From contig JAGXLO010000001.1 in assembly GCA_018334695.1 (NCBI GenBank), forward strand, positions 7,551 through 71,550: a stretch of 64,000 nt of DNA. Direction: 5' to 3'. This stretch comes from Candidatus Cloacimonadota bacterium (GTDB lineage Bacteria > Cloacimonadota > Cloacimonadia > JGIOTU-2). This document shows, one piece after another, positions 1 through 64,000 of the stretch (positions are counted from its first letter, which is position 1; the number at the start of each line of letters is the position of its first letter). Under the pieces are notes generated by a model that was given only the letters and a program-made list of their open reading frames with translations, was not told the DNA's origin and ran no database searches. The position numbers and the translations under genes were made by a program.

Positions 1-1
1 A

Positions 2-178
2 GTCAAAAATAAACTGCAAAATAAGGGTATTGTTACTTATTCTGCCAAAAAGAAAACTTTGGTTGAAGAATCGCCGGATACATACAAGGATGTAAATCAA
101 GTAGTGGATGCAGTTGATAAAGCCGGCTTGGCTAAAAAAGTAGTTAGAACAAGACCGCTTGGTGTTCTAAAGGGTTGA
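2..178 (+). CDS. rtcB: RNA-splicing ligase RtcB, C-terminal fragment (5' end outside window)
   Basis: The frame-2 translation ends ...VVDAVDKAGLAKKVVRTRPLGVLKG*. This matches the conserved RtcB C-terminal tail (…RLRPIG.IKG). An archease gene follows immediately, which is the usual partnership. Confidence 0.6.
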   Translation, partial: VKNKLQNKGIVTYSAKKKTLVEESPDTYKDVNQVVDAVDKAGLAKKVVRTRPLGVLKG

Positions 179-197
179 TAACCTGGGTCATTGTACT

Positions 198-617
198 GTG
201 TCATACAAATTATTGGATCACACGGCAGATTTAAGGGTCAAATTCTCTGGAAATATAAAAAAGAATTTATTAAAAAATAGTGCAATTGCTCTCTCTGAAA
301 TAATTTTCGAAATCAAACAAAATGATGTATGTATTGATAATAGTAAAAAACTAAATCTCAAACTGGAAGAAGCTGAATTTTCGGAATTATATATAGACTT
401 TCTAAGAGAAATATTATTTAGAATTAACTCATCTCAATTTTATTTTATTGATTTTAATTTTAAAAAAATAACCAGTACTAACCTGGAAGCAGTATGTTTT
501 TATGTTGAACAAGATATCTCGAATCTAAAAAATGAAATCAAAGCAGTTACCTATAATGAATTAAAAATAACAGAAAATAAGGAAGGTTGGAGTGCAAAAG
601 TTACGTTTGATATATAA
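198..617 (+). CDS. archease (RtcB activator/chaperone)
   Basis: 139-aa protein. The N-terminal motif LDHTADLRVKFSG matches the archease signature (..EHTADxxx). The size and the position directly after rtcB fit. Confidence 0.7.
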   Translation: MSYKLLDHTADLRVKFSGNIKKNLLKNSAIALSEIIFEIKQNDVCIDNSKKLNLKLEEAEFSELYIDFLREILFRINSSQFYFIDFNFKKITSTNLEAVCFYVEQDISNLKNEIKAVTYNELKITENKEGWSAKVTFDI

Positions 618-1377
618 ATTTTCTTTGATTGTTGTTATGTTATTGCTTCTGCTAGTTCTTGATTTATCTGCCGGAAAATTTGAATTAACATTTATTTCTG
701 ATTCTTTGCAAAGTGCTGTTCTGTCGGAAAATAGCAAGGCTGACTCTACTGTATTAGAACTAAAAGACAAAATCAACTCCGATATTATTTTTTACGAAAG
801 TAAGAATTTGAATTTAGATACCTCATCGACTTCCGGATATTATTTTTTCTCTCCCGAAATTTTTTCTTCAGGGGCTGATTCGATTAATCAATACAATTTA
901 AACAAAAGAATTATTGCATCAAATGTAAAAATTATCAATGATTCTTTATCCATTGCGGTTTATGATAAAAAAATTGTTGAAATTGATGATTCCACGCGAA
1001 TTGGTTTATTTGGGATTGTTACCCCTGACTTTTCTATATTATATCCTGATAAAGCAAATAATTGTGCTTTTAGATTAGACATACTGGAGTGCACCAAGGA
1101 GGTAATAGATGAATTCAAGCAAGATAGTGTTAATATTATTTTAGCTTTTAATTTTTTGGATGAATATCTAAATTACCAATTATTAAAAAACAATTCCGAA
1201 CTCAATTTTATCTTTGATATTTTTACAAAGGGCACAAAAGATTATTCTGAAAGAGCAATTTTAAAGGAAAGATTGAAAAATTTATACTTCTCGGATTTTT
1301 TATTAAAAAAATTTACCTTCTATTATTCACATAAACCAAGTTTTGTTATTGATTCATTAAAAATAAGTAAAAATTAA
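592..1377 (+). CDS. hypothetical secreted protein (signal peptide)
   Basis: 261-aa ORF with an N-terminal hydrophobic signal-like segment (LIVVMLLLLLVLDLSAGK). It overlaps the archease stop by 26 nt, so the true start may lie further downstream. I do not recognise a family. Confidence 0.4.
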   Translation: MQKLRLIYKFSLIVVMLLLLLVLDLSAGKFELTFISDSLQSAVLSENSKADSTVLELKDKINSDIIFYESKNLNLDTSSTSGYYFFSPEIFSSGADSINQYNLNKRIIASNVKIINDSLSIAVYDKKIVEIDDSTRIGLFGIVTPDFSILYPDKANNCAFRLDILECTKEVIDEFKQDSVNIILAFNFLDEYLNYQLLKNNSELNFIFDIFTKGTKDYSERAILKERLKNLYFSDFLLKKFTFYYSHKPSFVIDSLKISKN

Positions 1378-1615
1378 CCTTAATATTCACTTTTAAAACT
1401 TTTATAAATTTTAGATTTACTTATATAATTTTTCCCGCGTAGAAGTCTGTATATATTTTTCAAAATTTTAATAAAAAAATAATAAGCAATTTGTGTCTTT
1501 TTACCACATTAAAGCATTTATAACTCACTATAAAACCTAATGATTAAAAAGATTGACACCATTTTAGGTTGAAAATAATTTTAGTAAAAATATTCAATAA
1601 TTATGGAGGAATTTA

Positions 1616-3667
1616 ATGAAGAAATTTCCTATGGAAAGTATAAGAAATTACGCCTTGATCGGAGCAAGTGGATCAGGTAAAACTACTCTTTCAGAGACCA
1701 TGTTATTCAATGCTGGACAAATTACCAGAGTTGGAAAAGTTGAAAGTGGAAACACCGTAATGGATTATACAGAAGAAGAAAAAGACAAAAAAATGTCACT
1801 TAGATTAACTGTGGGTAATTTTGAATGGAATGAAACAAAACACAATATTATAGATTCACCTGGTTATAGTGATTTTAAAGGAGACATGGCTTCCGGTTTG
1901 CGAGCCGTAGAAACAGCCTTGATACTTATTGAAGCTGTAAATGGACCAGAAGTGATGACAGATTTTGCTGTGGATTATGCCGAAAGATTAAATAACGCTC
2001 AATCTATCCTGATCAATAAAATGGATAGAGAAAATGCCAAGTACGAAGAGATTATTGATCAAGTGACTAAGCTTTATGACAAATTAACAGTTCCTGTGCT
2101 CATACCCATAGGGAAGGGTGCTGGCTTTAAAGGAGTTATCAATACAATTACAAAGGAAGCTTTCATCAATGGTAAAGAAGCAAATATACCGGATGATCTT
2201 GCAGATAAGCTGGAAGAATATCATGAGAGTGTAATTGAAGCAGCTGCTGAGTCTGATGATGCACTTATGGAGAAGTTTTTTGAAAAAGGTTCTCTAACTC
2301 CGGAAGAGATTCATGATGGGCTAAAAAAATCGTTTGCCGAAGGAAATATTATTCCAATTATGTGTTGCTCAACTACTGCAAATATTGGAGTAAAACAGGT
2401 CATGAATATGATCAATGATATTTTTCCCACGCCCAAAGATAAGCCTGTAATCAAAGTAGAAAAAGACGGTGAAACTAAAGAATTAGACCTAAATGAATAT
2501 GATAAACCGCTTGGCTTTGTCTTGAAAACTTTTTATGTGCCAAATCAAGGTGATATCTCGGTAATTCGTTTATTCTCCGGTTCTTTTACTACTGGTGACG
2601 AGTTTGAAATCTTAGATTCACAAACTAAGAATAAAGTCGGTCAAATGTATTATATTATCGGTAAAAAAAGGGAAGATGCAGATGTAATATCTGCAGGTGA
2701 CTTTGGTGGATTAGTAAAAATCAAAAATTCCCAGACAAACTCTACAATTGGCGCAAAGGGTGAAAAATTAATTATAAGACCATTTGATTATCCTGATAGT
2801 GTCTACTGGAAGGCAATCAAGCCGCAAAGTCAATCAGATGAAGACAAGATAGGACCTGCTCTTTCCAAAATAATTGGTGAGGATCCATCCATACATCTAG
2901 AATATGATGACGAAACTCAGCAAAGTATTCTGGCGGGACAGGGAGATACCCAGATTAATCTGGTTCAAAATAAATTGAAGAATAGTTACAATATTGACGC
3001 AAAATTATCAAAACCAAGAATTCCGTATAAAGAGACAATTCAAGCTAAAGCCAAAGCCAGATATCGTCATAAAAAACAAACTGGCGGACACGGTGAATAT
3101 GGTGAAGTCTACATCAAAATAGCACCCCAAAAAAGAGGTGAAGGTTTTGAATTTATAGATTCAATCGTAGGTGGAGTAATTCCCAGTAAATTTATACCAG
3201 CTGTAGAAAAAGGCCTTGTAGAAACTTTAAAACAGGGAATCGTTGCAGGATATCCCGGAGATGATATTAGCGCAGAACTATATGATGGTAGTTTTCATGA
3301 TGTTGACTCCTCTGAAAAAGCTTTTAAAGTAGCTGCTCGTAAAGCCTTGCAGGATGCTTTCCAAAAGGCAAAACCTGTACTGCTAGAACCCATCCATAAG
3401 ATCAAAATTGTAGTGCCTACCGAAAGTATGGGCGATGTTATGGGTAATATTAGTAGTATTAGAGGTAGAATTCTGGGCATGACTCAGGATGGTAATAACC
3501 AGGTTATAAATGCCGAGCTACCTCTTTCGGAGCTCTATGATTACTATTCAACCCTTAAATCTTTAACCCAAGGTAAAGGATACTTCTCTCAAGAATTTGG
3601 CTATTATCAAAAACTGCCTGGTGATTTAGCCGAACAAGTTATTCAAGAAAGTAAAAAGGAAGAATAG
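1616..3667 (+). CDS. elongation factor G family GTPase, divergent paralog
   Basis: 683 aa. GGAGG sits 7 nt upstream. The N-terminal G domain is present: a GASGSGKTT P-loop, DSPGYSDF in place of the G3 DTPGHVDF, and NKMD as G4. EF-G-specific domain IV/V blocks are also present (YRHKKQTGGHGEYGEVYIKI, GGVIPSKFIPAVEKGL). Confidence 0.8.
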   Translation: MKKFPMESIRNYALIGASGSGKTTLSETMLFNAGQITRVGKVESGNTVMDYTEEEKDKKMSLRLTVGNFEWNETKHNIIDSPGYSDFKGDMASGLRAVETALILIEAVNGPEVMTDFAVDYAERLNNAQSILINKMDRENAKYEEIIDQVTKLYDKLTVPVLIPIGKGAGFKGVINTITKEAFINGKEANIPDDLADKLEEYHESVIEAAAESDDALMEKFFEKGSLTPEEIHDGLKKSFAEGNIIPIMCCSTTANIGVKQVMNMINDIFPTPKDKPVIKVEKDGETKELDLNEYDKPLGFVLKTFYVPNQGDISVIRLFSGSFTTGDEFEILDSQTKNKVGQMYYIIGKKREDADVISAGDFGGLVKIKNSQTNSTIGAKGEKLIIRPFDYPDSVYWKAIKPQSQSDEDKIGPALSKIIGEDPSIHLEYDDETQQSILAGQGDTQINLVQNKLKNSYNIDAKLSKPRIPYKETIQAKAKARYRHKKQTGGHGEYGEVYIKIAPQKRGEGFEFIDSIVGGVIPSKFIPAVEKGLVETLKQGIVAGYPGDDISAELYDGSFHDVDSSEKAFKVAARKALQDAFQKAKPVLLEPIHKIKIVVPTESMGDVMGNISSIRGRILGMTQDGNNQVINAELPLSELYDYYSTLKSLTQGKGYFSQEFGYYQKLPGDLAEQVIQESKKEE

Positions 3668-3687
3668 CTCATAGTTAAGGAGGACAA

Positions 3688-4443
3688 ATGTCAGGTCACA
3701 ATAAGTGGAGCTCCATAAAGCACAAAAAAAGTAAAGAAGATGCTAAACGTGGTAAGATTTTTACTAAAATCATTCGCGAGATTACTGTGGCTGCCCGAGA
3801 ACATGGTGGCGATCCGGAAACAAATCCTGATCTGCGAAATGCTATTTCCAAAGCTCAAACTGCCAATATGCCCAAAGAGAATATTGAAAGGGCTGTTAAA
3901 AAAGGTACTGGTGAACTTGAAGGTGTTAATTACGAGCCCTTTTTATACGAAGGTTATGCACCTGGTGGCGTTGCACTAATGATAGAAGGTTTAACTGATA
4001 ACAGTAAACGAACAGTTTCTGAAATAAGACATATACTCTCCTCTTATAATGGTAATTTGGCAGAAAAAGGTGCTGTTGCCTGGAATTTTAATCGAGTAGG
4101 CTCCATTATGATTAAAAAAGATAGTATTGATGAAGATGAATTAATGATGTTAGCCCTGGAAGCCGGAGCCGAAAATATGGAAACTGAAGATGAATTTTAT
4201 ATTCTTTCTACAAAATCTACTGAAATGCATGATGTCACTGCAGCACTGGAAAAAGAGGGTATTAAAATCGAAAAAGCACAATTAATCTATAAACCCAAAA
4301 ATACAGTTCCTGCTAATGATAAAGCCCAAATAATTATAAATGTTATTAACGATCTTGAAGATTTGGACGATGTTCAAGATGTATATGCAAATTTTGATAT
4401 TGATGATGAAGTCCTGGAGCAAGTAGCCAGTAATGAAGGGTGA
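3688..4443 (+). CDS. yebC: YebC/PmpR family DNA-binding transcriptional regulator
   Basis: MSGHNKWSSIKHKK...GKIFTKIIREITVAAREHGGDPETNPDLRNAI is the hallmark YebC/TACO1 N-terminus. It is 251 aa and lies upstream of ruvC-ruvA, the classic arrangement. Confidence 0.85.
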   Translation: MSGHNKWSSIKHKKSKEDAKRGKIFTKIIREITVAAREHGGDPETNPDLRNAISKAQTANMPKENIERAVKKGTGELEGVNYEPFLYEGYAPGGVALMIEGLTDNSKRTVSEIRHILSSYNGNLAEKGAVAWNFNRVGSIMIKKDSIDEDELMMLALEAGAENMETEDEFYILSTKSTEMHDVTAALEKEGIKIEKAQLIYKPKNTVPANDKAQIIINVINDLEDLDDVQDVYANFDIDDEVLEQVASNEG

Positions 4444-4456
4444 CGAAATTGTCATA

Positions 4457-4930
4457 ATGGGAATCGATCCAGGTTCTCTGATTACCGGTTATGCTATTCT
4501 TAAAGCCAATAGTTCAAAAATACTTCCTATAACTTATGGTAATATCAAAACTTCCAGCAAAAATGATTTGCAAAAACGAATCTACAAAATTCATACAGAA
4601 GTTGATAAAATTATAAATCAATATAATCCAGACCAGTGCAGCCTCGAGAAGATCTTTTATGCAAAAAATGTGCGCTCGGTATTATCACTGGGTGAAGCAC
4701 GCGGTGCTATACTCATTTCTCTGGAACAAAACAAAATACCAACATATGAATACACACCCCGCAAAATTAAGAAATCTGTAGTAGGCAATGGTAGAGCTTC
4801 CAAAAAACAGGTGCAATATATGGTCAACGCTATTCTGAATACCAAAATCGATAAAAAATCATCCTATGATATTTCTGATGCATTAGCTATTGGAATCTGC
4901 CATTATAATAAAATTAAACCTAATCTTTAA
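4457..4930 (+). CDS. ruvC: crossover junction endodeoxyribonuclease RuvC
   Basis: MGIDPGSLITGYAIL has the RuvC N-terminal catalytic-Asp motif. The ORF track starts it at 4433, but an internal Met gives the canonical MGIDPG start. ruvA follows. Confidence 0.85.
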   Translation: MGIDPGSLITGYAILKANSSKILPITYGNIKTSSKNDLQKRIYKIHTEVDKIINQYNPDQCSLEKIFYAKNVRSVLSLGEARGAILISLEQNKIPTYEYTPRKIKKSVVGNGRASKKQVQYMVNAILNTKIDKKSSYDISDALAIGICHYNKIKPNL

Positions 4931-4932
4931 TT

Positions 4933-5532
4933 ATGTTTGAATATATCCAAGGAAAAATTACAGAGAAAAAAACCACATTTGTCGTGATTGAAATTAATGG
5001 TCTGGGTTTTAAGATAAATATTCCGGTTACAACTTTCGATAAAATTGGAGATGTAAACAGTAAATGCAAACTTTTCACATATCTCGATGTCAAAGAGACT
5101 GATTTAACACTGTATGGCTTCTATTCGGCACTGCAAAGAGAAGTTTTTGAAGCTTTAATTAAAGTCTCAGGCATTGGAGCAAAAATAGCAATCTCAATAC
5201 TTTCTGGACTTTCTATAGAGAATCTGGTCAGCTCCATCGCTGACAAGGATGTCACTATGCTTACCGGTATTCCTGGAATCGGAAAAAAAACAGCACAAAG
5301 ACTGATAGTGGAGTTAAAAGACAGCTTTGCCGACCTCGCTCTTAGAAGCGAAGCCAGAATCACTGTTTCTCCTGAAAATAAAAGTATGATTAAAGATGCT
5401 GAACATGCTTTAATATCACTGGGTTATAATCGCAGAAAAGTTAAGCAGGGTATACAAAACTTCCTTAAAAACCAAAAGCCCACAAGTTCAGAAGCAATTG
5501 TTAAAAATGTTATTAAATCTATGCATAAATAA
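4933..5532 (+). CDS. ruvA: Holliday junction DNA helicase subunit RuvA
   Basis: 199 aa. MFEYIQGKI...GLGFKINIP shows an OB-fold N-terminus, and IPGIGKKTAQRLIVELK is the helix-hairpin-helix motif typical of RuvA. Confidence 0.85.
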   Translation: MFEYIQGKITEKKTTFVVIEINGLGFKINIPVTTFDKIGDVNSKCKLFTYLDVKETDLTLYGFYSALQREVFEALIKVSGIGAKIAISILSGLSIENLVSSIADKDVTMLTGIPGIGKKTAQRLIVELKDSFADLALRSEARITVSPENKSMIKDAEHALISLGYNRRKVKQGIQNFLKNQKPTSSEAIVKNVIKSMHK

Positions 5533-5533
5533 T

Positions 5534-6844
5534 ATGAATGCCAGAGAACTTACCTTTAAAGCATTAAATAAAATCCTGATTAGTGGAGAAAATTCTGATA
5601 CCGTACTAAATAACACAACGGTAAAGATAAATATATCAAAACAAGAGAAAAATCTGCTTTATGCTTTAACAAAAGGTATAATCAAACGTAAATTGTATCT
5701 GGACTACATAATCAATTGGCTAAATCAAAATTTTGATTTTAAAATAAGTAGGAATAAGTTCAAAAATTTAATTCGACTGGGATTATATCAACTTATTTTC
5801 ATGAATTCTATCCCTGATTATGCAGCCGTAAATGAAACTGTAAATGTCTGCAGAAAGCTATATATTAGTAAATTGGCAAACAAACTTAATGCAATACTTA
5901 GGTTATATTTAAGAAAAAAGAATTTATTTAGACTTCCACAAGAAAAAATTAATAGAATGTCTGTTGAATATTCTTTCCCTGAATATCTTATTGAAAATTG
6001 GTTAGACCGATTAGGAGCGGAGGCTACAGAAGATCTTTGTAGCTATTTCAATAGAAATCCGAATTTGAATTTACATTTCTACGGCTCAGAGGTTGAATTT
6101 CAAGAATTTTTGAACTCCTTAAAACAGAATGAAATTGGCTTTTCTGTGAGTGATTATTTCCAGAACTCCGTAAAAATACATGATAATTTTGATTTTCGTT
6201 CTGACTATTATTTTGATAAAGGCAAATACTATATTCAAGATGAAAGCGCATTTTTGCCTGTAGAATTATTAGATGTTAATAATAAAGAGAGAATTTTAGA
6301 CTTGTGCGCTGCTCCCGGTGGTAAAACCTTTGATATTGCTAGCAAGACAAAAACTGCAATTTATGCAAATGATATTGACATGTACCGCCTTAATCTGCTC
6401 AAGGAAAATGCTAAGCGACTAAATTTTGATAATATTAAATTTTTAAATGTAGATGGAACTAATTATTCAACAGATGAAAAATTTGATAAAATATTATTAG
6501 ATGCGCCTTGCTCAGGCTATGGTGTAATTCAAAAAAAGCCTGAAATACGTTTAAAGTCTGAGGAAAATTATAAAAATTTACTTCCCAGGCAACAGAAGCT
6601 GCTGAAAAATTGCGCTCATTTATTAAAACCGGAAGGTGTAATTGTTTATTCTACCTGCACTATGAATATAGCGGAAAATCAAGACCAGATCAATAAGTTT
6701 TTGCAGCAACATGAAAATTTTTTTCTGGAAGATAGCGGAGATTATGTTGATGAATTTTTTGTTAATGACAAATTCATCGAGACACTACCACATATTCATA
6801 AAATGGATGGTTCTTTTGCAGCACGATTGAGGAAAAAATGTTAG
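5534..6844 (+). CDS. rsmB: 16S rRNA (cytosine-C5)-methyltransferase, RsmB/Sun family
   Basis: NusB-like N-terminal region, followed by the SAM-methyltransferase motifs DLCAAPGGKT and DAPCSGYGV with the catalytic Cys (STCT). The start is moved to the Met just after the ruvA stop. Confidence 0.8.
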   Translation: MNARELTFKALNKILISGENSDTVLNNTTVKINISKQEKNLLYALTKGIIKRKLYLDYIINWLNQNFDFKISRNKFKNLIRLGLYQLIFMNSIPDYAAVNETVNVCRKLYISKLANKLNAILRLYLRKKNLFRLPQEKINRMSVEYSFPEYLIENWLDRLGAEATEDLCSYFNRNPNLNLHFYGSEVEFQEFLNSLKQNEIGFSVSDYFQNSVKIHDNFDFRSDYYFDKGKYYIQDESAFLPVELLDVNNKERILDLCAAPGGKTFDIASKTKTAIYANDIDMYRLNLLKENAKRLNFDNIKFLNVDGTNYSTDEKFDKILLDAPCSGYGVIQKKPEIRLKSEENYKNLLPRQQKLLKNCAHLLKPEGVIVYSTCTMNIAENQDQINKFLQQHENFFLEDSGDYVDEFFVNDKFIETLPHIHKMDGSFAARLRKKC

Positions 6845-7425
6845 AAATTTTGAAAAAAATATTTTACGTGATCATCAGTTTTGTTATAATTTTTTTGCTG
6901 GGATTTGCTCTTTCTAAAACATTTTTGACGATATACACCCAACACGGAAATGAAGTAGTAGTTCCTGATCTCGTGAATAAGGATTACAAAGGCGCCAAGC
7001 ATAATCTTTATAAAAAAGGATTGTATATTGAGAAGGCAGGAGAGAGAAATAGCAGGGAAGTACTAAAAGGAAGTATAATAACCCAGGAACCAAAAGCAAA
7101 CTCTGTTGTAAAAGAGGGTTATACAATTGAAGTAATAATAAGTAAAGGGCCCGAATTGATCCCTGTTCCTACTCTTGATAATCTTACTCTGGATGAAGCT
7201 AAGATACGCTTGATTAATAGTGGTTTGGAAATTGGAAAAGTATCCTATTCGCTATCAGACAAGATTCCCCGCGGAAATGTGCTTTATAGCAGACCAAGAA
7301 GTGGAATAAAAACTCCCAAACTTTCCAAAGTCGATCTTATTATCAGTTTGGGTGATGTTAAAGAAAATATTAACGATAAAACCGATAAATATGATGACTT
7401 TTTAAATGGATTAAAAGATAACTAG
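6838..7425 (+). CDS. membrane-anchored PASTA-domain protein
   Basis: N-terminal transmembrane helix (VIISFVIIFLLGFAL) followed by two PASTA-like repeats (VVPDLVNKDYKGAKHNLYKKGL... and IPVPTLDNLTLDEAKIRLINSGLEIGKV). No kinase or PBP domain is attached. Confidence 0.6.
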   Translation: MLEILKKIFYVIISFVIIFLLGFALSKTFLTIYTQHGNEVVVPDLVNKDYKGAKHNLYKKGLYIEKAGERNSREVLKGSIITQEPKANSVVKEGYTIEVIISKGPELIPVPTLDNLTLDEAKIRLINSGLEIGKVSYSLSDKIPRGNVLYSRPRSGIKTPKLSKVDLIISLGDVKENINDKTDKYDDFLNGLKDN

Positions 7426-7441
7426 AAGACCGAGGTTATAA

Positions 7442-9340
<1,899 letters not shown>

Positions 9341-9366
9341 AACAAAAATATTAAGGATGGCATTAA

Positions 9367-11865
9367 ATGATACACGATAGATCAAGAATTGAAAACAAAG
9401 AGATAGAGGATGTTTTAACTAAAGCTTATCTGGAATATTCCATGAGTGTTATTACTTCTCGTGCATTACCCGATGCTAGAGATGGTCTTAAACCCTCTCA
9501 GAGAAGAATTTTGTTCGCAATGCATGAGCTAAAGCTTACTCCTGGAAAAAATTTCCGAAAATGTGCAAAAATCGCGGGTGATACATCTGGTAACTACCAT
9601 CCCCACGGCGAGCAAGTTATTTATCCTACACTGGTTAGAATGGCTCAACCGTGGAGCTTGCGTTATATGTTGGTAGATGGGCAAGGCAACTTTGGCTCAC
9701 AGGATGGAGACCCCCCTGCAGCTATGCGTTACACCGAAGCGCGACTGCAAAAAGCAGCTGTAGACTTGATGGCTGATATTAATAAAGATACAGTTGATTT
9801 TCAGTCTAACTATGACGATACAAGAGAAGAACCTTTGGTTTTCCCGTCCAAGTTCCCAAACCTGCTTGTTAACGGTGCTTCAGGCATAGCAGTAGGAATG
9901 GCTACTAATATTCCCCAACATAATGTAACAGAAGTTTGCGAAGGTATAAAAGCTCTTATTGATAACCCGGATATGGAACCTCTAGCTTTGATGGATTATA
10001 TAAAAGGTCCTGACTTCTGTACAGGCGGATACATCATTGGCAAAGGTGGAATAAAGGATTATTTCATATCTGGTCACGGAAAAGTTATTGTTAGAGGAAA
10101 AGTTGGTATAGAAACCAAGAACAATGGCTCAGAAATAATTGTAATTACTGAAATTCCCTATAAAATTAGCAAAACTCGACTGATCAATAAAATCGTTAAA
10201 TTGGTAAAAGGCGATAGAATAAAGGGAATTAGAGATATCAGAGATGAGTCCGGCAGACAGGGAATGCGTTTGGTTGTAAATGTTAAGAGAAATGCTAATG
10301 CACAAACTGTATTGAACAAACTCTATAAATATACTCGATTACAGACTTCATTTAATGTCAATAGTCGCGCGCTCGTTCATGGTGAACCAAAAATTTTATC
10401 AATGAAAAGCCTTTTGCAAAATTTTGTTGAGCACAGACATGAAGTAATAGTGCGCAAGACGAAGCATGAACTTGAGAAAGCAGAACATAGAATTCACATT
10501 CTCGAAGGCTACAGAATAGCTCTGGCAAATATAGATGCGGTAATTGCCACAATAAAAGCTGCTAACAGTACACAGGAAGCTAATGAAAACTTACAGGAAA
10601 AGTTTGGATTCACCGAGAAACAAGCAGAGGCAATACTCAGAATGCGCTTACGCAGGTTAACCGGACTAGAAAGAGACAAAATTGAAGCTGAATACAAAGA
10701 CCTGGTAAAACGTGCTGAAGAATTAAAACAAATTCTGGAAGTCAAAAGCCTGAGAATGAATATAATCAAAGATGAAATGGATGAAATAATCGATAAATAC
10801 GGTGATGCTCGCAGAACTCCCATTCTAACAGGGTCAGCAGATATTGAAACAGAAGATATGATAGCTGATGAAGAGATGGTGATCACTATTTCCAGACACG
10901 GATATATAAAGAGACTTCCTATCAATACTTACAGAAAACAAAGACGCGGTGGTAAGGGACTTACAGGTTCCAATTTAAAAGAAGAAGACTTTATTGAAAA
11001 TATTTTTATTGCCTCCACTCACTCCTATATTCTCTTCTTTACGAATAAGGGTAAATGCCATTGGTTAAAAGTGCACAAAATTCCTAAATTACGTAGAACA
11101 GCCCGTGGAAAGGCAATTGTAAACTTGCTGCAGATGGAAAGAAACGAAAAAATTAGAGCTTATCTATCTGTGAAAAACTTTGATGCTCCTCATTACGTTA
11201 CTATGGCTACAAAAAATGGCAGAATAAAGAAAAGTAAGCTAAGCGCATATTCACACCCCCGCTCTGGTGGAATTATCGCTATAAAAATGGTTGAGAACGA
11301 TCAACTTATCAGAGTACAAGTAACTGAAGGAGATAATCAAATTCTGCTTGCAACTAAATTCGGTTATGCAAATCGCTTTAAGGAAACAGATGTAAGACCT
11401 ATGGGCAGAAATTCACAAGGTGTTAAAGGAATCGAGCTTAGAGAAGGTGATGAAGTAGTTTCCATGGTTGTAGTAAAAAGACAGGGAACGATTCTATCTA
11501 TTACTGAAAATGGTTATGGCAAAAGAACCCCAATTAAGGACTATCGCTTAACCCGACGTGGAAGCAAGGGAATAATAACTATAAAAACTACAGAAAGAAA
11601 TGGCAATCTGGTTAAAGTGCAGGAAGTAGTTGATGATGATGATATCATACTGATAACAAATAATGGAAAAGTAATTCGACAACATGTAGATAAAATTTCA
11701 ATAATAAGCAGAAATACTCAGGGTGTAAGACTCATAACACTTAATGAAGGAGATAAACTTACAGATGTGGAAAGAGTAGTTCATGAAGAAGAAGTAGATG
11801 AAGAAGATGAAAAAGCTGATAGAGAAGATATAAATGCGGATGAGGAACAAGAAAATACGGAATAA
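9367..11865 (+). CDS. gyrA: DNA gyrase subunit A
   Basis: QRDR-like region ([23 protein letters not shown]) with the active-site Tyr region ([10 protein letters not shown]). C-terminal beta-pinwheel repeats and an acidic tail are present. 832 aa. Confidence 0.95.
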
Positions 11866-12481
11866 TAGAAAAAAACTTAAAAAACAGGTAAATGTGGATA
11901 ATAAAAAATTTATACTAATATTTATCGCCATTTTATTTTTCCTAATGAGCTGCGCTACAAAAATTGTTCCTGTAAAGACTGATAAAATTGAAATTTCTGA
12001 TAACTTTGCCCTAATAAAAGAAAAAGATTACGATCTGGCTATACGACATAAGGAATGGAATCAAAACCCTAAAAATTTAAATACATATTTTGTTACTTTC
12101 TATGTTATTCTAAGAAATAAATCCGATAAAAAAATTGAACTGGATATGAATTCATTTAACCTGCTTGATTCCGAACAGGAACAGTACAGTTTATATACAT
12201 CTGATGAAGTTATTGATGTAGTCTATCCCTATAGAGATTACTTTGATGAAAAATATCCACTTATACCTAGAAGCCCCAATGAATTGCTGGATATAGAAGA
12301 TCAATTTCAGACCCGGGATACCGGTATAAAAAATATTAGATTTGATTCATTTACCTTTAACCATTTACTGCCCAACGCAACTAAAAGGGGTTATATCTTC
12401 TTTGAAGATTTTGAAATTGTTGAAAAAACCAACATCAAAATTATCTATAAGGATCATACAATAACATTCTGGGTTGAATAA
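11834..12481 (+). CDS. hypothetical lipoprotein
   Basis: Basic N-terminus followed by a hydrophobic segment and a lipobox-like FLMSC. It overlaps the gyrA end by 32 nt, so the start is uncertain. No family assigned. Confidence 0.4.
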
Positions 12482-12512
12482 TTTGCAATAATATCCATCT
12501 AGTAAGGTGATT

Positions 12513-13811
12513 ATGAATGCTCATGAGATAATTATAAAAAAAAGAGATCAAAAGGCATTAACTAAAGCAGAAATAGTCTATTTTGTAGATGAATACTTAA
12601 AAGGCAACATCGAAGAATACCAGATGTCTGCTCTGCTGATGGCAATTTTGCTTAATGGAATGAACTATCAGGAAACCTATTGGCTAACAGAAAGCTATAT
12701 TAATTCTGGGAATACAATAGATTTTGGCAAAACCAATGGTAAATATATCGATAAACATAGTACAGGCGGAGTAGGGGACAAGGTTTCGATAATTTTGGCA
12801 CCCCTGGTGGCAGCTTGCGGTGTATATGATCCTATGATTTCGGGAAGAGGGCTTGGTCATACAGGTGGTACACTTGATAAACTGGAATCTATTCCCGGTT
12901 TCAAAACTAATGTTAAGAAAGAAGAATTTAAAAATTTGGTCGCTAAAAATGGATTTGCTATCATTAGTCAAACCGAGGACCTGGTTCCCGCAGACCATAG
13001 AATTTATGCAGTTAGAGACGTTACCGGCACAGTAGAGAGCATTCCTTTGATTACTGCCAGTATAATGAGTAAAAAAATTGCCTCCGGTATAGATGGACTT
13101 GTTATTGATCTAAAAGTAGGAGCCGGAGCTTTTATGCAAAAGCTGGAACACGGAAAAAATCTGGCAAAATTTTTGAAAAAAGTAGGAGAAGAATTTGGCA
13201 AAAAAGTCAAAGTGGTGTTTACATACATGGACGCACCTTTGGGTTATACTGTGGGAAATGGAATTGAGATAATAGAAAGCATTGAATTCTTAAAAGGTAA
13301 TTACCAAAAAGATCTAAAAGAAGTTGTATTTGCTTTAGCCAAACAAATGCTAATCATGGCAAACCTGACGGATTCAGAAAAAAAAGCTACTGAAATGTTG
13401 CAAAAAGCTCTCGATTCAGGGGGAGCGCTGGAAAAATTTAAGAATTTTGTCAAATTACAAAATGGAGATATAAATATAATTGATGATTATTCTCTATTAG
13501 TTTCTCCCAAATCAGAAATCGAAATAAAGGCTTCTGAAGGTGGATATGTAAAAAAAATTAACAGCCGAGAAATTGGCTGGGCTTTGATAGACGTTAATGC
13601 CGGTAGAAAAGTAATTACAGACAGTTTGCATCACTCGGCCGGATTAGAAATTTACAAAAAAATTGGTGATAAAGTAAAAAAGGGTACAACATTAGCCACT
13701 TTATATTTTAGTAACGATAAGGGAGAAGAAACAGCCAAAAGAATTCAAAAAGCTTTTGAAATTTCTTCATCTAAACCCAAAGGGCATTCAAGAATTATTG
13801 ATATTATTTAA
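12513..13811 (+). CDS. pyrimidine-nucleoside (thymidine) phosphorylase
   Basis: HSTGGVGDKVS phosphate-binding motif, SGRGLGHTGGTLDKLE and the overall ~430-aa architecture of the Pdp/DeoA family. An alternative GTG start lies at 12507. Confidence 0.85.
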   Translation: MNAHEIIIKKRDQKALTKAEIVYFVDEYLKGNIEEYQMSALLMAILLNGMNYQETYWLTESYINSGNTIDFGKTNGKYIDKHSTGGVGDKVSIILAPLVAACGVYDPMISGRGLGHTGGTLDKLESIPGFKTNVKKEEFKNLVAKNGFAIISQTEDLVPADHRIYAVRDVTGTVESIPLITASIMSKKIASGIDGLVIDLKVGAGAFMQKLEHGKNLAKFLKKVGEEFGKKVKVVFTYMDAPLGYTVGNGIEIIESIEFLKGNYQKDLKEVVFALAKQMLIMANLTDSEKKATEMLQKALDSGGALEKFKNFVKLQNGDINIIDDYSLLVSPKSEIEIKASEGGYVKKINSREIGWALIDVNAGRKVITDSLHHSAGLEIYKKIGDKVKKGTTLATLYFSNDKGEETAKRIQKAFEISSSKPKGHSRIIDII

Positions 13812-13985
13812 TTTATTATTTTTATGAAGTATATTAGAAACTATAAAAATCTAACAAAAATTTTGTTTGAAATTGACCTTTGCAGTTCCATAATCCTTGA
13901 CAGTAAAATCCCCCCTTCAAGTTTTTTAACTTAAATATAGTTAATGGTTTAATAAAAAAATTATAAAAATTACGGAGATTATAAA

Positions 13986-14165
13986 ATGGCAGTCCCAAAA
14001 AAGAAAACATCAAAATCAAAAAGTCGTAAAAGAAGAGCGCATTATAAAGCAAATGCCCCCAAATTAACACTTTGCCAAAATTGTGGCGAGAGAAAGCGAC
14101 CTCATTACGCTTGCCCCAATTGTGGTTTCTATAAAGGTAAAAAAGTAGTTTCAGTTTCTGAATAA
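13986..14165 (+). CDS. rpmF: 50S ribosomal protein L32 (bL32)
   Basis: 59-aa ORF that the 60-aa ORF track missed: MAVPKKKTSKSKSRKRRAHYKANAPKLTLCQNCGERKRPHYACPNCGFYKGKKVV. This is the classic bL32 N-terminus with its CxxC...CxxC zinc ribbon. It sits directly upstream of plsX, as in most bacteria. Confidence 0.85.
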   Translation: MAVPKKKTSKSKSRKRRAHYKANAPKLTLCQNCGERKRPHYACPNCGFYKGKKVVSVSE

Positions 14166-14180
14166 TTATAAACACACTGT

Positions 14181-15176
14181 ATGAATATTGCCCTGGATGC
14201 ATTTGGTAGTGATAATGCACCTGCTCCCGAAGTTGAAGGAGCTATACGAGCTATCCACGAGGAATTCTGCGATAAAATATATTTAGTTGGTAAAAAGCAG
14301 CAATTAAAAAAGGAACTAAAAAAATATTATTTTGATGAAGATACTATTGAAATTATTCCCAGTGAACAAATTATAAAAAGTTCCGAAAAGCCACTTAAAG
14401 AAGTCAAAAGAAAAAAAGAATCATCTCTAATAAAAGCTATTGAACTTGTAAAAGATAAAAAAGCCTCAGCCATAGTTAGTGCAGGTTCCACCGGTGCTGT
14501 TATGGCAGGTTCACTTCTTACTCTAGGCAGGATTCCTGGAATTTTGCGACCTGCTCTTGCTGTACAATTGCCCACTATTAAAGATCCTGTGGTCGTACTG
14601 GATGTTGGCGCAAATGTAGATTGTTCAGTGAAAAATTTGGTGCAGTTTGCAGAAATGGGTAATATCTACTCCTCTTATTTAACTAAGCAGGAAAATCCTA
14701 AGGTTGCACTTTTGAATATTGGCGAAGAAAAGAAAAAAGGCAACGAGATCACAAAAGCAACTCATGAAGAACTGGAAAAAAACAAATCTATCAACTTTGT
14801 TGGTAATATTGAAGGTAAAGATATCCTAAAAGGCGAGGTTAAGGTAATTATATGTGATGGTTTTGTGGGGAATATAATGCTAAAAACCGTGGAAGGCGTG
14901 GCTTTGTCACTATTTGAAATTTTAAAAAAGCAGTTTAATGAAGATTGGGTGGCTAAAATTGGAGCAATTCTTTCTTATCCTGCATTTAAGCATTTTAAAA
15001 AAAAGGTGGATTATACTGAATACGGTGGAGCTTTTCTACTTGGCTTAAATGCAATATCAATAATTGCTCACGGTCGGTCAAATTCTAAAGCAATTTTCAA
15101 TGCTTTAAAATTCGCCAGCTTTTCAATAAAGTCAAAATTTTTACCGCATATGAAAAAATTTTACAAGTCAAAATAA
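14181..15176 (+). CDS. plsX: phosphate acyltransferase PlsX
   Basis: MNIALDAFGSDNAPAPEVEGA and the family-wide conservation. The rpmF-plsX-fab context agrees. Confidence 0.9.
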   Translation: MNIALDAFGSDNAPAPEVEGAIRAIHEEFCDKIYLVGKKQQLKKELKKYYFDEDTIEIIPSEQIIKSSEKPLKEVKRKKESSLIKAIELVKDKKASAIVSAGSTGAVMAGSLLTLGRIPGILRPALAVQLPTIKDPVVVLDVGANVDCSVKNLVQFAEMGNIYSSYLTKQENPKVALLNIGEEKKKGNEITKATHEELEKNKSINFVGNIEGKDILKGEVKVIICDGFVGNIMLKTVEGVALSLFEILKKQFNEDWVAKIGAILSYPAFKHFKKKVDYTEYGGAFLLGLNAISIIAHGRSNSKAIFNALKFASFSIKSKFLPHMKKFYKSK

Positions 15177-15189
15177 TTAAGGAGAGATA

Positions 15190-16182
15190 GTGAATAGTAC
15201 AAAGGTCAAATTAGCAGGTATTTGTAGTTATGCACCTGAAAAAGTGTTAACTAACGAAGACCTGGAGGAAATAGTGGATACAAGTGATGAATGGATTAGA
15301 GCTAGAACCGGTATGAAGGAAAGAAGAATATCAGACAAGGATACACCTTCTTCCGAATTAGCTTATGGAGCAATAAGTAAGCTTTTTGATCAAGTAGATA
15401 TCAAAAAGAAAGAAATTGATCTTATTATCGTCGCTACCGTGACACCAGATAATCCTTTTCCTTCTACAGCCGCCATCCTCCAGCATAAACTTGGATTAAA
15501 TACAATCCCTGCTTTTGATATATCAGCTGGTTGTACAGGCTTTATTTATGCTATTTCTATTGCAAAACAGTTTATAGAAAACGGTAATTCTAATAATGCT
15601 ATCGTTGTTGGAGTAGAAGAGTTAACAAAAATTACTAACTGGGATGATAGATCAACATGTGTCTTATTTGGAGATGGAGCAGGAGCTGCTCTCTTGACTA
15701 AAGCAAAAGGTGGAGAGATTTCAGAAATAATTGATACTTATATCTCTGCAGACGGTAAATACGGCGACCTGCTCATTCAAAAAGCAGGTGGTTCTAAGAT
15801 GCCTGCTTCTCATAAAACTGTGGATGAAAATCTCCACACTGTATATATGGAAGGAAACAAAATTTTTAAAAGCGCCGTAAAAGCTATGGGACACGCTGCT
15901 GTAAAAATACTCAAAGATAATGGTCTAACAGGGGAAGATGTTGATTGGCTTATTCCGCACCAGGCAAATATGCGAATAATTGCCTCTACTGCAAAAAGAG
16001 CTAAAATTAAACCTAACAAAGTTATAACAAATATAGAAAAATTTGGAAATACCTCATCTGCCAGTATTCCCCTTGCTTTTGCCGAAGCTGTGGAAGAAGG
16101 ACAGATAAAAAGAGGTGATGTTATAGTTCTGGATGCTTTTGGTGCTGGTCTTACCTGGGGTAGTGTATTACTCCGTTATTAA
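15190..16182 (+). CDS. fabH: 3-oxoacyl-ACP synthase III (FabH)
   Basis: GTG start. Active-site Cys in the AFDISAGCTGFIYA motif. The C-terminal His/Asn motifs (HQANMRI, GNTSSASIP) are present. 330 aa. Confidence 0.9.
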   Translation: MNSTKVKLAGICSYAPEKVLTNEDLEEIVDTSDEWIRARTGMKERRISDKDTPSSELAYGAISKLFDQVDIKKKEIDLIIVATVTPDNPFPSTAAILQHKLGLNTIPAFDISAGCTGFIYAISIAKQFIENGNSNNAIVVGVEELTKITNWDDRSTCVLFGDGAGAALLTKAKGGEISEIIDTYISADGKYGDLLIQKAGGSKMPASHKTVDENLHTVYMEGNKIFKSAVKAMGHAAVKILKDNGLTGEDVDWLIPHQANMRIIASTAKRAKIKPNKVITNIEKFGNTSSASIPLAFAEAVEEGQIKRGDVIVLDAFGAGLTWGSVLLRY

Positions 16183-16201
16183 ATCATAAATTAGGAGAAT
16201 A

Positions 16202-17131
16202 ATGAAAAAATTTGCATTTGTTTTTCCCGGTCAAGGGGCTCAATATGTGGGTATGGCAAAAGAATTTCATAATATCCCTGAATATAAAAAATATTTTAAA
16301 ATAGCGAACGAACGCCTGGGATATGATCTGGAAAATATCATGCTAAATGGACCTGCCGAGGAACTTAAACAAACCTTTAATACTCAACCTGCTATTTTAT
16401 TACACAGCATCTTAGCTTATAATTATTTTAATAATCACTGTGATATAAAGCCTGAATTGGTTGCGGGACATTCACTAGGTGAATTCTCAGCTCTTGTAGC
16501 CGCCGAAGTTCTAGACTGGCAAGATGCGCTTCATTTGGTACATAAACGAGGAAAATTTATGGTAGATGCCAATGAAGGAACTCCATATAAAATGGCTGCC
16601 ATACTTGGACTTGATAAAGATATTATTAAAGAAATCTGTGAAAACACTCATGGTGTTGTAATCGCTGCAAACTTTAATACCCCCAAACAAACAGTTATTA
16701 GTGGAGAAGAAAAATCCGTTTCCGATGCTATGAAAAAATGTGATGACAAAGGAGCTAAAAGAATAGTTCCCCTGCTTGTAGGAGGAGCTTTTCACTCTCC
16801 TCTTATTAAAAAATCTTCAAAATGGCTTTATAAGGAAATGCAGAAAATCGATTTTGCTTCAGCAAAGGTACCAGTAATATCAAACTATACTGCTAAACCG
16901 GAGCTAGAACCTAATGAAATAATAAATAATCTAAAAATGCAAATTATTTCTCCTGTACGCTGGGTTGATTGTGTGAGATATATGTCAAACAATGATATTG
17001 ATGCCGTTGTAGAATTTGGCCCCAAAAAGGTAGTTTCTCGTATGATCCGTTCAATTGATAGAAGTATTGATAGATTTAGTGTTTCCCAACCCAAAGATGT
17101 TGATAAAGTCTTGAAAAAACTTGAGAAATAA
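16202..17131 (+). CDS. fabD: malonyl CoA-ACP transacylase (FabD)
   Basis: FVFPGQGAQYVGM and GHSLGEFSALVAA (active-site Ser) motifs. 309 aa. Confidence 0.9.
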   Translation: MKKFAFVFPGQGAQYVGMAKEFHNIPEYKKYFKIANERLGYDLENIMLNGPAEELKQTFNTQPAILLHSILAYNYFNNHCDIKPELVAGHSLGEFSALVAAEVLDWQDALHLVHKRGKFMVDANEGTPYKMAAILGLDKDIIKEICENTHGVVIAANFNTPKQTVISGEEKSVSDAMKKCDDKGAKRIVPLLVGGAFHSPLIKKSSKWLYKEMQKIDFASAKVPVISNYTAKPELEPNEIINNLKMQIISPVRWVDCVRYMSNNDIDAVVEFGPKKVVSRMIRSIDRSIDRFSVSQPKDVDKVLKKLEK

Positions 17132-17159
17132 TTCTTAACTTATTTATAAGAGGTTAATT

Positions 17160-17900
17160 ATGAAAAATTTGTTAGAAAAAGTTGCAATTGTCACCGGTGC
17201 TGCTAGAGGTATTGGAAAATCAATTGCTCAGGCACTTCTGGAACTAGGAGCACAAGTAATAATTATTGATTTGAATCAAGAAGAAATAGACAAGACAGTA
17301 GAGGAATTAACTAAGGTTAATGAAAATATTTTCGGATATGTTTGTGATATTACTAGCATAAAAACTGTAGGGAAAATGGTAAAAAGTATTAGTAAGGATT
17401 TTGGTTCTATTGATATACTTATTAATAACGCTGGAATCACGAGTGATAAGCTGTTAATACGTATGAAACAATCTGATTGGCAAAAAGTTATTGATGTTAA
17501 TTTAACAGGAACATATAATTGCACTCAAAAAATTTCCCGAATTATGATGAAGCAAAGAAGCGGTAAAATTGTGAATATTTCTTCAATAATAGGTATTATG
17601 GGCAATGCCGGGCAAGCCAATTATGCTGCTTCCAAGGGAGGCATTATAGCATTTACAAAATCTGTAGCTAAAGAACTGGCACCTCGTGGAATAAATGTAA
17701 ATGCAATAGCCCCAGGTTTTATAAAAACTAAAATGACTGATAAATTGTCAGATGGAGTAAAAGAGGAATATTTAGCCCAAATTCCAATGAAAAAATTCGG
17801 CACACCTTCCGAGGTTGCTGACCTTGCAATATTCCTCTGTTCTAAAAATTCTGAATATATTACTGGACAAACCATTGCAATTGATGGTGGAATGGTTTAG
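17160..17900 (+). CDS. fabG: 3-oxoacyl-ACP reductase (FabG)
   Basis: SDR family: TGAARGIGKSIA Rossmann motif, NNAG, and the YAASKGG catalytic tetrad region. 246 aa, between fabD and acpP. Confidence 0.85.
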   Translation: MKNLLEKVAIVTGAARGIGKSIAQALLELGAQVIIIDLNQEEIDKTVEELTKVNENIFGYVCDITSIKTVGKMVKSISKDFGSIDILINNAGITSDKLLIRMKQSDWQKVIDVNLTGTYNCTQKISRIMMKQRSGKIVNISSIIGIMGNAGQANYAASKGGIIAFTKSVAKELAPRGINVNAIAPGFIKTKMTDKLSDGVKEEYLAQIPMKKFGTPSEVADLAIFLCSKNSEYITGQTIAIDGGMV

Positions 17901-17932
17901 AAAATTAATAAAAATCTAATAAGGAGTACAAG

Positions 17933-18175
17933 ATGAGCGAAGAAACAAAAGCAAAAGTAGTAAAAATTATTACAGAACAATTAGGTGTAACAGAAGACGA
18001 AGTCGTTGCAGACGCAAAATTTATAGAAGATTTAGGTGCTGATTCCCTTGATACTGTAGAATTGATAATGGAATTTGAAGATGAGTTTGGTATTGAAATT
18101 CCTGACGAAGATGCAGAAAAACTTACATCAGTAGGAGATGCTATTAATTATATTGATGAACATCTTGATGAATAA
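17933..18175 (+). CDS. acpP: acyl carrier protein
   Basis: 80 aa. The [17 protein letters not shown] phosphopantetheine-attachment Ser motif is present. Confidence 0.9.
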
Positions 18176-18286
18176 TTATTTTATTTAGTTAAGGAGGTTC
18201 TGCCCACATTCATACAAGTTATTAAAATATAATTTGGAGTTTGTGGGTCTAATTTTTTAAAATTAAAGAAAGGACAAGTTTAAGTA

Positions 18287-19522
18287 ATGAAAGAAAAAAG
18301 AGTAGTTGTAACAGGATTAGGTACAATAAATCCACTTGCCCATTCAGCTGATGAAACCTGGCAAAAACTTTGTCAGGGAAATTCAGGTATAAAAAAAATC
18401 ACGAGTTTTGATACTGAAGATCTTGCTTCCAAAATTGCCGGTCAGGTTACAGATTTTAATCATAAAGAATATTTTGGCAGAAAAGAATCCAGAAAGATGG
18501 ATATGTTTACTAAATACGCACTATATGCCACACAACACGCGATAGAGGACGCTCAGCTTAAAAATTTTGATGAAGATAATATGGGTGTGATTACCGGTAC
18601 CGGCATCGGTGGTATGGTAACCTATGAAAACCAGCACAAACGCTTTTTGGAAAGAGGAGCAAGAAGGGTGAGTCCCTATTTTATTCCAAAAATGGTTTCC
18701 AACATGGCTGCCGGACAGATCGCTATTCGTTTTAACGCCCGTGCAATTAATTTTAACGTAACATCTGCTTGTGCATCTAGTGCTAATGCTATTGGTGAAT
18801 CTTATAGAGCAATTAAATACGGTGAAGCAGATGTTATGATTGCAGCCGGAACCGAAGCTTCTGTAACAGCATTCACCGTGGCAGGTTTTTCTATTATGAG
18901 AGCTCTTTCTACCCGTAATGATGAACCAGAGAAAGCCAGCCGTCCTTTTGATAAAAACAGAGATGGTTTTGTACTGTCTGAAGGTGCTGCTACTCTGATA
19001 ATGGAAAATCTGGAACATGCCAAAACCAGGGGAGCAAAAATCTACGCAGAAGTTGTTGGTTATGGTGCAACATGTGATGCCTATCACATAACTATGCCTG
19101 CCCAAAAAGGTAAAGGCGGAGCCAGAGCAATGAGTAATGCAATCGAATCTGCAGGAATCAAACCAGAACAAGTCCAATATGTAAATGCTCATGGAACCTC
19201 CACGCCTCTTAATGATAAAAGCGAAACTGATGCAATTAAACTAACTTTTGGAGATCATGCTTATGATCTAAAAATAAATTCTTCAAAATCAATGCTGGGA
19301 CACTCCTTAGGAGCAGCAGGAGCTTTGGAATCTATGATTGTAGTTCAATCAATAAAAAATGGTAAAATACATCCCACTATAAATCTTACAACACCTGATC
19401 CTGAATGTGATCTGGATTATAATCCCCAAAAAACTATTGACCTTGATATCAAATATGCTCTTACCAATTCCTTTGGTTTTGGCGGACATAATGCAACAAT
19501 TGCTTTCAAAAAATATGAATGA
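18287..19522 (+). CDS. fabF: 3-oxoacyl-ACP synthase II (FabF)
   Basis: KAS II motifs: active-site Cys in NVTSACASSANAIG, HGTSTPLND, and GHSLGAAG. 411 aa. Confidence 0.9.
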   Translation: MKEKRVVVTGLGTINPLAHSADETWQKLCQGNSGIKKITSFDTEDLASKIAGQVTDFNHKEYFGRKESRKMDMFTKYALYATQHAIEDAQLKNFDEDNMGVITGTGIGGMVTYENQHKRFLERGARRVSPYFIPKMVSNMAAGQIAIRFNARAINFNVTSACASSANAIGESYRAIKYGEADVMIAAGTEASVTAFTVAGFSIMRALSTRNDEPEKASRPFDKNRDGFVLSEGAATLIMENLEHAKTRGAKIYAEVVGYGATCDAYHITMPAQKGKGGARAMSNAIESAGIKPEQVQYVNAHGTSTPLNDKSETDAIKLTFGDHAYDLKINSSKSMLGHSLGAAGALESMIVVQSIKNGKIHPTINLTTPDPECDLDYNPQKTIDLDIKYALTNSFGFGGHNATIAFKKYE

Positions 19523-20252
19523 GAATGATGATTTAAGTTATAAACAAAAATTAAAACTTGATAAGTGGAAAAAATCACTCTATAAACTAGAAAATACCTT
19601 AAATTATAAGTTTAAAGATAAAAAATTACTTATTAACGCTCTCATTCATAAATCTTTCATTACAAATTCTACTCTTGCCCAATCGGAAAAACTGGAATTC
19701 TTGGGAGATTCAGTCCTGGAACTAGCTGTAACAGAAGCAATATATCAAACATACCCCCAAAAAACAGAGGGAGAGTTGACCAAATTAAGAGCCAAAATAA
19801 TAAGCAGCCGATTTCTTTATGAAAAGGCCATTGAATGCAATCTTGCAAAATACGTAATCACAGACGGTAGTATTACTCGCAGAAGCTTGAAAAAGAATAG
19901 ATCAATTACGGCTGATGCTATGGAAGCCCTGTTTGGAGCTATTTTTTTGGATAGTTCATTTGTTGAAGCAAAATACGTAATAAAAAATATTGTTCTAAAG
20001 GACTTGGAAGAATCATTAAAAAAGAATATATTAAAAAATTTTAAAAGCCTACTACAAGAACTCAGTCACAAAAAATTTTCCACAAATCCCGAGTATGCCG
20101 TAAAAAAAACATCCGGACCTGCTCATAGAAGAAAATTTCTAATCGAAGCAAGAATAAATGACAAATATTCAGCTCTGGGTAAAGGCAAATCAAAAAAAAG
20201 GGCAGAACAACGAGCCGCCAGAAAATTATTAAAGATAATTCAAAAATTGTAA
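19515..20252 (+). CDS. rnc: ribonuclease III
   Basis: RNase III signature ERLEFLGDSVLELAV and a C-terminal dsRBD. The start is placed at the ATG overlapping the fabF stop (ATGAATGA). The ORF-track start at 19407 would overlap fabF by 116 nt. Confidence 0.85.
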   Translation: MNENDDLSYKQKLKLDKWKKSLYKLENTLNYKFKDKKLLINALIHKSFITNSTLAQSEKLEFLGDSVLELAVTEAIYQTYPQKTEGELTKLRAKIISSRFLYEKAIECNLAKYVITDGSITRRSLKKNRSITADAMEALFGAIFLDSSFVEAKYVIKNIVLKDLEESLKKNILKNFKSLLQELSHKKFSTNPEYAVKKTSGPAHRRKFLIEARINDKYSALGKGKSKKRAEQRAARKLLKIIQKL

Positions 20253-20259
20253 TAGCCCT

Positions 20260-22293
20260 ATGATAGCAATCTTTTTACTTCTAATTATTATTTCAGCCGC
20301 TCTAACATATTTCTACTACCGAGATACAAATCCCCCCCTGTCTAGAAAAAATAAAATATTACTTGGTTCGCTTCGTTTTATATTTTTTCTGATAGTTTTT
20401 ATTCTTCTGCTCTCGCCAGTTTTACACTTTACTGATAAATCCAAAATTCCTCCGGAAGTTGTAATAGCTATTGATAGTAGTGCCAGCATGAAAGAGATAA
20501 TGCAGAATGGAAAAAGTAAATTAGAAAATGCAAGTAACATTGTATCAAATATTGAGCAAGAAGCAAAAAGGAAAAATTTAAAACTAAAAACTTATAATTT
20601 TAGTAATGGACTGAGTTCCGATTCAACTAAAACTGATATTTTCTTAGCCCTTAATCAAATCTCCCAACAGGAACAAGCAAATAATTTAAAGAAAATTATA
20701 CTTATATCAGATGGCTTACACCACAACAGCAATAACTTTAACTTACTGGATAATATCAATGAACCAGTATATCCGATTGAACCGGGAAAACCTAAAAAAA
20801 GTTTTGATATCTCATTAGAATCAATACAAACTAATAACCCTGTATATAAAAATTTTGAAACGGAAATAAAAGCAACTGTTTCCGGTTTGGAAAATAAGAT
20901 GCCAATCAGATTAAGTCTATGGCAAAATGATCAGAAATTATTACAAAAGCAATTCACCGCCACGGCCGGTTCTGAAGATTTTACATTAAATTATCAACCA
21001 ATGAAACTGGGTTATCAGAAGTTTATTCTAAAAATTTCTGCTCCTGAAAATACCGATTCGAATCAAAGAAATAATCAAAAACAATTTCTATTGTATGTGG
21101 TAAAAAATAAATTGCAAATTACATTGATCAGTTCTCAGTTGAATTGGGATCCTACTTTTGTTAATCGAGCTTTAAAAAAGAACAAAAAATTTGAAACAAA
21201 CTTCCTTGTAAAAAGAAAACAAAACTATTTTTCAGACGGCAAAGCAACTAATGTAAAAGAGTTTCTGGATTGTGATCTTCTGATTTTACACAACAATGAA
21301 GAATTTAATTTCTCCGAAACAGTATATGACAGAATTAGTAAATATTTGGAGAACGGTGGAAATATTTTATATCTTAACAAGATTGATCCGGAAATTGAAG
21401 AGATCTTACCTTTACGTTTGAGTAAATACAAAAAAAATGTTGATGCCAAGATAGTATTAACAAAAAATGCCCAGAATTATCAAACATTTAAAGTAGAACA
21501 AAATTGGATGGAGAATGATGAATTTTGGAGATCCTTACCACCTATTACTGCTCAATTTTATTCTGCAAAAAACAATGCACAAGTACTTGCTAAAGCTGAT
21601 ATACCTACCCAGAATCCTGTGATCGCCTTTTCAAGCTATGGTAAAGGTCATGTGATGATATTTGCTTTAAGTGGATTATATCGCTGGAAAATGTGGCAAG
21701 ATTCCGCTAGTCCCTGGTTTGATAATTTTACTAATTCAGTTACAAATTGGCTTATCAATGCTCAAACAGACAAAAGATTTATCTGTAATACAGACAAGTT
21801 GCAATATTTATCCGGGGATGAAATAAAATTTTCTGCTCATGTTTTTGATGAGAAAATGAATACAATTTCAAATCAGGATATCTCCCTAGCGATAACAAAA
21901 AACGATAGTTCATTTCTTAAAAAATATTTGACTGAATCCGCAAATAAATATACTACCCAGGTTACTATTAATGAAACCGGAAGATATAGATACCAGGCAG
22001 AAGCAAAGATCGGAAATAAAGTGTTGACAGATAGCGGTGAATTTTTGGTCGATAAGATGACAAGAGAGCAAAGTACAAAAGGTATTAACAATAATATTCT
22101 GAGTTTTATTGCCAATAAAACCAACGGAAAACTAAATGCAAATATTACTGATTTATTTAACGAAAATTATACAAGTAAAACGGTGAAAACAAAAATTGAT
22201 TTTAATCTCTGGAAAAAATGGTATATCGCTCTGATAGCTATAGCTATTTTTTCTTTAGAATTATTTCTTAGAAAAAGAAAAGGATTATTATGA
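20260..22293 (+). CDS. membrane protein with vWA-like domain (BatA/BatB-like N-terminus)
   Basis: Two N-terminal TM helices are followed by VVIAIDSSASMKE, which resembles the DxSxS MIDAS motif of von Willebrand A domains. A long extracytoplasmic region and a C-terminal TM helix (WYIALIAIAIFSLELFL) follow. 677 aa. Confidence 0.5.
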   Translation: MIAIFLLLIIISAALTYFYYRDTNPPLSRKNKILLGSLRFIFFLIVFILLLSPVLHFTDKSKIPPEVVIAIDSSASMKEIMQNGKSKLENASNIVSNIEQEAKRKNLKLKTYNFSNGLSSDSTKTDIFLALNQISQQEQANNLKKIILISDGLHHNSNNFNLLDNINEPVYPIEPGKPKKSFDISLESIQTNNPVYKNFETEIKATVSGLENKMPIRLSLWQNDQKLLQKQFTATAGSEDFTLNYQPMKLGYQKFILKISAPENTDSNQRNNQKQFLLYVVKNKLQITLISSQLNWDPTFVNRALKKNKKFETNFLVKRKQNYFSDGKATNVKEFLDCDLLILHNNEEFNFSETVYDRISKYLENGGNILYLNKIDPEIEEILPLRLSKYKKNVDAKIVLTKNAQNYQTFKVEQNWMENDEFWRSLPPITAQFYSAKNNAQVLAKADIPTQNPVIAFSSYGKGHVMIFALSGLYRWKMWQDSASPWFDNFTNSVTNWLINAQTDKRFICNTDKLQYLSGDEIKFSAHVFDEKMNTISNQDISLAITKNDSSFLKKYLTESANKYTTQVTINETGRYRYQAEAKIGNKVLTDSGEFLVDKMTREQSTKGINNNILSFIANKTNGKLNANITDLFNENYTSKTVKTKIDFNLWKKWYIALIAIAIFSLELFLRKRKGLL

Positions 22294-22832
22294 AACAATG
22301 TGAGTATAAACAGGCTGTTAGCAACATAAACAGACCAAACAGAATTGCTTTAGCAGTTTCTCAATCTGCAGATGAAGAAAAAACTAATATTATTACACTG
22401 GGATGGTTTATGCGGACTTCTATTAGCCCTCCTATGTTTGCTATTTCAGTAGGAGTATCCAGATTCTCTTATGAACTATTATCCGATAATCGCAAATTTG
22501 TACTGGCTTTTCCCTCCCAAAAAATGGTAGAAAAAACTATACAATGCGGCACGCAGTCCGGAAGTGATGTGGATAAAATTAAGGAATTTAATATAAAAAC
22601 TCAAAATGGCAAATTATCTTCTATTCCTTTATTATCGAATGCTGTAGCTAACTTCGAATGCAAAAACGTATCACAAATTAGAAGTGGAGATCACACTATT
22701 TTTATCGGAGAGGTAAAATATTCCTGGATCAATCAAGACCCTGATATCAAGTTGCTACTTTCAGTAGAAGATAATGAAAAATATGAAGTACTACATAAAA
22801 GCAAAAATCATACTTTTGGATTAATTAAATAA
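22290..22832 (+). CDS. flavin reductase-like (FMN-binding split-barrel) domain protein
   Basis: The NRIALAVSQSADEEKTNIITLGWFMRTS...VLAFP pattern is typical of flavin reductase-like domain proteins. 180 aa. The ATGA overlaps the upstream stop. Confidence 0.6.
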   Translation: MKQCEYKQAVSNINRPNRIALAVSQSADEEKTNIITLGWFMRTSISPPMFAISVGVSRFSYELLSDNRKFVLAFPSQKMVEKTIQCGTQSGSDVDKIKEFNIKTQNGKLSSIPLLSNAVANFECKNVSQIRSGDHTIFIGEVKYSWINQDPDIKLLLSVEDNEKYEVLHKSKNHTFGLIK

Positions 22833-23060
22833 ATGAAAGAAGTGTGTATGAAAAAAAAGATAAATTATAAATGTCCAAAGTGCGGTAACACCCAATGTGA
22901 AATAGGGCAGATGCGAGTAATTAGTGGTTTCTGGAGTAAAATTTTCGATGTCCAGGGAAAAAAATATTCTACAGTAACCTGTACCAGATGTAAATACACA
23001 GAAATTTATCAAGCAAGCACCAGCACTATGGAAAACATATTTGACTTAATTACGAATTAA
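22833..23060 (+). CDS. small zinc-ribbon protein
   Basis: 75 aa with CPKCG...C and a CTRCKY pair of CxxC knuckles, a zinc-ribbon fold. The family is uncertain. Confidence 0.35.
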   Translation: MKEVCMKKKINYKCPKCGNTQCEIGQMRVISGFWSKIFDVQGKKYSTVTCTRCKYTEIYQASTSTMENIFDLITN

Positions 23061-23098
23061 GCATTTAATAAACACGGATCCTAAATTTACTTATAAAA

Positions 23099-23440
23099 AT
23101 GGAAAAGATAATTGCCTATTGTGGACTTGTCTGTGATGACTGCCCTGCTTTTATAGCTACAAACCAAAATTATCATGCAAAAAAAGAGGAGCTTACTAAA
23201 AAATGGGCAGATCAGAACGAAAATTTAAATGCTAATGATATTACGTGTTATGGTTGCAAAAATACCGATAAAAAAACAAAGTTTTGCCAAATCTGTTATG
23301 TAAGAAAATGTTGCATAAAAAAAGGTATAGAAAATTGCGCTTTCTGCTTTGATTACCCCTGCCCCGAATATAATAAACTAATTAAAAAAATCGATTCTCC
23401 CGAAGCCAAAAAAATTCTGGATGAGTTAAATGCTAATTAG
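23099..23440 (+). CDS. DUF3795-like cysteine-rich protein
   Basis: The N-terminus MEKIIAYCGLVCDDCPAFIAT plus further Cys pairs (CYGC, CQICYVRKCC, CAFCFDYPC) resemble the DUF3795 family. Confidence 0.5.
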   Translation: MEKIIAYCGLVCDDCPAFIATNQNYHAKKEELTKKWADQNENLNANDITCYGCKNTDKKTKFCQICYVRKCCIKKGIENCAFCFDYPCPEYNKLIKKIDSPEAKKILDELNAN

Positions 23441-23497
23441 AATAAGTTAATCCGGCTGGACTTCTTATGCCTAATTTTTATCTAAAGTAAATTATTT

Positions 23498-24151
23498 ATG
23501 AAAAACAAAATTATAATGAATATGAAAATTATTAAGACTCTTTTGCTTATTATAGTATTACTTATTAGTTGTTCCAAAAAAATGGACAAAGTTGAAATAT
23601 TAATATCTGATCTGAATTTTGCTGATAAATACATTCAGATGGAAACTATTGAAAAGTTGGCTAATACTGAAGATCCACGAGCAATAGAGCCTATTACAAA
23701 ATGCCTAATTTCCCCTCATGAAGAAGTAAGAATTACAGCCGTAAATGCTTTAGAAAAATTAAAAGCTCCCGCCTCAATAGATGATCTTATTTTATGTTTG
23801 GATGATGGTAGTAGGTCAGTAAGAAGAAATGCAATAAATGCCTTAAAAGGATTTGGAAACGAGGCTGTGGAAACTTTAATTGCATCCACAAAAAGTGAAG
23901 ATTGGAAAATTCGAAGCGGAGCTGCAGAAACTTTGGGGGAAATTGGAAATGAAAAAGCTGTTGATTCTCTAATTTTTCTTTTAGATGATAAAAACGAGGA
24001 TGTACGATTGGAAGCTGTAGTGGCTCTGGGTAAAATTGGTCCTACTAAATCAATCCAATATTTAGAAAAATTAAAACAAAAGGAAGTAAAGCAAAAGAAT
24101 TCGAAAGCAGTTAAAGAAATTCAGAATGCAATTGATAAAATAAGAAAATAA
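23498..24151 (+). CDS. HEAT/PBS-lyase repeat lipoprotein
   Basis: Signal peptide with a LISC lipobox. Repeated ~30-aa units (DPRAIEPITKCL..EEVRITAVNALEKL; SVRRNAINALKG; WKIRSGAAETLGEIG; EDVRLEAVVALGKIG) are typical of HEAT-like repeats. Confidence 0.55.
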   Translation: MKNKIIMNMKIIKTLLLIIVLLISCSKKMDKVEILISDLNFADKYIQMETIEKLANTEDPRAIEPITKCLISPHEEVRITAVNALEKLKAPASIDDLILCLDDGSRSVRRNAINALKGFGNEAVETLIASTKSEDWKIRSGAAETLGEIGNEKAVDSLIFLLDDKNEDVRLEAVVALGKIGPTKSIQYLEKLKQKEVKQKNSKAVKEIQNAIDKIRK

Positions 24152-24181
24152 AAATATTGTAAAAAGTAAAGGAGAACATAT

Positions 24182-24685
24182 ATGTTATTGAAATATAAAG
24201 ATATCAGACCAAAAATTGGTAATAATGTAATGATCGCTGAAGGAGCAAAAGTAATTGGAGATGTTGAACTGGGCGAATTATGCAGTGTGTGGTTTAATGC
24301 CGTTATTAGAGCCGATGTAAACTATATCAAAATCGGTGCCAGAACAAACATTCAGGATAACTCAGTCTTACACGTGACTACCGATATCGCTCCCATGAAT
24401 ATTGGAGAAGATGTTACTATAGGACACAGCGCAGTTTTGCATGGTTGCACTATTGAAAATAATTGCCTCATTGGTAGTAATGCTGTTATCTGGGATAATG
24501 CAGAAATTGGTGAAGGTTCTATAGTAGGAGCAGGAGCAGTGATACCTGCTGAAACCAAAATACCTCCTCGCTCTCTAGTAGTGGGTGTACCTGGAAAAAT
24601 TAAAGGAGAAATTTCAGATAAACAGTTTAAAGAGATAAAAAAATCAGCTGAAAATTATGTAAAATATGGTCAGAGCTATATCTAG
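24182..24685 (+). CDS. gamma-carbonic-anhydrase-like / left-handed beta-helix (hexapeptide) protein
   Basis: 167 aa. The N-terminus (P.I..NVMIAEGAKVIGDVELGE) and hexapeptide repeats with His ligands (HSAVLHGC) resemble gamma-CA/YrdA/PaaY family proteins. Confidence 0.7.
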   Translation: MLLKYKDIRPKIGNNVMIAEGAKVIGDVELGELCSVWFNAVIRADVNYIKIGARTNIQDNSVLHVTTDIAPMNIGEDVTIGHSAVLHGCTIENNCLIGSNAVIWDNAEIGEGSIVGAGAVIPAETKIPPRSLVVGVPGKIKGEISDKQFKEIKKSAENYVKYGQSYI

Positions 24686-24703
24686 AGAGGTTAATATACT
24701 ATT

Positions 24704-26101
24704 ATGAAAAAAACTCAAGTTGCTATAATCGGAGGGGGACCCGGCGGGTATGTTGCTGCAATACGTCTAAATCAACTCGGTATAGAATCAGTAGTCTTTG
24801 AAAAAGAAAGGCTGGGAGGTGTTTGCCTTAATTGGGGATGTATCCCCACAAAAACTCTGGTAAAAAGTGCAGATCTATTTTCCGAAATCAGTCGGGCAAA
24901 AAAATTTGGTATTGAAATAAATGATGCAAAAATTGATTATGAAAAAATATACAAAAGACAGGAAAAAGTAAAGAATCGCTTAACTTCTGGTGTTGAGTTT
25001 TTGTTCCGTAAAAGAAAAATAGAAGTTATACACAAAGAAGCTAAGAAAATCTGCTTTCATGAAGACAATTACATCATAAGTACCAACGATGAAGAAGTAA
25101 TGGCTCAATATATTATTATAGCCACTGGTTCCAAACCAAAAACTATCCCCAATATTAATTTTGACCATAAATCAATTCTGTCCTCCAAAGACTTGCTTAA
25201 GATAAAGGAGTTACCAGCAAAGCTCACTATCATAGGGGGCGGTGTAATAGGATGTGAATTTGCCTCAATTTATTCACAGTTAGGTATTAATGTAGAAATA
25301 ATTGAATTTCTACCGACTATCTTAAACGGGGAAGATGAAGAAATTATTAAAAGATTAAAAATCGCCCTAAAAAAACATAAAATTAAAATTCATTTAAATA
25401 CAACAGTAAATGAATACACCACAACTCCATCAGGTATTAAATTAAAATGTTCGGATAACAAGGAATTAATTACAGATAAAGTACTAATAAGTGCAGGTAG
25501 AGAACCTAACTGTAATCTGAAATTTGATAACTGTTGCCTTGATTTCTCTGAAAAAGCAATAAAAATAAACAATAGAATGGAAACCAACTTGAATAATGTT
25601 TTTGCCATTGGAGATGTAACCGGAAAAATGCTTTTGGCTCATGTAGCAAGTAAACAAGCAATAGAGGTTGCAAAAAGTTTAAATAATAAAATTAATAGCA
25701 AAAATGAGGCATTAAAAGATATTAATTATCATAACATACCGCGCTGTACTTTTACTAATCCTGAAATTGCATCGGTAGGATTAACCGAAAAACAGGCAAA
25801 AAATAAGTATGATAATATTAAAATTGGCAAATTTCCATTTAGGGCAAATGGTAAAGCTCTGGGAATAGATGAAACATATGGATTTGTAAAAACCGTTGCC
25901 AGCACCAGTGATGACCGATTACTTGGAATGCATATAATTGGTCCCTCAGCAACTGAATTAATTGCAGAAGGTACTCTTCTTATCAATAACAAGTCAACTG
26001 CAAAGGAAGCCATGGAAACAGTTTATGCACACCCTACATTATCAGAAGTAGTTGCTGAATCAATCGAAGACTTGGAGTCTAAGGCTATACATAAAATTTA
26101 A
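24704..26101 (+). CDS. lpdA: dihydrolipoyl dehydrogenase
   Basis: AIIGGGPGGYVAA FAD motif, the redox-active disulfide GGVCLNWGCIPTK, a second NAD Rossmann TIIGGGVIGCEFA, and the C-terminal HAHPTLSE interface motif. 465 aa. Confidence 0.85.
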   Translation: MKKTQVAIIGGGPGGYVAAIRLNQLGIESVVFEKERLGGVCLNWGCIPTKTLVKSADLFSEISRAKKFGIEINDAKIDYEKIYKRQEKVKNRLTSGVEFLFRKRKIEVIHKEAKKICFHEDNYIISTNDEEVMAQYIIIATGSKPKTIPNINFDHKSILSSKDLLKIKELPAKLTIIGGGVIGCEFASIYSQLGINVEIIEFLPTILNGEDEEIIKRLKIALKKHKIKIHLNTTVNEYTTTPSGIKLKCSDNKELITDKVLISAGREPNCNLKFDNCCLDFSEKAIKINNRMETNLNNVFAIGDVTGKMLLAHVASKQAIEVAKSLNNKINSKNEALKDINYHNIPRCTFTNPEIASVGLTEKQAKNKYDNIKIGKFPFRANGKALGIDETYGFVKTVASTSDDRLLGMHIIGPSATELIAEGTLLINNKSTAKEAMETVYAHPTLSEVVAESIEDLESKAIHKI

Positions 26102-26398
26102 AAATTAACAATATAGTAGATAAAAGAAAAACGAAACAAATGAAGATAAAATTCAAACCATTTTAGTTGGTTAGAATGACCCCGCAGAATAAGCATGTCC
26201 CTTTTTCTTCATTCCGGAAAAATGTATTTACGATAAGGGATGGAAACAGCAAATTTTTCTGCAATTCCTGTTAAATTTACCCAAATAAACTAGATTTAAG
26301 TAGGTAATTATTCATGTGCCAAACTTGACTTATAACTTTCTTAATTTCTTTCTAGTTATCTACATCAATTACTAAAATTTTTATTCATAAGAGCAATT

Positions 26399-28330
26399 AT
26401 GTTAAAATTATACAATGATATTTCAAGAAAAAGATTTTATAATTTCCTGGTAATCCCAGTACTAGTGATTATTATACTAACCACGATTATTATTCAGATC
26501 ATCAATCAAAATTTACATAATCACAAAAAACAGTATAAACAAGAGCTGATAAAAGAATTAGAGGAAAAACATAATGCAGTTTTGAATTCTTATTCGGAAA
26601 ATGCCGAGATGCTTTTTAAATTATATGTAGATAAACCGGAAATATTAAAATTAATGGGAAAAGCAAACACTTCTAATCAAAATATAAAAAACAAAGCAAG
26701 ACAAAATTTGTTAGACAAATTAATGCCTGTTTATCAGGAGTTGCGCAAATATTATGTAAGGCAGTTTCATTTTCATCTGCCAAATTATGAAAGTTTTTTG
26801 AGGTTGCACAAACCCGATAAATATGGAGACAATTTAAAAGGGATCCGCTACTCTGTAGTTAAAGCAAATTTGGAAAAAAGAGCTGTTAGCGGTTTTGAAG
26901 AAGGGAGGGTATACAACGGTTTTAGAAATGTTTTCCCTGTTTTTTATAAAAACGAACACCTGGGGACTGTAGAAATAAGTTTTGACTTTGTAGCTCTTAA
27001 ACAACGTTTACAAAATATATTTCCGGGGAATTACAAATTTTTTATTAAAAAAAACGTTGTTAATAAGAAAGTTTGGACTTCAAGCCAGGATTTTTACAAA
27101 AAATCTGAATTTGCGAACTACTTATACGAAAAACATTCTGCTACTGATTCTACAAATTTAATTATCAATACCAAAATTAGAGAAAATATTAATAAAAAAA
27201 TTCAATCCGGCAATTCTTTCGTAGAAACTTATAAAATTGATGAAAATTATATTGCCGCGATATTTTTTCCCATCCATAATCTTAAAGAGGAGCATGTTGC
27301 CTATATAGCATATTATAAAAATGATGAAACTTTTCAAAGTTTAGAAAATCAATATTTTTGGGAATTCATAATTGTGATAATTTCCGCTTTTATATTAATT
27401 CTAATTACAATTCAATTAATCAGGTACTATCTGCAAGAAAAAGTTGTGAAAGACAAACTTAAGCAAAATGAAGAAAAATATAGATATATCTTTGAAAATT
27501 TGCAGGGTCTTTATTACAGAACAGATTTAAAAGGTAAAATTGAATTGATTAGTCCTTCCGTTAAACAGATAGCAGGATATGAACCAGATGAATTGATTGG
27601 AAAAAGCGTTTTAACTCTATATGAAAAAGAACTAGATATGATAAAATTTCGCAGACATCTTATGGAAAAGACGCAAGTATGGAATTATGAATTGCGTCTT
27701 ATCAAAAAAAATGGTGCCCTGGCATATGTATCAGTTAATGCCCATCTCGTATATGATCAAAAAGGTAATCCTACTCATGTGGAAGGGATTATTCATGATA
27801 TAACCGAAAGTAAAAAGGCAAGAGAAAGATTTAAGCATGAAGCTATGCATGACCATCTAACAGGTATCCTGAATCGCAGAGCAATAATTGAAGAGCTAGA
27901 AAAAGAAATAGCTAGAGCCAAAAGATTGGAGCAAAATGTTGCTGTTGGATTGTTTGATATAGATCATTTTAAAAAAGTTAATGACAAGTACGGTCACGAT
28001 ATTGGTGATGAGGTTCTTATTAAGCTGGTGAAAATGGTTAAGAATAATTTAAGACCCTATGATCACCTGGGACGTTATGGTGGAGAAGAATTTGTTGCGA
28101 TTCTACCAGGATGCACATCCCAAAAAGCTAAAGAAATTTTCGAAAGAAACCGTTCTTTTGTAGCAAAAAACAATATTAAAACAAGTAAAGTTAATATTTC
28201 CATTACCATTAGTATCGGTATTACCAGCCTCCAAGCAGATGCTTCAGAAATGATTAGATTGGCAGACACAGCAATGTATAAAGCAAAAGAACAAGGCAGA
28301 AATAAAATAGTTTATCTATTTCCAAAATAA
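26399..28330 (+). CDS. sensor diguanylate cyclase (TM - Cache-like sensor - TM - PAS - GGDEF)
   Basis: An N-terminal TM helix is followed by a periplasmic region with the Cache-like RQFHFHLPNYESFLRLHKPDKYGDNL motif and a second TM (FIIVIISAFILILITIQLI). A PAS-like block precedes GGDEF motifs (RYGGEEF, the GLFDIDHFKKVND A-site region). Confidence 0.8.
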   Translation: MLKLYNDISRKRFYNFLVIPVLVIIILTTIIIQIINQNLHNHKKQYKQELIKELEEKHNAVLNSYSENAEMLFKLYVDKPEILKLMGKANTSNQNIKNKARQNLLDKLMPVYQELRKYYVRQFHFHLPNYESFLRLHKPDKYGDNLKGIRYSVVKANLEKRAVSGFEEGRVYNGFRNVFPVFYKNEHLGTVEISFDFVALKQRLQNIFPGNYKFFIKKNVVNKKVWTSSQDFYKKSEFANYLYEKHSATDSTNLIINTKIRENINKKIQSGNSFVETYKIDENYIAAIFFPIHNLKEEHVAYIAYYKNDETFQSLENQYFWEFIIVIISAFILILITIQLIRYYLQEKVVKDKLKQNEEKYRYIFENLQGLYYRTDLKGKIELISPSVKQIAGYEPDELIGKSVLTLYEKELDMIKFRRHLMEKTQVWNYELRLIKKNGALAYVSVNAHLVYDQKGNPTHVEGIIHDITESKKARERFKHEAMHDHLTGILNRRAIIEELEKEIARAKRLEQNVAVGLFDIDHFKKVNDKYGHDIGDEVLIKLVKMVKNNLRPYDHLGRYGGEEFVAILPGCTSQKAKEIFERNRSFVAKNNIKTSKVNISITISIGITSLQADASEMIRLADTAMYKAKEQGRNKIVYLFPK

Positions 28331-28437
28331 AGCGATGATTACAAGCAGCTAAGATCTATCAAAATTAATAAATAAAAATATTTATACACTAAAACTGAAA
28401 ATATAAAAAAACATTAAATAAAAATTTTGGAGGAAAT

Positions 28438-30819
28438 ATGAAATTTGTTGAACTCGAAGATAAAAATATTTTAGACAAAGATTTATTGCAAAAAATAGAT
28501 AAGTACTGGCAGGCAGCCAATTATTTATCTGTAGGCCAAATATACCTGAAGGATAATCCTTTATTAAAAAAAGAATTAAAATCTGAAGATGTAAAATCCA
28601 GGCTATTGGGACACTGGGGGACAACTCCGGGTCTAAATTTTATCTATGTTCATCTTAATAGAGTTATCAAGCAAAACGATTTAAATTTGATTTATGTTAC
28701 CGGACCAGGACATGGCGGACCGGGATTGGTGGCAAATACATATCTAGAAGGCAGTTATTCCGAATATTATCCCAATATTTCCCAAGATGAAGAGGGTATG
28801 AAAAAACTTTTTAAACAATTTTCCTTTCCGGGAGGAATTCCCAGTCATGTGGCTCCTGAAACACCTGGGTCTATAAATGAAGGTGGGGAGTTAGGATACT
28901 CGTTAGCACATGCTTTTGGGGCAGTTTTTGATAATCCGGATCTCATTGCCTGCTGCGTAGTGGGAGATGGAGAAGCAGAAACAGGAGCTCTTGCTACAAG
29001 CTGGCATTCTAATAAATTCCTTAATCCCATAAATGACGGTGCTGTTCTACCGATATTACATCTAAATGGTTATAAAATTGCCAATCCAACCGTTTTAGCA
29101 AGAATTCCCAAACAAGAATTGGTGGATCTGTTCCAGGGTTATGGCTATAAACCATACATTGTGGAAGGCAATAAACCACTGGAAATGCATCAAAAAATGG
29201 CTGCAACGCTGGATTCTGTATTTAAAGAAATAAATTCAATTCAACTAGATATTCGCAAGAATGGCTTTAAAAAACGACCCAAATGGCCCATGATAATATT
29301 TAAGACTCCAAAAGGCTGGACCTGCCCCAAAAAGATAGATGGAAAAAAAATTGAAGGCTCTTTCCGCTCGCATCAGGTTCCTGTATCTGACCTTGATGAA
29401 AATCCGGATAAATTGAAAATTCTGGAAAATTGGATGAAGAGTTATAAACCGGAACAATTGTTTGATGAAAAAGGAAAATTACTACCTGAATTAAGCAAGT
29501 TGGCTCCCAGTGGTAAAAAGAGGATGGGGGATAACCCACATGCCAATGGTGGAGTGTTACGCAAAGACCTAATTATGCCTGATTTTACAGATTATGCCGT
29601 GGAAGTAAAAAATCCCGCTCAGAGAACCGCAGAAGCGACCAGAGTCCTAGGGAATTTTTTGCGTGATATAATGAAAAAAAATATGAAATATAAAAACTTT
29701 CGTGTGATGGGACCTGATGAAACAGATTCCAATCGTCTCAGTGCGCTTTTTGATGTAACTGAAAGAGTTTCTACTGCCAAAATATTACCTGAAGATGAAA
29801 ACATCTCATCCCAGGGTAGAGTTATGGAAATACTAAGTGAACATCTATGCCAGGGCTGGTTAGAAGGCTACCTTCTAACAGGCAGGCACGGTTTATTATC
29901 TTGCTATGAAGCATTTATTCATATTGTTGATTCCATGTTCAATCAGCATGCAAAATGGCTTAAAGTGACCAAAAACATCAGTTGGAGAAGACCACTGTCA
30001 TCTCTGAATTATCTTTTGACCTCTCATGTATGGAGACAGGATCATAATGGTTTTAGTCATCAAGACCCTGGGTTCATTGACCATGTTGTAAACAAAAAAG
30101 CAAATGTGGTAAGAGTTTATCTGCCACCGGATGCAAATACTTTACTCTCCGTAGCCGACCACTGCCTTCGTAGTAAGGACTACATAAATGTTATAGTTGC
30201 CGGAAAACAACCTGAACTCCAGTATCTGAGTATGGATGAAGCTATAAAACACTGTACAAAAGGCATTGGAATCTGGGAATGGGCGAGTAATGATGAAAAT
30301 TCAAAACCCGATGTGGTTATGGCATGTGCAGGAGACACACCAACTTTGGAAACTCTTGCTGCTGTAGATATATTAAGAACTCATATTACTGATTTGAAAA
30401 TTAGAGTTGTTAATATTGTTGATTTGATGACCCTACAACCGGAAACCGAGCATCCGCACGGCTTATCTGATAAACAATTCGATTCCATGTTTACTAAAAA
30501 TAAACCAGTCATTTTTGCTTTTCACGGATATCCCTGGCTTATTCACAGATTAACCTATAGAAGAACAAACCATAAAAACATTCATGTTAGAGGTTATAAA
30601 GAAGAAGGAACAACCACAACACCCTTTGATATGGTAGTTCAAAATGATCTGGATCGCTTTAATCTGGTGATGGATGTAATAGATAGACTTCCCGCCCTTG
30701 AACAAACCGCTTCTCATCTTATGCAAAAAATGAGAGATTTACTAATCGAGCATAAACACTATATAGAAAAATATGGTGTAGATATGCCCATGGTGAGAAA
30801 TTGGAAATGGAAGTACTAA
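28438..30819 (+). CDS. xfp: xylulose-5-phosphate/fructose-6-phosphate phosphoketolase
   Basis: 793 aa. The characteristic N-terminus (...[21 protein letters not shown]...GHWGTTPG), the TPP-binding region (GPGHGGP) and the length all fit phosphoketolases. Confidence 0.9.
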
Positions 30820-30844
30820 GTGATGAGTTTTTTTTAATTTGTAA

Positions 30845-31096
30845 TTATTTAAAAGTGTCTAATATAGGTTCTATAAGCTCATTAGCTTTTTTTAAATTAC
30901 TTTGGTGGACGTAGATCTCAATGTAAGTTTTTTCATCATTTGATTCAAAATAGGGACCGATAGTCATTCCCTTTCTATCATAAGAATAGGGAATTTCATT
31001 ATTTTCTAATATATCAACTATTGTATCAAATTCCAGGTTGTTTTTTGCCTTACAAAGCAAAACTGTTTTTTCTTGGTCGTTATTTTTTTCTGCCAT
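30845..31096 (-). CDS. small hypothetical protein (possibly DUF2007-like)
   Basis: 83-aa ORF convergent with xfp and upstream of rnr on the minus strand. The weak resemblance to small putative signal-transducing proteins is a low-confidence family guess. Confidence 0.35.
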   Translation of the reverse strand: MAEKNNDQEKTVLLCKAKNNLEFDTIVDILENNEIPYSYDRKGMTIGPYFESNDEKTYIEIYVHQSNLKKANELIEPILDTFK

Positions 31097-31108
31097 CTTT
31101 TACTCCAA

Positions 31109-33214
31109 TTAACTAATTAATTCAAATTCAATACTATGAATTACTTCTTTAACTTTGACTTTAACTTTTTGGCAAAGATGAAATTGTTTATTAGTATTTT
31201 TTCCTATTACTCTATAATTCTTTTGATTGAATTTGTAATAATCATCCTTAATAGACTTAAAGGGTATAAAGCCCTGGATAGGATATTCTTCCAATTCCAC
31301 GAACATATTTTTGTTATTAAAATTTGTGATAATAGCAGTGAAGACCCGATTCTTGTGTTCCTGCATGAACCGGTTCTTTTTAATTTTTCCTAATGTTCTT
31401 TCTGCATCTAATGCCTGTACTTCACGAGCCGAAGAACGCTTAGCGTAACTTTTTATATCATCCAACGTGAATTTTTTTGGACTCCAGCCAAATACAGCTT
31501 GTTTTAGCAAATGATGTACAATAAGGTCAGGAAATCTTCTAATAGGGGAGGTAAAATGGGTATAAGAGTCAAGAGCTAAACCAAAATGACCTGAGTTCAT
31601 ATGTGAATACTTAGCCTTTTTCATACTTCTAAGCAAAAGAATGTCAAAAACCTGATGTTCATTCTTGCTATCCAAAGAATCGAGAAACTTCTTTAATACT
31701 AAATTTTGATTTGCCTGAGAAAAATTTAATTTGTAACCATATGCTTTAGCCAACATAGCGAATTCTCCCAATTTTGCAGGATCAGGTTCATCGTGAATTC
31801 TAAAAATTGCTGAATTACATTTTTTTGCAATTAGATCAGCAACATAACTATTAGCAAGAAGCATAAATTCTTCTATAAGTAGATGAGATTCTGTCTCTCT
31901 TGTTCTTAAAATACCAACAGGAGAACCTTTTTCGTCGAACTCAAATTCTGTATCGGGCAAGTCAAAATCTAATCCACCTCTTTCATAACGCTGTTTGGTT
32001 AGATGCTTTGCAATTGGACGCAATAATTTTAGCGAAAATTTTACCTTATCTGTTATTTTGTGCTGATATCCTTCTTTAAATAGCTGATCTACTTGATTAT
32101 AGTTCAATCTCTGGTCACTGTTAATAATTGAAGGATAACTAATTTTCCTTAGTAAATTAAAATTTTTATCAAAATCAAATATTACTGAAATAGTTAACTT
32201 ATCTTCACCTGGTTGAAGACTACAAATTTGTGTGCTAATTCTATTATGCAACATCGGAATTACATTCTGGAGTAAATATATACTGGTACAACGTCTAAAA
32301 GCCTCTTTAAATGAAGCTGAACTTGCCGAAACATAATGTGAAACATCGGCAATATGAATATATAACCTAAAACCTTCATCAATCTTTTCTATTGAAATTG
32401 CATCATCAAAATCTTTGGCATCCTCAGGATCTATAGTAAAAGTAGTTATGTTTCTAAAGTCTTTTCTGCGAGAAACTTCTGGTTGAGATATTTCTGGTGA
32501 TATTTTTTCTACTTCCGATTTTACTTGAGCAGGAAAATCATCAGGTAAGCCAAATTGATTTACAACTGACAGATAATCTATCTTAGGATCATTTTTATCA
32601 CCAAGAATCTTCTTAATAATGCCTTTAGGTGATTTGTAAGTGGCTCTGTTACCCCAATCTGAGATAGAAACAACAACCTTCTTATCTTTTATATCCTTGA
32701 ATTTAACTGATTCATCTTCGATTGTAATTAATTGATCAATTTTAGGCTCATCCGGTACCAGATAAGGGGTTCCATCTGTAATATGAATATTTCCCACGAA
32801 CTCAGTTTTATCTCTTTCGATTATTTTTGTTATTTTGCCTACTTTTTTCTTATTGCGTTTATTAGATTTGACAATTACTACTTCAACTGTATCACCGTTA
32901 AAGGCATTAAGGCAGTTTTCTCTATAAATTAATATATCAAACTTATTAGTATTTACAAAACCAAAAGAATAGTCATTCGATAGGGCAGTAGAGTCGAATC
33001 TTCCTTTTGTTTTATTGAAATTTTTCCTTGAGGTATATTTTTTACCTTTTCTAACTATTTTTCCATTTTTAACTAATCTATTCAATGTTTTCTTTACTTT
33101 GTTTCTATTTTTCTTTTTAACTCCTAATATTCTGCAAATCTTATGCACTTTATAATATTTATTAGTATTATTATTCAGAATATTCAGAATTTTATCATAT
33201 AAATCTTTTGCCAT
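31109..33214 (-). CDS. rnr: ribonuclease R
   Basis: 701 aa. The RNB catalytic domain carries the FTIDPEDAKDFDDAISIE motif (the DxxD catalytic site of RNase II/R). N-terminal cold-shock/OB folds and a C-terminal S1-like region are present. Confidence 0.9.
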   Translation of the reverse strand: MAKDLYDKILNILNNNTNKYYKVHKICRILGVKKKNRNKVKKTLNRLVKNGKIVRKGKKYTSRKNFNKTKGRFDSTALSNDYSFGFVNTNKFDILIYRENCLNAFNGDTVEVVIVKSNKRNKKKVGKITKIIERDKTEFVGNIHITDGTPYLVPDEPKIDQLITIEDESVKFKDIKDKKVVVSISDWGNRATYKSPKGIIKKILGDKNDPKIDYLSVVNQFGLPDDFPAQVKSEVEKISPEISQPEVSRRKDFRNITTFTIDPEDAKDFDDAISIEKIDEGFRLYIHIADVSHYVSASSASFKEAFRRCTSIYLLQNVIPMLHNRISTQICSLQPGEDKLTISVIFDFDKNFNLLRKISYPSIINSDQRLNYNQVDQLFKEGYQHKITDKVKFSLKLLRPIAKHLTKQRYERGGLDFDLPDTEFEFDEKGSPVGILRTRETESHLLIEEFMLLANSYVADLIAKKCNSAIFRIHDEPDPAKLGEFAMLAKAYGYKLNFSQANQNLVLKKFLDSLDSKNEHQVFDILLLRSMKKAKYSHMNSGHFGLALDSYTHFTSPIRRFPDLIVHHLLKQAVFGWSPKKFTLDDIKSYAKRSSAREVQALDAERTLGKIKKNRFMQEHKNRVFTAIITNFNNKNMFVELEEYPIQGFIPFKSIKDDYYKFNQKNYRVIGKNTNKQFHLCQKVKVKVKEVIHSIEFELIS

Positions 33215-33216
33215 AA

Positions 33217-33648
33217 TTAATATCTTTTCTCAATTTTTGTTTCTAAAAATTCCATAATTTTTTCTCTCTCTTTCTGTTCTTTAGTAAAACGTATAGATTG
33301 TCCTCTAAACCTGTCAAGACCACGCGGTTTCTCAAATGTGCTTAACATGATGCCTTTTTTATCAGCGTAGAAACATTTATACTTAGAATATTTATTCTTA
33401 TTTTCAAATCCGATATAAGAAGAAACTATATAGTCATCATAAAAACGGTATTCAGTAGGAATAAAATAGGGGAATAGAGAGCCAAATAAAAAAATTAGAG
33501 CTAATATTACCCAGAATGGTGAAGTGGTCACCGTATAAACGAAATATGCAACTAAAATAAAAAATAATGATAAAAGTAAGGTCTGTAAGGGAAATTCAAC
33601 TAGAGGAAATGATTTCCATTTAAATTTCGGCTCTTTCTTATTCGACAT
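33217..33648 (-). CDS. hypothetical membrane protein
   Basis: 143 aa with two clear TM helices (LLLSLFFILVAYFVYTV; FWVILALIFLFGSLFPYFI). It overlaps the yicC stop by 11 nt, so it is likely co-transcribed. Confidence 0.4.
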   Translation of the reverse strand: MSNKKEPKFKWKSFPLVEFPLQTLLLSLFFILVAYFVYTVTTSPFWVILALIFLFGSLFPYFIPTEYRFYDDYIVSSYIGFENKNKYSKYKCFYADKKGIMLSTFEKPRGLDRFRGQSIRFTKEQKEREKIMEFLETKIEKRY

Positions 33649-34531
33649 TATAAGCCTGTTCCTTACACTTATTAATTTCGTTTTTAATTGTTAATATTTC
33701 AGAAAACAGCTCTTTCTTATTATATTTTGCAGAAATAGTATTAATTTCTCTTTGCATTTCTTGTATTGTAAATAGCAAAGAATGACCAATTGGTTGCTCA
33801 TCTTTTGTTAATAATGAGCGTAATTTATCAAGATGGCTTTTCAATCTTACAATTTCTTCTGTAATTTCAGATTTATCAATATAATAATTGATCTCTGAAA
33901 GTATTTTTTCTTCATTAAACTTGTTTGTTTCTGTGTTATATTTATAAATTTCATTAAGTTTTTCTTCAACATGCTTTTTCAGATCAGACATAAATTCCGG
34001 AATTGAAAGCTCAATGGTAGAAAGGGCTACTTCCATTTTATTAATAGAAGAAATAAAAAACTCTTCTAAATTTTTTCCCTCTTTTTCTCTTGCTTCTATC
34101 ATTCTTTTTATGGCATCCTGCGTGGAAGCAATTAAGGAATCACAAAATTTATCAGTTTCAAAAATTGTGGTAGGGGATTCTATTGAATTCTGAAAATAAA
34201 TTATATCAAAGAGTCTAATTTTTTTAGATATTTCAACTCTGTTTGATAACTCATCAGAAAATTCAATAAGTTTATCAATATTGCTTTTTATGGTTTCCTT
34301 TTCTATTAAATTATCTTGTGAGTGCAATTTTTTAATCTTGATGTAAATCGAGCCTCTTTTAACAAAATTCTTAACTAACTTTTCTAAATTGTAAGTTAAT
34401 TTTTCGGGAAATAAATTTGGAATAGAGGAATTGATTTTTAAATATTTATTATTTTGAGATTTAGCAATTATTCTAAAATCCCTATTTTTATATTTTAAAT
34501 TTGCCTTTCCAAAACCTGTCATACTTTTCAT
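33638..34531 (-). CDS. yicC: YicC/YloC family endoribonuclease
   Basis: The start is reset to the MKSMTGFGKA... N-terminus, which is universal in YicC. The length, coiled-coil middle and conserved C-terminus fit. The ORF track started it 15 codons earlier. Confidence 0.75.
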   Translation of the reverse strand: MKSMTGFGKANLKYKNRDFRIIAKSQNNKYLKINSSIPNLFPEKLTYNLEKLVKNFVKRGSIYIKIKKLHSQDNLIEKETIKSNIDKLIEFSDELSNRVEISKKIRLFDIIYFQNSIESPTTIFETDKFCDSLIASTQDAIKRMIEAREKEGKNLEEFFISSINKMEVALSTIELSIPEFMSDLKKHVEEKLNEIYKYNTETNKFNEEKILSEINYYIDKSEITEEIVRLKSHLDKLRSLLTKDEQPIGHSLLFTIQEMQREINTISAKYNKKELFSEILTIKNEINKCKEQAYNVE

Positions 34532-35219
34532 ATAAAATTTCCTTATAATTAATTTTAATTGAAAAACATTTGTCATATTTATTTGTCAAGTTTTGAAACC
34601 CTGCCTTTTTGCTCATCCCTAATCAACTTTGAGGCAGTGGATAAATAAAAAATGCTTAAGTTTACATAATATATATTATCAGAGATTGTTAATTTAAATA
34701 AAATGAAAAATAGACTTCAGGTTTATATACGAAACTTTTATTTTTATTTATGAAATTTATTAAAAACAATTTTTAAATCCTGTGAAATAATTTGCAAGAG
34801 TATATTAATATTTCAAAAAGTTTTATTAAATAAAATAAATTTATGAACAATTTTAAAATTTTTGTTTTTCTAGATCACAATACAAAATATTTTGGTCCTC
34901 GGTTTTTTATCTAAACTATTTATTTTTATACTATAAATTATTGTATTCTTCAGGATGAACTTTTTTCCTGTTAAATTTATTCATATTTTTTGATTCTGAA
35001 GCTCTATTGCGAGTTATTATAATTTTAATTTATTAGATTAATACCTACAAAAAAATAGAATTTTATAATATTATTTATTTTAGAATTATACTCAAAGTGA
35101 AAAATAAATAAAAAAATTACTAAATTTAATTGTTACTTCTTTTTAAATAAAAAGATTCCTAATTTTATACGTCCGGCAAATTTTAGTATGTCTGCAGTTT
35201 TATCATTTATATATAAAAA

Positions 35220-35250
35220 TTGACATAATAGATATGCTTTCTTTTATAGT
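35220..35250 (+). promoter_or_regulatory. candidate sigma70-like promoter for the 35273 gene
   Basis: A perfect TTGACA lies at 35220-35225, followed 17-19 nt later by TTTATA/TATAGT. A GGAGG SD at 35265 and an ATG at 35273 follow. This is sequence pattern only. Confidence 0.25.
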
Positions 35251-35272
35251 AATACAAATATATGGAGGTTAT

Positions 35273-38194
35273 ATGACATCCAATATAATTATTACTGATG
35301 TAGGTAGTACAACTACAAAAGCCATTTTATTGCAGAAATCCAATGATAATTCTTTTGATATTGTTGATATTGTCAAATTTCCGACTACTGTGGAAAAACC
35401 GGAAGAAGACGTAAATATTGCAATAAATAAAGCTTTTAAGGCATTACAGAAAAAAATTAGTACTCCCCTATTTTCTGATCATATGGAACTAAACAAAAAT
35501 GTTCAGTTTTTCTCTACAAGTAGTGCAGGGGGAGGATTGCAAATAATCGTTATAGGTTTAACCATGTTTGATTCTGCTAGTAGTGGAAAACGTACTGCCT
35601 TTGGAGCAGGTGGTGTAATTTTGGATACATTTGCTATTGATGACAAAAGAACTGCCTTACAACAGATGCAAACCATGCACATACTCCATCCTGATATAAT
35701 TTTGATGGCTGGCGGTGTGGATAAAGGTAATGTTAATTCATTAATTCGCTTAGCAGAGATACTACAATTAGCAAAACCAACTCCAAAATTTGGAAAAAAA
35801 AATAAAATACCACTCGTATTTGCCGGCAATAAATCAGCCCAATCCTATATCAAATGGATTCTTAAAGATAATTTTCACATTGAAGTTGTATCCAATATAA
35901 GACCTACTTTACAAGAGGAAAATCCTGAACCTGCAAGGAAGAAAATTCACCAACTCTTTATGGATAATGTAATGGAACAAGCACCTGGATATGGCAAATT
36001 AAAACAAAAAACCAATAGTGATATAATTCCTACACCTTTGGGAGTTATCAAATCTCTTAAAATTGTTAGCGAGAAACTAGATAAAAATCTCTTGGCAGTA
36101 GATATTGGAGGTGCAACAACAGATATTTTTTCTAACATACTCGGAGAATACTTTAGAACTGTAAGTGCTAACTACGGAATGAGTTACAGCATTTCTAACG
36201 TGGCAAAAGATATAGGTTTTGAAAAACTGATTAAGCTATTACCATCACTATTTTCAGAAGATTACATTAGAAATTATATTTCGAATAAAATGCTTTATCC
36301 TACCTATATTCCAACTAATAATTTCCAGCTTTCAATTGAACAAGCAATTGCTAAATTAGCTATTCAACTTAGTAAAAAACAGCATTTTGATATGAATTTT
36401 AATACAGAAAAAATTGGTTTTCTAGACGATTTAAAGAGATCAATTCTATCTGAAAAAATTACTGAAACGTTCTATTATCAAGATGCTTTAAATAAAAGAA
36501 AGTTTCACATGAACGATATTGATATTCTTATAGCAAGTGGTGGTGTGATCTCCTCTGCTAACAATAAGCAACTATTGTATATTATGAATCTCGGTTTTAA
36601 TCCCGAAGGAATAACCGAAGTTTGGAAGGATAAACACTTCCTAACTCCTCATATGGGAGTTTTGAGCAATAAAGAAAAAGAACTGGCATCAAAAATACTA
36701 ATTGAAGAGTGTATAGTAAAAATCGGTTTGGTGGTTCGACCTTTTGGCAAACAATGGAAATCAGATAAAAAAGTAATCACAATTAAAATTGATTCTGAGC
36801 AAGAAAAAACTCTATTAACAGGAGATCTAAAATATTTTGATAACCCCGATAAAAGAGAAAGATCCATAAAGATTAACCTCCATAACGGATTTGAAGTTGG
36901 TGATGATGTCTCCAAAACCGAGTTCAATTCAAAATTACCGATACTAATTGATTGCCGACCCAAAGATACCTATACAAATGAAGCTGAATCCTATGAATTT
37001 AAACAAGAGCTAGAATCTATCGAAAAAAGTTTTAATGAGTTCATCCCTGATAAAACTATAGTTTCAGGAGTTATTAAAAAAAATATTAATCTCCCCTACC
37101 CGGGTGAAATATTAGTTAAAAATGGAGATAAGATAGAACCCGGTGATCTAATAGGTAAAAACGTCTATGATCCCCCAAAAGTTTATATACTAACTCTTTT
37201 TGATAAAAACCAACTTCAAATTAACAAAGAGAATATTAAAGAATCATTAATTATCAAAGAAGGAGATGAGGTAAAATTAGGACAAAAAATTGCTAAAGTA
37301 AAAGGACGCAAGTTGCTTGATTCAATGAGTTCCAAACGATTTACATATTCTTCTCCTGTTCGGGGAAGGGTGGAAAAAATTAATCACGAAGTTGGAACAA
37401 TAATCTTACGTGAAATTCAGGATTATTCCGACAAACCCGTAAAAGTGAAAATTGCCAAAAGGCTTGATATTAAACCTAAGAAGATGAAAAAATATTTAAA
37501 GAAAAACGTAGGCAATTTTGTTTACGCAGGTGATCTCTTGGCCTCAAAAGTGGTAGATGTTATGTCAAAATCAGATGCACCAGCCCATATGGACAAGTAC
37601 GAGCTATCGATTCAAGCACCAAGTACTGGAACAATTACCAACATCGATTATGACAAAGGAACTCTTACTATCAAATATGAAAAAGAACCCTTTAAAAAGT
37701 TTTCTCATATCTATGGAATCGTAGAAAATGTGGAACCCGAGATTTCAGCTGAACTCAAATTCAATGGTTACAAATTACTGGGCATAATAGGTTTTGGTAA
37801 CGAAAACAGTGGTAAACTACATTATATAAGTGAATTAGAAGACATTATCACCTGCAATAAAGGAGAAATAGCTGCTTATCGGGGCAAAATTGATCAGAAT
37901 TTTCTTAAAAAAGCTGAAGAGCTTGAACTAAATGGAGTGATTAGTGCCTCCATAGATAATCAGGATCTAATCAATTTCATTGGCGAGGAGATTGGAGTTG
38001 CCCTAACTGGTAATGAAAAAATACCATTCCCCTACATTTTAACAGAAGGTTTTGGAGATTTTGAGATGTGTGTTGATTATAAAGAATTTCTGAAAGAGCA
38101 TGATAACGAGTGGTGTTATATCAACGGACACACTCAGATAAGAGCAGGTGTAACGAGACCAAAGATCATTATTAATAAAAAAGAGACTAAATAA
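35273..38194 (+). CDS. large multidomain protein: GlmL/MutL-like actin-fold ATPase N-terminus plus C-terminal hybrid-barrel (biotinyl/lipoyl-like) motifs
   Basis: The start is reset to the ATG 7 nt after GGAGG (MTSNIIITDVGSTTTKAILL), the phosphate-1 motif of the ASKHA fold as in the glutamate-mutase accessory protein MutL/GlmL and EutA-like proteins. A second ASKHA-like block (LLAVDIGGATTDIFS) is present. The C-terminal half carries several hybrid-barrel-like motifs: GEILVKNGDKIEPGDLIGK, IKEGDEVKLGQKIAKVKG, SPVRGRVEKINHEVGTIIL and APSTGTITNIDYDKGTLTI. Confidence 0.55.
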   Translation: MTSNIIITDVGSTTTKAILLQKSNDNSFDIVDIVKFPTTVEKPEEDVNIAINKAFKALQKKISTPLFSDHMELNKNVQFFSTSSAGGGLQIIVIGLTMFDSASSGKRTAFGAGGVILDTFAIDDKRTALQQMQTMHILHPDIILMAGGVDKGNVNSLIRLAEILQLAKPTPKFGKKNKIPLVFAGNKSAQSYIKWILKDNFHIEVVSNIRPTLQEENPEPARKKIHQLFMDNVMEQAPGYGKLKQKTNSDIIPTPLGVIKSLKIVSEKLDKNLLAVDIGGATTDIFSNILGEYFRTVSANYGMSYSISNVAKDIGFEKLIKLLPSLFSEDYIRNYISNKMLYPTYIPTNNFQLSIEQAIAKLAIQLSKKQHFDMNFNTEKIGFLDDLKRSILSEKITETFYYQDALNKRKFHMNDIDILIASGGVISSANNKQLLYIMNLGFNPEGITEVWKDKHFLTPHMGVLSNKEKELASKILIEECIVKIGLVVRPFGKQWKSDKKVITIKIDSEQEKTLLTGDLKYFDNPDKRERSIKINLHNGFEVGDDVSKTEFNSKLPILIDCRPKDTYTNEAESYEFKQELESIEKSFNEFIPDKTIVSGVIKKNINLPYPGEILVKNGDKIEPGDLIGKNVYDPPKVYILTLFDKNQLQINKENIKESLIIKEGDEVKLGQKIAKVKGRKLLDSMSSKRFTYSSPVRGRVEKINHEVGTIILREIQDYSDKPVKVKIAKRLDIKPKKMKKYLKKNVGNFVYAGDLLASKVVDVMSKSDAPAHMDKYELSIQAPSTGTITNIDYDKGTLTIKYEKEPFKKFSHIYGIVENVEPEISAELKFNGYKLLGIIGFGNENSGKLHYISELEDIITCNKGEIAAYRGKIDQNFLKKAEELELNGVISASIDNQDLINFIGEEIGVALTGNEKIPFPYILTEGFGDFEMCVDYKEFLKEHDNEWCYINGHTQIRAGVTRPKIIINKKETK

Positions 38195-38197
38195 TTT

Positions 38198-39976
38198 TCA
38201 AATTCTATCTATCTTAGTAAGTTCGTTCCTGATTTGGGGAGCGTAAGCTCCATTAGAATAGGAAGTTAAATAATTTTTGAAGATGCGCTTAGCTGTTTTG
38301 TAATTCTGTTTATTTAAGTAGCAATAACCCAAATTTTTTAATAATATTTCCCAATTAACGATTTCACCATAATCTTTTACATTCTCATATAATTTTATAG
38401 CTTTATCGTACATATTGTGCTTGTAATAAAAAATGCCCATGACATAATTTAAATAATTTAGTTTTAATGAATCAGCAGTTTGATTTTTTATCTTATCATA
38501 TACATTTTTTGTTATAGTTACATTTACGGAATTATAATGTTTTATAAAATCTTTAAGTAGTATCGCTAGCGAATCTTTAGTTTCTGATAACTTAAAAGCC
38601 TCTGCCATTTCCTTAGCAGATACAATATCATTAAAATATTCGCTCTTATAATCATATCTAATATAATTTTGGAAAAGTGAATCTGCTGCTTTGTATTTAC
38701 CTGAAAGCAGATTTGTAAGATAAAGATAATATTTAGCCTCGGTATAAATATCCTCTTTATGGCGTTCTTCAGATTTGTCTATGATTTGTTTGAACATCTC
38801 TCTGGATTTTTCATAATCGTCGGCATACAATTCATATTTTGCCAAAAGATTATCACTTCTTAGAGCATAATTAGTTTTCTCGGATAGTTTATGTGCTTGT
38901 TCAGCATAATTTCTGGCTTGCTGCGGTTCATTATTTATTTCAAATGAAATTTGAACTAATTTTTCTAAAGAATACAAAACATCCAGATTGAAACGCTCAG
39001 TGTCAGTATCTTTATAAACTTGGAGGACGTTTTTATACAACTTTTCTGCATTCTCATAATCTCTTCCGGAAAAATACAAGTCACCTATTCTTTTATTGAT
39101 CTTAATCTTACTTACAAAACTTATATCGTATTCTGCTAAAACATCCATATATGCCTTTATACTTGGTTCCAGATAACCCTGTCTTTGACATTTATTGGCA
39201 AATTGTATTAGCTCTCTTCTTCCCATAAATTTATAGATTTTTGCAGCTTCTTCAAAATTTTCATCAATAAAATAAAATTCCGCCAGCAGCTTTCGAAGAT
39301 TTTTGTTCTCTTCTGATTTGATTCTTTGTTTTATTGCCTCAATTATTTTTTCATTTTTCACTTCAAGTTTTTCCAAGTTATAGCGTACATAGCTGTATTT
39401 ACGTTCATCTAACAAATTAAGATATTCATCGATAGCCTTCTCATTTTCTCCTAATTGTTTATACACCATGGCTAAATTTAGAGCAAAAGCTTTGTCATTT
39501 TTTGCCAGATTACGGGCTTTTTGATAATATTCCTCTGCTTTCTCAAAATATTTTTCTTTATTAAATACGCCGGCAACTTTAACATAAGAAATGCTGCTTT
39601 CCTTTTTAAAATTCAAATAATCATCAATAATATTCTCAACTTCATCCATATTATTATTTTTTAATTGCAACTGCAGTTTAGTCAGTAATATATATGATTC
39701 TGAAAGAGCTGTTTCTTCTTTTTTCAATATTTCTTTTAGCTTATCATACTGCTTTGTAGAAAAATAAAGATCTACAAGGCTTTTTATGGTTTCCTCATGG
39801 TGAGGTGTTGTTTCCAAAATTTCATAATAAGCCTTTTCTGCTTTATCAAACTGTGAACGTTGAATATAATATCTTGCTTGTCTGTTTTTCATATCAATTA
39901 TTTGTTTTCTGGTATAGGAATTAGCATAATTGAATATGAGCATAAAAATTGTACTAACTAAAATTAATTTTTTCAT
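38198..39976 (-). CDS. secreted tetratricopeptide-repeat protein
   Basis: Signal peptide followed by many TPR-like repeats (W/Y..A...Y......Y.KA pattern throughout). 592 aa. It lies directly downstream of the 1088-aa gene on the minus strand with a 2-nt gap. Confidence 0.7.
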   Translation of the reverse strand: MKKLILVSTIFMLIFNYANSYTRKQIIDMKNRQARYYIQRSQFDKAEKAYYEILETTPHHEETIKSLVDLYFSTKQYDKLKEILKKEETALSESYILLTKLQLQLKNNNMDEVENIIDDYLNFKKESSISYVKVAGVFNKEKYFEKAEEYYQKARNLAKNDKAFALNLAMVYKQLGENEKAIDEYLNLLDERKYSYVRYNLEKLEVKNEKIIEAIKQRIKSEENKNLRKLLAEFYFIDENFEEAAKIYKFMGRRELIQFANKCQRQGYLEPSIKAYMDVLAEYDISFVSKIKINKRIGDLYFSGRDYENAEKLYKNVLQVYKDTDTERFNLDVLYSLEKLVQISFEINNEPQQARNYAEQAHKLSEKTNYALRSDNLLAKYELYADDYEKSREMFKQIIDKSEERHKEDIYTEAKYYLYLTNLLSGKYKAADSLFQNYIRYDYKSEYFNDIVSAKEMAEAFKLSETKDSLAILLKDFIKHYNSVNVTITKNVYDKIKNQTADSLKLNYLNYVMGIFYYKHNMYDKAIKLYENVKDYGEIVNWEILLKNLGYCYLNKQNYKTAKRIFKNYLTSYSNGAYAPQIRNELTKIDRI

Positions 39977-39978
39977 AA

Positions 39979-42900
39979 TTATTCTTGAATTTGTTTCATA
40001 TATTTTTTGATGAGATTGTGATATTTTTCGGGATAATTTTCATAGATTTCTTTAAGGAAATCACGATATTCGATTTTTTCCATATCTAGCTTGAGTGAAT
40101 CAGGTACAGAATATTCAGCCTCATCAGGGCTTTCAGCTCTTCTTTTTTGACTAAAATCGCGCTTATGAATTGACTTTTGGGCATCAAGAAGTCTGGAATA
40201 TATATGTTGCTGTTTTTCCAACAATTCTTCATCAATTGTGCCTTTACGTAACTTTTCTACAACTTCTTCCAGTAATTCTTCTGTAGATTCAAGGTCACCT
40301 AATAATTTTTTTGCTTCCGGATAATCTTTTAGTACTCTTTCCAGATTTTCTTTTATTCTCTGCTCATTGGCAGTTATACGTTCCATCATCTGGCGCTGTT
40401 CCTGGCTCAAACGGGGTGAAGTTTTACCGTTTTGCCCCATCTTTTGCATCATTTGCTGAAAAAGAGCCATAGATAATTGATTGGCCATTTTTTGTCCCTG
40501 GGACATCTGCTGTAATTGCTGCATAAGCTGCTGCATACCACCTCCACTCTGTCCAGATCCGCCGCGTGATTGTAATAAGTCCGAAAGCATTTTGTTAATT
40601 GAATAAAAAATTTCTTCTTTATCCTTTTGCACATTATAATTACGATTATTACGTAGTGCATCAAACATATTTTCAAAAAGATTGAAAGTGGAAGCCGAGT
40701 GTTTCATTATACCTGGATTAATGCTAAACATGATCAAAGGATTCTGAAATAGAGTTTTCATGCTATTTTGTAAACCCTCGTAGATTTCAATCTCTCTATC
40801 CAAAATTTCAAATGCTCCATATTCCCTGGGCAAAATCGTTTCTTGCTGTTTTGAGTAGTATAGCAGGTTCTCTACAGTTCTTTTTATTAACTTTTTAAAC
40901 TTCTCTTGCATAGCATTTTGCATCATCTGTTGAGATTTACAAATGGATGAACACATCTTGCCCATGCATTCTGAAATAGAGTTTTGAGTCTGGGAAGCTT
41001 TGCTCGACTGATTTTTTTTCAACTGCTCAATAGCGTCCTGTAGCTGCTGAGAAAGCTTACTTTGTTCTGCCTCTGACAAGGCTTTTTCGAGTTGTTCAGC
41101 TGCTTTTGACTCTTTGTTTTCTCTTAAGTTTTTGGCCTGTTTCTCAAGCTCTTTTTTAAGCTGCTGATATTTTTTAGATATCTCTTCCTGCTTTTTACTC
41201 AAACCACTCAAGTCCTGATTGTTTTCGCTTCTTTTTTTAGTAAGCTTATTTAATTGATCCTGTAATTTTTTTAATTCATTAGCTTGCTGAATAAGCTTTT
41301 GCATATCCTGTTCCTGTTTTACCTTTTTTAAAAGATTTAGTGTATTCTCCAATCGCTTCAGGAACTTCTCCTGAGAAAACTTGAAATTTTTAAGAGCCTC
41401 TTTCATATCTTCCGGCTTCATTTTCTTTATTGATTCTTGCAGGTCCTTCATAGCTTCTTTTAGCTCAGGAGTTGAAATATCTTCCATCAGTTTTTGTAGT
41501 TCTTTTAATTTTTCCATAGTCTCTTGAGAAGCAAGTTTGTTTTTTTCTACTTCTTCAATGAATTTCTTATATTCTTTGGCAGTTTGTTCAGCTACTTTTG
41601 ACATCTCCTCCTGCTTTTTTAGAATACTTTTAAGATCTTCCTTTTCTTGCCATTCATATTCTTCTTGCTTAAGATATTTTCTTCTTAACTGTTCAAATTT
41701 CTTCTTATTCTTTTCACTTTCCTTAAAGGCTCTGGAAAGATTGTCGGATTGAGATTGCTGTTCTTTATCAATCTCTTCATAAAGCTCTTCTATCGAGGGA
41801 AATTTGAGTAAATAAGTTTTAGATCTCCCAGTTTGTTTTTCAGGTATTGAACAATTATCATAAACTTTGAGAAAATAGCTTATAATGTCCCCGGGCATCA
41901 GATCAATATCACTAACATCAAAAACGAAACTGTCTTTATAAAATGAATTGGTAATATTTTCTGAAATTGTCTCTTCTTTGAATTCATCATTATTCTTTTT
42001 GAAGACGATAGATATTTTGGATAAACCAAAATCGTCCGAGCTGGTAAACAGTATGGTCTCAGTTAGCTGCTTTGCCAAAAGTTTATCCCGTGCAGGTGCA
42101 AGTATTTCAATAGTTGGAGAAAGATCCTCTTCAGCATAAATATTCCTCTCTATAGGCTGATTTTGATTGTTCAATGTATCTACAAGCAAGAAGTGATAAG
42201 TTCCGGTATTTTCTATATTGAACACCGTACTATAGTTGTATTTATTAATTTTATCTAATTTATTGGTTTCCCCATCAGAAAAAATAATCCGATGTTTTTT
42301 CAGATCATTATTAACTAATAAATTTACTGTAATCTTCGTTCCACGAAGTGCTATTACATTTCCGGACGCGTTTTCCTCTGTTTTATCTGGAATATTTGCA
42401 TACTCAGGATAATCATATTTTAGAGTTAATTCTTTGATTGCGGGCTTTGATAAGGTATTTACAAAAAATGTATCAGATGAAGCAAACTCATTTTTTAGAC
42501 AGTAATACATAGTATCTGTAACATTATAGAAAGTATATTTATCAGAAGCCAGATTGACCTGTTTTGTTCTTAAATTCTTTTTTATGAATAGATCATATTG
42601 CAGGTTAGGATTATAATTATCTATTGATATCTGAAGATTTGATCCTCTCAATAATGTTGCATCTCCGGGCTTTATTTCAATTTTTTTATCGTATTTTGGT
42701 GAAAATCTCTCAATATCTGTAAGAGTTATTAAAGAATTATTACACAGACCAGGTAATACCAAGTAGAAAACTAAAATAAAGACAAGAGATATGAATAAAA
42801 TTTTTATATGCCAGAGAACTTTTTGAGGAGGAAAAATCTCACTGTAACCTAAATTCTTTGTAATTTGATTAGCTTTTTTAATGGTAGCTTTTTGGATATC

Positions 42901-43245
42901 CGAAGAGTAAAAATCTTTTTTTGCTTTTTCCAGTTCAAAGGCAGCAAGAATGATTTCTTTGCTTCCCTCTTCAATTTGGGCAATTCTCTGTGCAATTTTT
43001 TTTAGAGAAGTAAAAGACAAACTAGACCTGACCACAAATAAGACCAGCAAAAGAGTAATGATGACTTTATAGATTATACTGATAACTAGGAGTGATTCAT
43101 AACTACTAAGCAGTAAATTTGAAACAAAAGTATAGGTTATAAAGGAAACAATAAGCAATAGAATTAGTATAACAAAGTTTACGAAAATTTGTTGTAGTAA
43201 AAATTTAAGTCTAAATTTTTTTAATTTATTTATATATGAATTCAT
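39979..43245 (-). CDS. large membrane-anchored coiled-coil protein (DUF4175-like)
   Basis: 1088 aa. N-terminal TM helices are followed by a beta-rich extracytoplasmic region. Then comes ~450 aa of K/E/Q-rich coiled coil and Q/G/M-rich low-complexity blocks (GGSGQSGGGMQQLMQQLQQMSQGQKM). The architecture is reminiscent of DUF4175 / Bat-operon-associated proteins. The family call is from memory only. Confidence 0.5.
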   Translation of the reverse strand: MNSYINKLKKFRLKFLLQQIFVNFVILILLLIVSFITYTFVSNLLLSSYESLLVISIIYKVIITLLLVLFVVRSSLSFTSLKKIAQRIAQIEEGSKEIILAAFELEKAKKDFYSSDIQKATIKKANQITKNLGYSEIFPPQKVLWHIKILFISLVFILVFYLVLPGLCNNSLITLTDIERFSPKYDKKIEIKPGDATLLRGSNLQISIDNYNPNLQYDLFIKKNLRTKQVNLASDKYTFYNVTDTMYYCLKNEFASSDTFFVNTLSKPAIKELTLKYDYPEYANIPDKTEENASGNVIALRGTKITVNLLVNNDLKKHRIIFSDGETNKLDKINKYNYSTVFNIENTGTYHFLLVDTLNNQNQPIERNIYAEEDLSPTIEILAPARDKLLAKQLTETILFTSSDDFGLSKISIVFKKNNDEFKEETISENITNSFYKDSFVFDVSDIDLMPGDIISYFLKVYDNCSIPEKQTGRSKTYLLKFPSIEELYEEIDKEQQSQSDNLSRAFKESEKNKKKFEQLRRKYLKQEEYEWQEKEDLKSILKKQEEMSKVAEQTAKEYKKFIEEVEKNKLASQETMEKLKELQKLMEDISTPELKEAMKDLQESIKKMKPEDMKEALKNFKFSQEKFLKRLENTLNLLKKVKQEQDMQKLIQQANELKKLQDQLNKLTKKRSENNQDLSGLSKKQEEISKKYQQLKKELEKQAKNLRENKESKAAEQLEKALSEAEQSKLSQQLQDAIEQLKKNQSSKASQTQNSISECMGKMCSSICKSQQMMQNAMQEKFKKLIKRTVENLLYYSKQQETILPREYGAFEILDREIEIYEGLQNSMKTLFQNPLIMFSINPGIMKHSASTFNLFENMFDALRNNRNYNVQKDKEEIFYSINKMLSDLLQSRGGSGQSGGGMQQLMQQLQQMSQGQKMANQLSMALFQQMMQKMGQNGKTSPRLSQEQRQMMERITANEQRIKENLERVLKDYPEAKKLLGDLESTEELLEEVVEKLRKGTIDEELLEKQQHIYSRLLDAQKSIHKRDFSQKRRAESPDEAEYSVPDSLKLDMEKIEYRDFLKEIYENYPEKYHNLIKKYMKQIQE

Positions 43246-43262
43246 AACATTATTTTCTAAAA

Positions 43263-43336
43263 GGAGCCACCAGCGGGAATTGAACCCACGACCAACTGAT
43301 TACGAATCAGTTGCTCTACCTCTGAGCTATGGTGGC
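43263..43336 (-). tRNA. tRNA-Thr (anticodon CGU)
   Basis: The reverse complement folds as a cloverleaf: acceptor GCCACCA/TGGTGGC, U8, D-arm GCTC-AGAGGTA-GAGC, anticodon stem ACTGA/TCAGT with loop TTCGTAA (anticodon CGT), T-arm GTGGG-TTCAATT-CCCGC, and a U discriminator. The genomic sequence continues CC then T, so the 3' CCA is not fully encoded. Confidence 0.85.
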
Positions 43337-43481
43337 TTTTTTGTAATAGCCAATTTCAATTCAAATTTATGTCAACATTTAAATATTTACATTTTTTGTC
43401 AAATTGACTGAACAAAATAATTGACAATAAATAACATCAAGTTAGTTTTTCAAATGTAAATTGTTATTTGAAAGATATATA

Positions 43482-43837
43482 GGGGGTGACTGGTTTCGAC
43501 AGGGATCAAGTAGACTGGATAAGCATGTCGGTGAGATTACCTATCCCGTCATAGAATGGTGATGCTAAAAATTCAAGTGCAGATGAAAATCTTGCATTAG
43601 CTGCTTAATTAACAAGTAGCTCATTTGTTTAGTTGTTTCCATTTGCAACTCTACAAATGCCGTTTAAAATGGATATGATTCTGTGATATCTATAAGCAGA
43701 ATTGAATTTTCATAGGTTATACCAGGAAGAGCTTGTTTGTTATGCTATTCTGGAAGAAAAAAAACTAATAGACTAAACATGTAGAAATTCCTTTAGACGG
43801 ATCCCTGGACGCGGGTTCGACTCCCGCCACCTCCATT
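43482..43837 (+). ncRNA. ssrA: tmRNA (ssrA)
   Basis: The 5' end GGGGGUGACUGGUUUCGACAGGG and the 3' end GGACGCGGGUUCGACUCCCGCCACCUCCA form a tRNA-Ala-like acceptor/T-arm with a G3:U70 wobble and an encoded CCA. The internal tag ORF ...(A)KNSSADENLALAA ends with TAA at 43606-43608. Total ~356 nt. Confidence 0.9.
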
Positions 43838-43867
43838 TATTTAATAATTTTTTATACTCTCCTATTA

Positions 43868-45220
43868 TTATAGAAATAATGAAGCAATTGAAAAATATAA
43901 CAGCAAACCCAGTATATCTATAGACGTAGTAACAAATGGACCTGTTGCAACAGCAGGATCTACTTTGAATTTATCTAAAATAATCGGAGCAATTGTACCC
44001 ATAAATGCAGCTATCACCATTACAGAAAATATGCCCATACCAACTACTACCCCGACAACCGGAGTTGAAGGTGAAAAAAGCAAAGGTATTAAAATAGATA
44101 ATGCAAGCCCATAAGAAAGACCTAATAATAAACCAACTCTCAACTCTTTGAAAATAATTTTTCCCACATCTTTCACATTAACCCTACCGGTGGTTATTCC
44201 ACGGATTACGATTGTTGCTGATTGAGTTCCTATATTTCCTCCCATCCCTGCAATTATTGGCATAAATGCTGCTAGAACAACAAATTGATTTAGTAAACTG
44301 TCGAATGAACCAACTATAGTAGAAGCAATTAATCCTCCTATCCAGGTAGCAAATAGCCAGGGAAATCTTAACTTAGATTCTTGAAAAGTGCCTTTGAATA
44401 ATATTTCCCGATCTCTACCCGCACCTACCATCTGCAGAAAATCTTCAGTAGCTTCTTCTCTGATTACATCAATGATATCATCTACTGTAATGATACCAAG
44501 TAAGTGATTGTTATCATCTACTACAGGAATAGCTGTTAAATCATAACGACCAACTATACGTGCAACTTTTTCTTGATCTGTATCAGGTTTTACAGAGATA
44601 ATTTCTGTTTTCATTATATCCCTCAATTTAGCTATTGGTTTTGATGTTAACAATTCTCGTAAAGAGAGTACGCCAGTTAACCTGTCATTATTATCAACGA
44701 TATAAATATAGAAAATTAACTCCATATCTTCCTGCGCCTGTACTGTATTAATGGCAAGATCTACAGAATCTTCTTCATGCATTTTAAAAGGCAAAGTAAC
44801 CATCAAACCACCGGCAGATTCCGGAGGATATTTTAATAACTTATCAATTTCCCTGCTTTCATCTGAGTCCAACAAATTAATTACTTCCTCTTCAATTTCA
44901 TCGGGTAGTATTTCTAAAACATCGGCTTGATCATCCGACGGAAGTTCTAAAATAATTTCCTTTACTTTTTCAATATCATAGTTTTCTAACAGTTCATCAA
45001 ATATATCTTTATCAAGTTCGGTTATCAAGTCAGCTTTGTATTTATAATCATCAATATAATCAAATATTAGTTTTCTCTCGTGGTCAGTGAAAGAACGGAA
45101 AATAGCTGCCAAATCAGCTGGATGTGTTTTTTTTATCATCTTTTTTACTGAACTGACAGCATTACGTCTTAATAAGCGCCGAAAAGAAGTTACCAAAATC
45201 AAAAATTCTCTATCCAACAT
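43868..45220 (-). CDS. mgtE: magnesium transporter MgtE
   Basis: 450 aa with an N-terminal MgtE_N domain, tandem CBS domains, and a C-terminal 5-TM MgtE channel domain (GNIGTQSATIVIRG..., PFVTTSIDILGLLLYF). Confidence 0.85.
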   Translation of the reverse strand: MLDREFLILVTSFRRLLRRNAVSSVKKMIKKTHPADLAAIFRSFTDHERKLIFDYIDDYKYKADLITELDKDIFDELLENYDIEKVKEIILELPSDDQADVLEILPDEIEEEVINLLDSDESREIDKLLKYPPESAGGLMVTLPFKMHEEDSVDLAINTVQAQEDMELIFYIYIVDNNDRLTGVLSLRELLTSKPIAKLRDIMKTEIISVKPDTDQEKVARIVGRYDLTAIPVVDDNNHLLGIITVDDIIDVIREEATEDFLQMVGAGRDREILFKGTFQESKLRFPWLFATWIGGLIASTIVGSFDSLLNQFVVLAAFMPIIAGMGGNIGTQSATIVIRGITTGRVNVKDVGKIIFKELRVGLLLGLSYGLALSILIPLLFSPSTPVVGVVVGMGIFSVMVIAAFMGTIAPIILDKFKVDPAVATGPFVTTSIDILGLLLYFSIASLFL

Positions 45221-45448
45221 AATTATTCCTCTTCATTTATATCGTCTTTTTAATTTTTTTTAAAATCAAAAAAAAACTTATATAATTAGCAAAAAGTGGA
45301 TTTCATTTTTTTATGTCAACAAAAATAGGATTTTACAATTTAGTTTATATATGATTAAATACCTATAAGTGTATATGTAGAAAAAAGTTGCCTTTGATTA
45401 TCTGCATAACGATAATTTACACAAAGAATAACAAGGAAAAATATTATT

Positions 45449-45886
45449 ATGAAAAAATTATCATTTATGCTTTTTAGATCTGATAATTATGATGAATTAA
45501 TCAACTTATGGCAAAAAGCAGAGCTCCCCTATAAACCTAAAGGAAGGGATTCATTTAGTAATATCTCTAATCAAATCAAACAAAAAAATTGCGAGATAAT
45601 ATTTGCTAAGCTAAGCAAAAAAATTATAGGGTCGATATTAGTATCTCATGATGGGCGCAAAGGTTGGATAAACAGACTGGCTGTTTTACCGGAGTTCCGC
45701 AGACATGGTTTAGCCCAAAAACTAATAAAAGAAGCAGAAAATTGGTTGGAACAAGCAGGAATTAAAATCTTTGCCTGCCTGATCGAAGGCGGAAATAAAA
45801 ATTCGATGAGATTAATTGAAAAAGCAGGCTACAAAAATTTTGCAGGTATGCAATATTATACAAAAAGAAAATTTCCGGAAATTTAA
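45449..45886 (+). CDS. GNAT family N-acetyltransferase
   Basis: 145 aa with acetyl-CoA-binding motif A (RRHGLAQKLIKEAENW) and the typical GNAT fold length. Confidence 0.7.
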   Translation: MKKLSFMLFRSDNYDELINLWQKAELPYKPKGRDSFSNISNQIKQKNCEIIFAKLSKKIIGSILVSHDGRKGWINRLAVLPEFRRHGLAQKLIKEAENWLEQAGIKIFACLIEGGNKNSMRLIEKAGYKNFAGMQYYTKRKFPEI

Positions 45887-45938
45887 ATAATTGTAATTAA
45901 TATAATAGGCTACAAAAAGCTGTAAATTAATGTAAATT

Positions 45939-47411
45939 CTACTTTACAGAAGTAAAGAATTCCTTTGCTTTTTCTCTAAATTTATCCTTACCTGCAATTA
46001 ATTTAGTAGTAATTGGAGCCACTTTTTTTGCTTCATTCACAATAAAATTTGCCACTTCCCTTATCTCCCATTGAGCATGTTTATCCTGGCGCAATCTGGC
46101 AAAATTGCAAAGCTCACGAATATTTAATTTAAAAAGCACAGCTTTATGGTGGGCATTAGTTAAAACATAGTTTTTTACCTGCGGTATTTTGTCGGCAAAA
46201 ACAGTATAAACAGAATTTGTATAAGAAACTATATTATTAAAAATATTTTCTAAATCTGCATTTTTTATGGCGGTAGGTATAGTTACACCGTATTCAGGAC
46301 AATAATCAGAAGTTAGTACTGATGAAAGTCGATGCCGTTTTAGTTGTGCAAAGCAGGATGAGCTTATATTAAGTTGATATGTAAGATCTGCATATTCAAA
46401 AGAACGAGGTAATGGATCATAGCTTTCTATGTTTTGCAAATTTTTCTTCAGAAAATTTAATTTTTCATCATAATCCATATTTTCTAATTCAATTTTAAGA
46501 ATTTCATAAGATTCGCCCGTTTTACGAAACAACAGAGCAGCCAAAATATTAACATCGATATTGGGGGAATAATTTAATAATTTATTTTCTATTCCATCAT
46601 AAATTTTATTATTTTTGTTGCTAAAATTGTAAAGTCCCCTGTCATAAGAGGATGGTTCTACATAACGAATCAAGGAAGGAGTGCGATTTTTCGCCAGATG
46701 ATATAATTTATCGGCTAGTTCGGAAGCTTCTTTGAATTTTTGTGAATACAATCTTTTTAAAAGCCTTTCCAGACTCCTGGCATTTATAGTCATACCCATT
46801 TGAGTTTTTGTGGACAAAGAAAGGACATATCGGGCATCTTCTTTTGCTTTTGACTCCAGTTCCCGTCTGGATTTATTCTGCAGATTTTCATTTTTGTGAT
46901 TATAGTAATATATCAACTTATTATAAAGTTCAAAGTAAGCCTTATTCTGTTTTTCAATCAGCTCTAAAAATTGTTCTTTTAATTCTATACGCGCATCCAA
47001 TTCTATGGGTGTAACAAAATCACCATCAAGAGTAACATATCTCTGAGACTTTTCTGTATAAGAGGCAAGTCTTGTTCTCTGAACAAACTCGATTAAATAG
47101 CGCGAGATACCAATTATATCAAAATTGAAGACTGCATGTTCGGCAATAGAACTGTGCCCCATATCAAATACAATGTTTTTATTGGACTTACGAGCTCTGG
47201 TTACATTTTTTATGGCAATTTGTCTTAATACATCTACAGCTTTTTGGGAACGACTAATACGTGCATAAGCAGCTGAGATTGTCTCGGGAGTAAGTTCAAT
47301 TTTCTCCAATATTTTTTCAGCTTCGGTCAAATTACCACCATTACTAATTTGATTAAATAGCTTATCAAAAAGAGAAATATCTAGATTAAAACCGGCTAAA
47401 TTTACTTTCAT
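45939..47411 (-). CDS. thyX: flavin-dependent thymidylate synthase ThyX family, tandem-domain form
   Basis: The N-terminal half matches the ThyX core (AYARISRS; HSSIAEHAVFNFDIIGISRYLIEFVQRTRLASYTEKSQRY versus the canonical H.S.FEH..FTF.......RHR..S..E.S.RY). The downstream NARSL and RQDKHAQWEIRE blocks match ThyX too. A second, more divergent ThyX-like copy (KRHRLSSVLTSDY) fills the rest of the 490 aa. Confidence 0.65.
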   Translation of the reverse strand: MKVNLAGFNLDISLFDKLFNQISNGGNLTEAEKILEKIELTPETISAAYARISRSQKAVDVLRQIAIKNVTRARKSNKNIVFDMGHSSIAEHAVFNFDIIGISRYLIEFVQRTRLASYTEKSQRYVTLDGDFVTPIELDARIELKEQFLELIEKQNKAYFELYNKLIYYYNHKNENLQNKSRRELESKAKEDARYVLSLSTKTQMGMTINARSLERLLKRLYSQKFKEASELADKLYHLAKNRTPSLIRYVEPSSYDRGLYNFSNKNNKIYDGIENKLLNYSPNIDVNILAALLFRKTGESYEILKIELENMDYDEKLNFLKKNLQNIESYDPLPRSFEYADLTYQLNISSSCFAQLKRHRLSSVLTSDYCPEYGVTIPTAIKNADLENIFNNIVSYTNSVYTVFADKIPQVKNYVLTNAHHKAVLFKLNIRELCNFARLRQDKHAQWEIREVANFIVNEAKKVAPITTKLIAGKDKFREKAKEFFTSVK

Positions 47412-47418
47412 AATTAAT

Positions 47419-49197
47419 TTAGGATAGATTTAATTTCGCAAGTGTTTCAGCAGTTGGTTTTCCTTCGTTATCCCAACCACGTAATTCGTAATATTCATTC
47501 AGCATCTTATCTAATTCTACTACTCTGTTTCTGGAGGAACCGGTTTTTAATTTATCATTTAAAAAACGTTCAGGTAAAATATCGTCATCTCTTTTAAAAC
47601 CGGCCTCTACATTGAATTTGCGTTCCAGATTATATATTCGGGTTCCAATTTTCACAGCGTCATCTCCAGTTAAGTTAGAACCAGTTACCAGATTAACGAT
47701 TTTAGCAAAATTATCAATGCCAATTGCAAATTGTAAAAACCTACATAAGATAGTTGAATCCACAAAGGCTGATATATCCTGAAAGAGACTAACTATTCTT
47801 GCTTTTCCTGCTGTAGAAAATCTATTCAAATTAACAGGCTGACCCAGTATTTCCGGACCTATCATATAAGCTCTCATATGGCAGCCACCTCTATTAGATG
47901 TTGCATAAGCTAAGGCAAGACCCTGAGCACCACGCGGATCGTAAGCAGGTAATTCTAACCCTTTTACCTCCATAGCTAATTGTGGTTTTCCATATTTTTT
48001 AGCTAGTCTCTTAGCACCAAGAGAAAGTTCTTTACCAACTCCTTTTCTCAAACCAATTTTTTTGACCAGCTCCACAAGTCTATCAGCATCTCCCCATCTA
48101 ATATTGTCTGGAAAAAGTCCTTTTTCAGAAAGTTCCATAGCACATCCGATGGTGTTACCGGCTGAGATTGTATCAATTCCCATTTCATTGCAAATATAGT
48201 TAGCTTCCGTAACAGCCTTAAGGTCACTAATTCCTAATTGAGCTCCAAAAGCCCATACAGTTTCATACTCGGGACCTTCTCCTTTTTTATTATCCGTTTC
48301 TGTTGATCTGCCACAAGCAATCGGACATTTATAACAGGCACTCTGTTTTTTTAGAATATTTTCTGATATCTTCTGTCCACTTATACCCTCTGCATCATTA
48401 AAAACTCCTTTTTGAAAATTTTTAGTAGGAAACATTCCATGCTTATTTATGGTATCAACCAAAACAGAGGTACCCAGAGCAGGTAGCAATTTACCAGTAA
48501 CTGGATTTTTCTTTACCAATCTATTTAAAAAACTTTTGAAATTTTTTAGCTCTTCCGGATAGGCGATGGATGTTTTCTTAGTACCATATGCTACCAGTGC
48601 CTTTAAGTTTTTTGATCCCATTACAGCTCCCAAACCACCTCTGCCTGTAGCTCTATCTTTATCGTTCATAAGAGCTGCGAAGAGTACTTTGTTCTCACCT
48701 GCTTGCCCAATACAGGTAATACTTGCCTTGGGATTTACTTCTTGAGCTATGATATCTCTTGTTTCATGAGTGTTTTTTCCCCATATATTTGTTGCATCAC
48801 GTATTTCAACAGAGTCATCAGTAATATTAACATAGACCGGATTTTTTGCTTTTCCCACAAATATCAAACCGTCGAATCCTGCTTCCTTTAAACGCATACC
48901 GAATAATCCACCCGAGCTTGAATCGCAAATAGTATTTGTGAGCGGGGAACGAGAAATAACCTGGAATCTACCAGATGTAAGAACAGTTCCGGTTAAAGGA
49001 CCGGTCATAAATATTAATGGATTTTCAGCATCAAATGGTTTTATATTAGGGCTTGATAAATCAGTAAACAATTTTACACCAACTCCCCTACCTCCCAAAA
49101 AATTTTCTCGGGTACTATCAGTAAGCTCAATTTCTTCTTGTTCATTATTTGAAAGGTTAATTTTTAATATTTTATTCATCCAGCCAGCCATATTCAC
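47419..49197 (-). CDS. aor: aldehyde:ferredoxin oxidoreductase (tungsten-containing AOR family)
   Basis: 592 aa. The AOR N-terminal domain starts (G)WMNKILKINLSNNE, like YGxAGKILRVDLT in other family members. The [4Fe-4S]/pterin ligand cysteines sit in CYKCPIACGR, and the family length is conserved. Confidence 0.8.
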   Translation of the reverse strand: MNMAGWMNKILKINLSNNEQEEIELTDSTRENFLGGRGVGVKLFTDLSSPNIKPFDAENPLIFMTGPLTGTVLTSGRFQVISRSPLTNTICDSSSGGLFGMRLKEAGFDGLIFVGKAKNPVYVNITDDSVEIRDATNIWGKNTHETRDIIAQEVNPKASITCIGQAGENKVLFAALMNDKDRATGRGGLGAVMGSKNLKALVAYGTKKTSIAYPEELKNFKSFLNRLVKKNPVTGKLLPALGTSVLVDTINKHGMFPTKNFQKGVFNDAEGISGQKISENILKKQSACYKCPIACGRSTETDNKKGEGPEYETVWAFGAQLGISDLKAVTEANYICNEMGIDTISAGNTIGCAMELSEKGLFPDNIRWGDADRLVELVKKIGLRKGVGKELSLGAKRLAKKYGKPQLAMEVKGLELPAYDPRGAQGLALAYATSNRGGCHMRAYMIGPEILGQPVNLNRFSTAGKARIVSLFQDISAFVDSTILCRFLQFAIGIDNFAKIVNLVTGSNLTGDDAVKIGTRIYNLERKFNVEAGFKRDDDILPERFLNDKLKTGSSRNRVVELDKMLNEYYELRGWDNEGKPTAETLAKLNLS

Positions 49198-49200
49198 TCC

Positions 49201-50025
49201 TTATTCATAAAATTTATTATATTTATTCTTGTATTTACAGTTTGAGCATCTTTTTTTGTAATATTTGAATATTGATTTGGGGACTGAGGTAATGGAAACA
49301 TGTCTTGCGGGACAGATATGGCAAGGAATTTCCGGTTCAAGCCAGGCATCTTCGGCATATTTATACAGGGACAGACCTTCTAATATTGAGACTCCGGCGC
49401 TGGCTCCTATTCGGTTTGCACCAGCTTTGATTAGACGCCAGGTATCTTTAAAATTTTTAATACCACCAGCGGCTTTCACACCAATATTAGCTCCAACTGT
49501 TTCTCTCATAAGCTTTACATGTTCAGGCAAAGCACCAAAAGCTCCGAACCCGGTAGAAGTTTTTACAAATTTGGCTCCGGCAGAAACTGAGATTTCACAT
49601 CCTTTCACTATTTGTTCATTTGTAAGATAACAGTTCTCTAGTATTACTTTAACATGCGCAGGATAACTAGCTTCTACTACTTTTCTTATATCCCTTTCCA
49701 CATACTCATAATCACCTTCTCTGAGTAATCCATTATTTATTACCATATCTATTTCCCCGGCACCATCTTCCACTGCTTTTTTTGCTTCTGCAGCTTTTAC
49801 CTCTGTCTTATTTGCACCAAGAGGAAAACCTGCAACTACACAAACTTCTACGTTCGTATTTTTTAGTATATCACTAGCAAATTTTGTATGGCAGGAATTA
49901 ATGCATACTGAATAAAATCCAAAATTTACGGCATCTTCACAAAGTTTTTTTATTTTTTTCTTGCCCGATGAAGCTTTTAACTCGGTATGATCAATCATTT
50001 TTGCTAATTCTTTTCTGGTAATCAT
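49201..50025 (-). CDS. deoC: deoxyribose-phosphate aldolase with C-terminal Cys-rich (zinc-ribbon-like) extension
   Basis: DeoC motifs MIDHTELK, VCVVAGFPLGA and the Schiff-base lysine region KFVKTSTGF are present. A ~55-aa tail carrying CHICP...CSNCKYK follows the aldolase barrel, which is not standard for DeoC. Confidence 0.8.
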   Translation of the reverse strand: MITRKELAKMIDHTELKASSGKKKIKKLCEDAVNFGFYSVCINSCHTKFASDILKNTNVEVCVVAGFPLGANKTEVKAAEAKKAVEDGAGEIDMVINNGLLREGDYEYVERDIRKVVEASYPAHVKVILENCYLTNEQIVKGCEISVSAGAKFVKTSTGFGAFGALPEHVKLMRETVGANIGVKAAGGIKNFKDTWRLIKAGANRIGASAGVSILEGLSLYKYAEDAWLEPEIPCHICPARHVSITSVPKSIFKYYKKRCSNCKYKNKYNKFYE

Positions 50026-50043
50026 AAAAATCTCACCTATTAT

Positions 50044-51015
50044 TTATTTTTTATTTTTTTTATTTTTTATTCTAAAAAAACCTTTGCGTTTAGAGCGCTT
50101 CTTTGTCTTGGTTTTAATCTTTTTTTTCTTTTTACTCTTGCTTTTTTTAGATGAGCGTTTTTTTGTAAGATTATCCATATATTCTTCTAATGAAAGAGAA
50201 TGCCTTATATTATTCTCATCTTTAATTTCCACTGTGGAAGTCAAAAAATTATTTTTACAAACAGTCATCTTCTTATTTTTATAATAAACAGGGTCACCTA
50301 TTTCAGGAAAATTTTGAGCTCTTTTTTTATAGAACTCATTTTCAAAGGCAAGGCAGCACAGGGGCTGACCACAAACTCCTGTGATTTTGGTGTCGGGAGT
50401 ATTTACATTCTGCTGTTCCGCCATCTTCAAATTGCCAATATTCTTGGAGAGGTTCAATGATTTGCAGCATAATTCTCTGCCACATCTACCAAATCCACCT
50501 AGATATTTTAACTTTTGTCGTAGATTTATCTGCCGCAGCTCAATTCTTGTTCGAAACACTTTTGCCAGATCTTTTACAAAATTTCTAAAATCAACTCTTT
50601 TTTTTGCAGTAAAATAAAATGTTAATTTATTTCCATCAAATTGGTATTCTGTTTCAACCAGGCGCATTTTAAAGGGTTGCTTTTCTAGTAGTTCCTGGAA
50701 TTTTAATTTGGCTTCTTCCTCTTTCTGGCGGATACGTTTGAGTTTTATTAGGTCTTTTTCGTCAGCATTACGGATTATTTTAAAAATTTTGTATTGTTTT
50801 AAATTCAATTTGTCCGAATTAATGTAGTAATGCGAAACTCTTCCCATATCAGCACCTTTTTCAGCTTCAACAATAACATGTTCATCCATATGAAGAGGAA
50901 TATCTTTCGAATTTATATAATAGGCTCTTCTATCAAACTTAAACTTAACTTCTACTAATTTATCAATTTCTTTTTCTTTTGTTGTATTTTCTTCTGATTT
51001 GTTTTGTTTTTTCAT
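50044..51015 (-). CDS. ricT: PSP1/RicT (YaaT) family protein with polylysine C-terminal tail
   Basis: The N-terminal VEVKFKFDRRAYYINSKDIPLHMDEHVIVEAEKGADMGRVS matches the PSP1 C-terminal conserved domain of YaaT/RicT. Cys motifs GRCGRELCC and CGQPLCC match the Fe-S ligands of RicT. A ~40-aa K/R-rich tail follows. Confidence 0.65.
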   Translation of the reverse strand: MKKQNKSEENTTKEKEIDKLVEVKFKFDRRAYYINSKDIPLHMDEHVIVEAEKGADMGRVSHYYINSDKLNLKQYKIFKIIRNADEKDLIKLKRIRQKEEEAKLKFQELLEKQPFKMRLVETEYQFDGNKLTFYFTAKKRVDFRNFVKDLAKVFRTRIELRQINLRQKLKYLGGFGRCGRELCCKSLNLSKNIGNLKMAEQQNVNTPDTKITGVCGQPLCCLAFENEFYKKRAQNFPEIGDPVYYKNKKMTVCKNNFLTSTVEIKDENNIRHSLSLEEYMDNLTKKRSSKKSKSKKKKKIKTKTKKRSKRKGFFRIKNKKNKK

Positions 51016-52213
51016 ATATACTTCTCAATAATTCTGCTTCATTATTAGTTAATTCTAGATTTCTTCGATTTTTTACTTTCCTGGCAGTCTCGATCATCTT
51101 ATAAACTGTTTGATGGGTTCTGCGATCTCCTTCACCCAAGCTAAAGGATGGAATAAATCCTTTAAAGAGTTCGGAACCAAAAAGATTGCATCCAATGCCG
51201 ACTACAGAGCCGGTATTAAACATTGTATTTATGCCGGTTTTCGTGTGATCTCCCATTAGCAATCCGAAAAATTGCATATTAGTGGAAATTAAATTGTCTT
51301 CTGTATAAGAATATGCTTTTATGTGCTCGTAGTTATTCTTTAAATCACTATTGTTTGTATCTGCACCGATATTAACCCATTCCCCCAGATAAGCATGTCC
51401 AAGGAATCCATCATGTTGCTTATTGGAATATGCCTGGATTATAGTTTCTTCCACTTCACCACCCACTTTGCAAACCTTACCTATGCTTGTTCCTTCATAT
51501 ATTTTTGCACTTGCTTTAATTTTACTGTTCTTACCAATATACGCAGGTCCCTTAATAACAGCATTAGCCATGATTTTGGCATTATCGTCAATAATAATCG
51601 GACCTGCAATGGCATCCAGATATACTCCGGGTTCCACCTTTACCTCAGCGCCGAAAAAGATATTTTTATCAGTATTAGCAAAATAATATGAAACCGGAGA
51701 AAAATAATTCTTTTTCTTTATATAACTAAAAGTAGAGAATTCATTTTTAATTTCAGAAGCGTTAGATTCAATCAGTTCCCAGGTATATTGATAAGGTTTG
51801 TTATCAACGGTTTTCTTTTTGAGAGTGCTATATAGGCCGGAAATTTTAGTTGAATCAAGGCTTTGTTTCTGCTCAATATTTTTTCTAAAAGCAAGACACG
51901 TATCGTTATAGAAGATCGCTTCATTGTCTTTAAGATTATTTATAGTATTAATTAATTCGGAGTTGAGCCGGGAAGTAGCATTAACAAAAATATGTTTCCC
52001 CGGTTCAAGCACATTTACTTTTTTATTTGGAAATCTGTCAGTATATACTGCTTCTAATTCTGGTCTTAGCAAGTAAGTAACATTATAGTTTTTGAAGGCA
52101 ATTTCAATTTTTTGTTTTAGCTTAAATATACCAGTTCTGAGGTCAAAAACCGGTCTTGTATAAGCAATAGGTAAGAAGTTCTTCCAATTTTTATCTTCAA
52201 AAATGTAGAGCAT
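50963..52213 (-). CDS. GlmU-like sugar-nucleotidyltransferase / left-handed beta-helix (hexapeptide) protein
   Basis: 416 aa. The N-terminus MLYIFEDKNWKNFLPIAYTRPVFDLRTG resembles nucleotidyltransferase-type GlmU-like proteins. The C-terminal half carries hexapeptide repeats (GEWVNIGADTNNSDLKNN; MGDHTKTGINTMFNTGSVVG). It overlaps ricT by 53 nt. Confidence 0.5.
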   Translation of the reverse strand: MLYIFEDKNWKNFLPIAYTRPVFDLRTGIFKLKQKIEIAFKNYNVTYLLRPELEAVYTDRFPNKKVNVLEPGKHIFVNATSRLNSELINTINNLKDNEAIFYNDTCLAFRKNIEQKQSLDSTKISGLYSTLKKKTVDNKPYQYTWELIESNASEIKNEFSTFSYIKKKNYFSPVSYYFANTDKNIFFGAEVKVEPGVYLDAIAGPIIIDDNAKIMANAVIKGPAYIGKNSKIKASAKIYEGTSIGKVCKVGGEVEETIIQAYSNKQHDGFLGHAYLGEWVNIGADTNNSDLKNNYEHIKAYSYTEDNLISTNMQFFGLLMGDHTKTGINTMFNTGSVVGIGCNLFGSELFKGFIPSFSLGEGDRRTHQTVYKMIETARKVKNRRNLELTNNEAELLRSIYEKTKQIRRKYNKRKRN

Positions 52214-53167
52214 TTATTGGGAAATCCTTTCAATAATTTTTTCGGCAATAGTAAAGGGATCAGTATTGTTATTATAAATCTTGTCAACAATTTTAGCAAT
52301 TACTTCTTCATCAAAATAGCGTGCATTAATTTTTTCCAACAAGGAATTGTGCACAATATTCATAATTTCATTTTCAATTCTTTGTTTACGTTTTTCCACC
52401 AACTGTCCACTATCTTTCATATATTGGAAATGCTCAGCCAGAGCCAATTTTACTTTATTCATACCTTTGTTCTTATTAGCAATAGTTTTTATGATTTGTG
52501 GTTTAAAATCCTTCTTGTTATCATTCAATTGCCACAGCAGTTCTATTTCTGCTTCAATTTTGTCTGAACCCGGTCGGTCACTTTTATTGATAACAAATAC
52601 ATCCCCTATCTCCATAATGCCGGCCTTCATCACCTGCACACTATCACCGGAAGATGGTGTAAGCAGCAAACATACAGTATCCGCAAATTTGATAATTTCC
52701 ACTTCAGATTGTCCCACACCCACGGTTTCCAGGAAAATGATATCATAACCGGCTGCGGACATTAGGGTAATTGTATCGTTGGTCTGAGGAGCAAGACCGC
52801 CCAGGTGCCCACGTGACGCCATACTCCTGATAAATACTTTTTCATCAGTGGAGTGATTTTGGAGCCTTATTCTGTCTCCCAGAATTGCACCATGCGAAAA
52901 AGGGCTAGTAGGATCAACTGCAATTACTGCAACTTTTTTTCCTTCTTTCCGATAAAGTTTAATGAGCTTGTCCGAAATCGTGCTCTTTCCGGCACCGGGA
53001 GCTCCAGTAATACCTATTACATGGCTGTCTGTTCTCCTGGGATATACTTTTTGTATAATATACGGAAGCTTCTCCTTATCATCCAGCTGTGTAATCAAGC
53101 GAGAGAGCGCGCGTGTATCTCCCTCCAACAATTTAAATATATTCTTATCAATCTCTACTCTAGTCAT
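52214..53167 (-). CDS. meaB: MeaB/ArgK-type G3E family GTPase (methylmalonyl-CoA mutase-associated GTPase family)
   Basis: Walker A GITGAPGAGKST. The switch regions and the Cys-rich metal-chaperone-like stretch are typical of G3E GTPases. The N-terminal LAO/AO-transport-system-like region is present. 317 aa. Confidence 0.8.
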   Translation of the reverse strand: MTRVEIDKNIFKLLEGDTRALSRLITQLDDKEKLPYIIQKVYPRRTDSHVIGITGAPGAGKSTISDKLIKLYRKEGKKVAVIAVDPTSPFSHGAILGDRIRLQNHSTDEKVFIRSMASRGHLGGLAPQTNDTITLMSAAGYDIIFLETVGVGQSEVEIIKFADTVCLLLTPSSGDSVQVMKAGIMEIGDVFVINKSDRPGSDKIEAEIELLWQLNDNKKDFKPQIIKTIANKNKGMNKVKLALAEHFQYMKDSGQLVEKRKQRIENEIMNIVHNSLLEKINARYFDEEVIAKIVDKIYNNNTDPFTIAEKIIERISQ

Positions 53168-53397
53168 ATTTGGTATTTCCTGATAAATTTTAATATCTTG
53201 TCAATTTTAGGGAGATAATATTTTGTTGCAGTCAATTTTAGTAATGTTTTCTTTTTATCAATGGTGGTATAGTAACAAAATCCCTCAAAAGCTTCAAGTA
53301 TATAACCAACATAAATTAATTCTTCAGGATTTGTTTTAATTACAATTTCTTGGCTTTTACCCTCGAGTTCCTTGCGAGAAATTTCTTCTGCCTGCAT
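53164..53397 (-). CDS. small hypothetical protein translationally coupled to meaB
   Basis: 77 aa. Its stop overlaps the meaB start (4-nt overlap). No recognisable motif. Confidence 0.4.
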   Translation of the reverse strand: MQAEEISRKELEGKSQEIVIKTNPEELIYVGYILEAFEGFCYYTTIDKKKTLLKLTATKYYLPKIDKILKFIRKYQI

Positions 53398-53418
53398 GCA
53401 CTATTCTCAACTTAGATT

Positions 53419-55746
53419 CTATTCCAAAGCGATATCAATCACTTCTTTCATAGATTCAACCGGAATAATATTCAGACCTTTTTTTATTTGTTTGTCTATT
53501 TCTACAAGATCTTTTTCATTCTTTTTAGGTATTATCACATTGGGAATATTTGATCTTTTTGCTGCAACCAATTTTTCCTCTAATCCACCGACAGGAAGCA
53601 CATTACCCATAAGAGTGATTTCGCCCGTCATGGCATACTTGCCTGATACTTTACGCTTGGACAGGGCAGAAATTATAGCAACTGCAATAGTAATGCCTGC
53701 CGATGGTCCGTCTTTTGGTATAGCACCCTGCGGAACATGAATGTGAACATCCTTATTTTTATAAAAGTTTTTTTCAATATCAAATTCTTTATAATTGGAT
53801 CTGGAGTAACTAAGAGCTGCATTGGCTGATTCTTTCATCACATCACCTAATTTTCCGGTAAGGTGTACTTTACCTTTGCCCTCCATAAGCAAGGCTTCTA
53901 TCTCCAGAAGCACGCCTCCGGATGACGACCAGGCAAGTCCTTTTGCAACTCCTATCTTACTTTCTTTCTTTGCTTTTGATTCTCTGTATTTTTCTACTCC
54001 CAGATATTTGGCAACAGACCTGGTAGAAACAGTAAAGGATTTTTTATCTTTGTTTTTTAAATATCTTCTGATTATTTTTCGTAAAACTGCTGATATATTT
54101 CTTTCCAGTTCTCGCACGCCGGCTTCTTTAGTATAATTTCTTATAATCTTGAAAATGGCATTATCAGAGAAATTTATCTGTAATTTATCTTTCAAACCGT
54201 GATTTTTCATCTGTTTGGGAATTAGAAAACCTTTGGCTATTTTTTCTTTTTCATATTCAGTGTATCCGGGCAAAGTGATTATCTCCATTCTATCTCGCAG
54301 AGGAGAAGGAATGGAATAAAGAGTATTTGCTGTGGTAATAAAAAGCACTTCCGATAGATCGTAAGGAATCTCCATATAATGGTCATGGAATTCAAAATTT
54401 TGTTCAGGATCCAGGACTTCCAGAAGAGCAGCAGAAGGATCACCTCTAAAGTCGGAACTCATTTTATCAATCTCATCCATCATAATTACAGGATTTTTTG
54501 TACCTGCTTTTTTCATGGATCTTATAATAATTCCCGGCATAGCTCCTATATATGTTTTACGGTGACCGCGGATTTCGGCTTCATCTCTAACACCACCCAA
54601 GGAAAGTCGTTCAAACTTTCTATCCATAGCCCGTGCTATTGATCTGCCGAGAGAGGTTTTACCAACTCCGGGAGGTCCCACAAAACAAAGTATCTGTCCT
54701 TTAACGTTATTAACAATTTTTAATACTGCCAGATATTCAACAATACGTTCTTTTATTTTCTTAAGACCATAGTGATCTTCGTCCAGTATCTTTTCGGCTT
54801 CCTCTATTTTAAAATCTTTGTGGTTTTTTGTCTTTCCCCATGGTAATTCTTCCAGCCAGTTTAGATAATTTAGAGCTACAGAGTATTCCGGAGAAACTGG
54901 ATTTGTACGTTGTAATCTTTTTATTTCCTGGTCTGCTTTTTTGCGAGCTTCATCTGTAAGTTCCAGGTCATCAAGTTTCTTTTTTATCTCACCCAGTTCG
55001 CCTGAATCTTCCTTTGAAATTCCAAGTTCCTCTTGAATAGCCTTCATTTCCTGATTAAGGAAATATTCTTTTTGAGATTTTGTCAACTTGCTTTTTACTT
55101 CTCCGGCAATTTTTTGGCGAATCTTTAATATTTCTACTTCCTTTGAGATATATTCAATCAACTTCAACAGTCTTTCAACTGGCTGTAATTGCAGAACTTC
55201 CTGTTTTTTGGGCAAATCAAGCTCAATATTGCTGGCAATCAAATCAATTTTTTCTACCATGCTGTCCAAGTTACTGTATTTTATTAAGGCTTCTTCGGAA
55301 AAATTTCTACTCAAATCAGCATATTTTTTGAATTCACTTTCCAGAGTTTTCATCAAAGCCTGATTTTCTTCGTTATCAGGCAGAGTGTTGGATTCATAAG
55401 GTGCTAATTCTGCGCCTATATAATCCTCTGATTCTGCGAGTTGACTAATTTTTGCTCTATACAGTCCGTTTATTAGAACTCTTATAGAGCCATCCGGCAT
55501 TTTAAGGTATTGGATTATTTCGCAAACAGTGCCCACTTTATAGATATCTTCTTCAGTTGGTTTTTCTGTATCAATCGATTTCTGAGCAACACAAAATATT
55601 ATTTTATCAGATTCATTTGCAATATTCACTGCCTTTATAGAACGCGATCTTCCAATTATCAAGGGTGCGACCATGTTTGGGAATATCACAACATTTCTGG
55701 CCGGGATAACTGGTAATATATTCTCTTGTTTTATTTCTTGTTTCAT
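53419..55746 (-). CDS. lon: ATP-dependent Lon protease
   Basis: 775 aa with an N-terminal LON substrate-binding domain and AAA+ Walker A GPPGVGKTS. The protease domain carries the catalytic Ser in PKDGPSAGIT and Lys in the KLVAAKR region. Confidence 0.95.
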   Translation of the reverse strand: MKQEIKQENILPVIPARNVVIFPNMVAPLIIGRSRSIKAVNIANESDKIIFCVAQKSIDTEKPTEEDIYKVGTVCEIIQYLKMPDGSIRVLINGLYRAKISQLAESEDYIGAELAPYESNTLPDNEENQALMKTLESEFKKYADLSRNFSEEALIKYSNLDSMVEKIDLIASNIELDLPKKQEVLQLQPVERLLKLIEYISKEVEILKIRQKIAGEVKSKLTKSQKEYFLNQEMKAIQEELGISKEDSGELGEIKKKLDDLELTDEARKKADQEIKRLQRTNPVSPEYSVALNYLNWLEELPWGKTKNHKDFKIEEAEKILDEDHYGLKKIKERIVEYLAVLKIVNNVKGQILCFVGPPGVGKTSLGRSIARAMDRKFERLSLGGVRDEAEIRGHRKTYIGAMPGIIIRSMKKAGTKNPVIMMDEIDKMSSDFRGDPSAALLEVLDPEQNFEFHDHYMEIPYDLSEVLFITTANTLYSIPSPLRDRMEIITLPGYTEYEKEKIAKGFLIPKQMKNHGLKDKLQINFSDNAIFKIIRNYTKEAGVRELERNISAVLRKIIRRYLKNKDKKSFTVSTRSVAKYLGVEKYRESKAKKESKIGVAKGLAWSSSGGVLLEIEALLMEGKGKVHLTGKLGDVMKESANAALSYSRSNYKEFDIEKNFYKNKDVHIHVPQGAIPKDGPSAGITIAVAIISALSKRKVSGKYAMTGEITLMGNVLPVGGLEEKLVAAKRSNIPNVIIPKKNEKDLVEIDKQIKKGLNIIPVESMKEVIDIALE

Positions 55747-55924
55747 TTAAATTACCTTTATTGGAATAATATATTGACGCTAATAATATTCTTGATAAAT
55801 TTTAATTGTCAAATAAATTTGAGGAATGAAAATTTTTTGATTTCTTGACATCAAAAAATATGTTAAAGCTTTTAAACTCACAAAATAGAATTTTAAAATT
55901 TGCTTATTATTTGTAATTATTATT

Positions 55925-56002
55925 CGGGATGTAGCGCAGCACGGTTAGCGCGCTTCGTTCGGGACGAAGAGGCCGCCGGTTCAAATCCGGCCATCCCGAC
56001 CA
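55925..56002 (+). tRNA. tRNA-Pro (anticodon CGG)
   Basis: Cloverleaf: acceptor CGGGATG/CATCCCG with the Pro-typical C1:G72, D-arm GCGC...GCGC, anticodon stem CTTCG/CGAAG with loop TTCGGGA (anticodon CGG), T-arm GCCGG-TTCAAAT-CCGGC, discriminator A, and an encoded CCA. Confidence 0.9.
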
Positions 56003-56065
56003 TTTTATTTAATTTTAAGCAATAACAATATCCTAAAACTATCTACCTTTAAACTTATTAAAAGA

Positions 56066-56269
56066 TTATCGTTTATCTACATTATGTACGTAGTGTGCAA
56101 TATAAAGCAAGATCGCAAACAGAATAAAGGGATTAGCAGCTATAAAATAGCTTTCGTGCTGCATAAAATGGAATATATTACTGTGGGGTAGTAAGAGTTT
56201 ATCAAAACTTCCCAAAAACAACAAAAGAGCTGCTACAATAGCAGATAATTTTGCTAGTATTTTTAACAT
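56066..56269 (-). CDS. small hypothetical two-TM membrane protein
   Basis: 67-aa ORF with two hydrophobic helices, downstream of the hup-microprotein pair on the same strand. No family assigned; it may not be a real gene. Confidence 0.3.
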   Translation of the reverse strand: MLKILAKLSAIVAALLLFLGSFDKLLLPHSNIFHFMQHESYFIAANPFILFAILLYIAHYVHNVDKR

Positions 56270-56296
56270 TAATCATTCCTCAGACGATTAAAGAAA

Positions 56297-56392
56297 TTAC
56301 TTATTCTTTTTCTTGTGTCTATTTTTTCTTCTATTTTTTTTGCGTTTATGCTTATTTATTTTTGATTTTCTGTGTTTTTTTCCACCTGGCAT
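56297..56392 (-). CDS. 31-aa polybasic microprotein (MPGGKKHRKSKINKHKRKKNRRKNRHKKKNK)
   Basis: Below the ORF-track size cutoff. The ATG lies 9 nt after the hup stop and is preceded by AAGGAG 6 nt upstream. It is 31 aa, 24 of them K/R/H, and ends at TAA. Confidence 0.4.
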   Translation of the reverse strand: MPGGKKHRKSKINKHKRKKNRRKNRHKKKNK

Positions 56393-56401
56393 TATACTCC
56401 T

Positions 56402-56686
56402 TTATGAATTATGTTTTTTTACTTGTTCGATTAACTTATTTGAAAATTTGAAAGTAGGAACTACGCGTTCCGGTATTTGAATCTTTTCTTGAGTATTAGG
56501 ATTACGGGCAAGACGCGCTTTTCGTTTTTTATTCTTAAAAGTACCAAATGTACGTAACTCTATGTGCTCGCCTTCAATCAAACTTTCCTTAATGTTATCA
56601 AGAAAAGAATCTACGATAATTTTCGTATCTTTCAATATTATTCCAGTCTCCTGGGAAATGGCATGAACTAAGTCAGCCTTTGTCAT
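56402..56686 (-). CDS. hup: HU family DNA-binding protein
   Basis: The start is reset to MTKADLVHAISQETG, which is the HU-like N-terminus, with a GGAGG SD 6 nt upstream. The RTFGTFKNKKRKARLARNPNTQEKIQIP arm motif is characteristic of HU/IHF. Confidence 0.85.
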   Translation of the reverse strand: MTKADLVHAISQETGIILKDTKIIVDSFLDNIKESLIEGEHIELRTFGTFKNKKRKARLARNPNTQEKIQIPERVVPTFKFSNKLIEQVKKHNS

Positions 56687-56812
56687 ACAATCCTCCAAAA
56701 TTTTTTTTGATAAATTTTTCTTTCATATTTATGTGTCAAGGTTTACGAATATTTTAACATTTAAATTGCTAAATAGCATAAAATTAGAGCATATTGAGTA
56801 AATTCATTAGCT

Positions 56813-57223
56813 CTATTCAAAAACAACAGCAATTCCTGTAGCAATTTTATTAACTTTTACGCGTCGCTTGGTTCTAAATACTCTATGGCGCCAGGGTCCT
56901 TTGCCAACAACTTTTGCATAACGATCAATATACACATCTTTATCCACATCGTATTTAACCATCATTACAGCGTCTGCACCAATCTCACGAGCTTTTTCTG
57001 TCATAAGCCTGGTGAACTCCAGCTTTCTGGCTCTTTTGTCCAACGTAACTTCAATGATCCCTATAGGATTATGAGGTAGATTCAATTTATTGGGCGTAAT
57101 CACTATCTCGGCACTCTCTGGTTTCGCGCGGAGTTCATAATTATCATCAGTTTGAATGAATTTAACATTGGATGAACATGAAATAACCATAAGAAGAACT
57201 ATAAAAAATGTAATTCTCTTCAT
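56813..57223 (-). CDS. hypothetical lipoprotein
   Basis: Signal peptide with a VISCSS lipobox. 136 aa. The start overlaps the stop of the upstream small membrane ORF by 1 nt. Confidence 0.5.
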   Translation of the reverse strand: MKRITFFIVLLMVISCSSNVKFIQTDDNYELRAKPESAEIVITPNKLNLPHNPIGIIEVTLDKRARKLEFTRLMTEKAREIGADAVMMVKYDVDKDVYIDRYAKVVGKGPWRHRVFRTKRRVKVNKIATGIAVVFE

Positions 57224-57453
57224 TATTCTTCTCCTTGATTTTCTCTGTCTTTTATTTGCTTCTTTAATTTAAACTTGTAAATTGCCATAAGACTTGAATA
57301 GATTAAGCCAGATATTATTGCTTTTAAAATTGAAATCCTTTGAGTATTAATACTGGGATAAAATACATAGTTCATCAATAAGAAAAGTACAAGAGCAAAT
57401 AAAATAAAATTTATTAAAAAATAAACCAGCAAATTGTCCATTGAAAACTTCAT
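57223..57453 (-). CDS. small hypothetical membrane protein
   Basis: 76 aa with two TM helices. Translationally coupled to the lipoprotein gene. Confidence 0.35.
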   Translation of the reverse strand: MKFSMDNLLVYFLINFILFALVLFLLMNYVFYPSINTQRISILKAIISGLIYSSLMAIYKFKLKKQIKDRENQGEE

Positions 57454-57629
57454 GTTTTTTTGATGAGTCCTCTATATTATTTGTCAATAAAAACAATTTA
57501 AAATTTTATTCAACTATGTCTAGAATTTAATGAAATAACTAATAAATTGTTGTTATGTTTGACAGATTATTAAAGATGATATGAAATTAAATTATCTCTT
57601 ACGAGGAAAAAAATTACAAGGGGTGCAAC

Positions 57630-58973
57630 ATGATTGAAAAAATAGCAGAAAATTTTCTGTATCACATCTGGGATGAACAACATCTAAAACAAAACCTGAA
57701 CACAGTAAACAAGCAAAAAGTTAAAATTCTGTTTCAGGGCAAGTGGAATACTGCTGCAGGACCTGACTTTCGCAGTGCAATTCTGATCATAGGTAATGAA
57801 AAAATTCAGGGTGATGTGGAAATTCACAAGATCGAAAATGACTGGCAACATCATAAGCATCATGAAGATAAAAACTATAATGATGTTATCTTGCACGTAG
57901 TTTTTCGTAATGATATTGATAAAAAATTTACCATATCCGAAGACGGCACAAAGATTCCGATTCTAATTTTGCAAGACAATCTTGATCCTCAAGTCAACAA
58001 ATTATGGAAAAAGTATGGGGGGATAAGTTTTGATACAAGACAGATTGAGACAATTCCCTGCCGCCTTTCGGATAAACTTAAAACAGAAAAGGAACTCCTA
58101 AAAACTCTAAGCTATTTTGGAAAAACCAGATTCAAGAGAAAGGCAAAACGTTTTTCTGCGGAACTGTATAATTCTGATTTCAACCAAATCATTTACAAAG
58201 GTATTATGGAAGCTCTGGGTTATTCTAAAAATAAGATCCCGTTCCTAAAACTGGCTTCTGACTTTTCTTACAAAAAATTACAGAGTTTTTCTAAAATACT
58301 TAACTCTCCTACCGAGTTGTTTTGTTTGCTTGTAATAAAGTCCGGAATAGATTTACCTAAATATAATTATAAATTTATAAATGACGAAATTGTAGATTTG
58401 TACAAAAAAATGAAATATAAATTAGGTTATGATCTCACAAATGGAATGAGTTCTAGCTATAATTGGAACTTCTTTAGACTGCGTCCCACCAACCATCCTT
58501 TGTATCGAATGTGGCAGATTTCTCCCTTTCTCTATTCTATCCTCAATAAAAATCTGGCAAATAAAATATTTTCTATCTTCAGCGTCTCACAAAAAAAATC
58601 GATAAAATATAATCAATTCAAGCAGAATTTTTATAATTTAATAAACAAATCTGATAAAAAAAGGCAAAAAGTAGGTCGCTCTCGCTGTGATGACATATTT
58701 GTAAATATCATCCTACCAGTCGGCTATATCTACGCAGAAACTCTGGATTACGGGAAATTGGAGAGTATTATCAAAAATACTTATTTTAATCTAAGCAAAT
58801 TATCCGAAAATCATATAACAAAATATATAAGGAGTCGTCTGAAAAACAATATAAAAAATTCCAGAAAAATTAAATTAATACACCAGCAAGGTATGATACA
58901 GCTCTACTACAGGTTTTGTAACCATCATGACTGTGAAAATTGCTTACATAATATCTTGGAAAATGTTTCTTAG
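57630..58973 (+). CDS. DUF2851-like protein
   Basis: 447 aa. The N-terminus E.FLYHIWDEQHL and a His-rich block (WQHHKHHED) resemble the DUF2851 family. The family call is from memory. Confidence 0.5.
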   Translation: MIEKIAENFLYHIWDEQHLKQNLNTVNKQKVKILFQGKWNTAAGPDFRSAILIIGNEKIQGDVEIHKIENDWQHHKHHEDKNYNDVILHVVFRNDIDKKFTISEDGTKIPILILQDNLDPQVNKLWKKYGGISFDTRQIETIPCRLSDKLKTEKELLKTLSYFGKTRFKRKAKRFSAELYNSDFNQIIYKGIMEALGYSKNKIPFLKLASDFSYKKLQSFSKILNSPTELFCLLVIKSGIDLPKYNYKFINDEIVDLYKKMKYKLGYDLTNGMSSSYNWNFFRLRPTNHPLYRMWQISPFLYSILNKNLANKIFSIFSVSQKKSIKYNQFKQNFYNLINKSDKKRQKVGRSRCDDIFVNIILPVGYIYAETLDYGKLESIIKNTYFNLSKLSENHITKYIRSRLKNNIKNSRKIKLIHQQGMIQLYYRFCNHHDCENCLHNILENVS

Positions 58974-59187
58974 CTATTGTTGAAATCTAAAATTTTTTAA
59001 AGCAGGTAATACCTATCAAGAGCGATTATAATTCTTTTTCTTGACATTGTATATGGTATAATAAATCTGATTATTTCTTATCATTTTGTTGAATTAATGT
59101 AATTTTTTAAATGAATGTTGATAGACCTGATAAATAACTAATCAACGTTTTTAATTTTTTAGTAATAAAATTTTAACGGATAAAATA

Positions 59188-59841
59188 ATGAAGATTGATT
59201 TAGTAATTTTTGATTGCGACGGCGTTTTAGTAGATAGCGAGCCAATTTCCAATAATATATTTTGTAACATGCTGCAAGAAATTAGCATTGATATCGATAC
59301 AGAAAAAACGGAAAGGCTTTTTAAAGGAAAGTCAATAAAAGATTGCTGTAATATTGTTGAGAATAAATTTAATAAAACTCTCTCGGAAAAATTTATACAA
59401 GATTTCCGCAAAAGAACATTTACCGCATTCAAGGAAAGATTGCGTCCGATACACGGCGTTGGTAAAGCTCTGCAAGCTATTGATTATCCTCTGTGTGTAG
59501 CTTCCAGCGGACCCCTGAGAAAAATAAGATTAAATTTAGCTATTACAAAACTAGATAAATATTTTAATGATAATATTTTTAGCGCAACTCAGCTAGAAAA
59601 GGGTAAACCTGCACCTGATATTTTTTTGCATGCTGCCCAAAAAATGAATGCTAATCCGGCGAACAGCCTGGTAATAGAAGATTCCGAACCCGGAGTAAAA
59701 GCAGGCTTATCAGCAAAAATGCAGGTGCTGTTTTATTCAAAGTCAGCAAAAAATTTATCCTATGACAAATTTGAGAATGTAATTTATTTTACCGATATGA
59801 AGCTATTACCGGATATTATTGAAAATTTGAATGAAAATTAA
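59188..59841 (+). CDS. HAD-superfamily hydrolase (beta-phosphoglucomutase-like subfamily IA)
   Basis: Motif I DLVIFDCDGVLVDSE. The C-terminal motifs are consistent with the HAD fold. 217 aa. Confidence 0.75.
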   Translation: MKIDLVIFDCDGVLVDSEPISNNIFCNMLQEISIDIDTEKTERLFKGKSIKDCCNIVENKFNKTLSEKFIQDFRKRTFTAFKERLRPIHGVGKALQAIDYPLCVASSGPLRKIRLNLAITKLDKYFNDNIFSATQLEKGKPAPDIFLHAAQKMNANPANSLVIEDSEPGVKAGLSAKMQVLFYSKSAKNLSYDKFENVIYFTDMKLLPDIIENLNEN

Positions 59842-59861
59842 TTTGATGCGAAAGGATTATA

Positions 59862-60860
59862 ATGCCTAAAGAAAGTAATGTATATTTTAAAAAATTAATC
59901 AAAGAAGATTCTATTCTGGAAATCTATGAAAATATTTCCAAAAATGTAAAAGGAAACATCGGTTTAAAAGTTCATTTTGGTGAAAAAAACAATAAATATT
60001 TTATCAAACCAAATCTAATGAAATCATTGGTAAGGCAGCTAGATGCAACTTTTATAGAAACTAATGTGCTTTATGTTAGCGATAGACGCTATACCGACAG
60101 CCATCTAAAACTCGCCAAAAAACATGGATTTACTTATGCACCTATAGATATTTTGGATGATGCCGGTGAAGTTCACTACAAAGTCGATGGTAATCATTTC
60201 AACAAAGTTAAATTAGGTAAGAACATTGAAAAATATGATACGATTATATCTCTCGCACATTTCAAAGGTCATGCTCTGAGTGGTTTTGGGGGTGCTATAA
60301 AAAATATTGGTATGGGACTGGCTGCAATTGCCGGAAAAATGGATCAGCATGCTTCCACTATTCCCATATTTAAACCCAGCAAATGTGTGGAGTGTGGAAC
60401 TTGTGTGCCAGAATGCCCCGGAAATGCTATTTCACTTTCACCCCTAAAGATTGATAGCAAAAAATGTATCGGCTGCGGAAAATGCATTGGAATATGTCCT
60501 GAAAAAGCATTTAGAGTCCCCTGGGGGAGCACAAAAAGCAATAGATTTATGGAAAGGTTAGTAGAGTACGCCAAAGGTGTAATGCAGTATATAAACGTGG
60601 TTTTTATAAATGTGCTTATGAATATATCAAAGGACTGTGATTGCATGTCACACGCCCATGAACCTTTTGTGGAAGATATAGGTATTCTGGCATCCGAAGA
60701 TATTGTGGCTATTGAAAATGCTTCCTATGACCTTGTGAATAAGCATCTAGATTCCGATGATGCCTTTAAAGAGGTAAATAATGTAAAAGCACGCAAGCAG
60801 ATAGAGTATGCTCATTCACTTGGCATGGGAAATAAAGAATATAATTTAATTGAAGTTTAA
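59862..60860 (+). CDS. DUF362 domain protein with inserted 2x[4Fe-4S] ferredoxin domain
   Basis: Two ferredoxin-type clusters ([12 protein letters not shown] and [12 protein letters not shown]) are embedded in a DUF362-like scaffold (..KPN.......TNV.Y......HLK). 332 aa. Confidence 0.65.
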
Positions 60861-60868
60861 GGAGAAAT

Positions 60869-61285
60869 ATGAAATCCTATAAAGATGAACTATGGTTTAA
60901 AACTTCCAGGAGAAGAGAATATATAAATATCACTCCAAAGGTAGAGCAAGCAGTTAAAAAAAGTGACGTCAAAGAGGGGCTTTGTCTGGTAAATGCCATG
61001 CATATAACAGCCAGCGTATTCATTAATGATGATGAATCCGGTTTACACCGCGATTTTGAACGCTGGCTAGAAAAACTTGCTCCGGAGAAACCGCATTCTC
61101 AGTATGATCATAATGGTTTTGAAGATAATGCAGATGCGCATCTAAAACGACAGATAATGGGCAGAGAAGTTGTGGTTGCTATAACCGACGGTAAATTAGA
61201 TTTTGGTCCCTGGGAGCAGATATTTTATGGTGAATTTGACGGTAAGAGAAAGAAAAGAGTTTTGATTAAGATAATTGGTGATTAA
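60869..61285 (+). CDS. yjbQ: YjbQ/UPF0047 family protein (secondary thiamine-phosphate synthase-like)
   Basis: 138 aa. The [21 protein letters not shown]...[36 protein letters not shown] pattern is typical of YjbQ. Confidence 0.7.
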
Positions 61286-61672
61286 CTTCCTCTGATAAGT
61301 AAAATTTTTGCTCACGGATATGCAAGTAAAAGGATGGATAGGAATTACACCGCCAAGGCGAGAAGACGCAAGAAAGAGATGACTTTGAGACTGTGTGACG
61401 GTATGACGGTGATAAGAGAGGAGGAGGGAACAGGATGCAGGATAAAGGGAAAAGAAAAAAGTAGTAACAAGTAAGTAGTAATTAGATGAAAAAAGTGACG
61501 AGTGACAAGTGACAAGTGAAGCGTATTCTGAACTCTGATCCTAAAATAGGTTAAATTCTACTCACAATTAACCAAAAATTCAAAATTCAAAACTATAAAT
61601 TGTCCTTTCTCTAAACAATAAATTCCAATTAACAACCTATAAATAACAACTAATTTACATTATCACCACATG

Positions 61673-61780
61673 CCTTAACCCCTAAACTTCCAAACCTCTA
61701 AACTCCTAAACCCCTAAACCTTCACCCTACACCCTATACCTCACACCTCAAACCTAATCTGCACCCAACACCCGTCACCC
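61673..61780 (+). repeat. G-free C/A-rich degenerate tandem 7-8-mer repeat (CCTAAAC-like) in the thrS leader
   Basis: An 88-nt run contains no G (61673-61760). It is built from ...CCCCTAAAC TTCCAAAC CTCTAAAC TCCTAAAC CCCTAAAC CTTCACCC TACACCC TATACC TCACACC TCAAACC... The complementary strand carries >=6 GGG tracts. Confidence 0.5.
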
Positions 61781-61868
61781 AATTCTTTTTTTATCTCTTT
61801 TTCTTGACTATAACTACCTCCCAATCCTTGAAGTGAATATATTTCTAAAGTTATAAAAAAGGATTATT

Positions 61869-63779
61869 ATGAAAATAAATGTAAAATTTCCCGACGGTTC
61901 TATTCAACAATACGAAGAAGGGATTACTCCCTATAAAATCGCCAAAGGTATAAGCTCCGGTCTGGCAAAAGAAATAATAACCGCCAGCTACAATGATGAG
62001 CTCGTGGATCTTGAAAGAGAATTACACAAAGATGGAGAGATATTTCTCTACAAATTCAAAGCCAGACCAGCCAAAGATGTTTACTGGCACAGCTCCTCCC
62101 ACGTTATGGCACAGGCTGTAAAGAGATTGTTCCCGGAAGCAAAGCTGGCAATAGGACCTGCTATAGAAAAAGGTTTTTACTATGATTTTGATGTTAAGGA
62201 ACCCTTTACCGAAAAAGACCTGGAAAACATCGAAGCTGAGATGGAAAAAATTGTTGAGCAAAACTTTAAAATACAGCGTAAAGTTCTTTCTCGCGAACAG
62301 GCTATAGAGATGTTCGAACAGAGAAATGAAGATTACAAGATTGAAATGATAAACGAGATGCCCGAGCAAGAGACTATTTCTATTTATGTTCAGGGTGATT
62401 TTGTTGATCTGTGCAGAGGTCCGCATCTCAGATATACAGGCGACGTTGGTGCTTTTAAACTGCTCAAATTCTCCGGTGCCTATTGGCGTGGAGACGAAAA
62501 AAATCAGATGCTACAGCGCATTTACGGTATCTCATTTCCTAAGAAGAAGCAACTAAAAAAGTATCTAAAAAAACTGGAAGAAGCCAAAAAGCGTGATCAT
62601 AGAAAGATTGGAAAGAAATTAAATCTGTTTAGCTTTCATGCGGAAGGACCCGGTTTCCCCTTCTGGCATCATAATGGAATAGTTCTTATTGATCAGGTAA
62701 CAGGCTATCTGCGTAAAACTCTGGTAGAAAGAGGCTACAGAGAGATTCAAACTCCTATTATTCTCAAAGATGAACTCTGGCATCGCAGCGGGCACTGGGA
62801 TAATTATAAGGACAATATGTATTTTACCGAGATAGGTGATGAAGAATTTGCAGTTAAACCGATGAACTGTCCCGGATGTTTGCTTATTTATAACGAAGAA
62901 CTTCACTCCTATCGTGAATTTCCGCTCAAATACTCGGAACTGGGACTTGTTCACAGATACGAAAAATCCGGCGTTTTGCATGGACTTTTCCGTGTACGAC
63001 AGTTCACACAGGACGATGCCCACGTTTTCTGTACTCCGAATCAGCTGGAAGAAGAGATAGAAAAATTGATCGATCTCGTTTATGAAGTTTACCAGACTTT
63101 TGGGTTTGAAGACTTCTTCATTGAACTCTCCACCAAGCCGGAAAAAGCTATTGGCTGTAATGAAGTATGGGAAAAAGCAGAAAAAGCTCTGGCAAATGCT
63201 CTGGATAAAAAAAATATTTCGCACAAAGTTAACCAGGGCGAAGGAGCATTTTATGGTCCAAAGATTGACTTTCATATAAAAGACTCCCTCGATAGATTGT
63301 GGCAATGTGGTACCATTCAGGTTGACTTCTCTATGCCCGAACGCTTTGATCTGGAATATATAGGTGCTGACGGTGAAAAGCACAGACCGGTGATGATTCA
63401 TAGAGCTATTCTTGGTTCAATCGAGCGGTTTATTGGTATCCTAATCGAACATTATGCTGGTAACTTTCCTCTGTGGCTGGCTCCGGTGCAAGTAGAGATA
63501 ATCCCCATTAGTGAACAGCATCTGGAATATGCCGAAAAAATCCTGGCGAAACTTAAAGATAATGAGATCAGAGCAGAAGTTGATTACCAGGATGAAAAAG
63601 TAGGTTATAAGATAAGAGAAGCAGAAAAGCAGAAAATTCCCTACATGATAATTGTGGGTGATAATGAAATAGAGAATGAAAACATCTCAGTTCGTAAACA
63701 TCAAGAAGGAGATCAGGGCAGCGCAGAAATAAAAAACTTTGTAAAGAAGCTAAAAACCAAAATTGAAAATAAAGAATAA
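61869..63779 (+). CDS. thrS: threonine--tRNA ligase
   Basis: 636 aa with a TGS domain N-terminus (MKINVKFPDGS), the second additional domain, class II aaRS motifs (FRVRQFTQDDAHVF; GAFYGPKIDF) and a C-terminal anticodon-binding domain. Confidence 0.95.
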   Translation: MKINVKFPDGSIQQYEEGITPYKIAKGISSGLAKEIITASYNDELVDLERELHKDGEIFLYKFKARPAKDVYWHSSSHVMAQAVKRLFPEAKLAIGPAIEKGFYYDFDVKEPFTEKDLENIEAEMEKIVEQNFKIQRKVLSREQAIEMFEQRNEDYKIEMINEMPEQETISIYVQGDFVDLCRGPHLRYTGDVGAFKLLKFSGAYWRGDEKNQMLQRIYGISFPKKKQLKKYLKKLEEAKKRDHRKIGKKLNLFSFHAEGPGFPFWHHNGIVLIDQVTGYLRKTLVERGYREIQTPIILKDELWHRSGHWDNYKDNMYFTEIGDEEFAVKPMNCPGCLLIYNEELHSYREFPLKYSELGLVHRYEKSGVLHGLFRVRQFTQDDAHVFCTPNQLEEEIEKLIDLVYEVYQTFGFEDFFIELSTKPEKAIGCNEVWEKAEKALANALDKKNISHKVNQGEGAFYGPKIDFHIKDSLDRLWQCGTIQVDFSMPERFDLEYIGADGEKHRPVMIHRAILGSIERFIGILIEHYAGNFPLWLAPVQVEIIPISEQHLEYAEKILAKLKDNEIRAEVDYQDEKVGYKIREAEKQKIPYMIIVGDNEIENENISVRKHQEGDQGSAEIKNFVKKLKTKIENKE

Positions 63780-63841
63780 GTTAGCACAGCATTACTCAAC
63801 CTATAATCTTGTTCATGTTTTCCGTCTAATTTACTATTAAG

Positions 63842-64000
63842 ATGTTAGTTAAGGCAAAGCCAGACGAATCCCTACTTAAACCAATTCCACGTAAAATAGG
63901 TAGAAAAAATATCGGCTGGAAACCCAATAAAATTCCATTTTGTGGTACTGATATTTGGAATTGCTATGAATTTTCCTTTTTGCAGGAAAGTGGTAAGCCG
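63842..64000 (+). CDS. queF: NADPH-dependent 7-cyano-7-deazaguanine reductase QueF, N-terminal fragment (3' end outside window)
   Basis: MLVKAKPDESLLKPIPRKIGRKNIGWKPNKIPFCGTDIWNCYEFSFLQESGKP matches the QueF N-terminal region (..D.SLL..IPR......L.......F.G.DIWN.YE.SWLN..GKP in E. coli-type QueF). Confidence 0.6.
   Translation, partial: MLVKAKPDESLLKPIPRKIGRKNIGWKPNKIPFCGTDIWNCYEFSFLQESGKP

What the first reader, a model, noticed from the sequence alone, without database searches (positions are those of the whole stretch)
34577..38194. Exceptionally long AT-rich intergenic region feeding a 973-aa protein that fuses a GlmL/MutL-like actin-fold ATPase to multiple hybrid-barrel (biotinyl/lipoyl-like) motifs
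Most intergenic gaps in this window are <60 bp, but 34577-35272 is ~700 bp of ~20% GC non-coding DNA between divergent yicC (-) and this gene (+). The gene has a perfect TTGACA and a strong GGAGG. The product starts with ITDVGSTTTKA, the phosphate-1 motif of ASKHA ATPases, as in the glutamate-mutase protein MutL/GlmL, EutA reactivases and PilM. A second LLAVDIGGATTD block follows. The second ~450 aa contain at least four motifs shaped like the biotinyl/lipoyl hybrid barrel (GEILVKNGDKIEPGDLIGK; IKEGDEVKLGQKIAKVKG; SPVRGRVEKINHEVG; APSTGTITNIDYDKGT). I do not know a described family with this combination. A reactivase-like ATPase fused to swinging-arm-like domains would be a novel architecture. 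The long leader suggests heavy regulation or a small RNA.
Basis: partly seen in the sequence, partly recalled or inferred. Interest (0 to 1): 0.65.

Follow-up and report, generated by a model that had tools for sequence, protein, structure and literature searches.

The report
Fused actin-fold ATPase and barrel/swivel partner
This 973-residue Cloacimonadota protein is the single-chain form of an uncharacterised two-protein module found across bacteria and archaea (an ATPase related to the glutamate-mutase helper MutL/GlmL, joined to a partner made of barrel domains and a mobile "swivel" domain), while the long AT-rich DNA in front of it shows nothing special.

Summary
A 696-bp, 19.5% GC gap precedes a 973-aa gene (35273-38194).

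- **N-terminal half (residues 5-479):** a MutL/GlmL-family actin-fold (ASKHA) ATPase. It scores 323 bits against Pfam PF13941 but falls below every NCBIfam GlmL cut-off, and no mutase genes are nearby.
- **Architecture:** not unique. More than 120 full-length relatives exist, mostly in Cloacimonadota.
- **Main finding:** the protein is a fusion. In Bacillota, Planctomycetota, Armatimonadota and Bathyarchaeia the two parts are adjacent genes: A (about 605 aa) and B (about 375-480 aa). They are often joined by a cluster of membrane-protein genes that includes DUF6754 (32 of 53 split loci, 0 of 27 fused loci).
- **Function:** not described in the libraries searched. My best guess is a reactivase-like, ATP-driven actuator.
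- **The gap:** specific to this lineage. It carries an 82-bp indel in near-identical relatives, has no Rfam match, folds no better than shuffled sequence, and holds no conserved ORF.

The parts
34577..35272 (.). AT-rich gap between the divergent genes yicC (-) and the fusion gene (+): 696 bp, 19.5% GC. Probably an ordinary divergent promoter region.
   Evidence: size, composition, no ORF of 30 aa or more. (no Rfam family). (promoter-like sites 8 against 10.6 +/- 3.9 in shuffles; no terminator). (DnaA boxes not enriched). (folding z +1.34, +1.04, -0.47). (96.5% identity to L001 plus an indel; third-position divergence of flanking genes is 1.3-11%).
34778..34859 (.). An 82-nt segment of the gap that is absent from the near-identical relatives L001 and L002, so it is dispensable. 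It removes or disrupts the tiny ORFs at 34773-34850 (-) and 34843-34914 (+).
   Evidence: alignment A2, columns 328-409.
35220..35225 (+). TTGACA hexamer. The best -10 candidate is TATAGT, 19 nt downstream. If this promoter is used, the 5' UTR is only about 15-40 nt.
   Evidence: sequence. One search lists an overlapping TTATCA-N18-CATAAT site scoring 9/12. Promoter use was not tested.
35264..35268 (+). GGAGG ribosome-binding site, 4 nt before the ATG at 35273.
35273..38194 (+). Fusion gene, 973 aa plus stop codon.
   Evidence: more than 120 homologue clusters covering 99-100% of the length; conservation along the whole length.
35285..36709 (+). Residues 5-479: MutL/GlmL-family ASKHA ATPase domain. 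Invariant nucleotide-binding motifs are D9-G-S-T-x-T-K16 (phosphate 1), TSSAGGGLQ (82-90), D277-IGGATTD284 (phosphate 2) and G423-G424 (adenosine).
   Evidence: PF13941, 322.7 bits. (GlmL 204, Or-4 186, TIGR01319 156 bits, all below cut-off). (invariant columns). (the nearest solved folds are acetophenone and acetone carboxylase, N-methylhydantoinase and caprolactamase ATPase subunits, then sugar kinases, FtsA, Hsp70 and DdrA).
36713..37057 (+). Residues 481-595: a beta-rich tail that belongs to the 'A' protein in split systems, followed by a flexible linker (residues about 566-581, pLDDT below 50). The linker is the fusion junction.
   Evidence: secondary structure, pLDDT. (A-type proteins cover residues about 3-590). 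(A is about 605 aa, the MutL domain plus about 120 aa).
37058..37828 (+). Residues 596-852: start of the 'B' part. It contains the LPYxG motif (607-611), barrel-sandwich hybrid domain(s), the invariant REIQDYSxKP motif (713-722), a short helical pair (727-741) and further beta-rich domain(s).
37241..37402 (+). Residues 657-710: the one barrel that passes Pfam's Biotin_lipoyl threshold. Its hairpin (residues 675-692) is variable and has no conserved lysine.
37829..38176 (+). Residues about 853-968 (the beta-layer may begin near 815): the alpha/beta part of a swivelling beta/beta/alpha domain. It carries motifs that stay nearly invariant from archaea to bacteria: GIIGFGxE (837-844), IGVALTGNE (907-915), TEGFG (924-928) and TQIRAGVTRP (954-963; nt 38132-38161).

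Best explanation
What is shown. The gene encodes a protein with no signal-peptide or membrane-domain hit, so it is presumably cytoplasmic. It is the single-chain version of a two-protein module.
- Part A (residues 1 to about 595) is an ASKHA-fold ATPase of the MutL/GlmL family, on the hydantoinase branch. Every nucleotide-binding motif is intact, and a beta-rich tail follows.
- Part B (residues about 596-973) is built from sandwich-barrel hybrid domains and ends in a swivelling beta/beta/alpha domain. Its surface motifs (TGxE, EGFG, TQIRAGVxRP) are almost invariant across bacteria and archaea.
- In most other phyla, A and B are separate genes that abut or overlap. There they commonly sit in an operon with a small protein and three or four predicted membrane proteins, including DUF6754.
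- It is not a glutamate-mutase accessory protein in the strict sense, and it is not a lipoyl or biotinyl carrier.
- The 696-bp AT-rich gap is a lineage-specific divergent promoter or spacer region. It shows no detectable conserved RNA or peptide.

What is inferred. A and B work as one machine, as their fusion implies. The machine probably works like the ATP-dependent reactivases of B12 enzymes, which also combine an actin-fold ATPase with a swivel domain. On this view, ATP binding and hydrolysis in A repositions the mobile barrel/swivel module B. B then uses its invariant surface to grip, open or gate a client. In split systems the client is probably the DUF6754-containing membrane complex. 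In Cloacimonadota it is an unidentified partner encoded elsewhere.
For: Domain identities.

ATPase motifs are invariant in 31 homologues.

Fusion versus split:
- In L040 (Bacillota), L066 (Bathyarchaeia) and L070 (Planctomycetota), a protein of 605-610 aa scoring 391-426 bits on PF13941 lies directly upstream of the B gene.
- A-type proteins cover residues about 3-590 and B-type proteins start at about 588-601.
- The A-B distance is -43 to +47 nt in 27 called pairs.
- A lies upstream of B on the same strand in 59 of 74 loci with enough sequence.
- The junction is a low-confidence linker.

Breadth: 2,137 clusters at 50% identity match the C-half profile, both fused and stand-alone. At least 591 species genomes hold it.

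Operon partners: DUF6754 (396 bits) plus three other families occur in 32 of 53 split loci.

Gap.
Against: - The mechanism is inferred from folds and gene order only. There are no experimental data, and no coordinates were available to see whether the invariant B motifs face the ATP site.
- Fused-type loci never carry the membrane cluster (0 of 27 loci, 377 kb, and none in this 64-kb window). The client in this organism is therefore unknown, and the fused form may do something different.
- Fifteen of 74 loci have B without an adjacent A.
- The nearest solved folds of the ATPase half are enzymes that phosphorylate substrates (acetone and acetophenone carboxylases, hydantoinases), not chaperones.
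- The compact match of the last domain to RraA and HMG/CHA aldolase, together with many invariant polar residues, would also fit a catalytic subunit.
- All fold matches of the C-half are weak (Foldseek best E about 1e-4).
Confidence: 0.45

Rival explanations
1. The module is an ATP-dependent enzyme, not a chaperone. As in hydantoinases, 5-oxoprolinase, caprolactamase and acetone or acetophenone carboxylases, the actin-fold subunit A would phosphorylate or activate a small substrate. B, with its RraA/aldolase-like swivel domain and invariant Thr/Glu/Arg residues, would be the second catalytic or substrate-binding subunit. The membrane genes in split operons would be a transporter for the substrate.
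For: The top solved-structure matches of the full-length model are acetophenone carboxylase 5l9w_B (1.8e-10), N-methylhydantoinase 9h03_A, acetone carboxylase 5m45_B and caprolactamase 6yra_A. Hydantoinase_A reaches 25.5 bits on the N-half, against a cut-off of 22.9. The last domain superposes on RraA and HMG/CHA aldolase at 2.8 A over 115-119 residues. B carries many invariant polar residues: T912, E915, E925, T954, Q955, R957, R962, E964.
Against: No Hydantoinase_B-type partner appears in any locus. The Hydantoinase_A score for the whole protein is below threshold (21.6). No Asp, His or Cys is conserved in B for metal binding. No metabolic genes are consistently adjacent.
Confidence: 0.25
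2. It is a genuine GlmL/MutL-type reactivase serving a coenzyme-B12-dependent mutase (glutamate, ornithine or lysine) encoded elsewhere in this amino-acid-fermenting lineage. The C-terminal half would be an accessory adaptor.
For: There is a strong PF13941 match, and the best NCBIfam hits are GlmL and Or-4. Public annotation is 'glutamate mutase L'. MutL is described as a reactivating chaperone (PMC4682846).
Against: Scores are far below the equivalog cut-offs (204 against 475; 186 against 600) and below the TIGR01319 subfamily cut-off (156 against 204). No mutase subunit genes appear next to the gene here or in any of 86 related loci. The conserved partners are B and membrane proteins instead. 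The same module occurs in Planctomycetota and Bathyarchaeia in a non-mutase context.
Confidence: 0.07
3. One reading: a reactivase-like ATPase fused to swinging-arm carrier domains that bear covalently attached biotin or lipoate.
Against: No lysine is conserved at the hairpin, and residues 675-692 are the most variable part of that domain. No Lys is 90% conserved anywhere in B across 44 sequences. No carboxylase, E1/E2/E3 or ligase genes are nearby. The same barrel hits equally well the non-carrier families RnfC_N, NQRA_N, Peptidase_M23 and HlyD.
Confidence: 0.03
4. The ATPase half is a filament-forming, actin-like cytoskeletal protein in the manner of FtsA, PilM or MreB. B would be its membrane or cargo adaptor.
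For: FtsA, PilM and MreB-like folds are among the matches. Split systems sit next to membrane proteins.
Against: These matches rank below the hydantoinase-type enzymes and sugar kinases and reflect the shared ASKHA core. The MreB-like_C hit is far below threshold (15-18 bits against 27.8). There are no cell-division or pilus genes in the neighbourhood.
Confidence: 0.05
5. The 696-bp gap encodes a regulatory RNA: a long structured leader, a riboswitch or an sRNA controlling the fusion gene.
For: The gap is about 35 times the median gap length. It is 96.5% identical between the window and L001/L002.
Against: No Rfam match even at E up to 10. Folding is no better than shuffles on either strand. 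No terminator is found. Close relatives carry an 82-bp indel in the middle. The gap's divergence lies within the range for synonymous positions of flanking genes. Upstream regions of other homologues are unrelated or only about 160 bp long. The promoter-like hexamers lie within about 50 nt of the ATG.
Confidence: 0.05

Closest known systems
GlmL/MutL, the methylaspartate (glutamate) mutase accessory protein (Pfam PF13941; NCBIfam NF040745, TIGR01319), and the related ornithine-degradation protein Or-4 (NF040744)
   Same: The N-terminal 480 residues are a full-length, high-scoring match to the family's Pfam model (323 bits), with all ASKHA nucleotide-binding motifs. Public annotation uses this name.
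   Different: It scores less than half of the equivalog cut-offs. It is twice as long (973 aa against about 460). It is not flanked by glmS/glmE or any mutase gene. Instead it is fused, or elsewhere adjacent, to a barrel/swivel protein that canonical GlmL lacks.
Diol and glycerol dehydratase reactivases (DdrA/DdrB, GdrA/GdrB)
   Same: An actin/Hsp70-fold ATPase is combined with a swivelling beta/beta/alpha domain in a two-component, ATP-driven machine. DdrA is recovered by fold search with both halves of the model.
   Different: In DdrA the swivel domain is an insertion within the ATPase chain, not a C-terminal module following barrel domains. There is no DdrB-like Rossmann subunit and no dehydratase operon. 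The similarity is at fold level only (10-11% identity).
Hydantoinase A-type ATPase subunits (N-methylhydantoinase, 5-oxoprolinase, caprolactamase, acetone and acetophenone carboxylases)
   Same: These are the closest solved folds to the ATPase half. Pfam itself places MutL on the hydantoinase branch. Hydantoinase_A and Hydant_A_N give marginal hits.
   Different: No Hydantoinase_B partner is present. The partner here is a barrel/swivel protein. Identity is about 12%, and no substrate is known.
Biotinyl/lipoyl carrier domains and other barrel-sandwich hybrid (SBHM) domains: BCCP, NqrA and RnfC N-domains, membrane-fusion proteins, RNA polymerase beta/beta' SBHM, NusG domain II, DUF2118
   Same: The same flattened beta-barrel fold, with the GDxVxxGQ and SPxxGxV half-motifs. 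One copy passes Pfam's Biotin_lipoyl threshold.
   Different: There is no modifiable lysine, so it is a structural or binding barrel as in NqrA, RnfC or RNAP, not a cofactor carrier.
Swivelling beta/beta/alpha domains: phosphohistidine domains of PEP synthase, PPDK, Enzyme I and rifampin phosphotransferase; RraA and HMG/CHA aldolase; LeuD and aconitase X small subunit; PA domains
   Different: There is no conserved histidine, so it cannot be a classical phosphocarrier. No conserved Asp is available for an RraA/aldolase-type metal site. Its own signature motifs (IGVALTGxE, EGFG, TQIRAGVxRP) belong to no described family.

Membership tests
GlmL/MutL (glutamate mutase accessory protein) | Contains the Pfam PF13941 MutL domain above the gathering score | tested here: met
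   322.7 bits against a cut-off of 27, residues 5-479, covering model positions 1-449 of 450.
GlmL/MutL (glutamate mutase accessory protein) | Reaches the NCBIfam equivalog or subfamily cut-offs (NF040745 at 475, NF040744 at 600, TIGR01319 at 204 bits) | tested here: not met
   203.9, 185.7 and 156.4 bits. The split-type A protein of L070 also fails, at 233, 210 and 160 bits.
GlmL/MutL (glutamate mutase accessory protein) | Encoded between or beside the B12-dependent mutase subunit genes (glmS/glmE or equivalents) | tested here: not met
   the neighbours are yicC, a 143-aa ORF, RNase R, a TPR protein and a 1088-aa protein of unknown function; no mutase genes appear in 86 related loci.
GlmL/MutL (glutamate mutase accessory protein) | Single-domain protein of about 460 aa | tested here: not met
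   973 aa; the 490-aa extension is conserved and is itself a separate protein elsewhere.
GlmL/MutL (glutamate mutase accessory protein) | ATP-dependent reactivation of inactivated mutase | not testable with these tools
   This needs a biochemical assay.
ASKHA superfamily ATPase | Phosphate-1 (DxGxT), phosphate-2 (DxGGxTxD) and adenosine (GG) motifs on a duplicated RNase-H-like fold | tested here: met
   D9, G11, S12, T13, T15, K16, D277-D284 and G423/G424 are invariant in 31 sequences; 226 PDB matches with E at or below 1e-3; those listed are ASKHA proteins.
Biotinyl/lipoyl carrier (swinging-arm) domain, PF00364 | Barrel-sandwich hybrid fold | tested here: met
Biotinyl/lipoyl carrier (swinging-arm) domain, PF00364 | Conserved lysine at the tip of the hairpin for cofactor attachment | tested here: not met
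   residues 675-692 are variable and no column there is 60% Lys or more; no Lys is 90% conserved in 44 B sequences.
Biotinyl/lipoyl carrier (swinging-arm) domain, PF00364 | Association with carboxylase, 2-oxoacid dehydrogenase or glycine-cleavage partners | tested here: not met
   none in the window neighbourhood or in related loci.
PEP-utilising-enzyme phosphohistidine swivel domain | Swivelling beta/beta/alpha fold | tested here: met
PEP-utilising-enzyme phosphohistidine swivel domain | Invariant catalytic histidine (the G-G-x-T-S-H motif) | tested here: not met
   no His is 90% conserved. H953 of the window protein is replaced by M, A, R, E, F or K in homologues.
B12-dehydratase reactivase (DdrAB/GdrAB) | Large subunit combining an Hsp70/actin-fold ATPase with a swiveling domain | tested here: inconclusive
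B12-dehydratase reactivase (DdrAB/GdrAB) | Small DdrB-like subunit and linkage to dehydratase genes | tested here: not met
   no such genes nearby.
Hydantoinase/oxoprolinase (HyuA/HyuB) | Hydantoinase_A domain above threshold, together with a Hydantoinase_B partner | tested here: not met
   21.6 bits for the whole protein against a cut-off of 22.9 (25.5 bits for the N-half alone). No Hydantoinase_B appears in any protein scanned.

The most novel reading that the evidence does not exclude
A and B (fused here) are the cytoplasmic ATP-driven module of a previously undescribed membrane machine that is widespread in bacteria and archaea. Its other parts are DUF6754 and three further uncharacterised families of predicted membrane proteins. 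In this machine a MutL-like actin-fold ATPase, hitherto known only as a B12-enzyme helper, powers transport or remodelling at the membrane through an NqrA/RnfC-like barrel/swivel adaptor. Cloacimonadota and Fermentibacteria would have welded the two soluble parts into one chain.
Probability: 0.3. Interest if true: 0.75.

Novelty: new variant of a known kind. Interest (0 to 1): 0.5.

Why it matters
Thousands of database proteins are labelled 'glutamate mutase L' or 'biotin carboxyl carrier protein' on the strength of one domain. This analysis shows that a large subset of them belongs to a different, unstudied two-component system. That system is conserved in at least 591 species genomes from Bathyarchaeia to Planctomycetota and Bacillota, with sequence motifs nearly invariant across both domains of life.

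The natural fusion in Cloacimonadota is direct genetic evidence that the ATPase and the barrel/swivel protein act together. It also offers a convenient single polypeptide for structural and biochemical work.

If the link to the DUF6754 membrane cluster holds, it would define a new kind of ATP-driven membrane complex and give a first function to several DUF families. For this window specifically, the practical result is a corrected annotation. The protein is neither a glutamate-mutase accessory protein nor a cofactor carrier, and the striking AT-rich gap needs no special explanation.

Tried and rejected
1. Known RNA in the gap. Rfam at E up to 10 over 34000-35800 gave only chance-level hits. 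At gathering thresholds the whole window holds only tmRNA and two tRNAs. Rejected.
2. Structured leader. MFE z-scores are +1.34 (+ strand), +1.04 (- strand) and -0.47 (last 161 nt). Rejected.
3. Small conserved gene in the gap. All ORFs are 29 aa or shorter, and two of them are removed or disrupted by the 82-bp indel in L001/L002. Rejected.
4. Replication origin. DnaA boxes number 26 against 21 +/- 4 expected, with only one inside the gap. Rejected.
5. Repeats or a mobile-element remnant in the gap. Only low-complexity AT matches were found. Rejected.
6. Promoter evidence. Sigma-70-like sites are no more frequent than in shuffles. The Bacteroidota-type TAnnTTTG element is not enriched and is absent from the + strand of the gap. 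Uninformative.
7. Constraint on the gap, judged from the close relative. Divergence is 3.5%, against 1.3-11% at third codon positions of the flanking genes. No signal, and only one lineage was available.
8. Sequence search of the PDB with the whole protein, with each half, and with a C-half profile. Nothing significant; the best is RNAP beta' at E = 0.07.
9. Defence-system models (PADLOC). No hits.
10. NCBIfam names for B and for the operon partners C1-C4 and C6. None.
11. Literature. No paper contains PF13941, DUF6754, or combinations of GlmL/MutL-like with Cloacimonadota or TIGR01319.
12. The afdb50 fold library was unavailable.
13. A partner for the fused form shared across phyla. None was found; the TetR, C10 and C13 neighbours are lineage synteny only.
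14. My first ORF-based count of A-B adjacency (27 of 45) was deflated by antisense shadow ORFs in GC-rich genomes. I replaced it with a tblastn test (59 of 74).

Full report
**1. The observation**

- Window 34577-35272 is a 696-bp stretch of 19.5% GC, between yicC on the minus strand (33638-34576; Pfam YicC N- and C-domains) and a long ORF on the plus strand.
- Coding DNA in the window is 33.8% GC, and the median gap between my provisional gene calls is about 20 bp. So the gap is unusual in length.
- It is still only the second longest gap: 56003-56812 is 810 bp. Its AT-richness is shared by other intergenic stretches (0.197-0.206 GC).
- YicC homology begins at Met16, and gene callers in the near-identical contigs L001/L002 use that start. 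The true gap is therefore probably 741 bp.
- TTGACA lies at 35220-35225, GGAGG at 35264-35268 and the ATG at 35273.
- The N-termini of 30 homologues align with the 35273 start, not with the in-frame ATG at 35234 that automatic callers chose.

**2. The N-terminal half**

- Residues 5-479 match Pfam PF13941 (MutL) over the whole model, at 322.7 bits and E = 4.8e-96.
- The three relevant NCBIfam models all fall far below their curated cut-offs: GlmL 204 against 475, Or-4 186 against 600, and TIGR01319 156 against 204.
- The ASKHA nucleotide-binding motifs are invariant in 31 homologues of 43-65% identity, so the ATPase site is very likely functional. The motifs are D9-G-S-T-x-T-K16, D277-IGGATTD284 and G423-G424, plus the family's TSSAGGGLQ.
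- A confident AF2 model (mean pLDDT 83.7, pTM 0.81) was searched against the PDB. The nearest folds are the hydantoinase-type ATPase subunits: acetophenone carboxylase 5l9w_B (1.8e-10), N-methylhydantoinase, acetone carboxylase and caprolactamase. Sugar kinases, FtsA, Hsp70, the diol-dehydratase reactivase DdrA, PilM and butyrate kinase follow.
- By sequence, no solved structure is related.

**3. The C-terminal half**

- Only one segment, residues 657-710, passes a Pfam threshold: Biotin_lipoyl at 33.5-37 bits against 22.1. The same segment hits the non-carrier barrel families RnfC_N, NQRA_N, Peptidase_M23 and HlyD_3 in 9 of 15 family members.
- In carrier domains the tip of the hairpin between the two half-motifs bears the modified lysine. 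Here that region (residues 675-692) is the most variable part of the domain.
- In an alignment of 44 partner-module sequences from many phyla, no Lys, His, Cys or Asp column reaches 90% conservation. The 'swinging-arm' reading is therefore not supported.
- The barrel matches follow: NqrA (8.4), RnfC (7.8), BCCP (7.1), membrane-fusion proteins, RNA polymerase beta' SI3, NusG domain II and DUF2118.
- Foldseek agrees but only weakly, with a best E of about 1e-4 to RNAP beta'. A profile search of PDB sequences also gave RNAP beta' as its best hit, at E = 0.07.
- From the secondary structure the layout is:
  - ATPase, residues 1-480
  - small beta domain, 481-560
  - low-confidence linker, about 566-581
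  - barrel region, about 596-725, containing LPYxG and the invariant REIQDYSxKP
  - two short helices, 727-741
  - further beta domains, about 745-852
  - alpha/beta end of the swivel domain, about 853-968
- Without coordinates I could not count the barrels exactly. Motifs 1 and 4 have sub-threshold HMM support only.

**4. The architecture is a family, and it is a fusion**

- A word-indexed search found more than 120 clusters at 90% identity that cover 99-100% of the protein at 42-97% identity. Nearly all are from Cloacimonadota MAGs, and where named they are called 'glutamate mutase L' or 'TIGR01319 family'. Longer versions (about 1055 aa) add an N-terminal zinc-ribbon region (PF12674).
- An exhaustive profile search with the C-terminal half found 2,137 clusters at 50% identity (1,203 at E of 1e-10 or better). 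Of the 150 best, 49 are 800 aa or longer. Another 95 are shorter than 520 aa and lack any ATPase motif.
- A scan of one genome per species, using only the peptide patterns TQIRAGVxRP and IGVALTG[NKD]E, returned at least 591 confirmed loci. Taxa include Cloacimonadota, Fermentibacteria/Aegiribacteria, Mcinerneyibacteriota, Armatimonadota, Bacillota, Planctomycetota, Eisenbacteria, WOR-3, Abditibacteriota, Pseudomonadota MAGs and Bathyarchaeia.
- In three distant examples the module is a separate gene of 388-480 aa. A protein of 605-610 aa scoring 391-426 bits on PF13941 lies directly upstream. The examples are L040 (Fermentithermobacillus), L066 (Bathyarchaeia) and L070 (Singulisphaera).
- Across the 80 loci, A-type proteins align to window residues about 3-590 and B-type proteins to residues from about 588-601 onward.
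- A and B are separated by -43 to +47 nt in 27 called pairs.
- By tblastn, the A part lies immediately upstream on the same strand in 59 of 74 loci with enough sequence.
- The fusion junction coincides with the low-pLDDT linker.
- One Cloacimonadota MAG (L016) carries both a fused gene and a split pair. Several Bacillota loci carry two tandem pairs.

**5. Genomic context**

- Around the fused gene nothing is conserved beyond lineage synteny. The window and L001/L002 share yicC, RNase R, the TPR protein and the 1088-aa ORF. Other Cloacimonadota have unrelated neighbours: an FGE-sulfatase and an endonuclease in one lineage, a peptidase S9 and DUF5684 in another, and a TetR gene upstream in one subclade. 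Fermentibacteria have yet others. No B12-dependent mutase genes appear anywhere.
- Around split pairs, clustering of flanking ORFs revealed a recurrent operon. It runs: a small protein (C3, about 100-150 aa), then A, then B. A block of DUF6754 (C1; PF20539, 396 bits), C2 (about 230 aa, polytopic), C6 (about 283 aa) and C4 (about 240-340 aa, polytopic) follows or precedes it.
- By tblastn, at least one of the four block genes is present in 32 of 53 split-type loci, against 0 of 27 fused-type loci. None occurs in this 64-kb window or in the 377 kb of fused-type loci.
- Some B genes keep the membrane block but lack an adjacent A (L052, L058, L079).
- Neither NCBIfam nor PADLOC names any of these proteins.
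- Public sources call stand-alone B 'hypothetical protein' or 'biotin carboxyl carrier protein'.
- No paper in the searchable library mentions PF13941 or DUF6754.

**6. The gap**

- No Rfam family matches, even at E up to 10.
- There is no terminator-like site, and promoter-like sites are no more frequent than in shuffles.
- Neither DnaA boxes nor the Bacteroidota-type -7 element is enriched.
- Repeats are low-complexity only.
- The RNA of either strand folds slightly worse than dinucleotide shuffles, with z = +1.34 and +1.04. The proximal 161 nt gives z = -0.47.
- Against the near-identical contigs L001/L002 the gap is 96.5% identical, but it carries an 82-nt indel at about 34778-34859. That indel removes or disrupts two of the tiny ORFs.
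- Third-position divergence of the flanking genes spans 1.3-11%. The gap's 3.5% therefore shows no special constraint.
- In homologues at 63% identity the upstream region is about 1 kb of unrelated, GC-richer, hairpin-repeat DNA. At 56% identity it is about 160 bp.
- The long gap is therefore a feature of this lineage, not of the gene family. The only promoter-like hexamers with a plausible geometry lie within about 50 nt of the ATG, so most of the gap may not be transcribed with the gene. That last point is an inference and was not tested.

**7. How it most likely works**

Shown:
- an intact ASKHA ATPase;
- a partner module of barrels plus a swivel domain, carrying a set of polar motifs conserved across both prokaryotic domains;
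- gene fusion, tight adjacency and overlap of A and B;
- frequent operon linkage of the split form to predicted membrane proteins.

Inferred:
- A and B form one machine (the Rosetta-stone argument).
- Both barrel-sandwich and swivelling domains are classically mobile elements.
- The best-understood systems that pair an actin-fold ATPase with a swivel domain are the B12-enzyme reactivases. In them, ATP hydrolysis releases the partner held by the swiveling domain (PMC7674605).
- MutL/GlmL itself is regarded as such a chaperone (PMC4682846).

I therefore favour an ATP-driven actuator, in which the nucleotide cycle of A repositions B, and B acts on a client through its invariant surface. In split systems the client is plausibly the DUF6754 complex, with B playing an NqrA/RnfC-like peripheral role. 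In this organism the client is unknown.

My confidence is about 0.9 for the architecture and the fusion, and about 0.35-0.4 for the mechanism. The main rival (about 0.25) is an ATP-dependent enzyme of the hydantoinase/carboxylase type with B as the catalytic subunit. A true GlmL role, a cofactor-carrier role, a cytoskeletal role and a regulatory RNA in the gap are each unlikely, at 0.07 or less.

**8. Novelty and verdict**

- The N-terminal domain belongs to a known but poorly characterised family.
- The partner module, the fused architecture and the associated operon are present in databases. They are unnamed or misnamed, and I found no description of them in the literature I could search.
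- I classify the finding as a new variant of a known kind: a MutL-like ATPase system with a new obligatory partner.
- Interest is moderate, at 0.5.
- The most novel reading not excluded is a new ATP-driven membrane machine shared by bacteria and archaea, with probability about 0.3.
- The 'exceptional leader' part of the finding is ordinary.

Noticed in passing
window 34532-34576: yicC probably starts at its 16th codon (ATG at 34531 on the minus strand). Pfam and TIGR00255 homology begin there, and gene callers in L001/L002 use that start. The intergenic gap would then be about 741 bp rather than 696 bp.
   Followed up: partly
window 39979-43245 (-) and 38198-39976 (-): A 1088-aa ORF with no Pfam family, only a weak TrlF-family AAA-like ATPase hit (NCBIfam E = 1.2e-4, 21 bits against a cut-off of 350). 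It is followed 2 nt downstream by a 592-aa TPR protein, and both are convergent with the fusion gene. The pair is conserved in L001/L002 but not next to more distant homologues.
   Followed up: no
window 43263-43336 (-), 43482-43838 (+), 55925-56002 (+): tRNA-Thr(CGU), a tmRNA (tag peptide ADENLALAA, Rfam 166.7 bits) and tRNA-Pro(CGG). These are the only Rfam-level RNAs in the window.
   Followed up: yes
window 56003-56812: The longest gap in the window (810 bp, 28.8% GC), lying after tRNA-Pro. It has no Rfam match at gathering thresholds. I did not examine it for small genes.
   Followed up: no
L003 about 1690-2170: The roughly 1-kb region upstream of the 63%-identity homologue contains about three copies of a unit of about 150 bp. 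Each copy has GC-rich hairpins (aaaccgttgaaacggttt and ccaccggctcaagccggtgg types), resembling REP/MITE-like repeats. It is unrelated to the window's AT-rich gap.
   Followed up: no
Homologues P0005-P0017, P0080, P0083, P0084, P0089, P0111 (alignment A1, columns 1-94): Many Cloacimonadota homologues carry an extra N-terminal region of about 85 aa with a CxxC...CxxC zinc ribbon (PF12674). The window protein lacks it.
   Followed up: partly
L016 10355-13352 (-); L036, L038, L072, L086: One Cloacimonadota MAG encodes both a fused gene and, about 3 kb away, a split A-B pair. Several Bacillota loci have two tandem A-B pairs with the small C3 gene between them. The module has therefore been duplicated repeatedly.
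   Followed up: partly
L012 7621-10056 (+); L033 1390-3981 (+): Two variant architectures. The first is an 811-aa MutL-domain protein with an unassigned C-terminal extension of about 350 aa, directly downstream of the fused gene. The second is an 863-aa Planctomycetota protein with the B module at its C-terminus and about 480 N-terminal residues with no Pfam match.
   Followed up: no
L041, L045, L048, L065, L066, L067 (downstream of the B gene): In Bathyarchaeia a LarA-like gene (Pfam Lar_N, E = 5.5e-50 in L066 7096-8328) follows the A-B pair in six loci.
   Followed up: no
L008-L012, L018, L019 (upstream of the fused gene): In one Cloacimonadales subclade a TetR-family regulator gene lies upstream of the fused gene on the same strand, in seven loci. 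It is a candidate local regulator. The window has no equivalent.
   Followed up: no

What the first reader, a model, noticed from the sequence alone, without database searches (positions are those of the whole stretch)
45939..47411. Tandem-duplicated ThyX-like protein with RHR->RTR substitution in the first domain and a degenerate second domain
Residues ~60-140 align well to the ThyX core (HSSIAEHAVFNFDI...QRTRLASYTEKSQRY versus the canonical ...FEHxxFTFxI...RHRxxSxxExSxRY). The downstream NARSL and RADSHAQWEIQ-like blocks also match, but the protein is 490 aa, about twice ThyX. A second copy carries RHRLSSVLTSDY, which has the RHR but not the Ser/Arg-Tyr. The first copy has Thr in place of the motif His. 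Because the ThyX active site is built across subunits, a fused pseudo-dimer with complementary half-motifs is plausible. Alternatively it may be a ThyX-fold enzyme with another substrate.
Basis: partly seen in the sequence, partly recalled or inferred. Interest (0 to 1): 0.5.

Follow-up and report, generated by a model that had tools for sequence, protein, structure and literature searches.

The report
Two-domain fused ThyX thymidylate synthase
This gene encodes an ordinary member of a large, already annotated family of double-length flavin-dependent thymidylate synthases, in which two fused copies of the enzyme fold each keep a different half of the catalytic residues and probably build shared active sites together.

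Summary

It is not an oddity. At least 586 species genomes encode the same 440-570 aa architecture, and it forms 384 clusters at 50% identity. These include Cloacimonadota (the likely source), Syntrophales, Aminicenantes, Omnitrophota and WOR-3. Named database entries call it "FAD-dependent thymidylate synthase".

Across 143 diverse members the two halves keep complementary residues:
- The N-half always keeps the dUMP/catalytic set (R104, E120, S122, R124, R194; Y125 in 140/143) and the folate-stacking His (H86). Its "RHR" position is free-running (about 30 variants; RTR is one).
- The C-half always keeps QxKRHR and the dUMP-activating Arg (R441, 142/143), but has lost the Ser-x-Arg loop, R74 and R147.

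Published subunit assignments for M. tuberculosis ThyX put these two sets on different subunits of one active site. The best model is therefore a homodimer that mimics the ThyX tetramer, with two working and two vestigial sites.

The annotation is not novel. No structure of a two-domain ThyX was found in the PDB.

The parts
45939..47411 (-). Complete ORF (490 aa plus stop) for a two-domain flavin-dependent thymidylate synthase (ThyX).
   Evidence: Its start lies 7 nt downstream of the stop of the AOR gene (47419..49197), so it is probably co-transcribed with it.
46626..47411 (-). N-terminal ThyX domain, residues 1-262 (core about 40-250). It carries the substrate and catalytic-loop residues.
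   Evidence: hhalign vs T. maritima ThyX 97.1%, E=6e-11. Mean pairwise identity across the family is 47%, with 39 columns at least 95% conserved.
47136..47159 (-). GHSSIAEH (residues 85-92). H86 corresponds to T. maritima H53, S88 to M. tuberculosis S71, and E91/H92 to E58/H59.
   Evidence: H86 is present in 143/143, S88 in 138/143, E91 in 141/143 and H92 in 141/143. Coordinates checked.
47037..47078 (-). N-half ThyX motif RTRLASYTEKSQRY (residues 112-125). The first two positions are variable; R114 and the S117...E120-K-S122-Q-R124-Y125 part are fixed.
46827..46844 (-). KEDARY (residues 190-195). R194 corresponds to T. maritima R147, a dUMP phosphate binder.
   Evidence: R194 is present in 143/143.
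46584..46688 (-). Inter-domain linker, residues about 242-276. It is not conserved and has lower model confidence.
   Evidence: No column in 251-276 reaches 95% conservation. The pLDDT dips to 63 for residues 261-270.
45942..46625 (-). C-terminal ThyX domain, residues 263-490 (core about 277-470). It carries the flavin-binding RHR and the dUMP-activating Arg.
   Evidence: hhalign vs T. maritima ThyX 98.3%, E=2e-14. Mean pairwise identity is 35%, with 17 columns at least 95% conserved.
46302..46346 (-). QLKRHRLSSVLTSDY (residues 356-370). Q356, K358, R359, H360 and R361 are at least 95% conserved (four of them 143/143). The Ser-x-Arg part of the motif is lost (T367, D369); Y370 is kept.
46062..46097 (-). 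RLRQDKHAQWEI (residues 439-450). R441 corresponds to T. maritima R174 and H445 to H178.
   Evidence: R441 is present in 142/143, H445 in 115/143, Q447 in 141/143 and W448 in 138/143.
46149..46169 (-). YVLTNAH (residues 415-421). This C-half-specific conserved block sits where canonical ThyX has R147. The R147 equivalent is N414, which varies across the family as E/P/D/S/A.
   Evidence: Y415 at least 95% conserved. Its role is unknown.

Best explanation
The gene encodes a flavin-dependent thymidylate synthase (ThyX/FDTS, EC 2.1.1.148) of the two-domain subfamily. An ancient internal duplication fused two ThyX domains, and each then lost a different part of the active-site equipment.

Shown here:
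- There are two ThyX folds in one chain.
- The N-half keeps, without exception across the family, the residues that bind dUMP and carry out catalysis in canonical ThyX. These are R104 (T. maritima R74), E120 (E86), S122 (S88), R124 (R90), Y125 (Y91) and R194 (R147), plus H86 (H53, the folate-stacking His).
- The C-half keeps the flavin-binding R359-H360-R361 with Q356, and R441 (R174, which activates dUMP).
- The reciprocal positions are variable or replaced. The N-half triplet is 'xxR', here RTR. In the C-half R74 has become A/G, R90 has become P/D/N, and R147 has become E/P/D.

Inferred:
- In canonical tetramers the RHR/R174 set and the R74/S88/R90/Y91 set of one site come from different subunits. 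Each working site of this protein is therefore composite: the C-half plays 'subunit A', an N-half plays 'subunit C', and most likely the other N-half plays 'subunit B' (H53 region plus R165).
- Two chains would then form a homodimer that mimics the 222 tetramer, with two working sites and two vestigial ones.
- That predicts about one catalytic FAD per 490-aa chain.
- The chemistry is presumed unchanged: NADPH reduces FAD, methylene from CH2-THF passes via flavin N5 to C5 of dUMP, and dTMP is released.
For: - Family membership: Pfam and NCBIfam scores are above their curated cutoffs.
- Residue mapping comes from hhalign.
- Conservation counts come from 117 close members and 143 diverse members.
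- Subunit roles come from the M. tuberculosis/H. pylori structure description. RHR and R199 are on subunit A, S71 and R190 on subunit B, and R87/S105/R107/Y108 on subunit C (PMC6514825).
- S88, Y91 and R90 are catalytic (PMC11940539). R174 activates dUMP (PMC8316439).
- The family is large and widespread: at least 586 species genomes and 384 clusters at 50% identity with E<=1e-30. Sources name it FAD-dependent thymidylate synthase.
- Inteins in two family members sit inside the N-half GH|S and xHRL|CSFTEKSQRY motifs, as expected for functionally critical sites.
- There is no thyA and no second thyX in the window (the ThyA query was verified).
Against: - There is no biochemical or oligomer-state evidence for this protein or, as far as I could verify, for any two-domain member.
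- The model coordinates could not be inspected. I could not determine which tetramer interface the intramolecular N-C contact reproduces.
- The N-half still keeps R114 (R80 equivalent, 141/143), and often R or K at the R174 position (101/143). The 'vestigial' sites may therefore not be entirely dead.
- The subunit role of R147 and H53 is taken by analogy, not from a quoted source.
- Whether the genome has thyA or another thyX elsewhere is unknown.
Confidence: 0.72

Rival explanations
1. It is a ThyX-fold enzyme that methylates or modifies a different substrate (for example UMP, as PolB does, or another nucleotide) and is not a thymidylate synthase.
Confidence: 0.1
2. The N-half alone forms the working sites, with N-N' pairs supplying both the 'A' and 'C' roles. 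The C-half is then only a structural or regulatory partner, for example a flavin-only or NADPH-binding module.
For: The N-half keeps R114 in 141/143 and R or K at the R174 position in 101/143. It has His at the H79 position in 44/143. It is the more conserved half (47% against 35% identity).
Against: The first two positions of the N-half triplet drift freely, with about 30 combinations. In contrast, Q356, R359, H360 and R361 are 143/143 and R441 is 142/143 in the C-half. That pattern is hard to explain unless those residues do the flavin and dUMP work. A flavin bound away from dUMP could not transfer the methylene.
Confidence: 0.12
3. It is a decaying or non-functional duplicate, that is a pseudo-enzyme, and dTMP is made by another enzyme elsewhere in the genome.
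For: Neither domain has the complete canonical motif. The rest of the genome could not be searched.
Against: The reading frame is intact. Dozens of columns are at least 95% conserved in both halves across hundreds of species in many phyla. A 99%-identical copy exists in another assembly.
Confidence: 0.03

Closest known systems
Canonical homotetrameric ThyX/FDTS (T. maritima TM0449, PDB 1O26/1KQ4; M. tuberculosis Rv2754c, 2AF6/3GWC; H. pylori, 3AH5)
   Different: Here two domains are fused in one 490-aa chain. The contiguous motif RHRxxSxxxxSxRY is split: xxR...SQRY in the N-half and RHR...DY in the C-half. The predicted assembly is a homodimer with two working sites, not a homotetramer with four. 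No PDB ThyX chain that matched is longer than 270 aa.
Database-annotated two-domain 'FAD-dependent thymidylate synthase' proteins of Cloacimonadota, Syntrophales (including Syntrophus buswellii DM-2, locus L055), Aminicenantes, Omnitrophota and WOR-3
   Same: They share the same architecture, length and split motifs. Identity is 99% to P0001, 59-65% to the nearest other Cloacimonadota proteins and 40-47% to other phyla.
   Different: Nothing of substance. This protein has T at the free-running H79-equivalent position, as do 40 of 117 close relatives. An AOR gene is inserted between deoC and thyX.
PolB, UMP/dUMP C5-methylase of polyoxin biosynthesis (PDB 4P5A)
   Different: PolB is single-domain and sits in a biosynthetic gene cluster. 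It is a weaker structural match than true ThyX enzymes.
Chlamydia trachomatis ThyX (Griffin et al. 2005, J Biol Chem 280:5456; the citation was seen)
   Same: From memory only, the chlamydial enzyme is about 529 aa. If so, it may be a characterised two-domain member with demonstrated FDTS activity.
   Different: This could not be verified here. No held paper gives its length or domain structure, and the afdb50 library was unavailable.
[quoted passage not shown]
   Same: Two representatives of this two-domain family carry inteins in N-half motifs.
   Different: The window protein has no intein. The paper is not held, so the link is a lead, not a test.

Membership tests
ThyX / FDTS superfamily (Pfam PF02511 Thy1; NCBIfam TIGR02170 thyX) | Sequence match above the curated family thresholds | tested here: met
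   PF02511 scores 205.6 bits against 24.8, with two stretches. TIGR02170 scores 137.9 bits against 87.9.
ThyX / FDTS superfamily (Pfam PF02511 Thy1; NCBIfam TIGR02170 thyX) | ThyX alpha/beta fold | tested here: met
ThyX / FDTS superfamily (Pfam PF02511 Thy1; NCBIfam TIGR02170 thyX) | Contiguous ThyX motif RHRxxSxxxxSxRY within one domain | tested here: not met
   The N-half has RTRLASYTEKSQRY, with no His. The C-half has RHRLSSVLTSDY, with no Ser-x-Arg. The motif is complete only when the two halves are combined. This marks the protein as the two-domain subfamily, not a canonical single-domain ThyX.
ThyX / FDTS superfamily (Pfam PF02511 Thy1; NCBIfam TIGR02170 thyX) | Full complement of active-site residues available to one site (H53, R74, R78, H79, R80, S88, R90, Y91, R147, R165, R174) | tested here: met
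   All are present once: H86, R104, S122, R124, Y125, R194 and R212 in the N-half, and R359, H360, R361 and R441 in the C-half. That they meet in space is an inference.
ThyX / FDTS superfamily (Pfam PF02511 Thy1; NCBIfam TIGR02170 thyX) | Bound FAD, NADPH oxidase activity and CH2-THF-dependent dUMP to dTMP conversion | not testable with these tools
   This needs purified protein or thyA complementation.
ThyX / FDTS superfamily (Pfam PF02511 Thy1; NCBIfam TIGR02170 thyX) | Homotetramer with four sites, each formed by three subunits | not testable with these tools
   Only a monomer could be modelled. A homodimer (pseudo-tetramer) is predicted instead.
Two-domain ThyX subfamily (database-defined: 440-570 aa, two Thy1 domains) | Two Thy1 domains in one chain with full-length collinear similarity to other members | tested here: met
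   Coverage is 98-100% against more than 100 members. All of the top 150 cluster representatives align across both halves.
Two-domain ThyX subfamily (database-defined: 440-570 aa, two Thy1 domains) | Subfamily signature: N-half GHSS[VI]AEH and xxRLxS[FY]TEKSQRY; C-half QLKRHR and RLRxDxHAQW[DE]I | tested here: met
   All four blocks are present at residues 85-92, 112-125, 356-361 and 439-450.
PolB-type UMP/dUMP methylase | Closer structural or sequence similarity to PolB than to ThyX, and a nucleoside-antibiotic gene cluster context | tested here: not met
Sole thymidylate synthase of its genome (thyA-negative organism) | Absence of thyA and of a second thyX in the genome | tested here: inconclusive
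   Neither is present in the 64-kb window (queries verified) or in 80 related loci. The rest of the genome is not available.

The most novel reading that the evidence does not exclude
The whole two-domain ThyX family may work as a homodimeric pseudo-tetramer with only two composite active sites. No solved structure was found for this arrangement, and I could not find it described. The two vestigial pockets still contain residues conserved in at least 95% of members (R336, K358 and Y415 in the C-half, R114 in the N-half). They may have been re-used for something else, such as binding a regulatory nucleotide or a second pyridine nucleotide or flavin.
Probability: 0.2. Interest if true: 0.45.

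Novelty: already known. Interest (0 to 1): 0.22.

Why it matters
For genome annotation it matters little, because the gene is correctly called a FAD-dependent thymidylate synthase by standard models.

The broader point is a clean case of subfunctionalisation after fusion in an enzyme whose active sites span subunits. Each half keeps only the residues for its own role. As a result, motif-based checks such as RHRxxSxxxxSxRY wrongly flag both halves as defective.

The model predicts half the number of active sites and flavins per unit mass compared with canonical ThyX. That would matter for kinetic and inhibitor work on any two-domain ThyX.

Tried and rejected
- Literature. Eight full-text searches used combinations of ThyX with tandem, pseudo, duplication, fused, two-domain, Chlamydia, CT632 and Cloacimon*. 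I also searched within seven ThyX papers. None describes a two-domain ThyX. Three key papers are not held: Liu and Yang 2004, Koehn 2012 and Leduc 2004.
- Chlamydia ThyX. I tried to confirm that it is a two-domain member. The afdb50 fold library was unavailable. Names of ten 529-797 aa representatives gave only one label, Nanoarchaeota. This remains a recollection.
- A second thymidylate synthase. tblastn with verified E. coli ThyA and T. maritima ThyX found nothing else in the window or in 80 related loci. The whole genome could not be reached.
- A nucleoside-metabolism operon as a hint of another function. deoC-thyX adjacency is conserved only within Cloacimonadota (7 of 8 loci). The other neighbours are unrelated housekeeping genes (PSP1, a nucleotidyl transferase, MeaB, Lon, MgtE, GNAT). 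I rejected this as evidence for a different substrate.
- Recent duplication or assembly artefact. I rejected this because the halves share no BLASTP-level similarity and the architecture is conserved across phyla.
- Phage origin. Phage ThyX hits are mostly single-domain and at most 36% identical.

Full report
**1. What is there**

Window 45939..47411 (minus strand) is an intact ATG-initiated ORF of 490 aa.
- GHSSIAEH at residues 85-92
- RTRLASYTEKSQRY at 112-125
- NARS at 210-213
- QLKRHRLSSVLTSDY at 356-370
- RLRQDKHAQWEI at 439-450

The family assignments are strong:
- Pfam gives Thy1 (PF02511) at E=7.8e-61 with two matched stretches.
- NCBIfam gives the thyX equivalog TIGR02170 at 137.9 bits against a cutoff of 87.9.
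- PDB sequence hits are only ThyX chains. The N-half matches the M. tuberculosis and Corynebacterium type, and residues 409-468 match T. maritima ThyX.

Profile comparisons show that each half is a ThyX domain and that the halves are homologous to each other:
- N-half vs T. maritima ThyX: 97.1%, E=6e-11
- C-half vs T. maritima ThyX: 98.3%, E=2e-14
- N-half vs C-half: 96.8%, E=3e-10

BLASTP sees no similarity between the halves. This is therefore an old duplication, not a recent one or an assembly artefact.

**2. Structure**

An AF2 model built on 83 family sequences is confident, with mean pLDDT 90.6 and pTM 0.88. The only dips are at residues about 121-130 and in the linker at about 261-270. 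Both halves repeat the same order of secondary-structure elements.

**3. It belongs to a large, already annotated family**

The word-indexed search found 5591 homologues. The best 120 are nearly all 440-530 aa, and those with names are called 'FAD-dependent thymidylate synthase'. They come from Cloacimonadota (the nearest, 59-65% identical, plus one 99% identical copy), Smithella, Elusimicrobiota and WOR-3.

The exhaustive search of 50% cluster representatives found 384 clusters at E<=1e-30. Nearly all of the top 150 are 440-570 aa and align over both halves.

The best 80 come from Cloacimonadota, Syntrophales (including the cultured Syntrophus buswellii DM-2), Aminicenantes, Omnitrophota, WOR-3 and others. 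The window itself is ordinary low-GC bacterial chromosome carrying gyrBA, ruvCA, fusA and fab genes, and is most likely Cloacimonadota.

**4. The halves are complementary**

I mapped residues to T. maritima numbering by hhalign (the T. maritima sequence was verified against 1KQ4). I then counted them in 143 diverse representatives.

| Half | Kept | Variable or lost |
|---|---|---|
| N-half | H86 (H53) 143/143; S88 138; E91 141; H92 141; R104 (R74) 143; R114 (R80) 141; E120 (E86) 143; S122 (S88) 143; R124 (R90) 143; Y125 (Y91) 140; R194 (R147) 143; R212 (R165) 141 | R78 equivalent is H/R/K/S/A/E/Q; H79 equivalent is H 44, F 32, S 23, T 10, R 10; R174 equivalent is R 81, K 20, with various other residues in the remaining 42 |
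| C-half | Q356 (Q75) 143/143; R359, H360, R361 143/143; R432 (R165) 139; R441 (R174) 142; H445 (H178) 115; Q447 141; W448 138 | R74 is A/G in 142; S88 is P/A/T/S/V; R90 is P 51, D 28, N 11; R147 is E/P/D/S/A; the H53 equivalent is hydrophobic |

The N-half triplet occurs in about 30 combinations, with RHR in only 5 of 143 and RTR in 3. Among 117 closer relatives it is [KRH][FTS]R, with T in 40. The 'RHR->RTR substitution' is therefore one state of an unconstrained position, not a feature of this protein. Both halves are under constraint: mean pairwise identity is 47% in the N core and 35% in the C core, and the linker is not conserved.

**5. Why this pattern makes sense**

The published description of the M. 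tuberculosis and H. pylori enzymes assigns the residues of one active site as follows (PMC6514825):
- The RHR motif, and R199 (T. maritima R174), belong to subunit A.
- S71 and R190 (T. maritima T55 and R165) belong to subunit B.
- R87, S105, R107 and Y108 (T. maritima R74, S88, R90, Y91) belong to subunit C.

S88, Y91 and R90 are the catalytic residues (PMC11940539). R174 activates dUMP (PMC8316439).

The conserved set of the C-half is exactly the 'subunit A' set, and that of the N-half is exactly the 'subunit C' set. The N-half also keeps the 'subunit B' elements (the H53/S71 loop and R165).

In a 222 tetramer made of two N and two C domains, this requires the A-C relation to be an N-C pair. 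That gives two complete sites (C-half as A, N-halves as B and C). It also gives two sites in which all three roles fall on degenerate residues.

This is an inference. I could not inspect model coordinates or model a dimer, and the subunit that supplies R147 and H53 is taken by analogy.

**6. Supporting and side observations**

- Two representatives of the family (795 and 797 aa) carry inteins. One is inserted in the N-half GH|S loop and the other in xHRL|CSFTEKSQRY. Inteins typically sit in functionally critical motifs, which fits the N-half being catalytic.
- deoC lies immediately upstream of thyX in 7 of 8 Cloacimonadota loci. In this window an aldehyde:ferredoxin oxidoreductase gene is inserted between them and ends 7 nt before the thyX start. 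The adjacency is limited to this phylum, and I do not read function from it.
- No thyA and no second thyX occur in the window (queries verified) or near the gene in 80 related loci.

**7. Rivals**

- A different substrate, as in PolB, is unlikely. Every dUMP contact is at least 98% conserved, and canonical ThyX structures match better than PolB.
- An N-half-only enzyme with a purely structural C-half does not explain the 143/143 conservation of Q356, R359, H360 and R361 (R441 is 142/143), set against the drifting N-half triplet.
- A decaying duplicate is excluded by conservation across hundreds of species.

**8. Novelty and limits**

The protein is a routine member of an annotated family, and a 99% identical sequence is already in public data. 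I therefore rate it as already known and of low interest.

Two questions remain open. No two-domain ThyX chain is among the PDB matches. Eight literature searches and several papers yielded no description of the split-motif, half-of-sites arrangement (see the record of what was tried). I recall that chlamydial ThyX is about 529 aa and has been characterised biochemically, which would make the architecture experimentally known. I could not verify this with the tools available.

Noticed in passing
window 49201-50025 (-): The DeoC-family aldolase ORF (274 aa) has a Cys-rich C-terminal tail of about 55 aa (...PCHICPARH...CSNCKYKNKYNKFYE) beyond the Pfam DeoC match (residues 9-213). deoC is the conserved immediate upstream neighbour of the two-domain thyX in 7 of 8 Cloacimonadota loci.
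   Followed up: partly
window 47419-49197 (-): An aldehyde:ferredoxin oxidoreductase gene sits between deoC and thyX only in this window. Its stop is 7 nt before the thyX start. Of the 80 related loci, only one non-Cloacimonadota locus (L052) has an AOR nearby. DeoC produces acetaldehyde, so a deoC-aor pair would make metabolic sense.
   Followed up: partly
P0203 (795 aa) and P0226 (797 aa), representatives of the two-domain ThyX family: Both carry inteins (LAGLIDADG or Intein_splicing Pfam hits) in the N-half. One is inserted in the GH|S loop and the other inside the ThyX motif xHRL|CSFTEKSQRY.
   Followed up: partly
window 12507-13811 (+): A pyrimidine-nucleoside (thymidine) phosphorylase gene is present. 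The organism can therefore interconvert thymidine and thymine in addition to any de novo dTMP synthesis.
   Followed up: no
window 39979-43245 (-) and 20260-22293 (+): Two large ORFs (1088 aa and 677 aa) have no Pfam match at the thresholds used (E<=1e-3 and E<=1e-5).
   Followed up: no
phage records MT835736.1 (16506-17711) and PP885688.1 (46534-47715): Two phage records match the query over about 1.2 kb in one piece (71-87% of the query). They may therefore encode two-domain ThyX proteins. The other listed phage and archaeal-virus hits examined are single-domain, with matches of about 600 nt.
   Followed up: no
window 46149-46169 (-), residues 415-421, plus R336 and K358: Several C-half-specific residues have no counterpart in canonical ThyX: Y415, R336 and K358 are at least 95% conserved across 143 diverse members, and L417/N419 are invariant and H421 over 90% among closer relatives. 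They lie where the lost dUMP-binding residues would be, and their role is unexplained.
   Followed up: no

What the first reader, a model, noticed from the sequence alone, without database searches (positions are those of the whole stretch)
47419..50025. deoC (with fused Cys-rich zinc-ribbon tail) immediately followed by tungsten-type aldehyde:ferredoxin oxidoreductase: a deoxyribose-to-acetate module
DeoC cleaves deoxyribose-5-phosphate into glyceraldehyde-3-P and acetaldehyde. The next gene, 3 nt downstream on the same strand, is an AOR-family enzyme whose typical substrates are short aldehydes such as acetaldehyde. Together with the pyrimidine-nucleoside phosphorylase at 12513, this suggests anaerobic deoxynucleoside catabolism with ferredoxin reduction. 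DeoC also carries an unusual ~55-aa C-terminal tail with CHICP...CSNCKYK, a CxxC..CxxC zinc ribbon not found in standard DeoC. The tail could mediate docking to AOR or nucleic-acid binding.
Basis: inference. Interest (0 to 1): 0.5.

Follow-up and report, generated by a model that had tools for sequence, protein, structure and literature searches.

The report
Tailed deoxyribose aldolase paired with AOR
A deoxyribose-phosphate aldolase with a conserved four-cysteine tail always sits directly before a tungsten-type aldehyde oxidoreductase in at least four phyla of uncultured anaerobes, which points to a hard-wired route from DNA sugar to acetate plus reduced ferredoxin.

Summary
deoC (49201-50025, minus strand, 274 aa) is followed by an AOR gene (47419-49191) after a 9-nt spacer that holds the ribosome-binding site. 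DeoC carries a 56-aa C-terminal tail with two CxxC pairs.

The tail is not an artefact. Its Pro-Cys-x-x-Cys-Pro and Cys-x-x-Cys residues are invariant, like the catalytic residues, in hundreds of homologues from Cloacimonadota, Aminicenantes, Anaerolineae and Bacteroidales.

The link to AOR runs both ways:
- 52 of 53 evaluable tailed deoC loci have AOR immediately downstream.
- In an AOR-centred sample of 80 loci, all 19 AORs with deoC upstream have the tailed form. None has a tail-less deoC.

The tail was found on no protein other than DeoC, matches no Pfam family, and is absent from every solved DERA structure. AlphaFold predicts it confidently as a small helical domain, so the "zinc ribbon" label is not supported.

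The AOR is closest to broad-specificity AORs, not FOR or GAPOR. In Aminicenantes the pair lies between cytidine deaminase and pyrimidine-nucleoside phosphorylase, which supports deoxynucleoside catabolism.

The most likely role of the tail is to dock DERA onto AOR. This is inferred, not shown. I found no description of the pair or the tail in the searchable literature.

The parts
49372..50025 (-). deoC catalytic domain (residues 1-218): class I aldolase TIM barrel, deoxyribose-phosphate aldolase
   Evidence: TIGR00126 scores 264 bits against a cut-off of 117. The best solved relative is 3ngj at 237 bits. The AF2 barrel has pLDDT above 90 and Foldseek gives TMt 0.97, rmsd 0.7 A to DERA structures. 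D93, K126, K155 and K184 are invariant in 51 diverse homologues.
49204..49371 (-). 56-aa C-terminal Cys4 tail of DeoC (residues 219-274): an undescribed small helical domain, presumably metal-binding
   Evidence: Conserved over the full length in more than 240 listed homologues. No Pfam match. All hits to tail profiles are DeoC C-termini. AF2 with the diverse alignment gives tail pLDDT 77-95 and helices at 225-228, 234-237, 250-261 and 266-269. No solved DERA covers it.
49309..49326 (-). First cysteine pair, P234-C235-H-I-C238-P239
   Evidence: P234, C235, C238 and P239 are invariant in the 51-sequence alignment that spans at least four phyla. His236 is not conserved (T, R, K or W elsewhere).
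49237..49248 (-). Second cysteine pair, C260-S-N-C263
   Evidence: C260 and C263 are invariant in the 51-sequence alignment.
49192..49203 (-). deoC stop codon overlapping the AAGGAG ribosome-binding site of aor, plus the spacer
   Evidence: The sequence reads TAAGGAGTGAAT followed by ATG. No terminator-like site lies in the gap. Gaps of 8-15 nt are typical in related loci.
47419..49191 (-). Aldehyde:ferredoxin oxidoreductase (WorL type, no partner subunit gene adjacent), 590 aa
   Evidence: AFOR_N at 251 bits and AFOR_C at 483 bits. Best solved relatives are 9mqx_D at 618 bits and 1aor at 563 bits. It belongs to a coherent clade of DeoC-linked AORs.
48313..48336 (-). AOR C286-x2-C289-x3-C293 motif, three of the four [4Fe-4S] ligands. 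The fourth, C483, is at 47743-47745.
   Evidence: It aligns with the CYACPIGCGR and LC motifs of P. furiosus AOR. The cysteines are invariant in the AOR alignment, as are E310 and H438, which align with the catalytic Glu313 and His448 of 1aor.
12507..13811 (+). Pyrimidine-nucleoside phosphorylase, the likely upstream step of the pathway. It is not clustered with deoC-aor in this genome.
   Evidence: TIGR02644 scores 546 bits against a cut-off of 409. In Aminicenantes loci the orthologous gene lies just downstream of the deoC-aor pair.
45939..47411 (-). thyX (490 aa, two Thy1 stretches). It follows aor only in Cloacimonadota and is not part of the conserved pair.
   Evidence: Pfam Thy1 at 206 bits and TIGR02170. 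It follows aor in Cloacimonadota loci but not in the Aminicenantes, Anaerolineae or Bacteroidota-like loci.

Best explanation
This is a two-gene catabolic cassette that finishes the anaerobic breakdown of deoxyribose from deoxynucleosides.

Proposed pathway:
1. Nucleoside phosphorylase and a phosphopentomutase deliver deoxyribose-5-phosphate.
2. DeoC splits it into glyceraldehyde-3-phosphate, which enters glycolysis, and acetaldehyde.
3. The co-translated AOR oxidises acetaldehyde to acetate and reduces ferredoxin.
4. Ferredoxin is re-oxidised by hydrogenase or Rnf.

The 56-aa tail on DeoC is a small helical domain held together by a Cys4 metal site, most likely zinc. The tail exists only on DeoC proteins whose gene is followed by this AOR clade. 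I therefore propose that it is an adaptor that docks the aldolase onto the AOR, so that volatile, toxic acetaldehyde is handed over directly rather than released.

What is shown: the gene identities, the catalytic and cofactor-ligand residues, the two-way conservation of the pair, and the confident fold prediction for the tail.

What is inferred: the substrates, the direction of flux, which metal is bound, and the physical contact between the tail and AOR.
For: Identity of the two enzymes:
- DeoC and AOR family scores and solved relatives support both assignments.
- DERA residues D93, K126, K155 and K184 are invariant. So are the AOR [4Fe-4S] cysteines and residues E310 and H438.

Tail-centred scan of species-representative genomes:
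- 57 loci were found and every tail is fused to DeoC.
- AOR lies downstream in 52 of 53 evaluable loci, usually 8-15 nt away.

AOR-centred metagenome scan (80 loci):
- All evaluable AORs at 52% identity or more to this one have tailed deoC upstream.
- In all, 19 AORs have deoC upstream. This includes three divergent pairs with AOR at 46-48% and DeoC at 39-43% identity.
- All 19 deoC genes carry the Cys4 tail, and no tail-less deoC was found next to an AOR.
- 41 other AORs with enough upstream sequence have no deoC.

Further support:
- The pair recurs in Anaerolineae and Bacteroidota-like contigs with completely different flanking genes.
- Linked AORs form one or two coherent clades, and DeoC and AOR distance matrices correlate at r = 0.94-0.96, so the pair is inherited as a unit.
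- The tail evolves as slowly as the catalytic domains. Its distances still correlate with AOR distances after controlling for the DeoC core (partial r = 0.37, permutation p about 5e-4). This is suggestive only.
- The tail occurs in no other protein context.
- The catabolic context in Aminicenantes is: amidohydrolase, dihydropyrimidine-dehydrogenase-like protein, cdd, deoC(tail), aor, ThiS/MoaD-like protein, pyrimidine-nucleoside phosphorylase, HAD hydrolase.
- One paper independently speculates that AORs remove DERA-derived acetaldehyde in another phylum (PMC9324843).
Against: - No direct evidence exists for a DeoC-AOR contact.
- AlphaFold places the tail confidently without any partner (pTM 0.91), so the tail could simply be an intramolecular structural element.
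- The pair is inherited vertically, so the perfect co-occurrence may reflect one or two ancient events rather than continuing functional dependence on the tail.
- Only two AOR positions (D266 and L469) separate both linked clades from unlinked AORs. Linked AORs are not more acidic than unlinked ones.
- In this window the other deo genes are absent and the phosphorylase is 35 kb away.
- One locus (L012) has rnfCDGEA instead of aor after a tailed deoC.
- Tungsten versus molybdenum, and zinc versus iron, cannot be read from sequence.
Confidence: 0.6

Rival explanations
1. The pathway is the same, but the tail never touches AOR. It is an internal structural or regulatory Cys4 (zinc) element of this DeoC lineage, for example one that stabilises the barrel or the oligomer, or acts as a thiol redox switch. 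Its co-occurrence with AOR is then only shared ancestry of an old operon.
For: AF2 folds the tail confidently on the DeoC monomer alone. The pair is inherited as a unit, with distance-matrix correlations of 0.94-0.96. Linked AORs fall into only one or two clades, so independent acquisitions are few. Few AOR positions are specific to the linked clades.
Against: The tail's cysteines and prolines are as invariant as the catalytic lysines across at least four phyla, while all flanking genes have turned over. No tail-less DeoC was seen next to an AOR, and no tailed DeoC was seen in another context apart from L012. Solved DERAs from mesophiles and hyperthermophiles are stable without such a tail.
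Confidence: 0.25
2. The Cys4 site binds iron (rubredoxin-like) or an Fe-S cluster and acts as an electron relay between the [4Fe-4S] cluster of AOR and its acceptor. DeoC would then play the role of the small (WorS-like) subunit.
For: Four invariant cysteines in two CxxC pairs. Other AOR-family enzymes use cysteine-rich partner subunits, such as WorS and AorA (PMC12318220). No WorS-like gene is adjacent here.
Against: The tail lacks the rubredoxin CxxCG and CPxCG knuckles and matches no ferredoxin or rubredoxin model even at E = 10. It is predicted to be helical. M-type AORs such as that of P. furiosus reduce free ferredoxin without a partner (PMC12318220). An aldolase has no need for electrons.
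Confidence: 0.07
3. The pair runs in reverse. AOR reduces acetate to acetaldehyde using reduced ferredoxin, and DeoC condenses acetaldehyde with glyceraldehyde-3-phosphate to make deoxyribose-5-phosphate for deoxynucleotide supply, upstream of ThyX.
For: thyX directly follows aor in Cloacimonadota. Both reactions are reversible in principle (established enzymology of DERA, and of AOR in acetogens). The window has no other catabolic deo genes near the pair.
Against: thyX adjacency is confined to one phylum. In Aminicenantes the neighbours are catabolic: cytidine deaminase, nucleoside phosphorylase and a dihydropyrimidine-dehydrogenase-like enzyme. Reducing acetate needs high acetate and very low-potential ferredoxin.
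Confidence: 0.05
4. The basic tail binds nucleic acid and places the aldolase near DNA that is being degraded.
For: The tail carries a mean net charge of about +4 on an acidic core and is rich in Lys, Arg and Tyr. Cys4 domains are often nucleic-acid binders (general knowledge).
Against: The DERA substrate is a free sugar phosphate, several steps removed from DNA. This idea does not explain the strict link to AOR. The tail matches no DNA-binding family.
Confidence: 0.03

Closest known systems
Deoxyribose-phosphate aldolase DeoC/DERA (EC 4.1.2.4), short bacterial type (e.g. 3ngj, 6d33, T. maritima 3r12), and the E. coli deoCABD operon
   Same: Same catalytic TIM barrel, at 50-54% identity and rmsd about 0.7-0.8 A. 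The same invariant Asp and Lys residues are present, and the presumed reaction and role in deoxynucleoside catabolism are the same.
   Different: It carries a 56-aa Cys4 helical tail that is absent from every solved DERA. It is paired with aor rather than with deoA, deoB and deoD. In E. coli-type pathways acetaldehyde goes to NAD/CoA-dependent dehydrogenases (own knowledge), not to a ferredoxin-linked tungstoenzyme.
Aldehyde:ferredoxin oxidoreductase, WOR family clade 87, monomeric 'M' type (P. furiosus AOR, 1aor)
   Same: Same two Pfam domains, the same [4Fe-4S] cysteine motif and catalytic Glu and His, and a similar length. No WorS, AorA or Bfu partner genes are adjacent. Family context comes from PMC12318220.
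   Different: It belongs to distinct clades that are always preceded by tailed deoC. It has a GVFNDAEG signature not seen in unlinked AORs. The four clade-87 types listed in PMC12318220 (BF, N, M, U) do not include an aldolase-partnered type.
Multi-subunit AORs: A. mobile WorABCSL (9mqx) and A. aromaticum AorABC (8c0z)
   Same: The catalytic subunit is the closest solved relative (618 and 491 bits). They set a precedent for AOR catalytic subunits working in fixed complexes with cysteine-rich partners.
   Different: Those partners are electron-transfer subunits located after the catalytic step. Here the fixed partner is the enzyme that makes the substrate, and no polyferredoxin or flavoprotein gene is present.
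Aldolase-dehydrogenase channelling complexes DmpFG and BphIJ (4-hydroxy-2-oxovalerate aldolase plus acylating acetaldehyde dehydrogenase). Recalled from my own knowledge, not tested here.
   Same: The logic is the same. An aldolase that releases acetaldehyde is encoded next to, and physically coupled with, the enzyme that oxidises it, so the toxic aldehyde is never freed.
   Different: The protein families are unrelated (class II aldolase and an NAD/CoA-dependent dehydrogenase), and the product is acetyl-CoA rather than acetate plus reduced ferredoxin. A complex and a tunnel are demonstrated there and only hypothesised here.

Membership tests
Deoxyribose-phosphate aldolase (TIGR00126 / PF01791) | Score above the curated family cut-off | tested here: met
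   TIGR00126 scores 264 bits against a cut-off of 117. PF01791 scores 59 bits against 23.8.
Deoxyribose-phosphate aldolase (TIGR00126 / PF01791) | Class I aldolase catalytic residues: the Schiff-base Lys, a second Lys and an Asp | tested here: met
   D93, K126, K155 (in FVKTSTG) and K184 (in GVKAAGG) are invariant in 51 homologues. Their equivalence to E. coli D102, K167 and K201 comes from my own knowledge of the family.
Deoxyribose-phosphate aldolase (TIGR00126 / PF01791) | (beta/alpha)8 barrel that superposes on solved DERAs | tested here: met
   The AF2 barrel has pLDDT above 90. Foldseek gives TMt 0.94-0.98 and rmsd 0.7-0.9 A to 3ngj, 6d33 and 8qps.
Deoxyribose-phosphate aldolase (TIGR00126 / PF01791) | Cleavage of deoxyribose-5-phosphate to glyceraldehyde-3-phosphate and acetaldehyde | not testable with these tools
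   An enzyme assay is needed.
Aldehyde:ferredoxin oxidoreductase (WOR family, AOR proper) | AFOR_N plus AFOR_C domain architecture | tested here: met
   PF02730 scores 251 bits and PF01314 scores 483 bits, each over the full profile.
Aldehyde:ferredoxin oxidoreductase (WOR family, AOR proper) | Four Cys ligands of the [4Fe-4S] cluster, and the catalytic Glu and His | tested here: met
   C286, C289, C293, C483, E310 and H438 align with the corresponding motifs of 1aor and are invariant.
Aldehyde:ferredoxin oxidoreductase (WOR family, AOR proper) | Closer to AOR than to FOR, GAPOR, WOR5 or BamB | tested here: met
   618 and 563 bits to AORs, against 334 for FOR, 230 for WOR5 and 209 for BamB. 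The GAPOR model scores 53 bits against a cut-off of 1300. The only AOR-named NCBIfam model, NF007354 (PRK09849), scores 228 bits, below its cut-off of 868, so no curated equivalog model claims this protein.
Aldehyde:ferredoxin oxidoreductase (WOR family, AOR proper) | Tungsten-bis-pyranopterin cofactor, and aldehyde oxidation with ferredoxin | not testable with these tools
   Neither the metal nor the activity can be read from sequence. No tupABC gene is in the window. A ThiS/MoaD-like gene follows aor in Aminicenantes loci.
   C235-x2-C238 and C260-x2-C263 are invariant.
   AF2 (tail pLDDT 77-95) predicts four short helices and no strands. No zinc-ribbon or other relevant Pfam match appears even at E = 10.
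Rubredoxin-like Fe(Cys)4 domain | CxxCG ... CPxCG knuckles and a match to the rubredoxin family | tested here: not met
   The motifs are PCxxCP and CxxC with no following Gly. There is no Pfam match.
Classical deo operon (deoC with deoA/deoB/deoD) | Nucleoside phosphorylase and phosphopentomutase genes clustered with deoC | tested here: not met
   In the window, deoC is flanked by ricT and aor. The phosphorylase is 35 kb away and no phosphopentomutase was found. In Aminicenantes loci, cdd and the phosphorylase are clustered with the pair.

The most novel reading that the evidence does not exclude
The Cys4 tail is a previously undescribed metal-dependent docking domain. It would make deoxyribose-phosphate aldolase a fixed partner subunit of a tungsten AOR. 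That would be the first aldolase-tungstoenzyme channelling complex. It would also be the first AOR clade whose physiological substrate (acetaldehyde from DNA sugar) is fixed by its genetics, in widespread uncultured anaerobes (Cloacimonadota, Aminicenantes, Anaerolineae, Bacteroidales).
Probability: 0.4. Interest if true: 0.65.

Novelty: new variant of a known kind. Interest (0 to 1): 0.55.

Why it matters
The physiological substrates of broad-specificity AORs have long been uncertain, because these enzymes oxidise many aldehydes in vitro. A deoC-aor pair conserved across at least four phyla gives one AOR clade a defined source of substrate. It also gives a concrete, testable role: removing acetaldehyde from deoxyribose breakdown while capturing low-potential electrons.

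This bears on how abundant uncultured anaerobes in digesters and sediments use extracellular DNA and nucleosides. The tail is a compact sequence marker (W-x5-6-P-C-x-x-C-P ... C-x-x-C) that predicts the AOR partner from the deoC gene alone. If it proves to be a docking module, it could be used to tether DERA, an industrial biocatalyst that acetaldehyde inactivates, to an aldehyde-removing enzyme.

Tried and rejected
- **First AF2 run.** With 25 close homologues the tail came out at pLDDT 43-69 and was uninformative. A 51-sequence alignment that included the divergent clade fixed this.
- **Complex prediction.** The tail-AOR contact therefore could not be modelled.
- **Model coordinates.** The tools do not expose them, so I could not measure Cys-Cys distances or see where the tail sits on the barrel.
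- **Foldseek against afdb50.** The library was not available.
- **Tail in other proteins.**
  - The profile search of 1.84 billion representatives gave 8 hits, all DeoC C-termini or fragments.
  - A broader tail profile against the 5.8-billion-protein set gave 4 hits, all truncated DeoC C-termini, though the word index offered only 23 candidates.
  - Pfam at E = 10 gave only chance hits.
- **Missed stop, frameshift or read-through fusion.** Rejected. The tail is conserved at protein level, and the deoC-aor spacing is 8-15 nt in mixed frames.
- **Apparent exceptions.**
  - L014 is a transposase insertion followed by the contig end.
  - L006, L026 and L037 have insertions of 0.7-0.8 kb; only L026's was read, and it holds a transposase-like ORF.
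  - L012 alone is a true exception, with rnfCDGEA downstream.
- **Electrostatic complementarity.** The tail is basic, but linked AORs are not more acidic than unlinked ones, so this gives no support.
- **Specificity positions in AOR.** Only D266 and L469 are shared by both linked clades, too few to define a surface.
- **Literature.** No paper in the searchable library describes the pair or the tail. The encapsulin paper that mentions both enzymes concerns unrelated archaeal operons.


Full report
**1. What is in the window**

On the minus strand, ORF 49201-50025 encodes a 274-aa protein. It passes the equivalog model for deoxyribose-phosphate aldolase (TIGR00126, 264 bits against a cut-off of 117; Pfam DeoC over residues 9-213). 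Its best solved relatives are short-type DERAs. The top hit is 3ngj at 237 bits, and all of them end at query residue 217-218.

The remaining 56 residues (219-274; window 49204-49371) read LSLYKYAEDAWLEPEIPCHICPARHVSITSVPKSIFKYYKKRCSNCKYKNKYNKFYE.

The next gene on the same strand has the two domains of the aldehyde:ferredoxin oxidoreductase family, AFOR_N at 251 bits and AFOR_C at 483 bits. The mechanical ORF begins at GTG 49197. Homologues all start MNGWMGK, and an AAGGAG overlaps the deoC stop codon, so the real start is ATG 49191. The spacer is then 9 nt and contains no terminator-like site.

The window is a housekeeping stretch of a low-GC (about 33%) genome. Its nearest relatives in this region are Cloacimonadota MAGs.

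**2. The tail is real and defines a family**

The 120 best DeoC homologues are all 265-300 aa and cover the query to its end. Those that carry a name are Cloacimonetes, Cloacimonas, Tenebribacter or "FCB group" MAGs. In an alignment of 25 of them the tail is better conserved than much of the barrel (consensus AWLEPEIPCHxCPxR ... YYKKKCxxC ... YNKFYE).

A search with a more divergent tailed DeoC recovered a second large group of 305-322 aa. Its named members are Anaerolineae, Chloroflexi, Bacteroidales and Bacteroidetes MAGs, and again they cover the full length of the query.

In a 51-sequence alignment spanning both groups (36-81% identity to the window protein), the invariant tail residues are P234, C235, C238, P239, C260 and C263. 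W228 and K247 are nearly invariant. His236 is not conserved, so it is not a ligand. The invariant DERA residues D93, K126, K155 and K184 are conserved to the same degree. A missed stop or a frameshift is excluded.

**3. The tail occurs only on DeoC**

- No Pfam family matches the tail, even at E = 10.
- A profile of the tail searched against 1.84 billion representative proteins found 8 hits. All are DeoC C-termini or fragments of them.
- A broader tail profile searched against the 5.8-billion-protein collection gave 4 hits, all truncated DeoC C-termini. The word index offered few candidates, so this second search is weak.

**4. The tail and AOR go together, in both directions**

*Tail-centred sample.* A scan of one genome per species for the peptide W[LM]E[PE]EIPC gave 57 loci in MAGs labelled mostly Cloacimonadota and Aminicenantes/Acidobacteria.

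- In every locus the tail is fused to a DeoC core.
- In 52 loci an AOR (55-66% identical to the window's) follows on the same strand, usually 8-15 nt downstream.
- Three loci end within the tail or at its end.
- L014 has a transposase-like ORF followed by the contig end.
- L006, L026 and L037 have an insertion of 0.7-0.8 kb between the two genes. In L026 it encodes a transposase-like ORF.
- Only L012 is a true exception, with rnfCDGEA downstream.

*AOR-centred sample.* A metagenome scan with an AOR alignment returned 80 loci at 46-65% identity.

- Every evaluable AOR at 52% identity or more has a tailed deoC immediately upstream.
- Among the more distant AORs, only three (L088, L093, L111) have a deoC upstream (39-43% identical). 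These also end in a Cys4 tail (...AWVETRVIPCTICPHG...YIKRCRTCPFRQYREDKDF).
- 41 AORs with at least 900 nt of upstream sequence have no deoC.
- No tail-less deoC was found next to an AOR.
- The sample covers only AORs at least 46% identical to this one.

*Extra look-ups.* Two divergent tailed DeoCs are followed by AOR. So are Bacteroidota-like and Anaerolineae examples whose flanking genes are otherwise unrelated.

*Phylogeny.* In a neighbour-joining tree of 117 AORs, the DeoC-linked ones form one large clade and one smaller clade, and none is scattered among the unlinked AORs. Pairwise distances of DeoC core, tail and AOR correlate at 0.94-0.96, so the pair is inherited as a unit. The tail-AOR correlation survives control for the core (partial r = 0.37, permutation p about 5e-4). 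Partial Mantel tests on related sequences are liberal, so I treat this as suggestive only.

**5. What kind of AOR it is**

The closest solved chains are:

| Chain | Enzyme | Bits |
|---|---|---|
| 9mqx_D | Catalytic subunit of A. mobile WorABCSL | 618 |
| 1aor | P. furiosus AOR | 563 |
| 9g7j | AOR | 561 |
| 8c0z | A. aromaticum AOR | 491 |
| 1b25 | FOR | 334 |
| 6x6u | WOR5 | 230 |
| 4z3w | BamB | 209 |

The GAPOR model reaches only 53 bits against a cut-off of 1300. The [4Fe-4S] cysteines (C286, C289, C293, C483) and the residues that align with the catalytic Glu313 and His448 of 1aor (E310, H438) are invariant.

According to PMC12318220, the AOR-proper clade (clade 87) has bifurcating, NAD-linked, monomeric and uncharacterised membrane-linked types. 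This one has no partner electron-transfer gene beside it and so resembles the monomeric type. An aldolase-partnered type is not mentioned there. Linked AORs share a GVFNDAEG motif in which D266 is invariant; D266 is absent from unlinked AORs.

**6. Pathway context**

The window holds a genuine pyrimidine-nucleoside phosphorylase (12507-13811, TIGR02644 at 546 bits). It sits among gyrA and fatty-acid synthesis genes. No phosphopentomutase, purine nucleoside phosphorylase, pta/ack or tungstate transporter is present.

In Cloacimonadota the local gene order is glmU-like, ricT, (rlmN-like in some), deoC, aor, thyX. That order is phylum-specific.

The informative context is in the Aminicenantes loci. 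Their order is: amidohydrolase; a fused dihydropyrimidine-dehydrogenase-like protein; cytidine deaminase; deoC(tail); aor; a ThiS/MoaD-like protein; pyrimidine-nucleoside phosphorylase; HAD hydrolase. This is a pyrimidine deoxynucleoside catabolic cluster and supports the catabolic direction. A metagenomic paper had already speculated, for another phylum, that AORs dispose of DERA-derived acetaldehyde (PMC9324843). I found no paper on the conserved pair or on the tail.

**7. Structure of the tail**

With only close homologues, AlphaFold left the tail at pLDDT 43-69. With the 51-sequence alignment the whole protein reaches mean pLDDT 94.6 and pTM 0.91. Over the successive 10-residue blocks of the tail, mean pLDDT is 77, 88, 92, 95 and 89, and 67 for the last four residues.

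The tail is predicted as four short helices (225-228, 234-237, 250-261, 266-269) with no strands. The first Cys pair sits at the start of a helix and the second at the end of the long helix. This is not a zinc-ribbon topology.

Foldseek against the PDB aligns only about 216 residues of the model to any DERA (TMq at most 0.78), so no solved DERA has a counterpart of the tail. Model coordinates are not exposed, so I could not check the cysteine geometry or the position of the tail on the barrel.

**8. Interpretation**

The identities of the two enzymes and the conserved pairing are well supported. It follows from the established chemistry of the two families that the cassette converts deoxyribose-5-phosphate to glyceraldehyde-3-phosphate plus acetate, with reduction of ferredoxin. 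The Aminicenantes context supports this.

For the tail, the strict two-way association with one AOR lineage, across phyla and despite complete turnover of flanking genes, favours a role in coupling to AOR. Docking so that acetaldehyde is passed on directly is the most economical reading. It has a functional precedent in the DmpFG-type aldolase-dehydrogenase complexes (own knowledge).

The main rival is that the tail is an internal structural or regulatory zinc site that was simply inherited with an old operon. The confident monomer prediction fits that view. An electron-relay role, a biosynthetic (reverse) direction and nucleic-acid binding are less likely, for the reasons given under the rival explanations.

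**9. Verdict**

Both enzymes are of known kinds. The fixed pairing and the AOR-specific tail are, as far as the searchable literature shows, undescribed. I rate this a new variant of a known kind, of moderate interest.

Noticed in passing
L011 4828-6174; also L024 and L036: In some Aminicenantes MAGs the cytidine deaminase and the tailed deoC lie in one uninterrupted reading frame (416-452 aa). In L016 and L038 they are separate genes. This could be a Cdd-DeoC fusion, or just a chance lack of an in-frame stop.
   Followed up: partly
L026 6361-6981; L014 6220-6873; by size also L006 and L037: A 206-217 aa transposase-like ORF, which I read as RAYT/IS200-like from its HFHFF motif without running a family search, is inserted exactly between tailed deoC and aor in several Cloacimonadota MAGs.
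   Followed up: partly
L012 6412-11386: This is the one tailed deoC not followed by aor. It is followed instead by ORFs I read from their translations as an rnfC-D-G-E-A cluster (ferredoxin:NAD oxidoreductase); no family search was run on them.
   Followed up: no
window 45939-47411 (-): thyX is 490 aa with two Thy1 stretches, about twice the usual length. It follows aor throughout Cloacimonadota but not in the other phyla.
   Followed up: no
L025/L038 about 7960-8243: A small ThiS/MoaD-family protein ending in GG lies between aor and the nucleoside phosphorylase in Aminicenantes loci. It may be a pterin-cofactor sulfur carrier for the AOR.
   Followed up: partly
window 39979-43245 (-) and 20260-22293 (+): Two large ORFs (1088 aa and 677 aa) have no Pfam hit, and the 677-aa one also has no NCBIfam hit.
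   Followed up: no
window 35234-38194 (+): A 986-aa protein combines a glutamate-mutase-type MutL domain with a biotin/lipoyl attachment domain.
   Followed up: no
window 52214-53397 (-): A MeaB-type G-protein chaperone gene is preceded by a DUF4911 gene and overlaps the glmU-like gene. No mutase gene was found in the window.
   Followed up: no
window 28438-30819 (+): A phosphoketolase (Xfp) is present. It offers another route from pentose or hexose phosphate to acetyl-phosphate plus glyceraldehyde-3-phosphate in the same organism.
   Followed up: no
L039, L043, L053: aor or deoC is split or shortened in a few MAG contigs. These may be frameshifts from assembly errors or pseudogenes.
   Followed up: no

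What the first reader, a model, noticed from the sequence alone, without database searches (positions are those of the whole stretch)
56297..56698. hup followed by a translationally well-signalled 31-aa polybasic microprotein
Nine nt after the HU stop there is an ATG with an AAGGAG SD 6 nt upstream. It opens a 31-codon ORF, MPGGKKHRKSKINKHKRKKNRRKNRHKKKNK, that is 77% K/R/H. The ORF track did not report it because it is below the 60-aa cutoff. A protamine-like peptide co-transcribed with the nucleoid protein HU could be a DNA- or RNA-condensing partner or a ribosome-associated basic peptide. I do not recognise it as bL34, bL36, bS21 or Thx.
Basis: seen in the sequence. Interest (0 to 1): 0.5.

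Follow-up and report, generated by a model that had tools for sequence, protein, structure and literature searches.

The report
Unannotated ribosomal protein bS22 gene
The 31-residue polybasic ORF after the HU/IHF gene is a real, strongly conserved gene for the tiny 30S ribosomal protein bS22, a known protein that annotation pipelines often miss, so the finding is real but ordinary.

Summary
Two numbers need correcting. K/R/H is 68%, not 77%. The SD ends 4 nt before the ATG, not 6.

It is the small-subunit ribosomal protein bS22. It aligns end to end with three bS22 chains from solved ribosome structures (Borrelia 8fmw_V, Flavobacterium 7jil_5, 9i5v_10). None of 20,000 composition-preserving shuffles reach the observed score. 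A profile of the family hits only those three chains in the whole PDB (E about 1e-12).

The window comes from a Candidatus Cloacimonadota MAG. In 80 of 80 species-representative Cloacimonadota loci the same 28-31 aa ORF follows the HU/IHF gene. The gap is -1 to 22 nt in the 78 complete copies. Variation is concentrated at third codon positions.

The likely function, inferred from homologues, is binding the 16S h44/h45 pocket at the subunit interface.

The one mildly new point is that HU-(TPR)-bS22 gene linkage also held in all 24 Bacteroidota-type contexts examined, but not in Borrelia. The "protamine-like HU partner" reading is not supported. The "ribosome-associated basic peptide" alternative is right.

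The parts
56297..56392 (-). bS22 gene: 31 codons plus TAA stop, encoding MPGGKKHRKSKINKHKRKKNRRKNRHKKKNK
   Evidence: ORF. Full-length match to the solved bS22 chains 8fmw_V, 7jil_5 and 9i5v_10. 0 of 20,000 shuffles reach the score. The family profile hits only bS22 in the PDB, E about 1e-12. Present in 80/80 Cloacimonadota loci, with third-codon-position variation.
56397..56402 (-). Shine-Dalgarno AAGGAG for bS22. It overlaps the last base of the upstream stop codon and ends 4 nt before the ATG.
   Evidence: Sequence. GGAG/GAGG/AGGA lies in the same position in 61/79 orthologous loci, or 69/79 with looser cores. The background rate of a 5-mer SD before an ATG in the window is 2.7%.
56402..56686 (-). 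DNABII (HU/IHF-family) gene, 94 aa, ATG 56686, stop 56404-56402. It is the upstream gene of the conserved pair.
   Evidence: PF00216 at 101.7 bits. The NCBIfam IHF-alpha/beta and HU equivalogs all score below their cut-offs. NCBI names the identical protein 'integration host factor subunit beta', Candidatus Cloacimonetes. A GGAGG SD lies at 56696-56692.
56066..56269 (-). 67-aa hydrophobic ORF starting 27 nt after the bS22 stop, with a GAGGAA SD. It may be a third gene of the transcript. It is not part of bS22.
   Evidence: It is called as a gene in all same-species contigs. It is conserved at 60-81% aa identity in only the 11 closest species (L013-L023), not across the phylum. No Pfam or NCBIfam hit.

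Best explanation
The 31-codon ORF encodes ribosomal protein bS22 of an uncultured Candidatus Cloacimonadota bacterium.

Shown here:
- It is a protein-coding gene under strong purifying selection.
- It is orthologous to bS22 proteins that were built into cryo-EM maps of Borrelia, Flavobacterium and a third ribosome.

Inferred from those homologues:
- The peptide forms a short bent alpha-helix that inserts into the rRNA pocket formed by 16S helices h2, h27, h44 and h45, next to the decoding centre.
- Its lysine-rich C-terminus reaches 23S H68/H70, forming an extra intersubunit bridge. This may stabilise h44 and modulate access to the aminoglycoside site.

Inferred from gene layout:
- It is transcribed together with the upstream HU/IHF-family gene. 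The gap is 9 nt, and no terminator-like site was found between the two genes.
- It is translated from its own SD, possibly coupled to termination of the upstream gene.
For: -: phmmer against all PDB sequences returns only three hits. All are bS22 and all align end to end: 8fmw_V E=2e-4, 7jil_5 E=1e-3, 9i5v_10 E=0.012. They share MPxGxK, HKRKK and NRHKK.
- the BLOSUM62 local score is 101-103, against a shuffle mean of 45-50 and maximum of 85 (0/20,000 shuffles reach it). Ungapped identity is 18-19 of 28-29, against a shuffle maximum of 15-16.
- a profile of 25 family members hits the same three chains at E=1e-12 to 9e-12, and nothing else in the PDB at E up to 10.
- 22/31 residues are identical to the full-length Borrelia afzelii protein, including the same ...NRHKKKNK C-terminus.
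- in 80/80 species-representative Cloacimonadota loci (HU identity 53-90%) the ORF follows the DNABII gene on the same strand. In the 78 complete copies the gap is -1 to 22 nt (median 14), the start is always ATG and the length is 28-31 aa. The other two copies are cut by a contig end after MPCGK....
- all 79 complete DNA copies are distinct. Entropy at codon positions 1/2/3 is 0.37/0.24/1.16. Pairwise codon differences are 36,289 synonymous against 11,403 non-synonymous.
- 15 of 31 residues are invariant in the 25-sequence alignment.
- the commonest Cloacimonadota variant is identical to a protein on at least 1,000 contigs, including Bacteroidota. NCBI names a member of that cluster 'AURKAIP1/COX24 domain-containing protein'.
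- Literature on location and role: PMC10618245, PMC7797042, PMC12123416, PMC13000457, PMC10081302.
Against: - There is no direct evidence from this organism. It is uncultured, with no ribosome structure, proteomics or ribosome profiling.
- The 16S rRNA is not in the window, so the binding pocket could not be inspected.
- Pfam and NCBIfam give no hit for the peptide. This is uninformative, because verified bS22 proteins fail as well: no NCBIfam hit for any of the four tested, and only one sub-threshold Pfam hit, COX24_C at E=0.26.
- The window peptide departs from the phylum consensus at four positions: G3, H7, N20 and R21. Verified bS22 proteins also vary at these positions.
- The physiological role of bS22 is poorly defined. 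Deletion in M. smegmatis has no growth or global translation phenotype beyond increased aminoglycoside sensitivity (PMC10081302).
- Co-transcription with the DNABII gene is inferred from spacing and synteny, not measured.
Confidence: 0.93

Rival explanations
1. The peptide is a protamine-like partner of the HU/IHF protein. It would be co-expressed with it to condense or neutralise DNA (or RNA) in the nucleoid, instead of or in addition to a ribosomal role.
For: - Gene linkage to a DNABII gene is very tight and very conserved. It holds in 80/80 Cloacimonadota species, with a gap of -1 to 22 nt in the 78 complete copies.
- A DNABII gene lies upstream in all 24 other contexts examined, either directly or with one TPR gene between.
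- The peptide is 58% K+R and would bind any nucleic acid in vitro.
Against: - Close homologues (58-71% identity) are seen bound in a specific rRNA pocket in three independent ribosome structures (PMC10618245, PMC7797042, PMC12123416).
- The pattern of invariant residues (M1 P2 G4 K6 K11 H15 K16 R17 K18 K19 K23 R25 H26 K27 K28) indicates a specific binding site rather than generic charge.
- In Borrelia the orthologue follows miaA, with no DNABII gene nearby, so the linkage is not required for function.
- No paper in the searched library connects bS22 with nucleoid proteins.
Confidence: 0.04
2. The ORF is not translated. The A-rich stretch is only the 3' UTR of the HU/IHF gene, and the ORF and SD are there by chance.
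For: Short ORFs are abundant in this AT-rich DNA: 69 ORFs of at least 20 aa in 5.5 kb. The NCBI gene calls for the source MAG do not include it (L008).
Against: - The frame, the ATG, the length and 15 invariant residues are kept in 79 distinct DNA versions.
- Variation is 3- to 5-fold higher at third codon positions, and synonymous codon differences outnumber non-synonymous by 3.2 to 1.
- Homology to structurally verified proteins is significant.
- An SD is present in most species.
Confidence: 0.01
3. The ORF is a regulatory leader peptide (uORF) whose translation controls the downstream 67-aa membrane-protein ORF.
For: The 67-aa ORF starts only 27 nt after the bS22 stop. A weak terminator-like hairpin lies at 56244-56230, just inside it.
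Against: - The 67-aa ORF is found in only the 11 closest species, whereas the peptide is conserved across the phylum and beyond, with different downstream genes.
- What is conserved is the amino-acid sequence, as expected of a functional protein.
Confidence: 0.01

Closest known systems
bS22 of Borrelia (Borreliella) burgdorferi/afzelii (bb0822; BAPKO_0875; PDB 8fmw chain V)
   Same: - Same length, 31 aa full-length.
- 22/31 residues identical, including MPxG, KI, HKRKK and RRKNRHKKKNK.
- Also missed by genome annotation (PMC10618245).
- Same expected site: the h2/h27/h44/h45 pocket with contact to 23S H68.
   Different: - The Borrelia gene is reported to use a GUG start (PMC10618245, bb0822), whereas this one uses ATG with a clear SD.
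- The Borrelia gene follows miaA, not a DNABII gene.
- Position 3 is Cys in Borrelia and in most Cloacimonadota, but Gly here.
bS22 of Bacteroidota (Flavobacterium johnsoniae Fjoh_1533, PDB 7jil chain 5; Porphyromonas gingivalis AAQ66340.1; NCBI name 'AURKAIP1/COX24 domain-containing protein')
   Same: - 18/29 residues identical to the window peptide.
- The Cloacimonadota consensus variant is 100% identical to proteins in Bacteroidota genomes.
- Same motifs and length.
- The gene lies downstream of a DNABII gene in the Bacteroidota-type contexts examined.
   Different: - In most Bacteroidota-type contexts a TPR (with or without zinc ribbon) gene sits between the DNABII gene and bS22. RNase E/G often follows.
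- Chitinophagaceae-type loci have no SD before bS22, which fits the SD-blind Bacteroidia ribosomes described in PMC7797042. Here and in other Cloacimonadota there is an SD.
Mycobacterial bS22 (MSMEG_0945), mitochondrial mS38 (AURKAIP1/Cox24, Pfam PF08213 COX24_C) and eukaryotic eL41
   Same: These are short, very basic helical proteins in the same small-subunit pocket next to h44. The literature treats them as structural or functional counterparts (PMC10618245, PMC10081302, PMC12123416).
   Different: - Sequence similarity is too low to detect here. Neither the peptide nor the family profile hits mycobacterial bS22, mS38 or eL41 chains in the PDB at E up to 10.
- The Borrelia paper's supplement reports that identity across the Bbu/Fjo/Msm alignment drops to 19%.
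- mS38 is much longer, and eL41 is shorter and unbent.
bTHX, bL34, bL36 and bS21
   Same: They are small, basic and rRNA-embedded.
   Different: No sequence match appears. PDB-wide searches at E up to 10 return only bS22 chains.

Membership tests
bS22 (FCB/spirochaete type) | Significant, full-length sequence similarity to a bS22 protein that was built into ribosome density | tested here: met
   - 8fmw_V E=2e-4, 7jil_5 E=1e-3, 9i5v_10 E=0.012, each aligned over residues 1-28/29.
- 0/20,000 composition-preserving shuffles reach the score.
- family profile E=1e-12 to 9e-12, with only these three PDB hits.
bS22 (FCB/spirochaete type) | Size of about 28-33 aa, extremely basic, with the motifs MPxGxK ... 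HKRKK ... NRHKK | tested here: met
   31 aa, 58% K+R and 68% K+R+H. All three motifs are present. All 15 invariant positions of the 25-sequence alignment are present (the window peptide is one of the aligned sequences).
bS22 (FCB/spirochaete type) | A real protein-coding gene conserved in related genomes (purifying selection on the peptide) | tested here: met
   Present in 80/80 Cloacimonadota loci. Codon-position entropy is 0.37/0.24/1.16. Codon differences are 36,289 synonymous against 11,403 non-synonymous.
bS22 (FCB/spirochaete type) | Physical presence in the 30S subunit, in the pocket between 16S h44/h45 (with h2 and h27), contacting 23S H68/H70 | not testable with these tools
   Known only for homologues (PMC10618245, PMC7797042, PMC12123416). 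The organism is uncultured, and no rRNA gene lies in the window.
bS22 (FCB/spirochaete type) | Fold is a single bent alpha-helix | not tested
   A structure prediction of an isolated 31-aa polybasic peptide would be uninformative. The peptide is ordered only on rRNA, and such sequences tend to be predicted helical regardless. For that reason no job was run.
Pfam PF08213 COX24_C / NCBI 'AURKAIP1/COX24 domain-containing protein' (mS38 superfamily) | Match to the Pfam/NCBIfam model above its threshold | tested here: inconclusive
   The window peptide has no hit at E up to 10. In the positive control, four known or consensus bS22 proteins gave no NCBIfam hit, and only 9i5v_10 gave a sub-threshold COX24_C hit (E=0.26, 11.7 bits against a cut-off of 23). 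NCBI applies the COX24 name to a member of the 90% cluster that contains the Cloacimonadota consensus sequence.
HU / IHF (DNABII) - the upstream gene | Bac_DNA_binding domain over the full length, and assignment to HU or to IHF alpha/beta | tested here: inconclusive
   PF00216 scores 101.7 bits over residues 5-94 of the 98-aa ORF, so family membership is met. All NCBIfam equivalogs are below cut-off: IHF-alpha 82 against 111, IHF-beta 81 against 115, HU-alpha 52 against 162. 'hup' is therefore only a family-level label. NCBI calls the gene IHF subunit beta.

The most novel reading that the evidence does not exclude
The DNABII gene followed by bS22 is an ancient, selectively maintained operon of the Cloacimonadota/Bacteroidota-type lineages. 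The evidence is 80/80 Cloacimonadota species plus 24/24 other contexts, with or without an inserted TPR gene and often followed by RNase E/G, while the outer flanks vary freely. This would reflect a real functional tie. For example, this particular HU/IHF paralogue might act on rRNA or in 30S maturation. Alternatively, nucleoid protein and ribosome output might be co-regulated through one transcript, rather than the linkage being mere inherited gene order.
Probability: 0.15. Interest if true: 0.5.

Novelty: new member of a known kind. Interest (0 to 1): 0.22.

Why it matters
In practical terms this is an annotation gap. A universal-looking ribosomal protein gene of an entire uncultured phylum is absent from the NCBI gene calls of the source MAG. 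Elsewhere it is labelled "hypothetical protein". Ribosomal-protein inventories, and any completeness or phylogenomic marker sets built from them, therefore under-count bS22.

It also extends the documented range of the FCB/spirochaete-type bS22 to Cloacimonadota. That supports the prediction in PMC10618245 that bS22 will turn up in more bacteria, because the rRNA pocket it binds is structurally conserved.

The conserved DNABII-(TPR)-bS22 neighbourhood gives a simple synteny rule for finding the gene in FCB-type genomes. It also raises a small open question about why a nucleoid-protein gene and a ribosomal-protein gene are kept together.

It does not reveal a new kind of molecule or mechanism.

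Tried and rejected
- Pfam and NCBIfam scans of the peptide gave no hit. I did not take this as evidence against bS22, because verified bS22 proteins fail the same scans.
- The search for homologous proteins refuses queries under 40 aa. I did not pad or duplicate the peptide to get round this.
- Exact look-ups of the F. johnsoniae, 9i5v and M. smegmatis bS22 sequences found nothing in the collection. My first M. smegmatis sequence, from memory, had two residues swapped relative to the published one.
- As a result, an idea from memory could not be tested and is not used: that actinobacterial bS22 also sits beside a small DNA-binding protein gene.
- P0047 (29 aa) was too short for a context look-up.
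- A literature search found no paper linking bS22 to Cloacimonadota or to nucleoid-associated proteins. Two earlier attempts failed on term syntax.
- Structure prediction and fold search were considered and not run, because they are uninformative for an isolated 31-aa polybasic peptide.
- The + strand ORFs overlapping the gene (56251..56451 and 56313..56480) are poly-Phe/Leu mirror images of the Lys codons. The antisense frames are open in only 7, 32 and 59 of the 79 relatives. I rejected them as genes.
- The sigma-70 scan gave no convincing promoter for the operon. It found 12 promoter-like sites against 9.0 ± 3.1 expected, so I make no promoter claim.

Full report
**1. The observation**

The ORF is real and sits at the stated place.
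- On the minus strand the DNABII (HU/IHF-family) gene ends ...TCA TAA at 56404-56402.
- Nine bases follow (AGGAGTATA). An ATG at 56392 then opens 31 codons, MPGGKKHRKSKINKHKRKKNRRKNRHKKKNK, ending in TAA at 56299-56297.
- AAGGAG lies at 56402-56397 and shares its first A with the upstream stop codon.

The SD ends 4 nt, not 6, before the ATG. K+R+H is 21/31 = 68%, not 77%. The DNABII gene most likely begins at the ATG at 56686, behind a GGAGG at 56696-56692. That gives the 94-aa MTKADL... protein that all homologues share, rather than a start at the TTG at 56698.

A 31-codon ORF is not significant on its own in this 31-36% GC DNA. One search lists 69 ORFs of at least 20 aa in 5.5 kb. The SD does carry information. 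A 5-mer SD at -16..-4 precedes 2.7% of all ATGs in the window, against 25% of the first ATGs of long ORFs.

**2. What it is**

A phmmer search of the peptide against every PDB chain sequence returned exactly three hits. All are the small ribosomal protein bS22, and all align from residue 1 to the end:
- 8fmw_V (Borreliella burgdorferi bS22, E=2e-4)
- 7jil_5 (Flavobacterium johnsoniae bS22, E=1e-3)
- 9i5v_10 ("AURKAIP1/COX24 domain-containing protein", E=0.012)

Polybasic sequences can match by composition, so I shuffled the peptide 20,000 times. No shuffle reached the observed local score (101-103, against a mean of 45-50 and a maximum of 85). None reached the observed ungapped identity either (18-19 of 28-29, against a maximum of 15-16).

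A profile built from 25 family members hits the same three chains at E=1e-12 to 9e-12, and nothing else in the PDB at E up to 10.

The full-length Borrelia afzelii protein (BAPKO_0875, 31 aa, "hypothetical protein") shares 22/31 residues with the window peptide, including the same ...RRKNRHKKKNK tail.

Pfam and NCBIfam gave no hit. The positive control shows that this means nothing. The verified Borrelia and Flavobacterium proteins also get no hit, and only 9i5v_10 gets a sub-threshold COX24_C match.

**3. Organism and conservation**

The identical peptide and gene order occur in at least six independent metagenome assemblies and in the NCBI MAG GCA_018334935.1 (contig JAGXKY010000001.1). The window probably comes from that MAG. 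Its NCBI gene calls skip the 31-aa gene.

The DNABII protein is annotated [quoted passage not shown].

An alignment of its orthologues retrieved 80 loci from 80 species-representative genomes, almost all labelled Cloacimonadota. Their DNABII identity to the window is 53-90%.
- In 78 of them a 28-31 aa ORF of the form MP[CSG]G[KR]K...HKRKK...[ND]RHK[KR] starts -1 to 22 nt (median 14) after the DNABII stop. It is on the same strand and always starts with ATG.
- The other two loci end at a contig edge a few codons into the same gene (...ATGCCCTGCGGAAA).
- So the count is 80/80.

All 79 complete DNA copies differ from one another. Entropy at codon positions 1/2/3 is 0.37/0.24/1.16. Synonymous codon differences outnumber non-synonymous by 36,289 to 11,403. 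Fifteen of 31 residues are invariant in the 25-sequence alignment. An SD core precedes the ATG in 61-69 of the 79 copies. This is the signature of a translated gene under purifying selection.

**4. How it most likely works**

By homology (inferred, not shown for this organism), bS22 is a bent alpha-helix buried in the pocket formed by 16S helices h2, h27, h44 and h45, beside the decoding centre. Its basic C-terminus touches 23S H68/H70 and so adds an intersubunit bridge (PMC10618245; PMC7797042; PMC12123416).

In F. johnsoniae it is seen in 70S complexes but is lost from isolated 30S subunits (PMC13000457).

In M. smegmatis its deletion is viable, with no change in growth or global translation, but with increased aminoglycoside sensitivity (PMC10081302).

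It is regarded as the counterpart of mitochondrial mS38 and eukaryotic eL41. That relationship is structural and is not detectable by sequence here.

The 9-nt gap, with no terminator-like site found between the genes, implies that the gene is transcribed with the DNABII gene and translated from its own SD. That step is an inference.

**5. Rivals**

- A protamine-like HU partner is not supported. The invariant-residue pattern points to a specific site, homologues sit in the ribosome, and in Borrelia the gene follows miaA with no DNABII gene nearby.
- A non-coding 3' UTR is excluded by the codon-position pattern.
- A leader peptide for the downstream 67-aa hydrophobic ORF is excluded. That ORF exists in only the 11 closest species, while the peptide is conserved far more widely.

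**6. What is mildly new**

I looked at the contexts of three other bS22 variants. P0050 is named by NCBI from Chitinophagaceae/Terrimonas. P0049 and P0051 come from unlabelled contigs whose Por_Secre_tail neighbours suggest Bacteroidota-type genomes.

In all 24 places a DNABII gene lies upstream on the same strand. It is either adjacent (L109, L113) or separated by one TPR (with or without zinc ribbon) gene. The outer flanks vary freely, and RNase E/G follows in the mutY-type contexts. Those DNABII proteins are 37-51% identical to the window's.

So DNABII-(TPR)-bS22 is a conserved module of these lineages but not of spirochaetes. No paper in the searchable library mentions this linkage, or bS22 in Cloacimonadota. 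That is a limited negative. Whether the linkage means anything beyond inherited gene order is open. I put a real functional tie at about 15%.

**7. Verdict**

- The object is an unannotated orthologue of a known ribosomal protein in a phylum with no ribosome structure. That makes it a new member of a known kind.
- Interest is low (about 0.2). The value lies in fixing annotation and in the synteny rule.

Noticed in passing
L093-L115 (loci fetched); compare window 56297-56686: Outside Cloacimonadota the bS22 gene sat downstream of a DNABII (HU-family) gene in all 24 contexts examined. Usually one TPR or zinc-ribbon-TPR gene (165-321 aa) lies between them. In contexts flanked by mutY, RNase E/G follows. 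The outer flanking genes vary widely, so HU-(TPR)-bS22 is the conserved module. In Borrelia (L116-L118) bS22 follows miaA instead.
   Followed up: partly
L093-L099 versus L104, L108-L115 and window 56397-56402: The Chitinophagaceae-type loci have A/T-rich, SD-less sequence before the bS22 ATG. The window, the Cloacimonadota loci and several unlabelled loci have a clear GGAG. This fits SD-blind Bacteroidia ribosomes against SD-using relatives, and suggests that Cloacimonadota do not sequester their anti-SD.
   Followed up: partly
window 56066-56269 (-): A 67-aa hydrophobic ORF (MLKILAKLSAIVAALLLFLGSF...) starts 27 nt after bS22 with a GAGGAA SD. It has no family hit. It is conserved at 60-81% identity in only the 11 closest species, where Lon also follows. 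It is probably a small membrane protein of unknown function.
   Followed up: partly
L008 (NCBI GCA_018334935.1, JAGXKY010000001.1) 4295-4390: The gene calls recorded for the NCBI MAG skip the 31-aa gene, while the Logan, ENA and JGI calls on identical DNA include it. Other Cloacimonadota copies in public sources are labelled only 'hypothetical protein'. This is an annotation gap for a ribosomal protein.
   Followed up: yes
window 56230-56244 (-): A terminator-like hairpin (CTGCTATTGTAGCAG followed by CTCTTTTGTT) lies about 25 nt inside the start of the 67-aa ORF, 52 nt after the bS22 stop. The stem is weak, at 6 pairs with 3 G-C. It may be chance, or a partial terminator after the DNABII-bS22 pair.
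   Followed up: no
window 55925-56002 (+), 43263-43336 (-), 43482-43835 (+): tRNA-Pro(CGG) is convergent with the operon, between the 67-aa ORF and Lon. Further away lie tRNA-Thr(CGT) and a tmRNA with tag peptide ADENLALAA.
   Followed up: no
window 56813-57223 (-) and 57223-57453 (-): Upstream of the DNABII gene are a 136-aa putative lipoprotein and a 76-aa membrane-like ORF. The lipoprotein has a weak, far sub-threshold similarity to the Leptospira LA_1841 salt-regulated family (E=6e-5, 22.8 bits against a cut-off of 220). Both have a detectable homologue in only one of the 80 related loci, L013.
   Followed up: no
protein cluster 1 (P0060, P0061): The 90%-identity cluster that holds the 29-31 aa bS22 proteins also lists two 'phosphoenolpyruvate carboxylase' entries of 579 and 976 aa. 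They are probably gene-call fusions or a clustering artefact, not real relatives.
   Followed up: no
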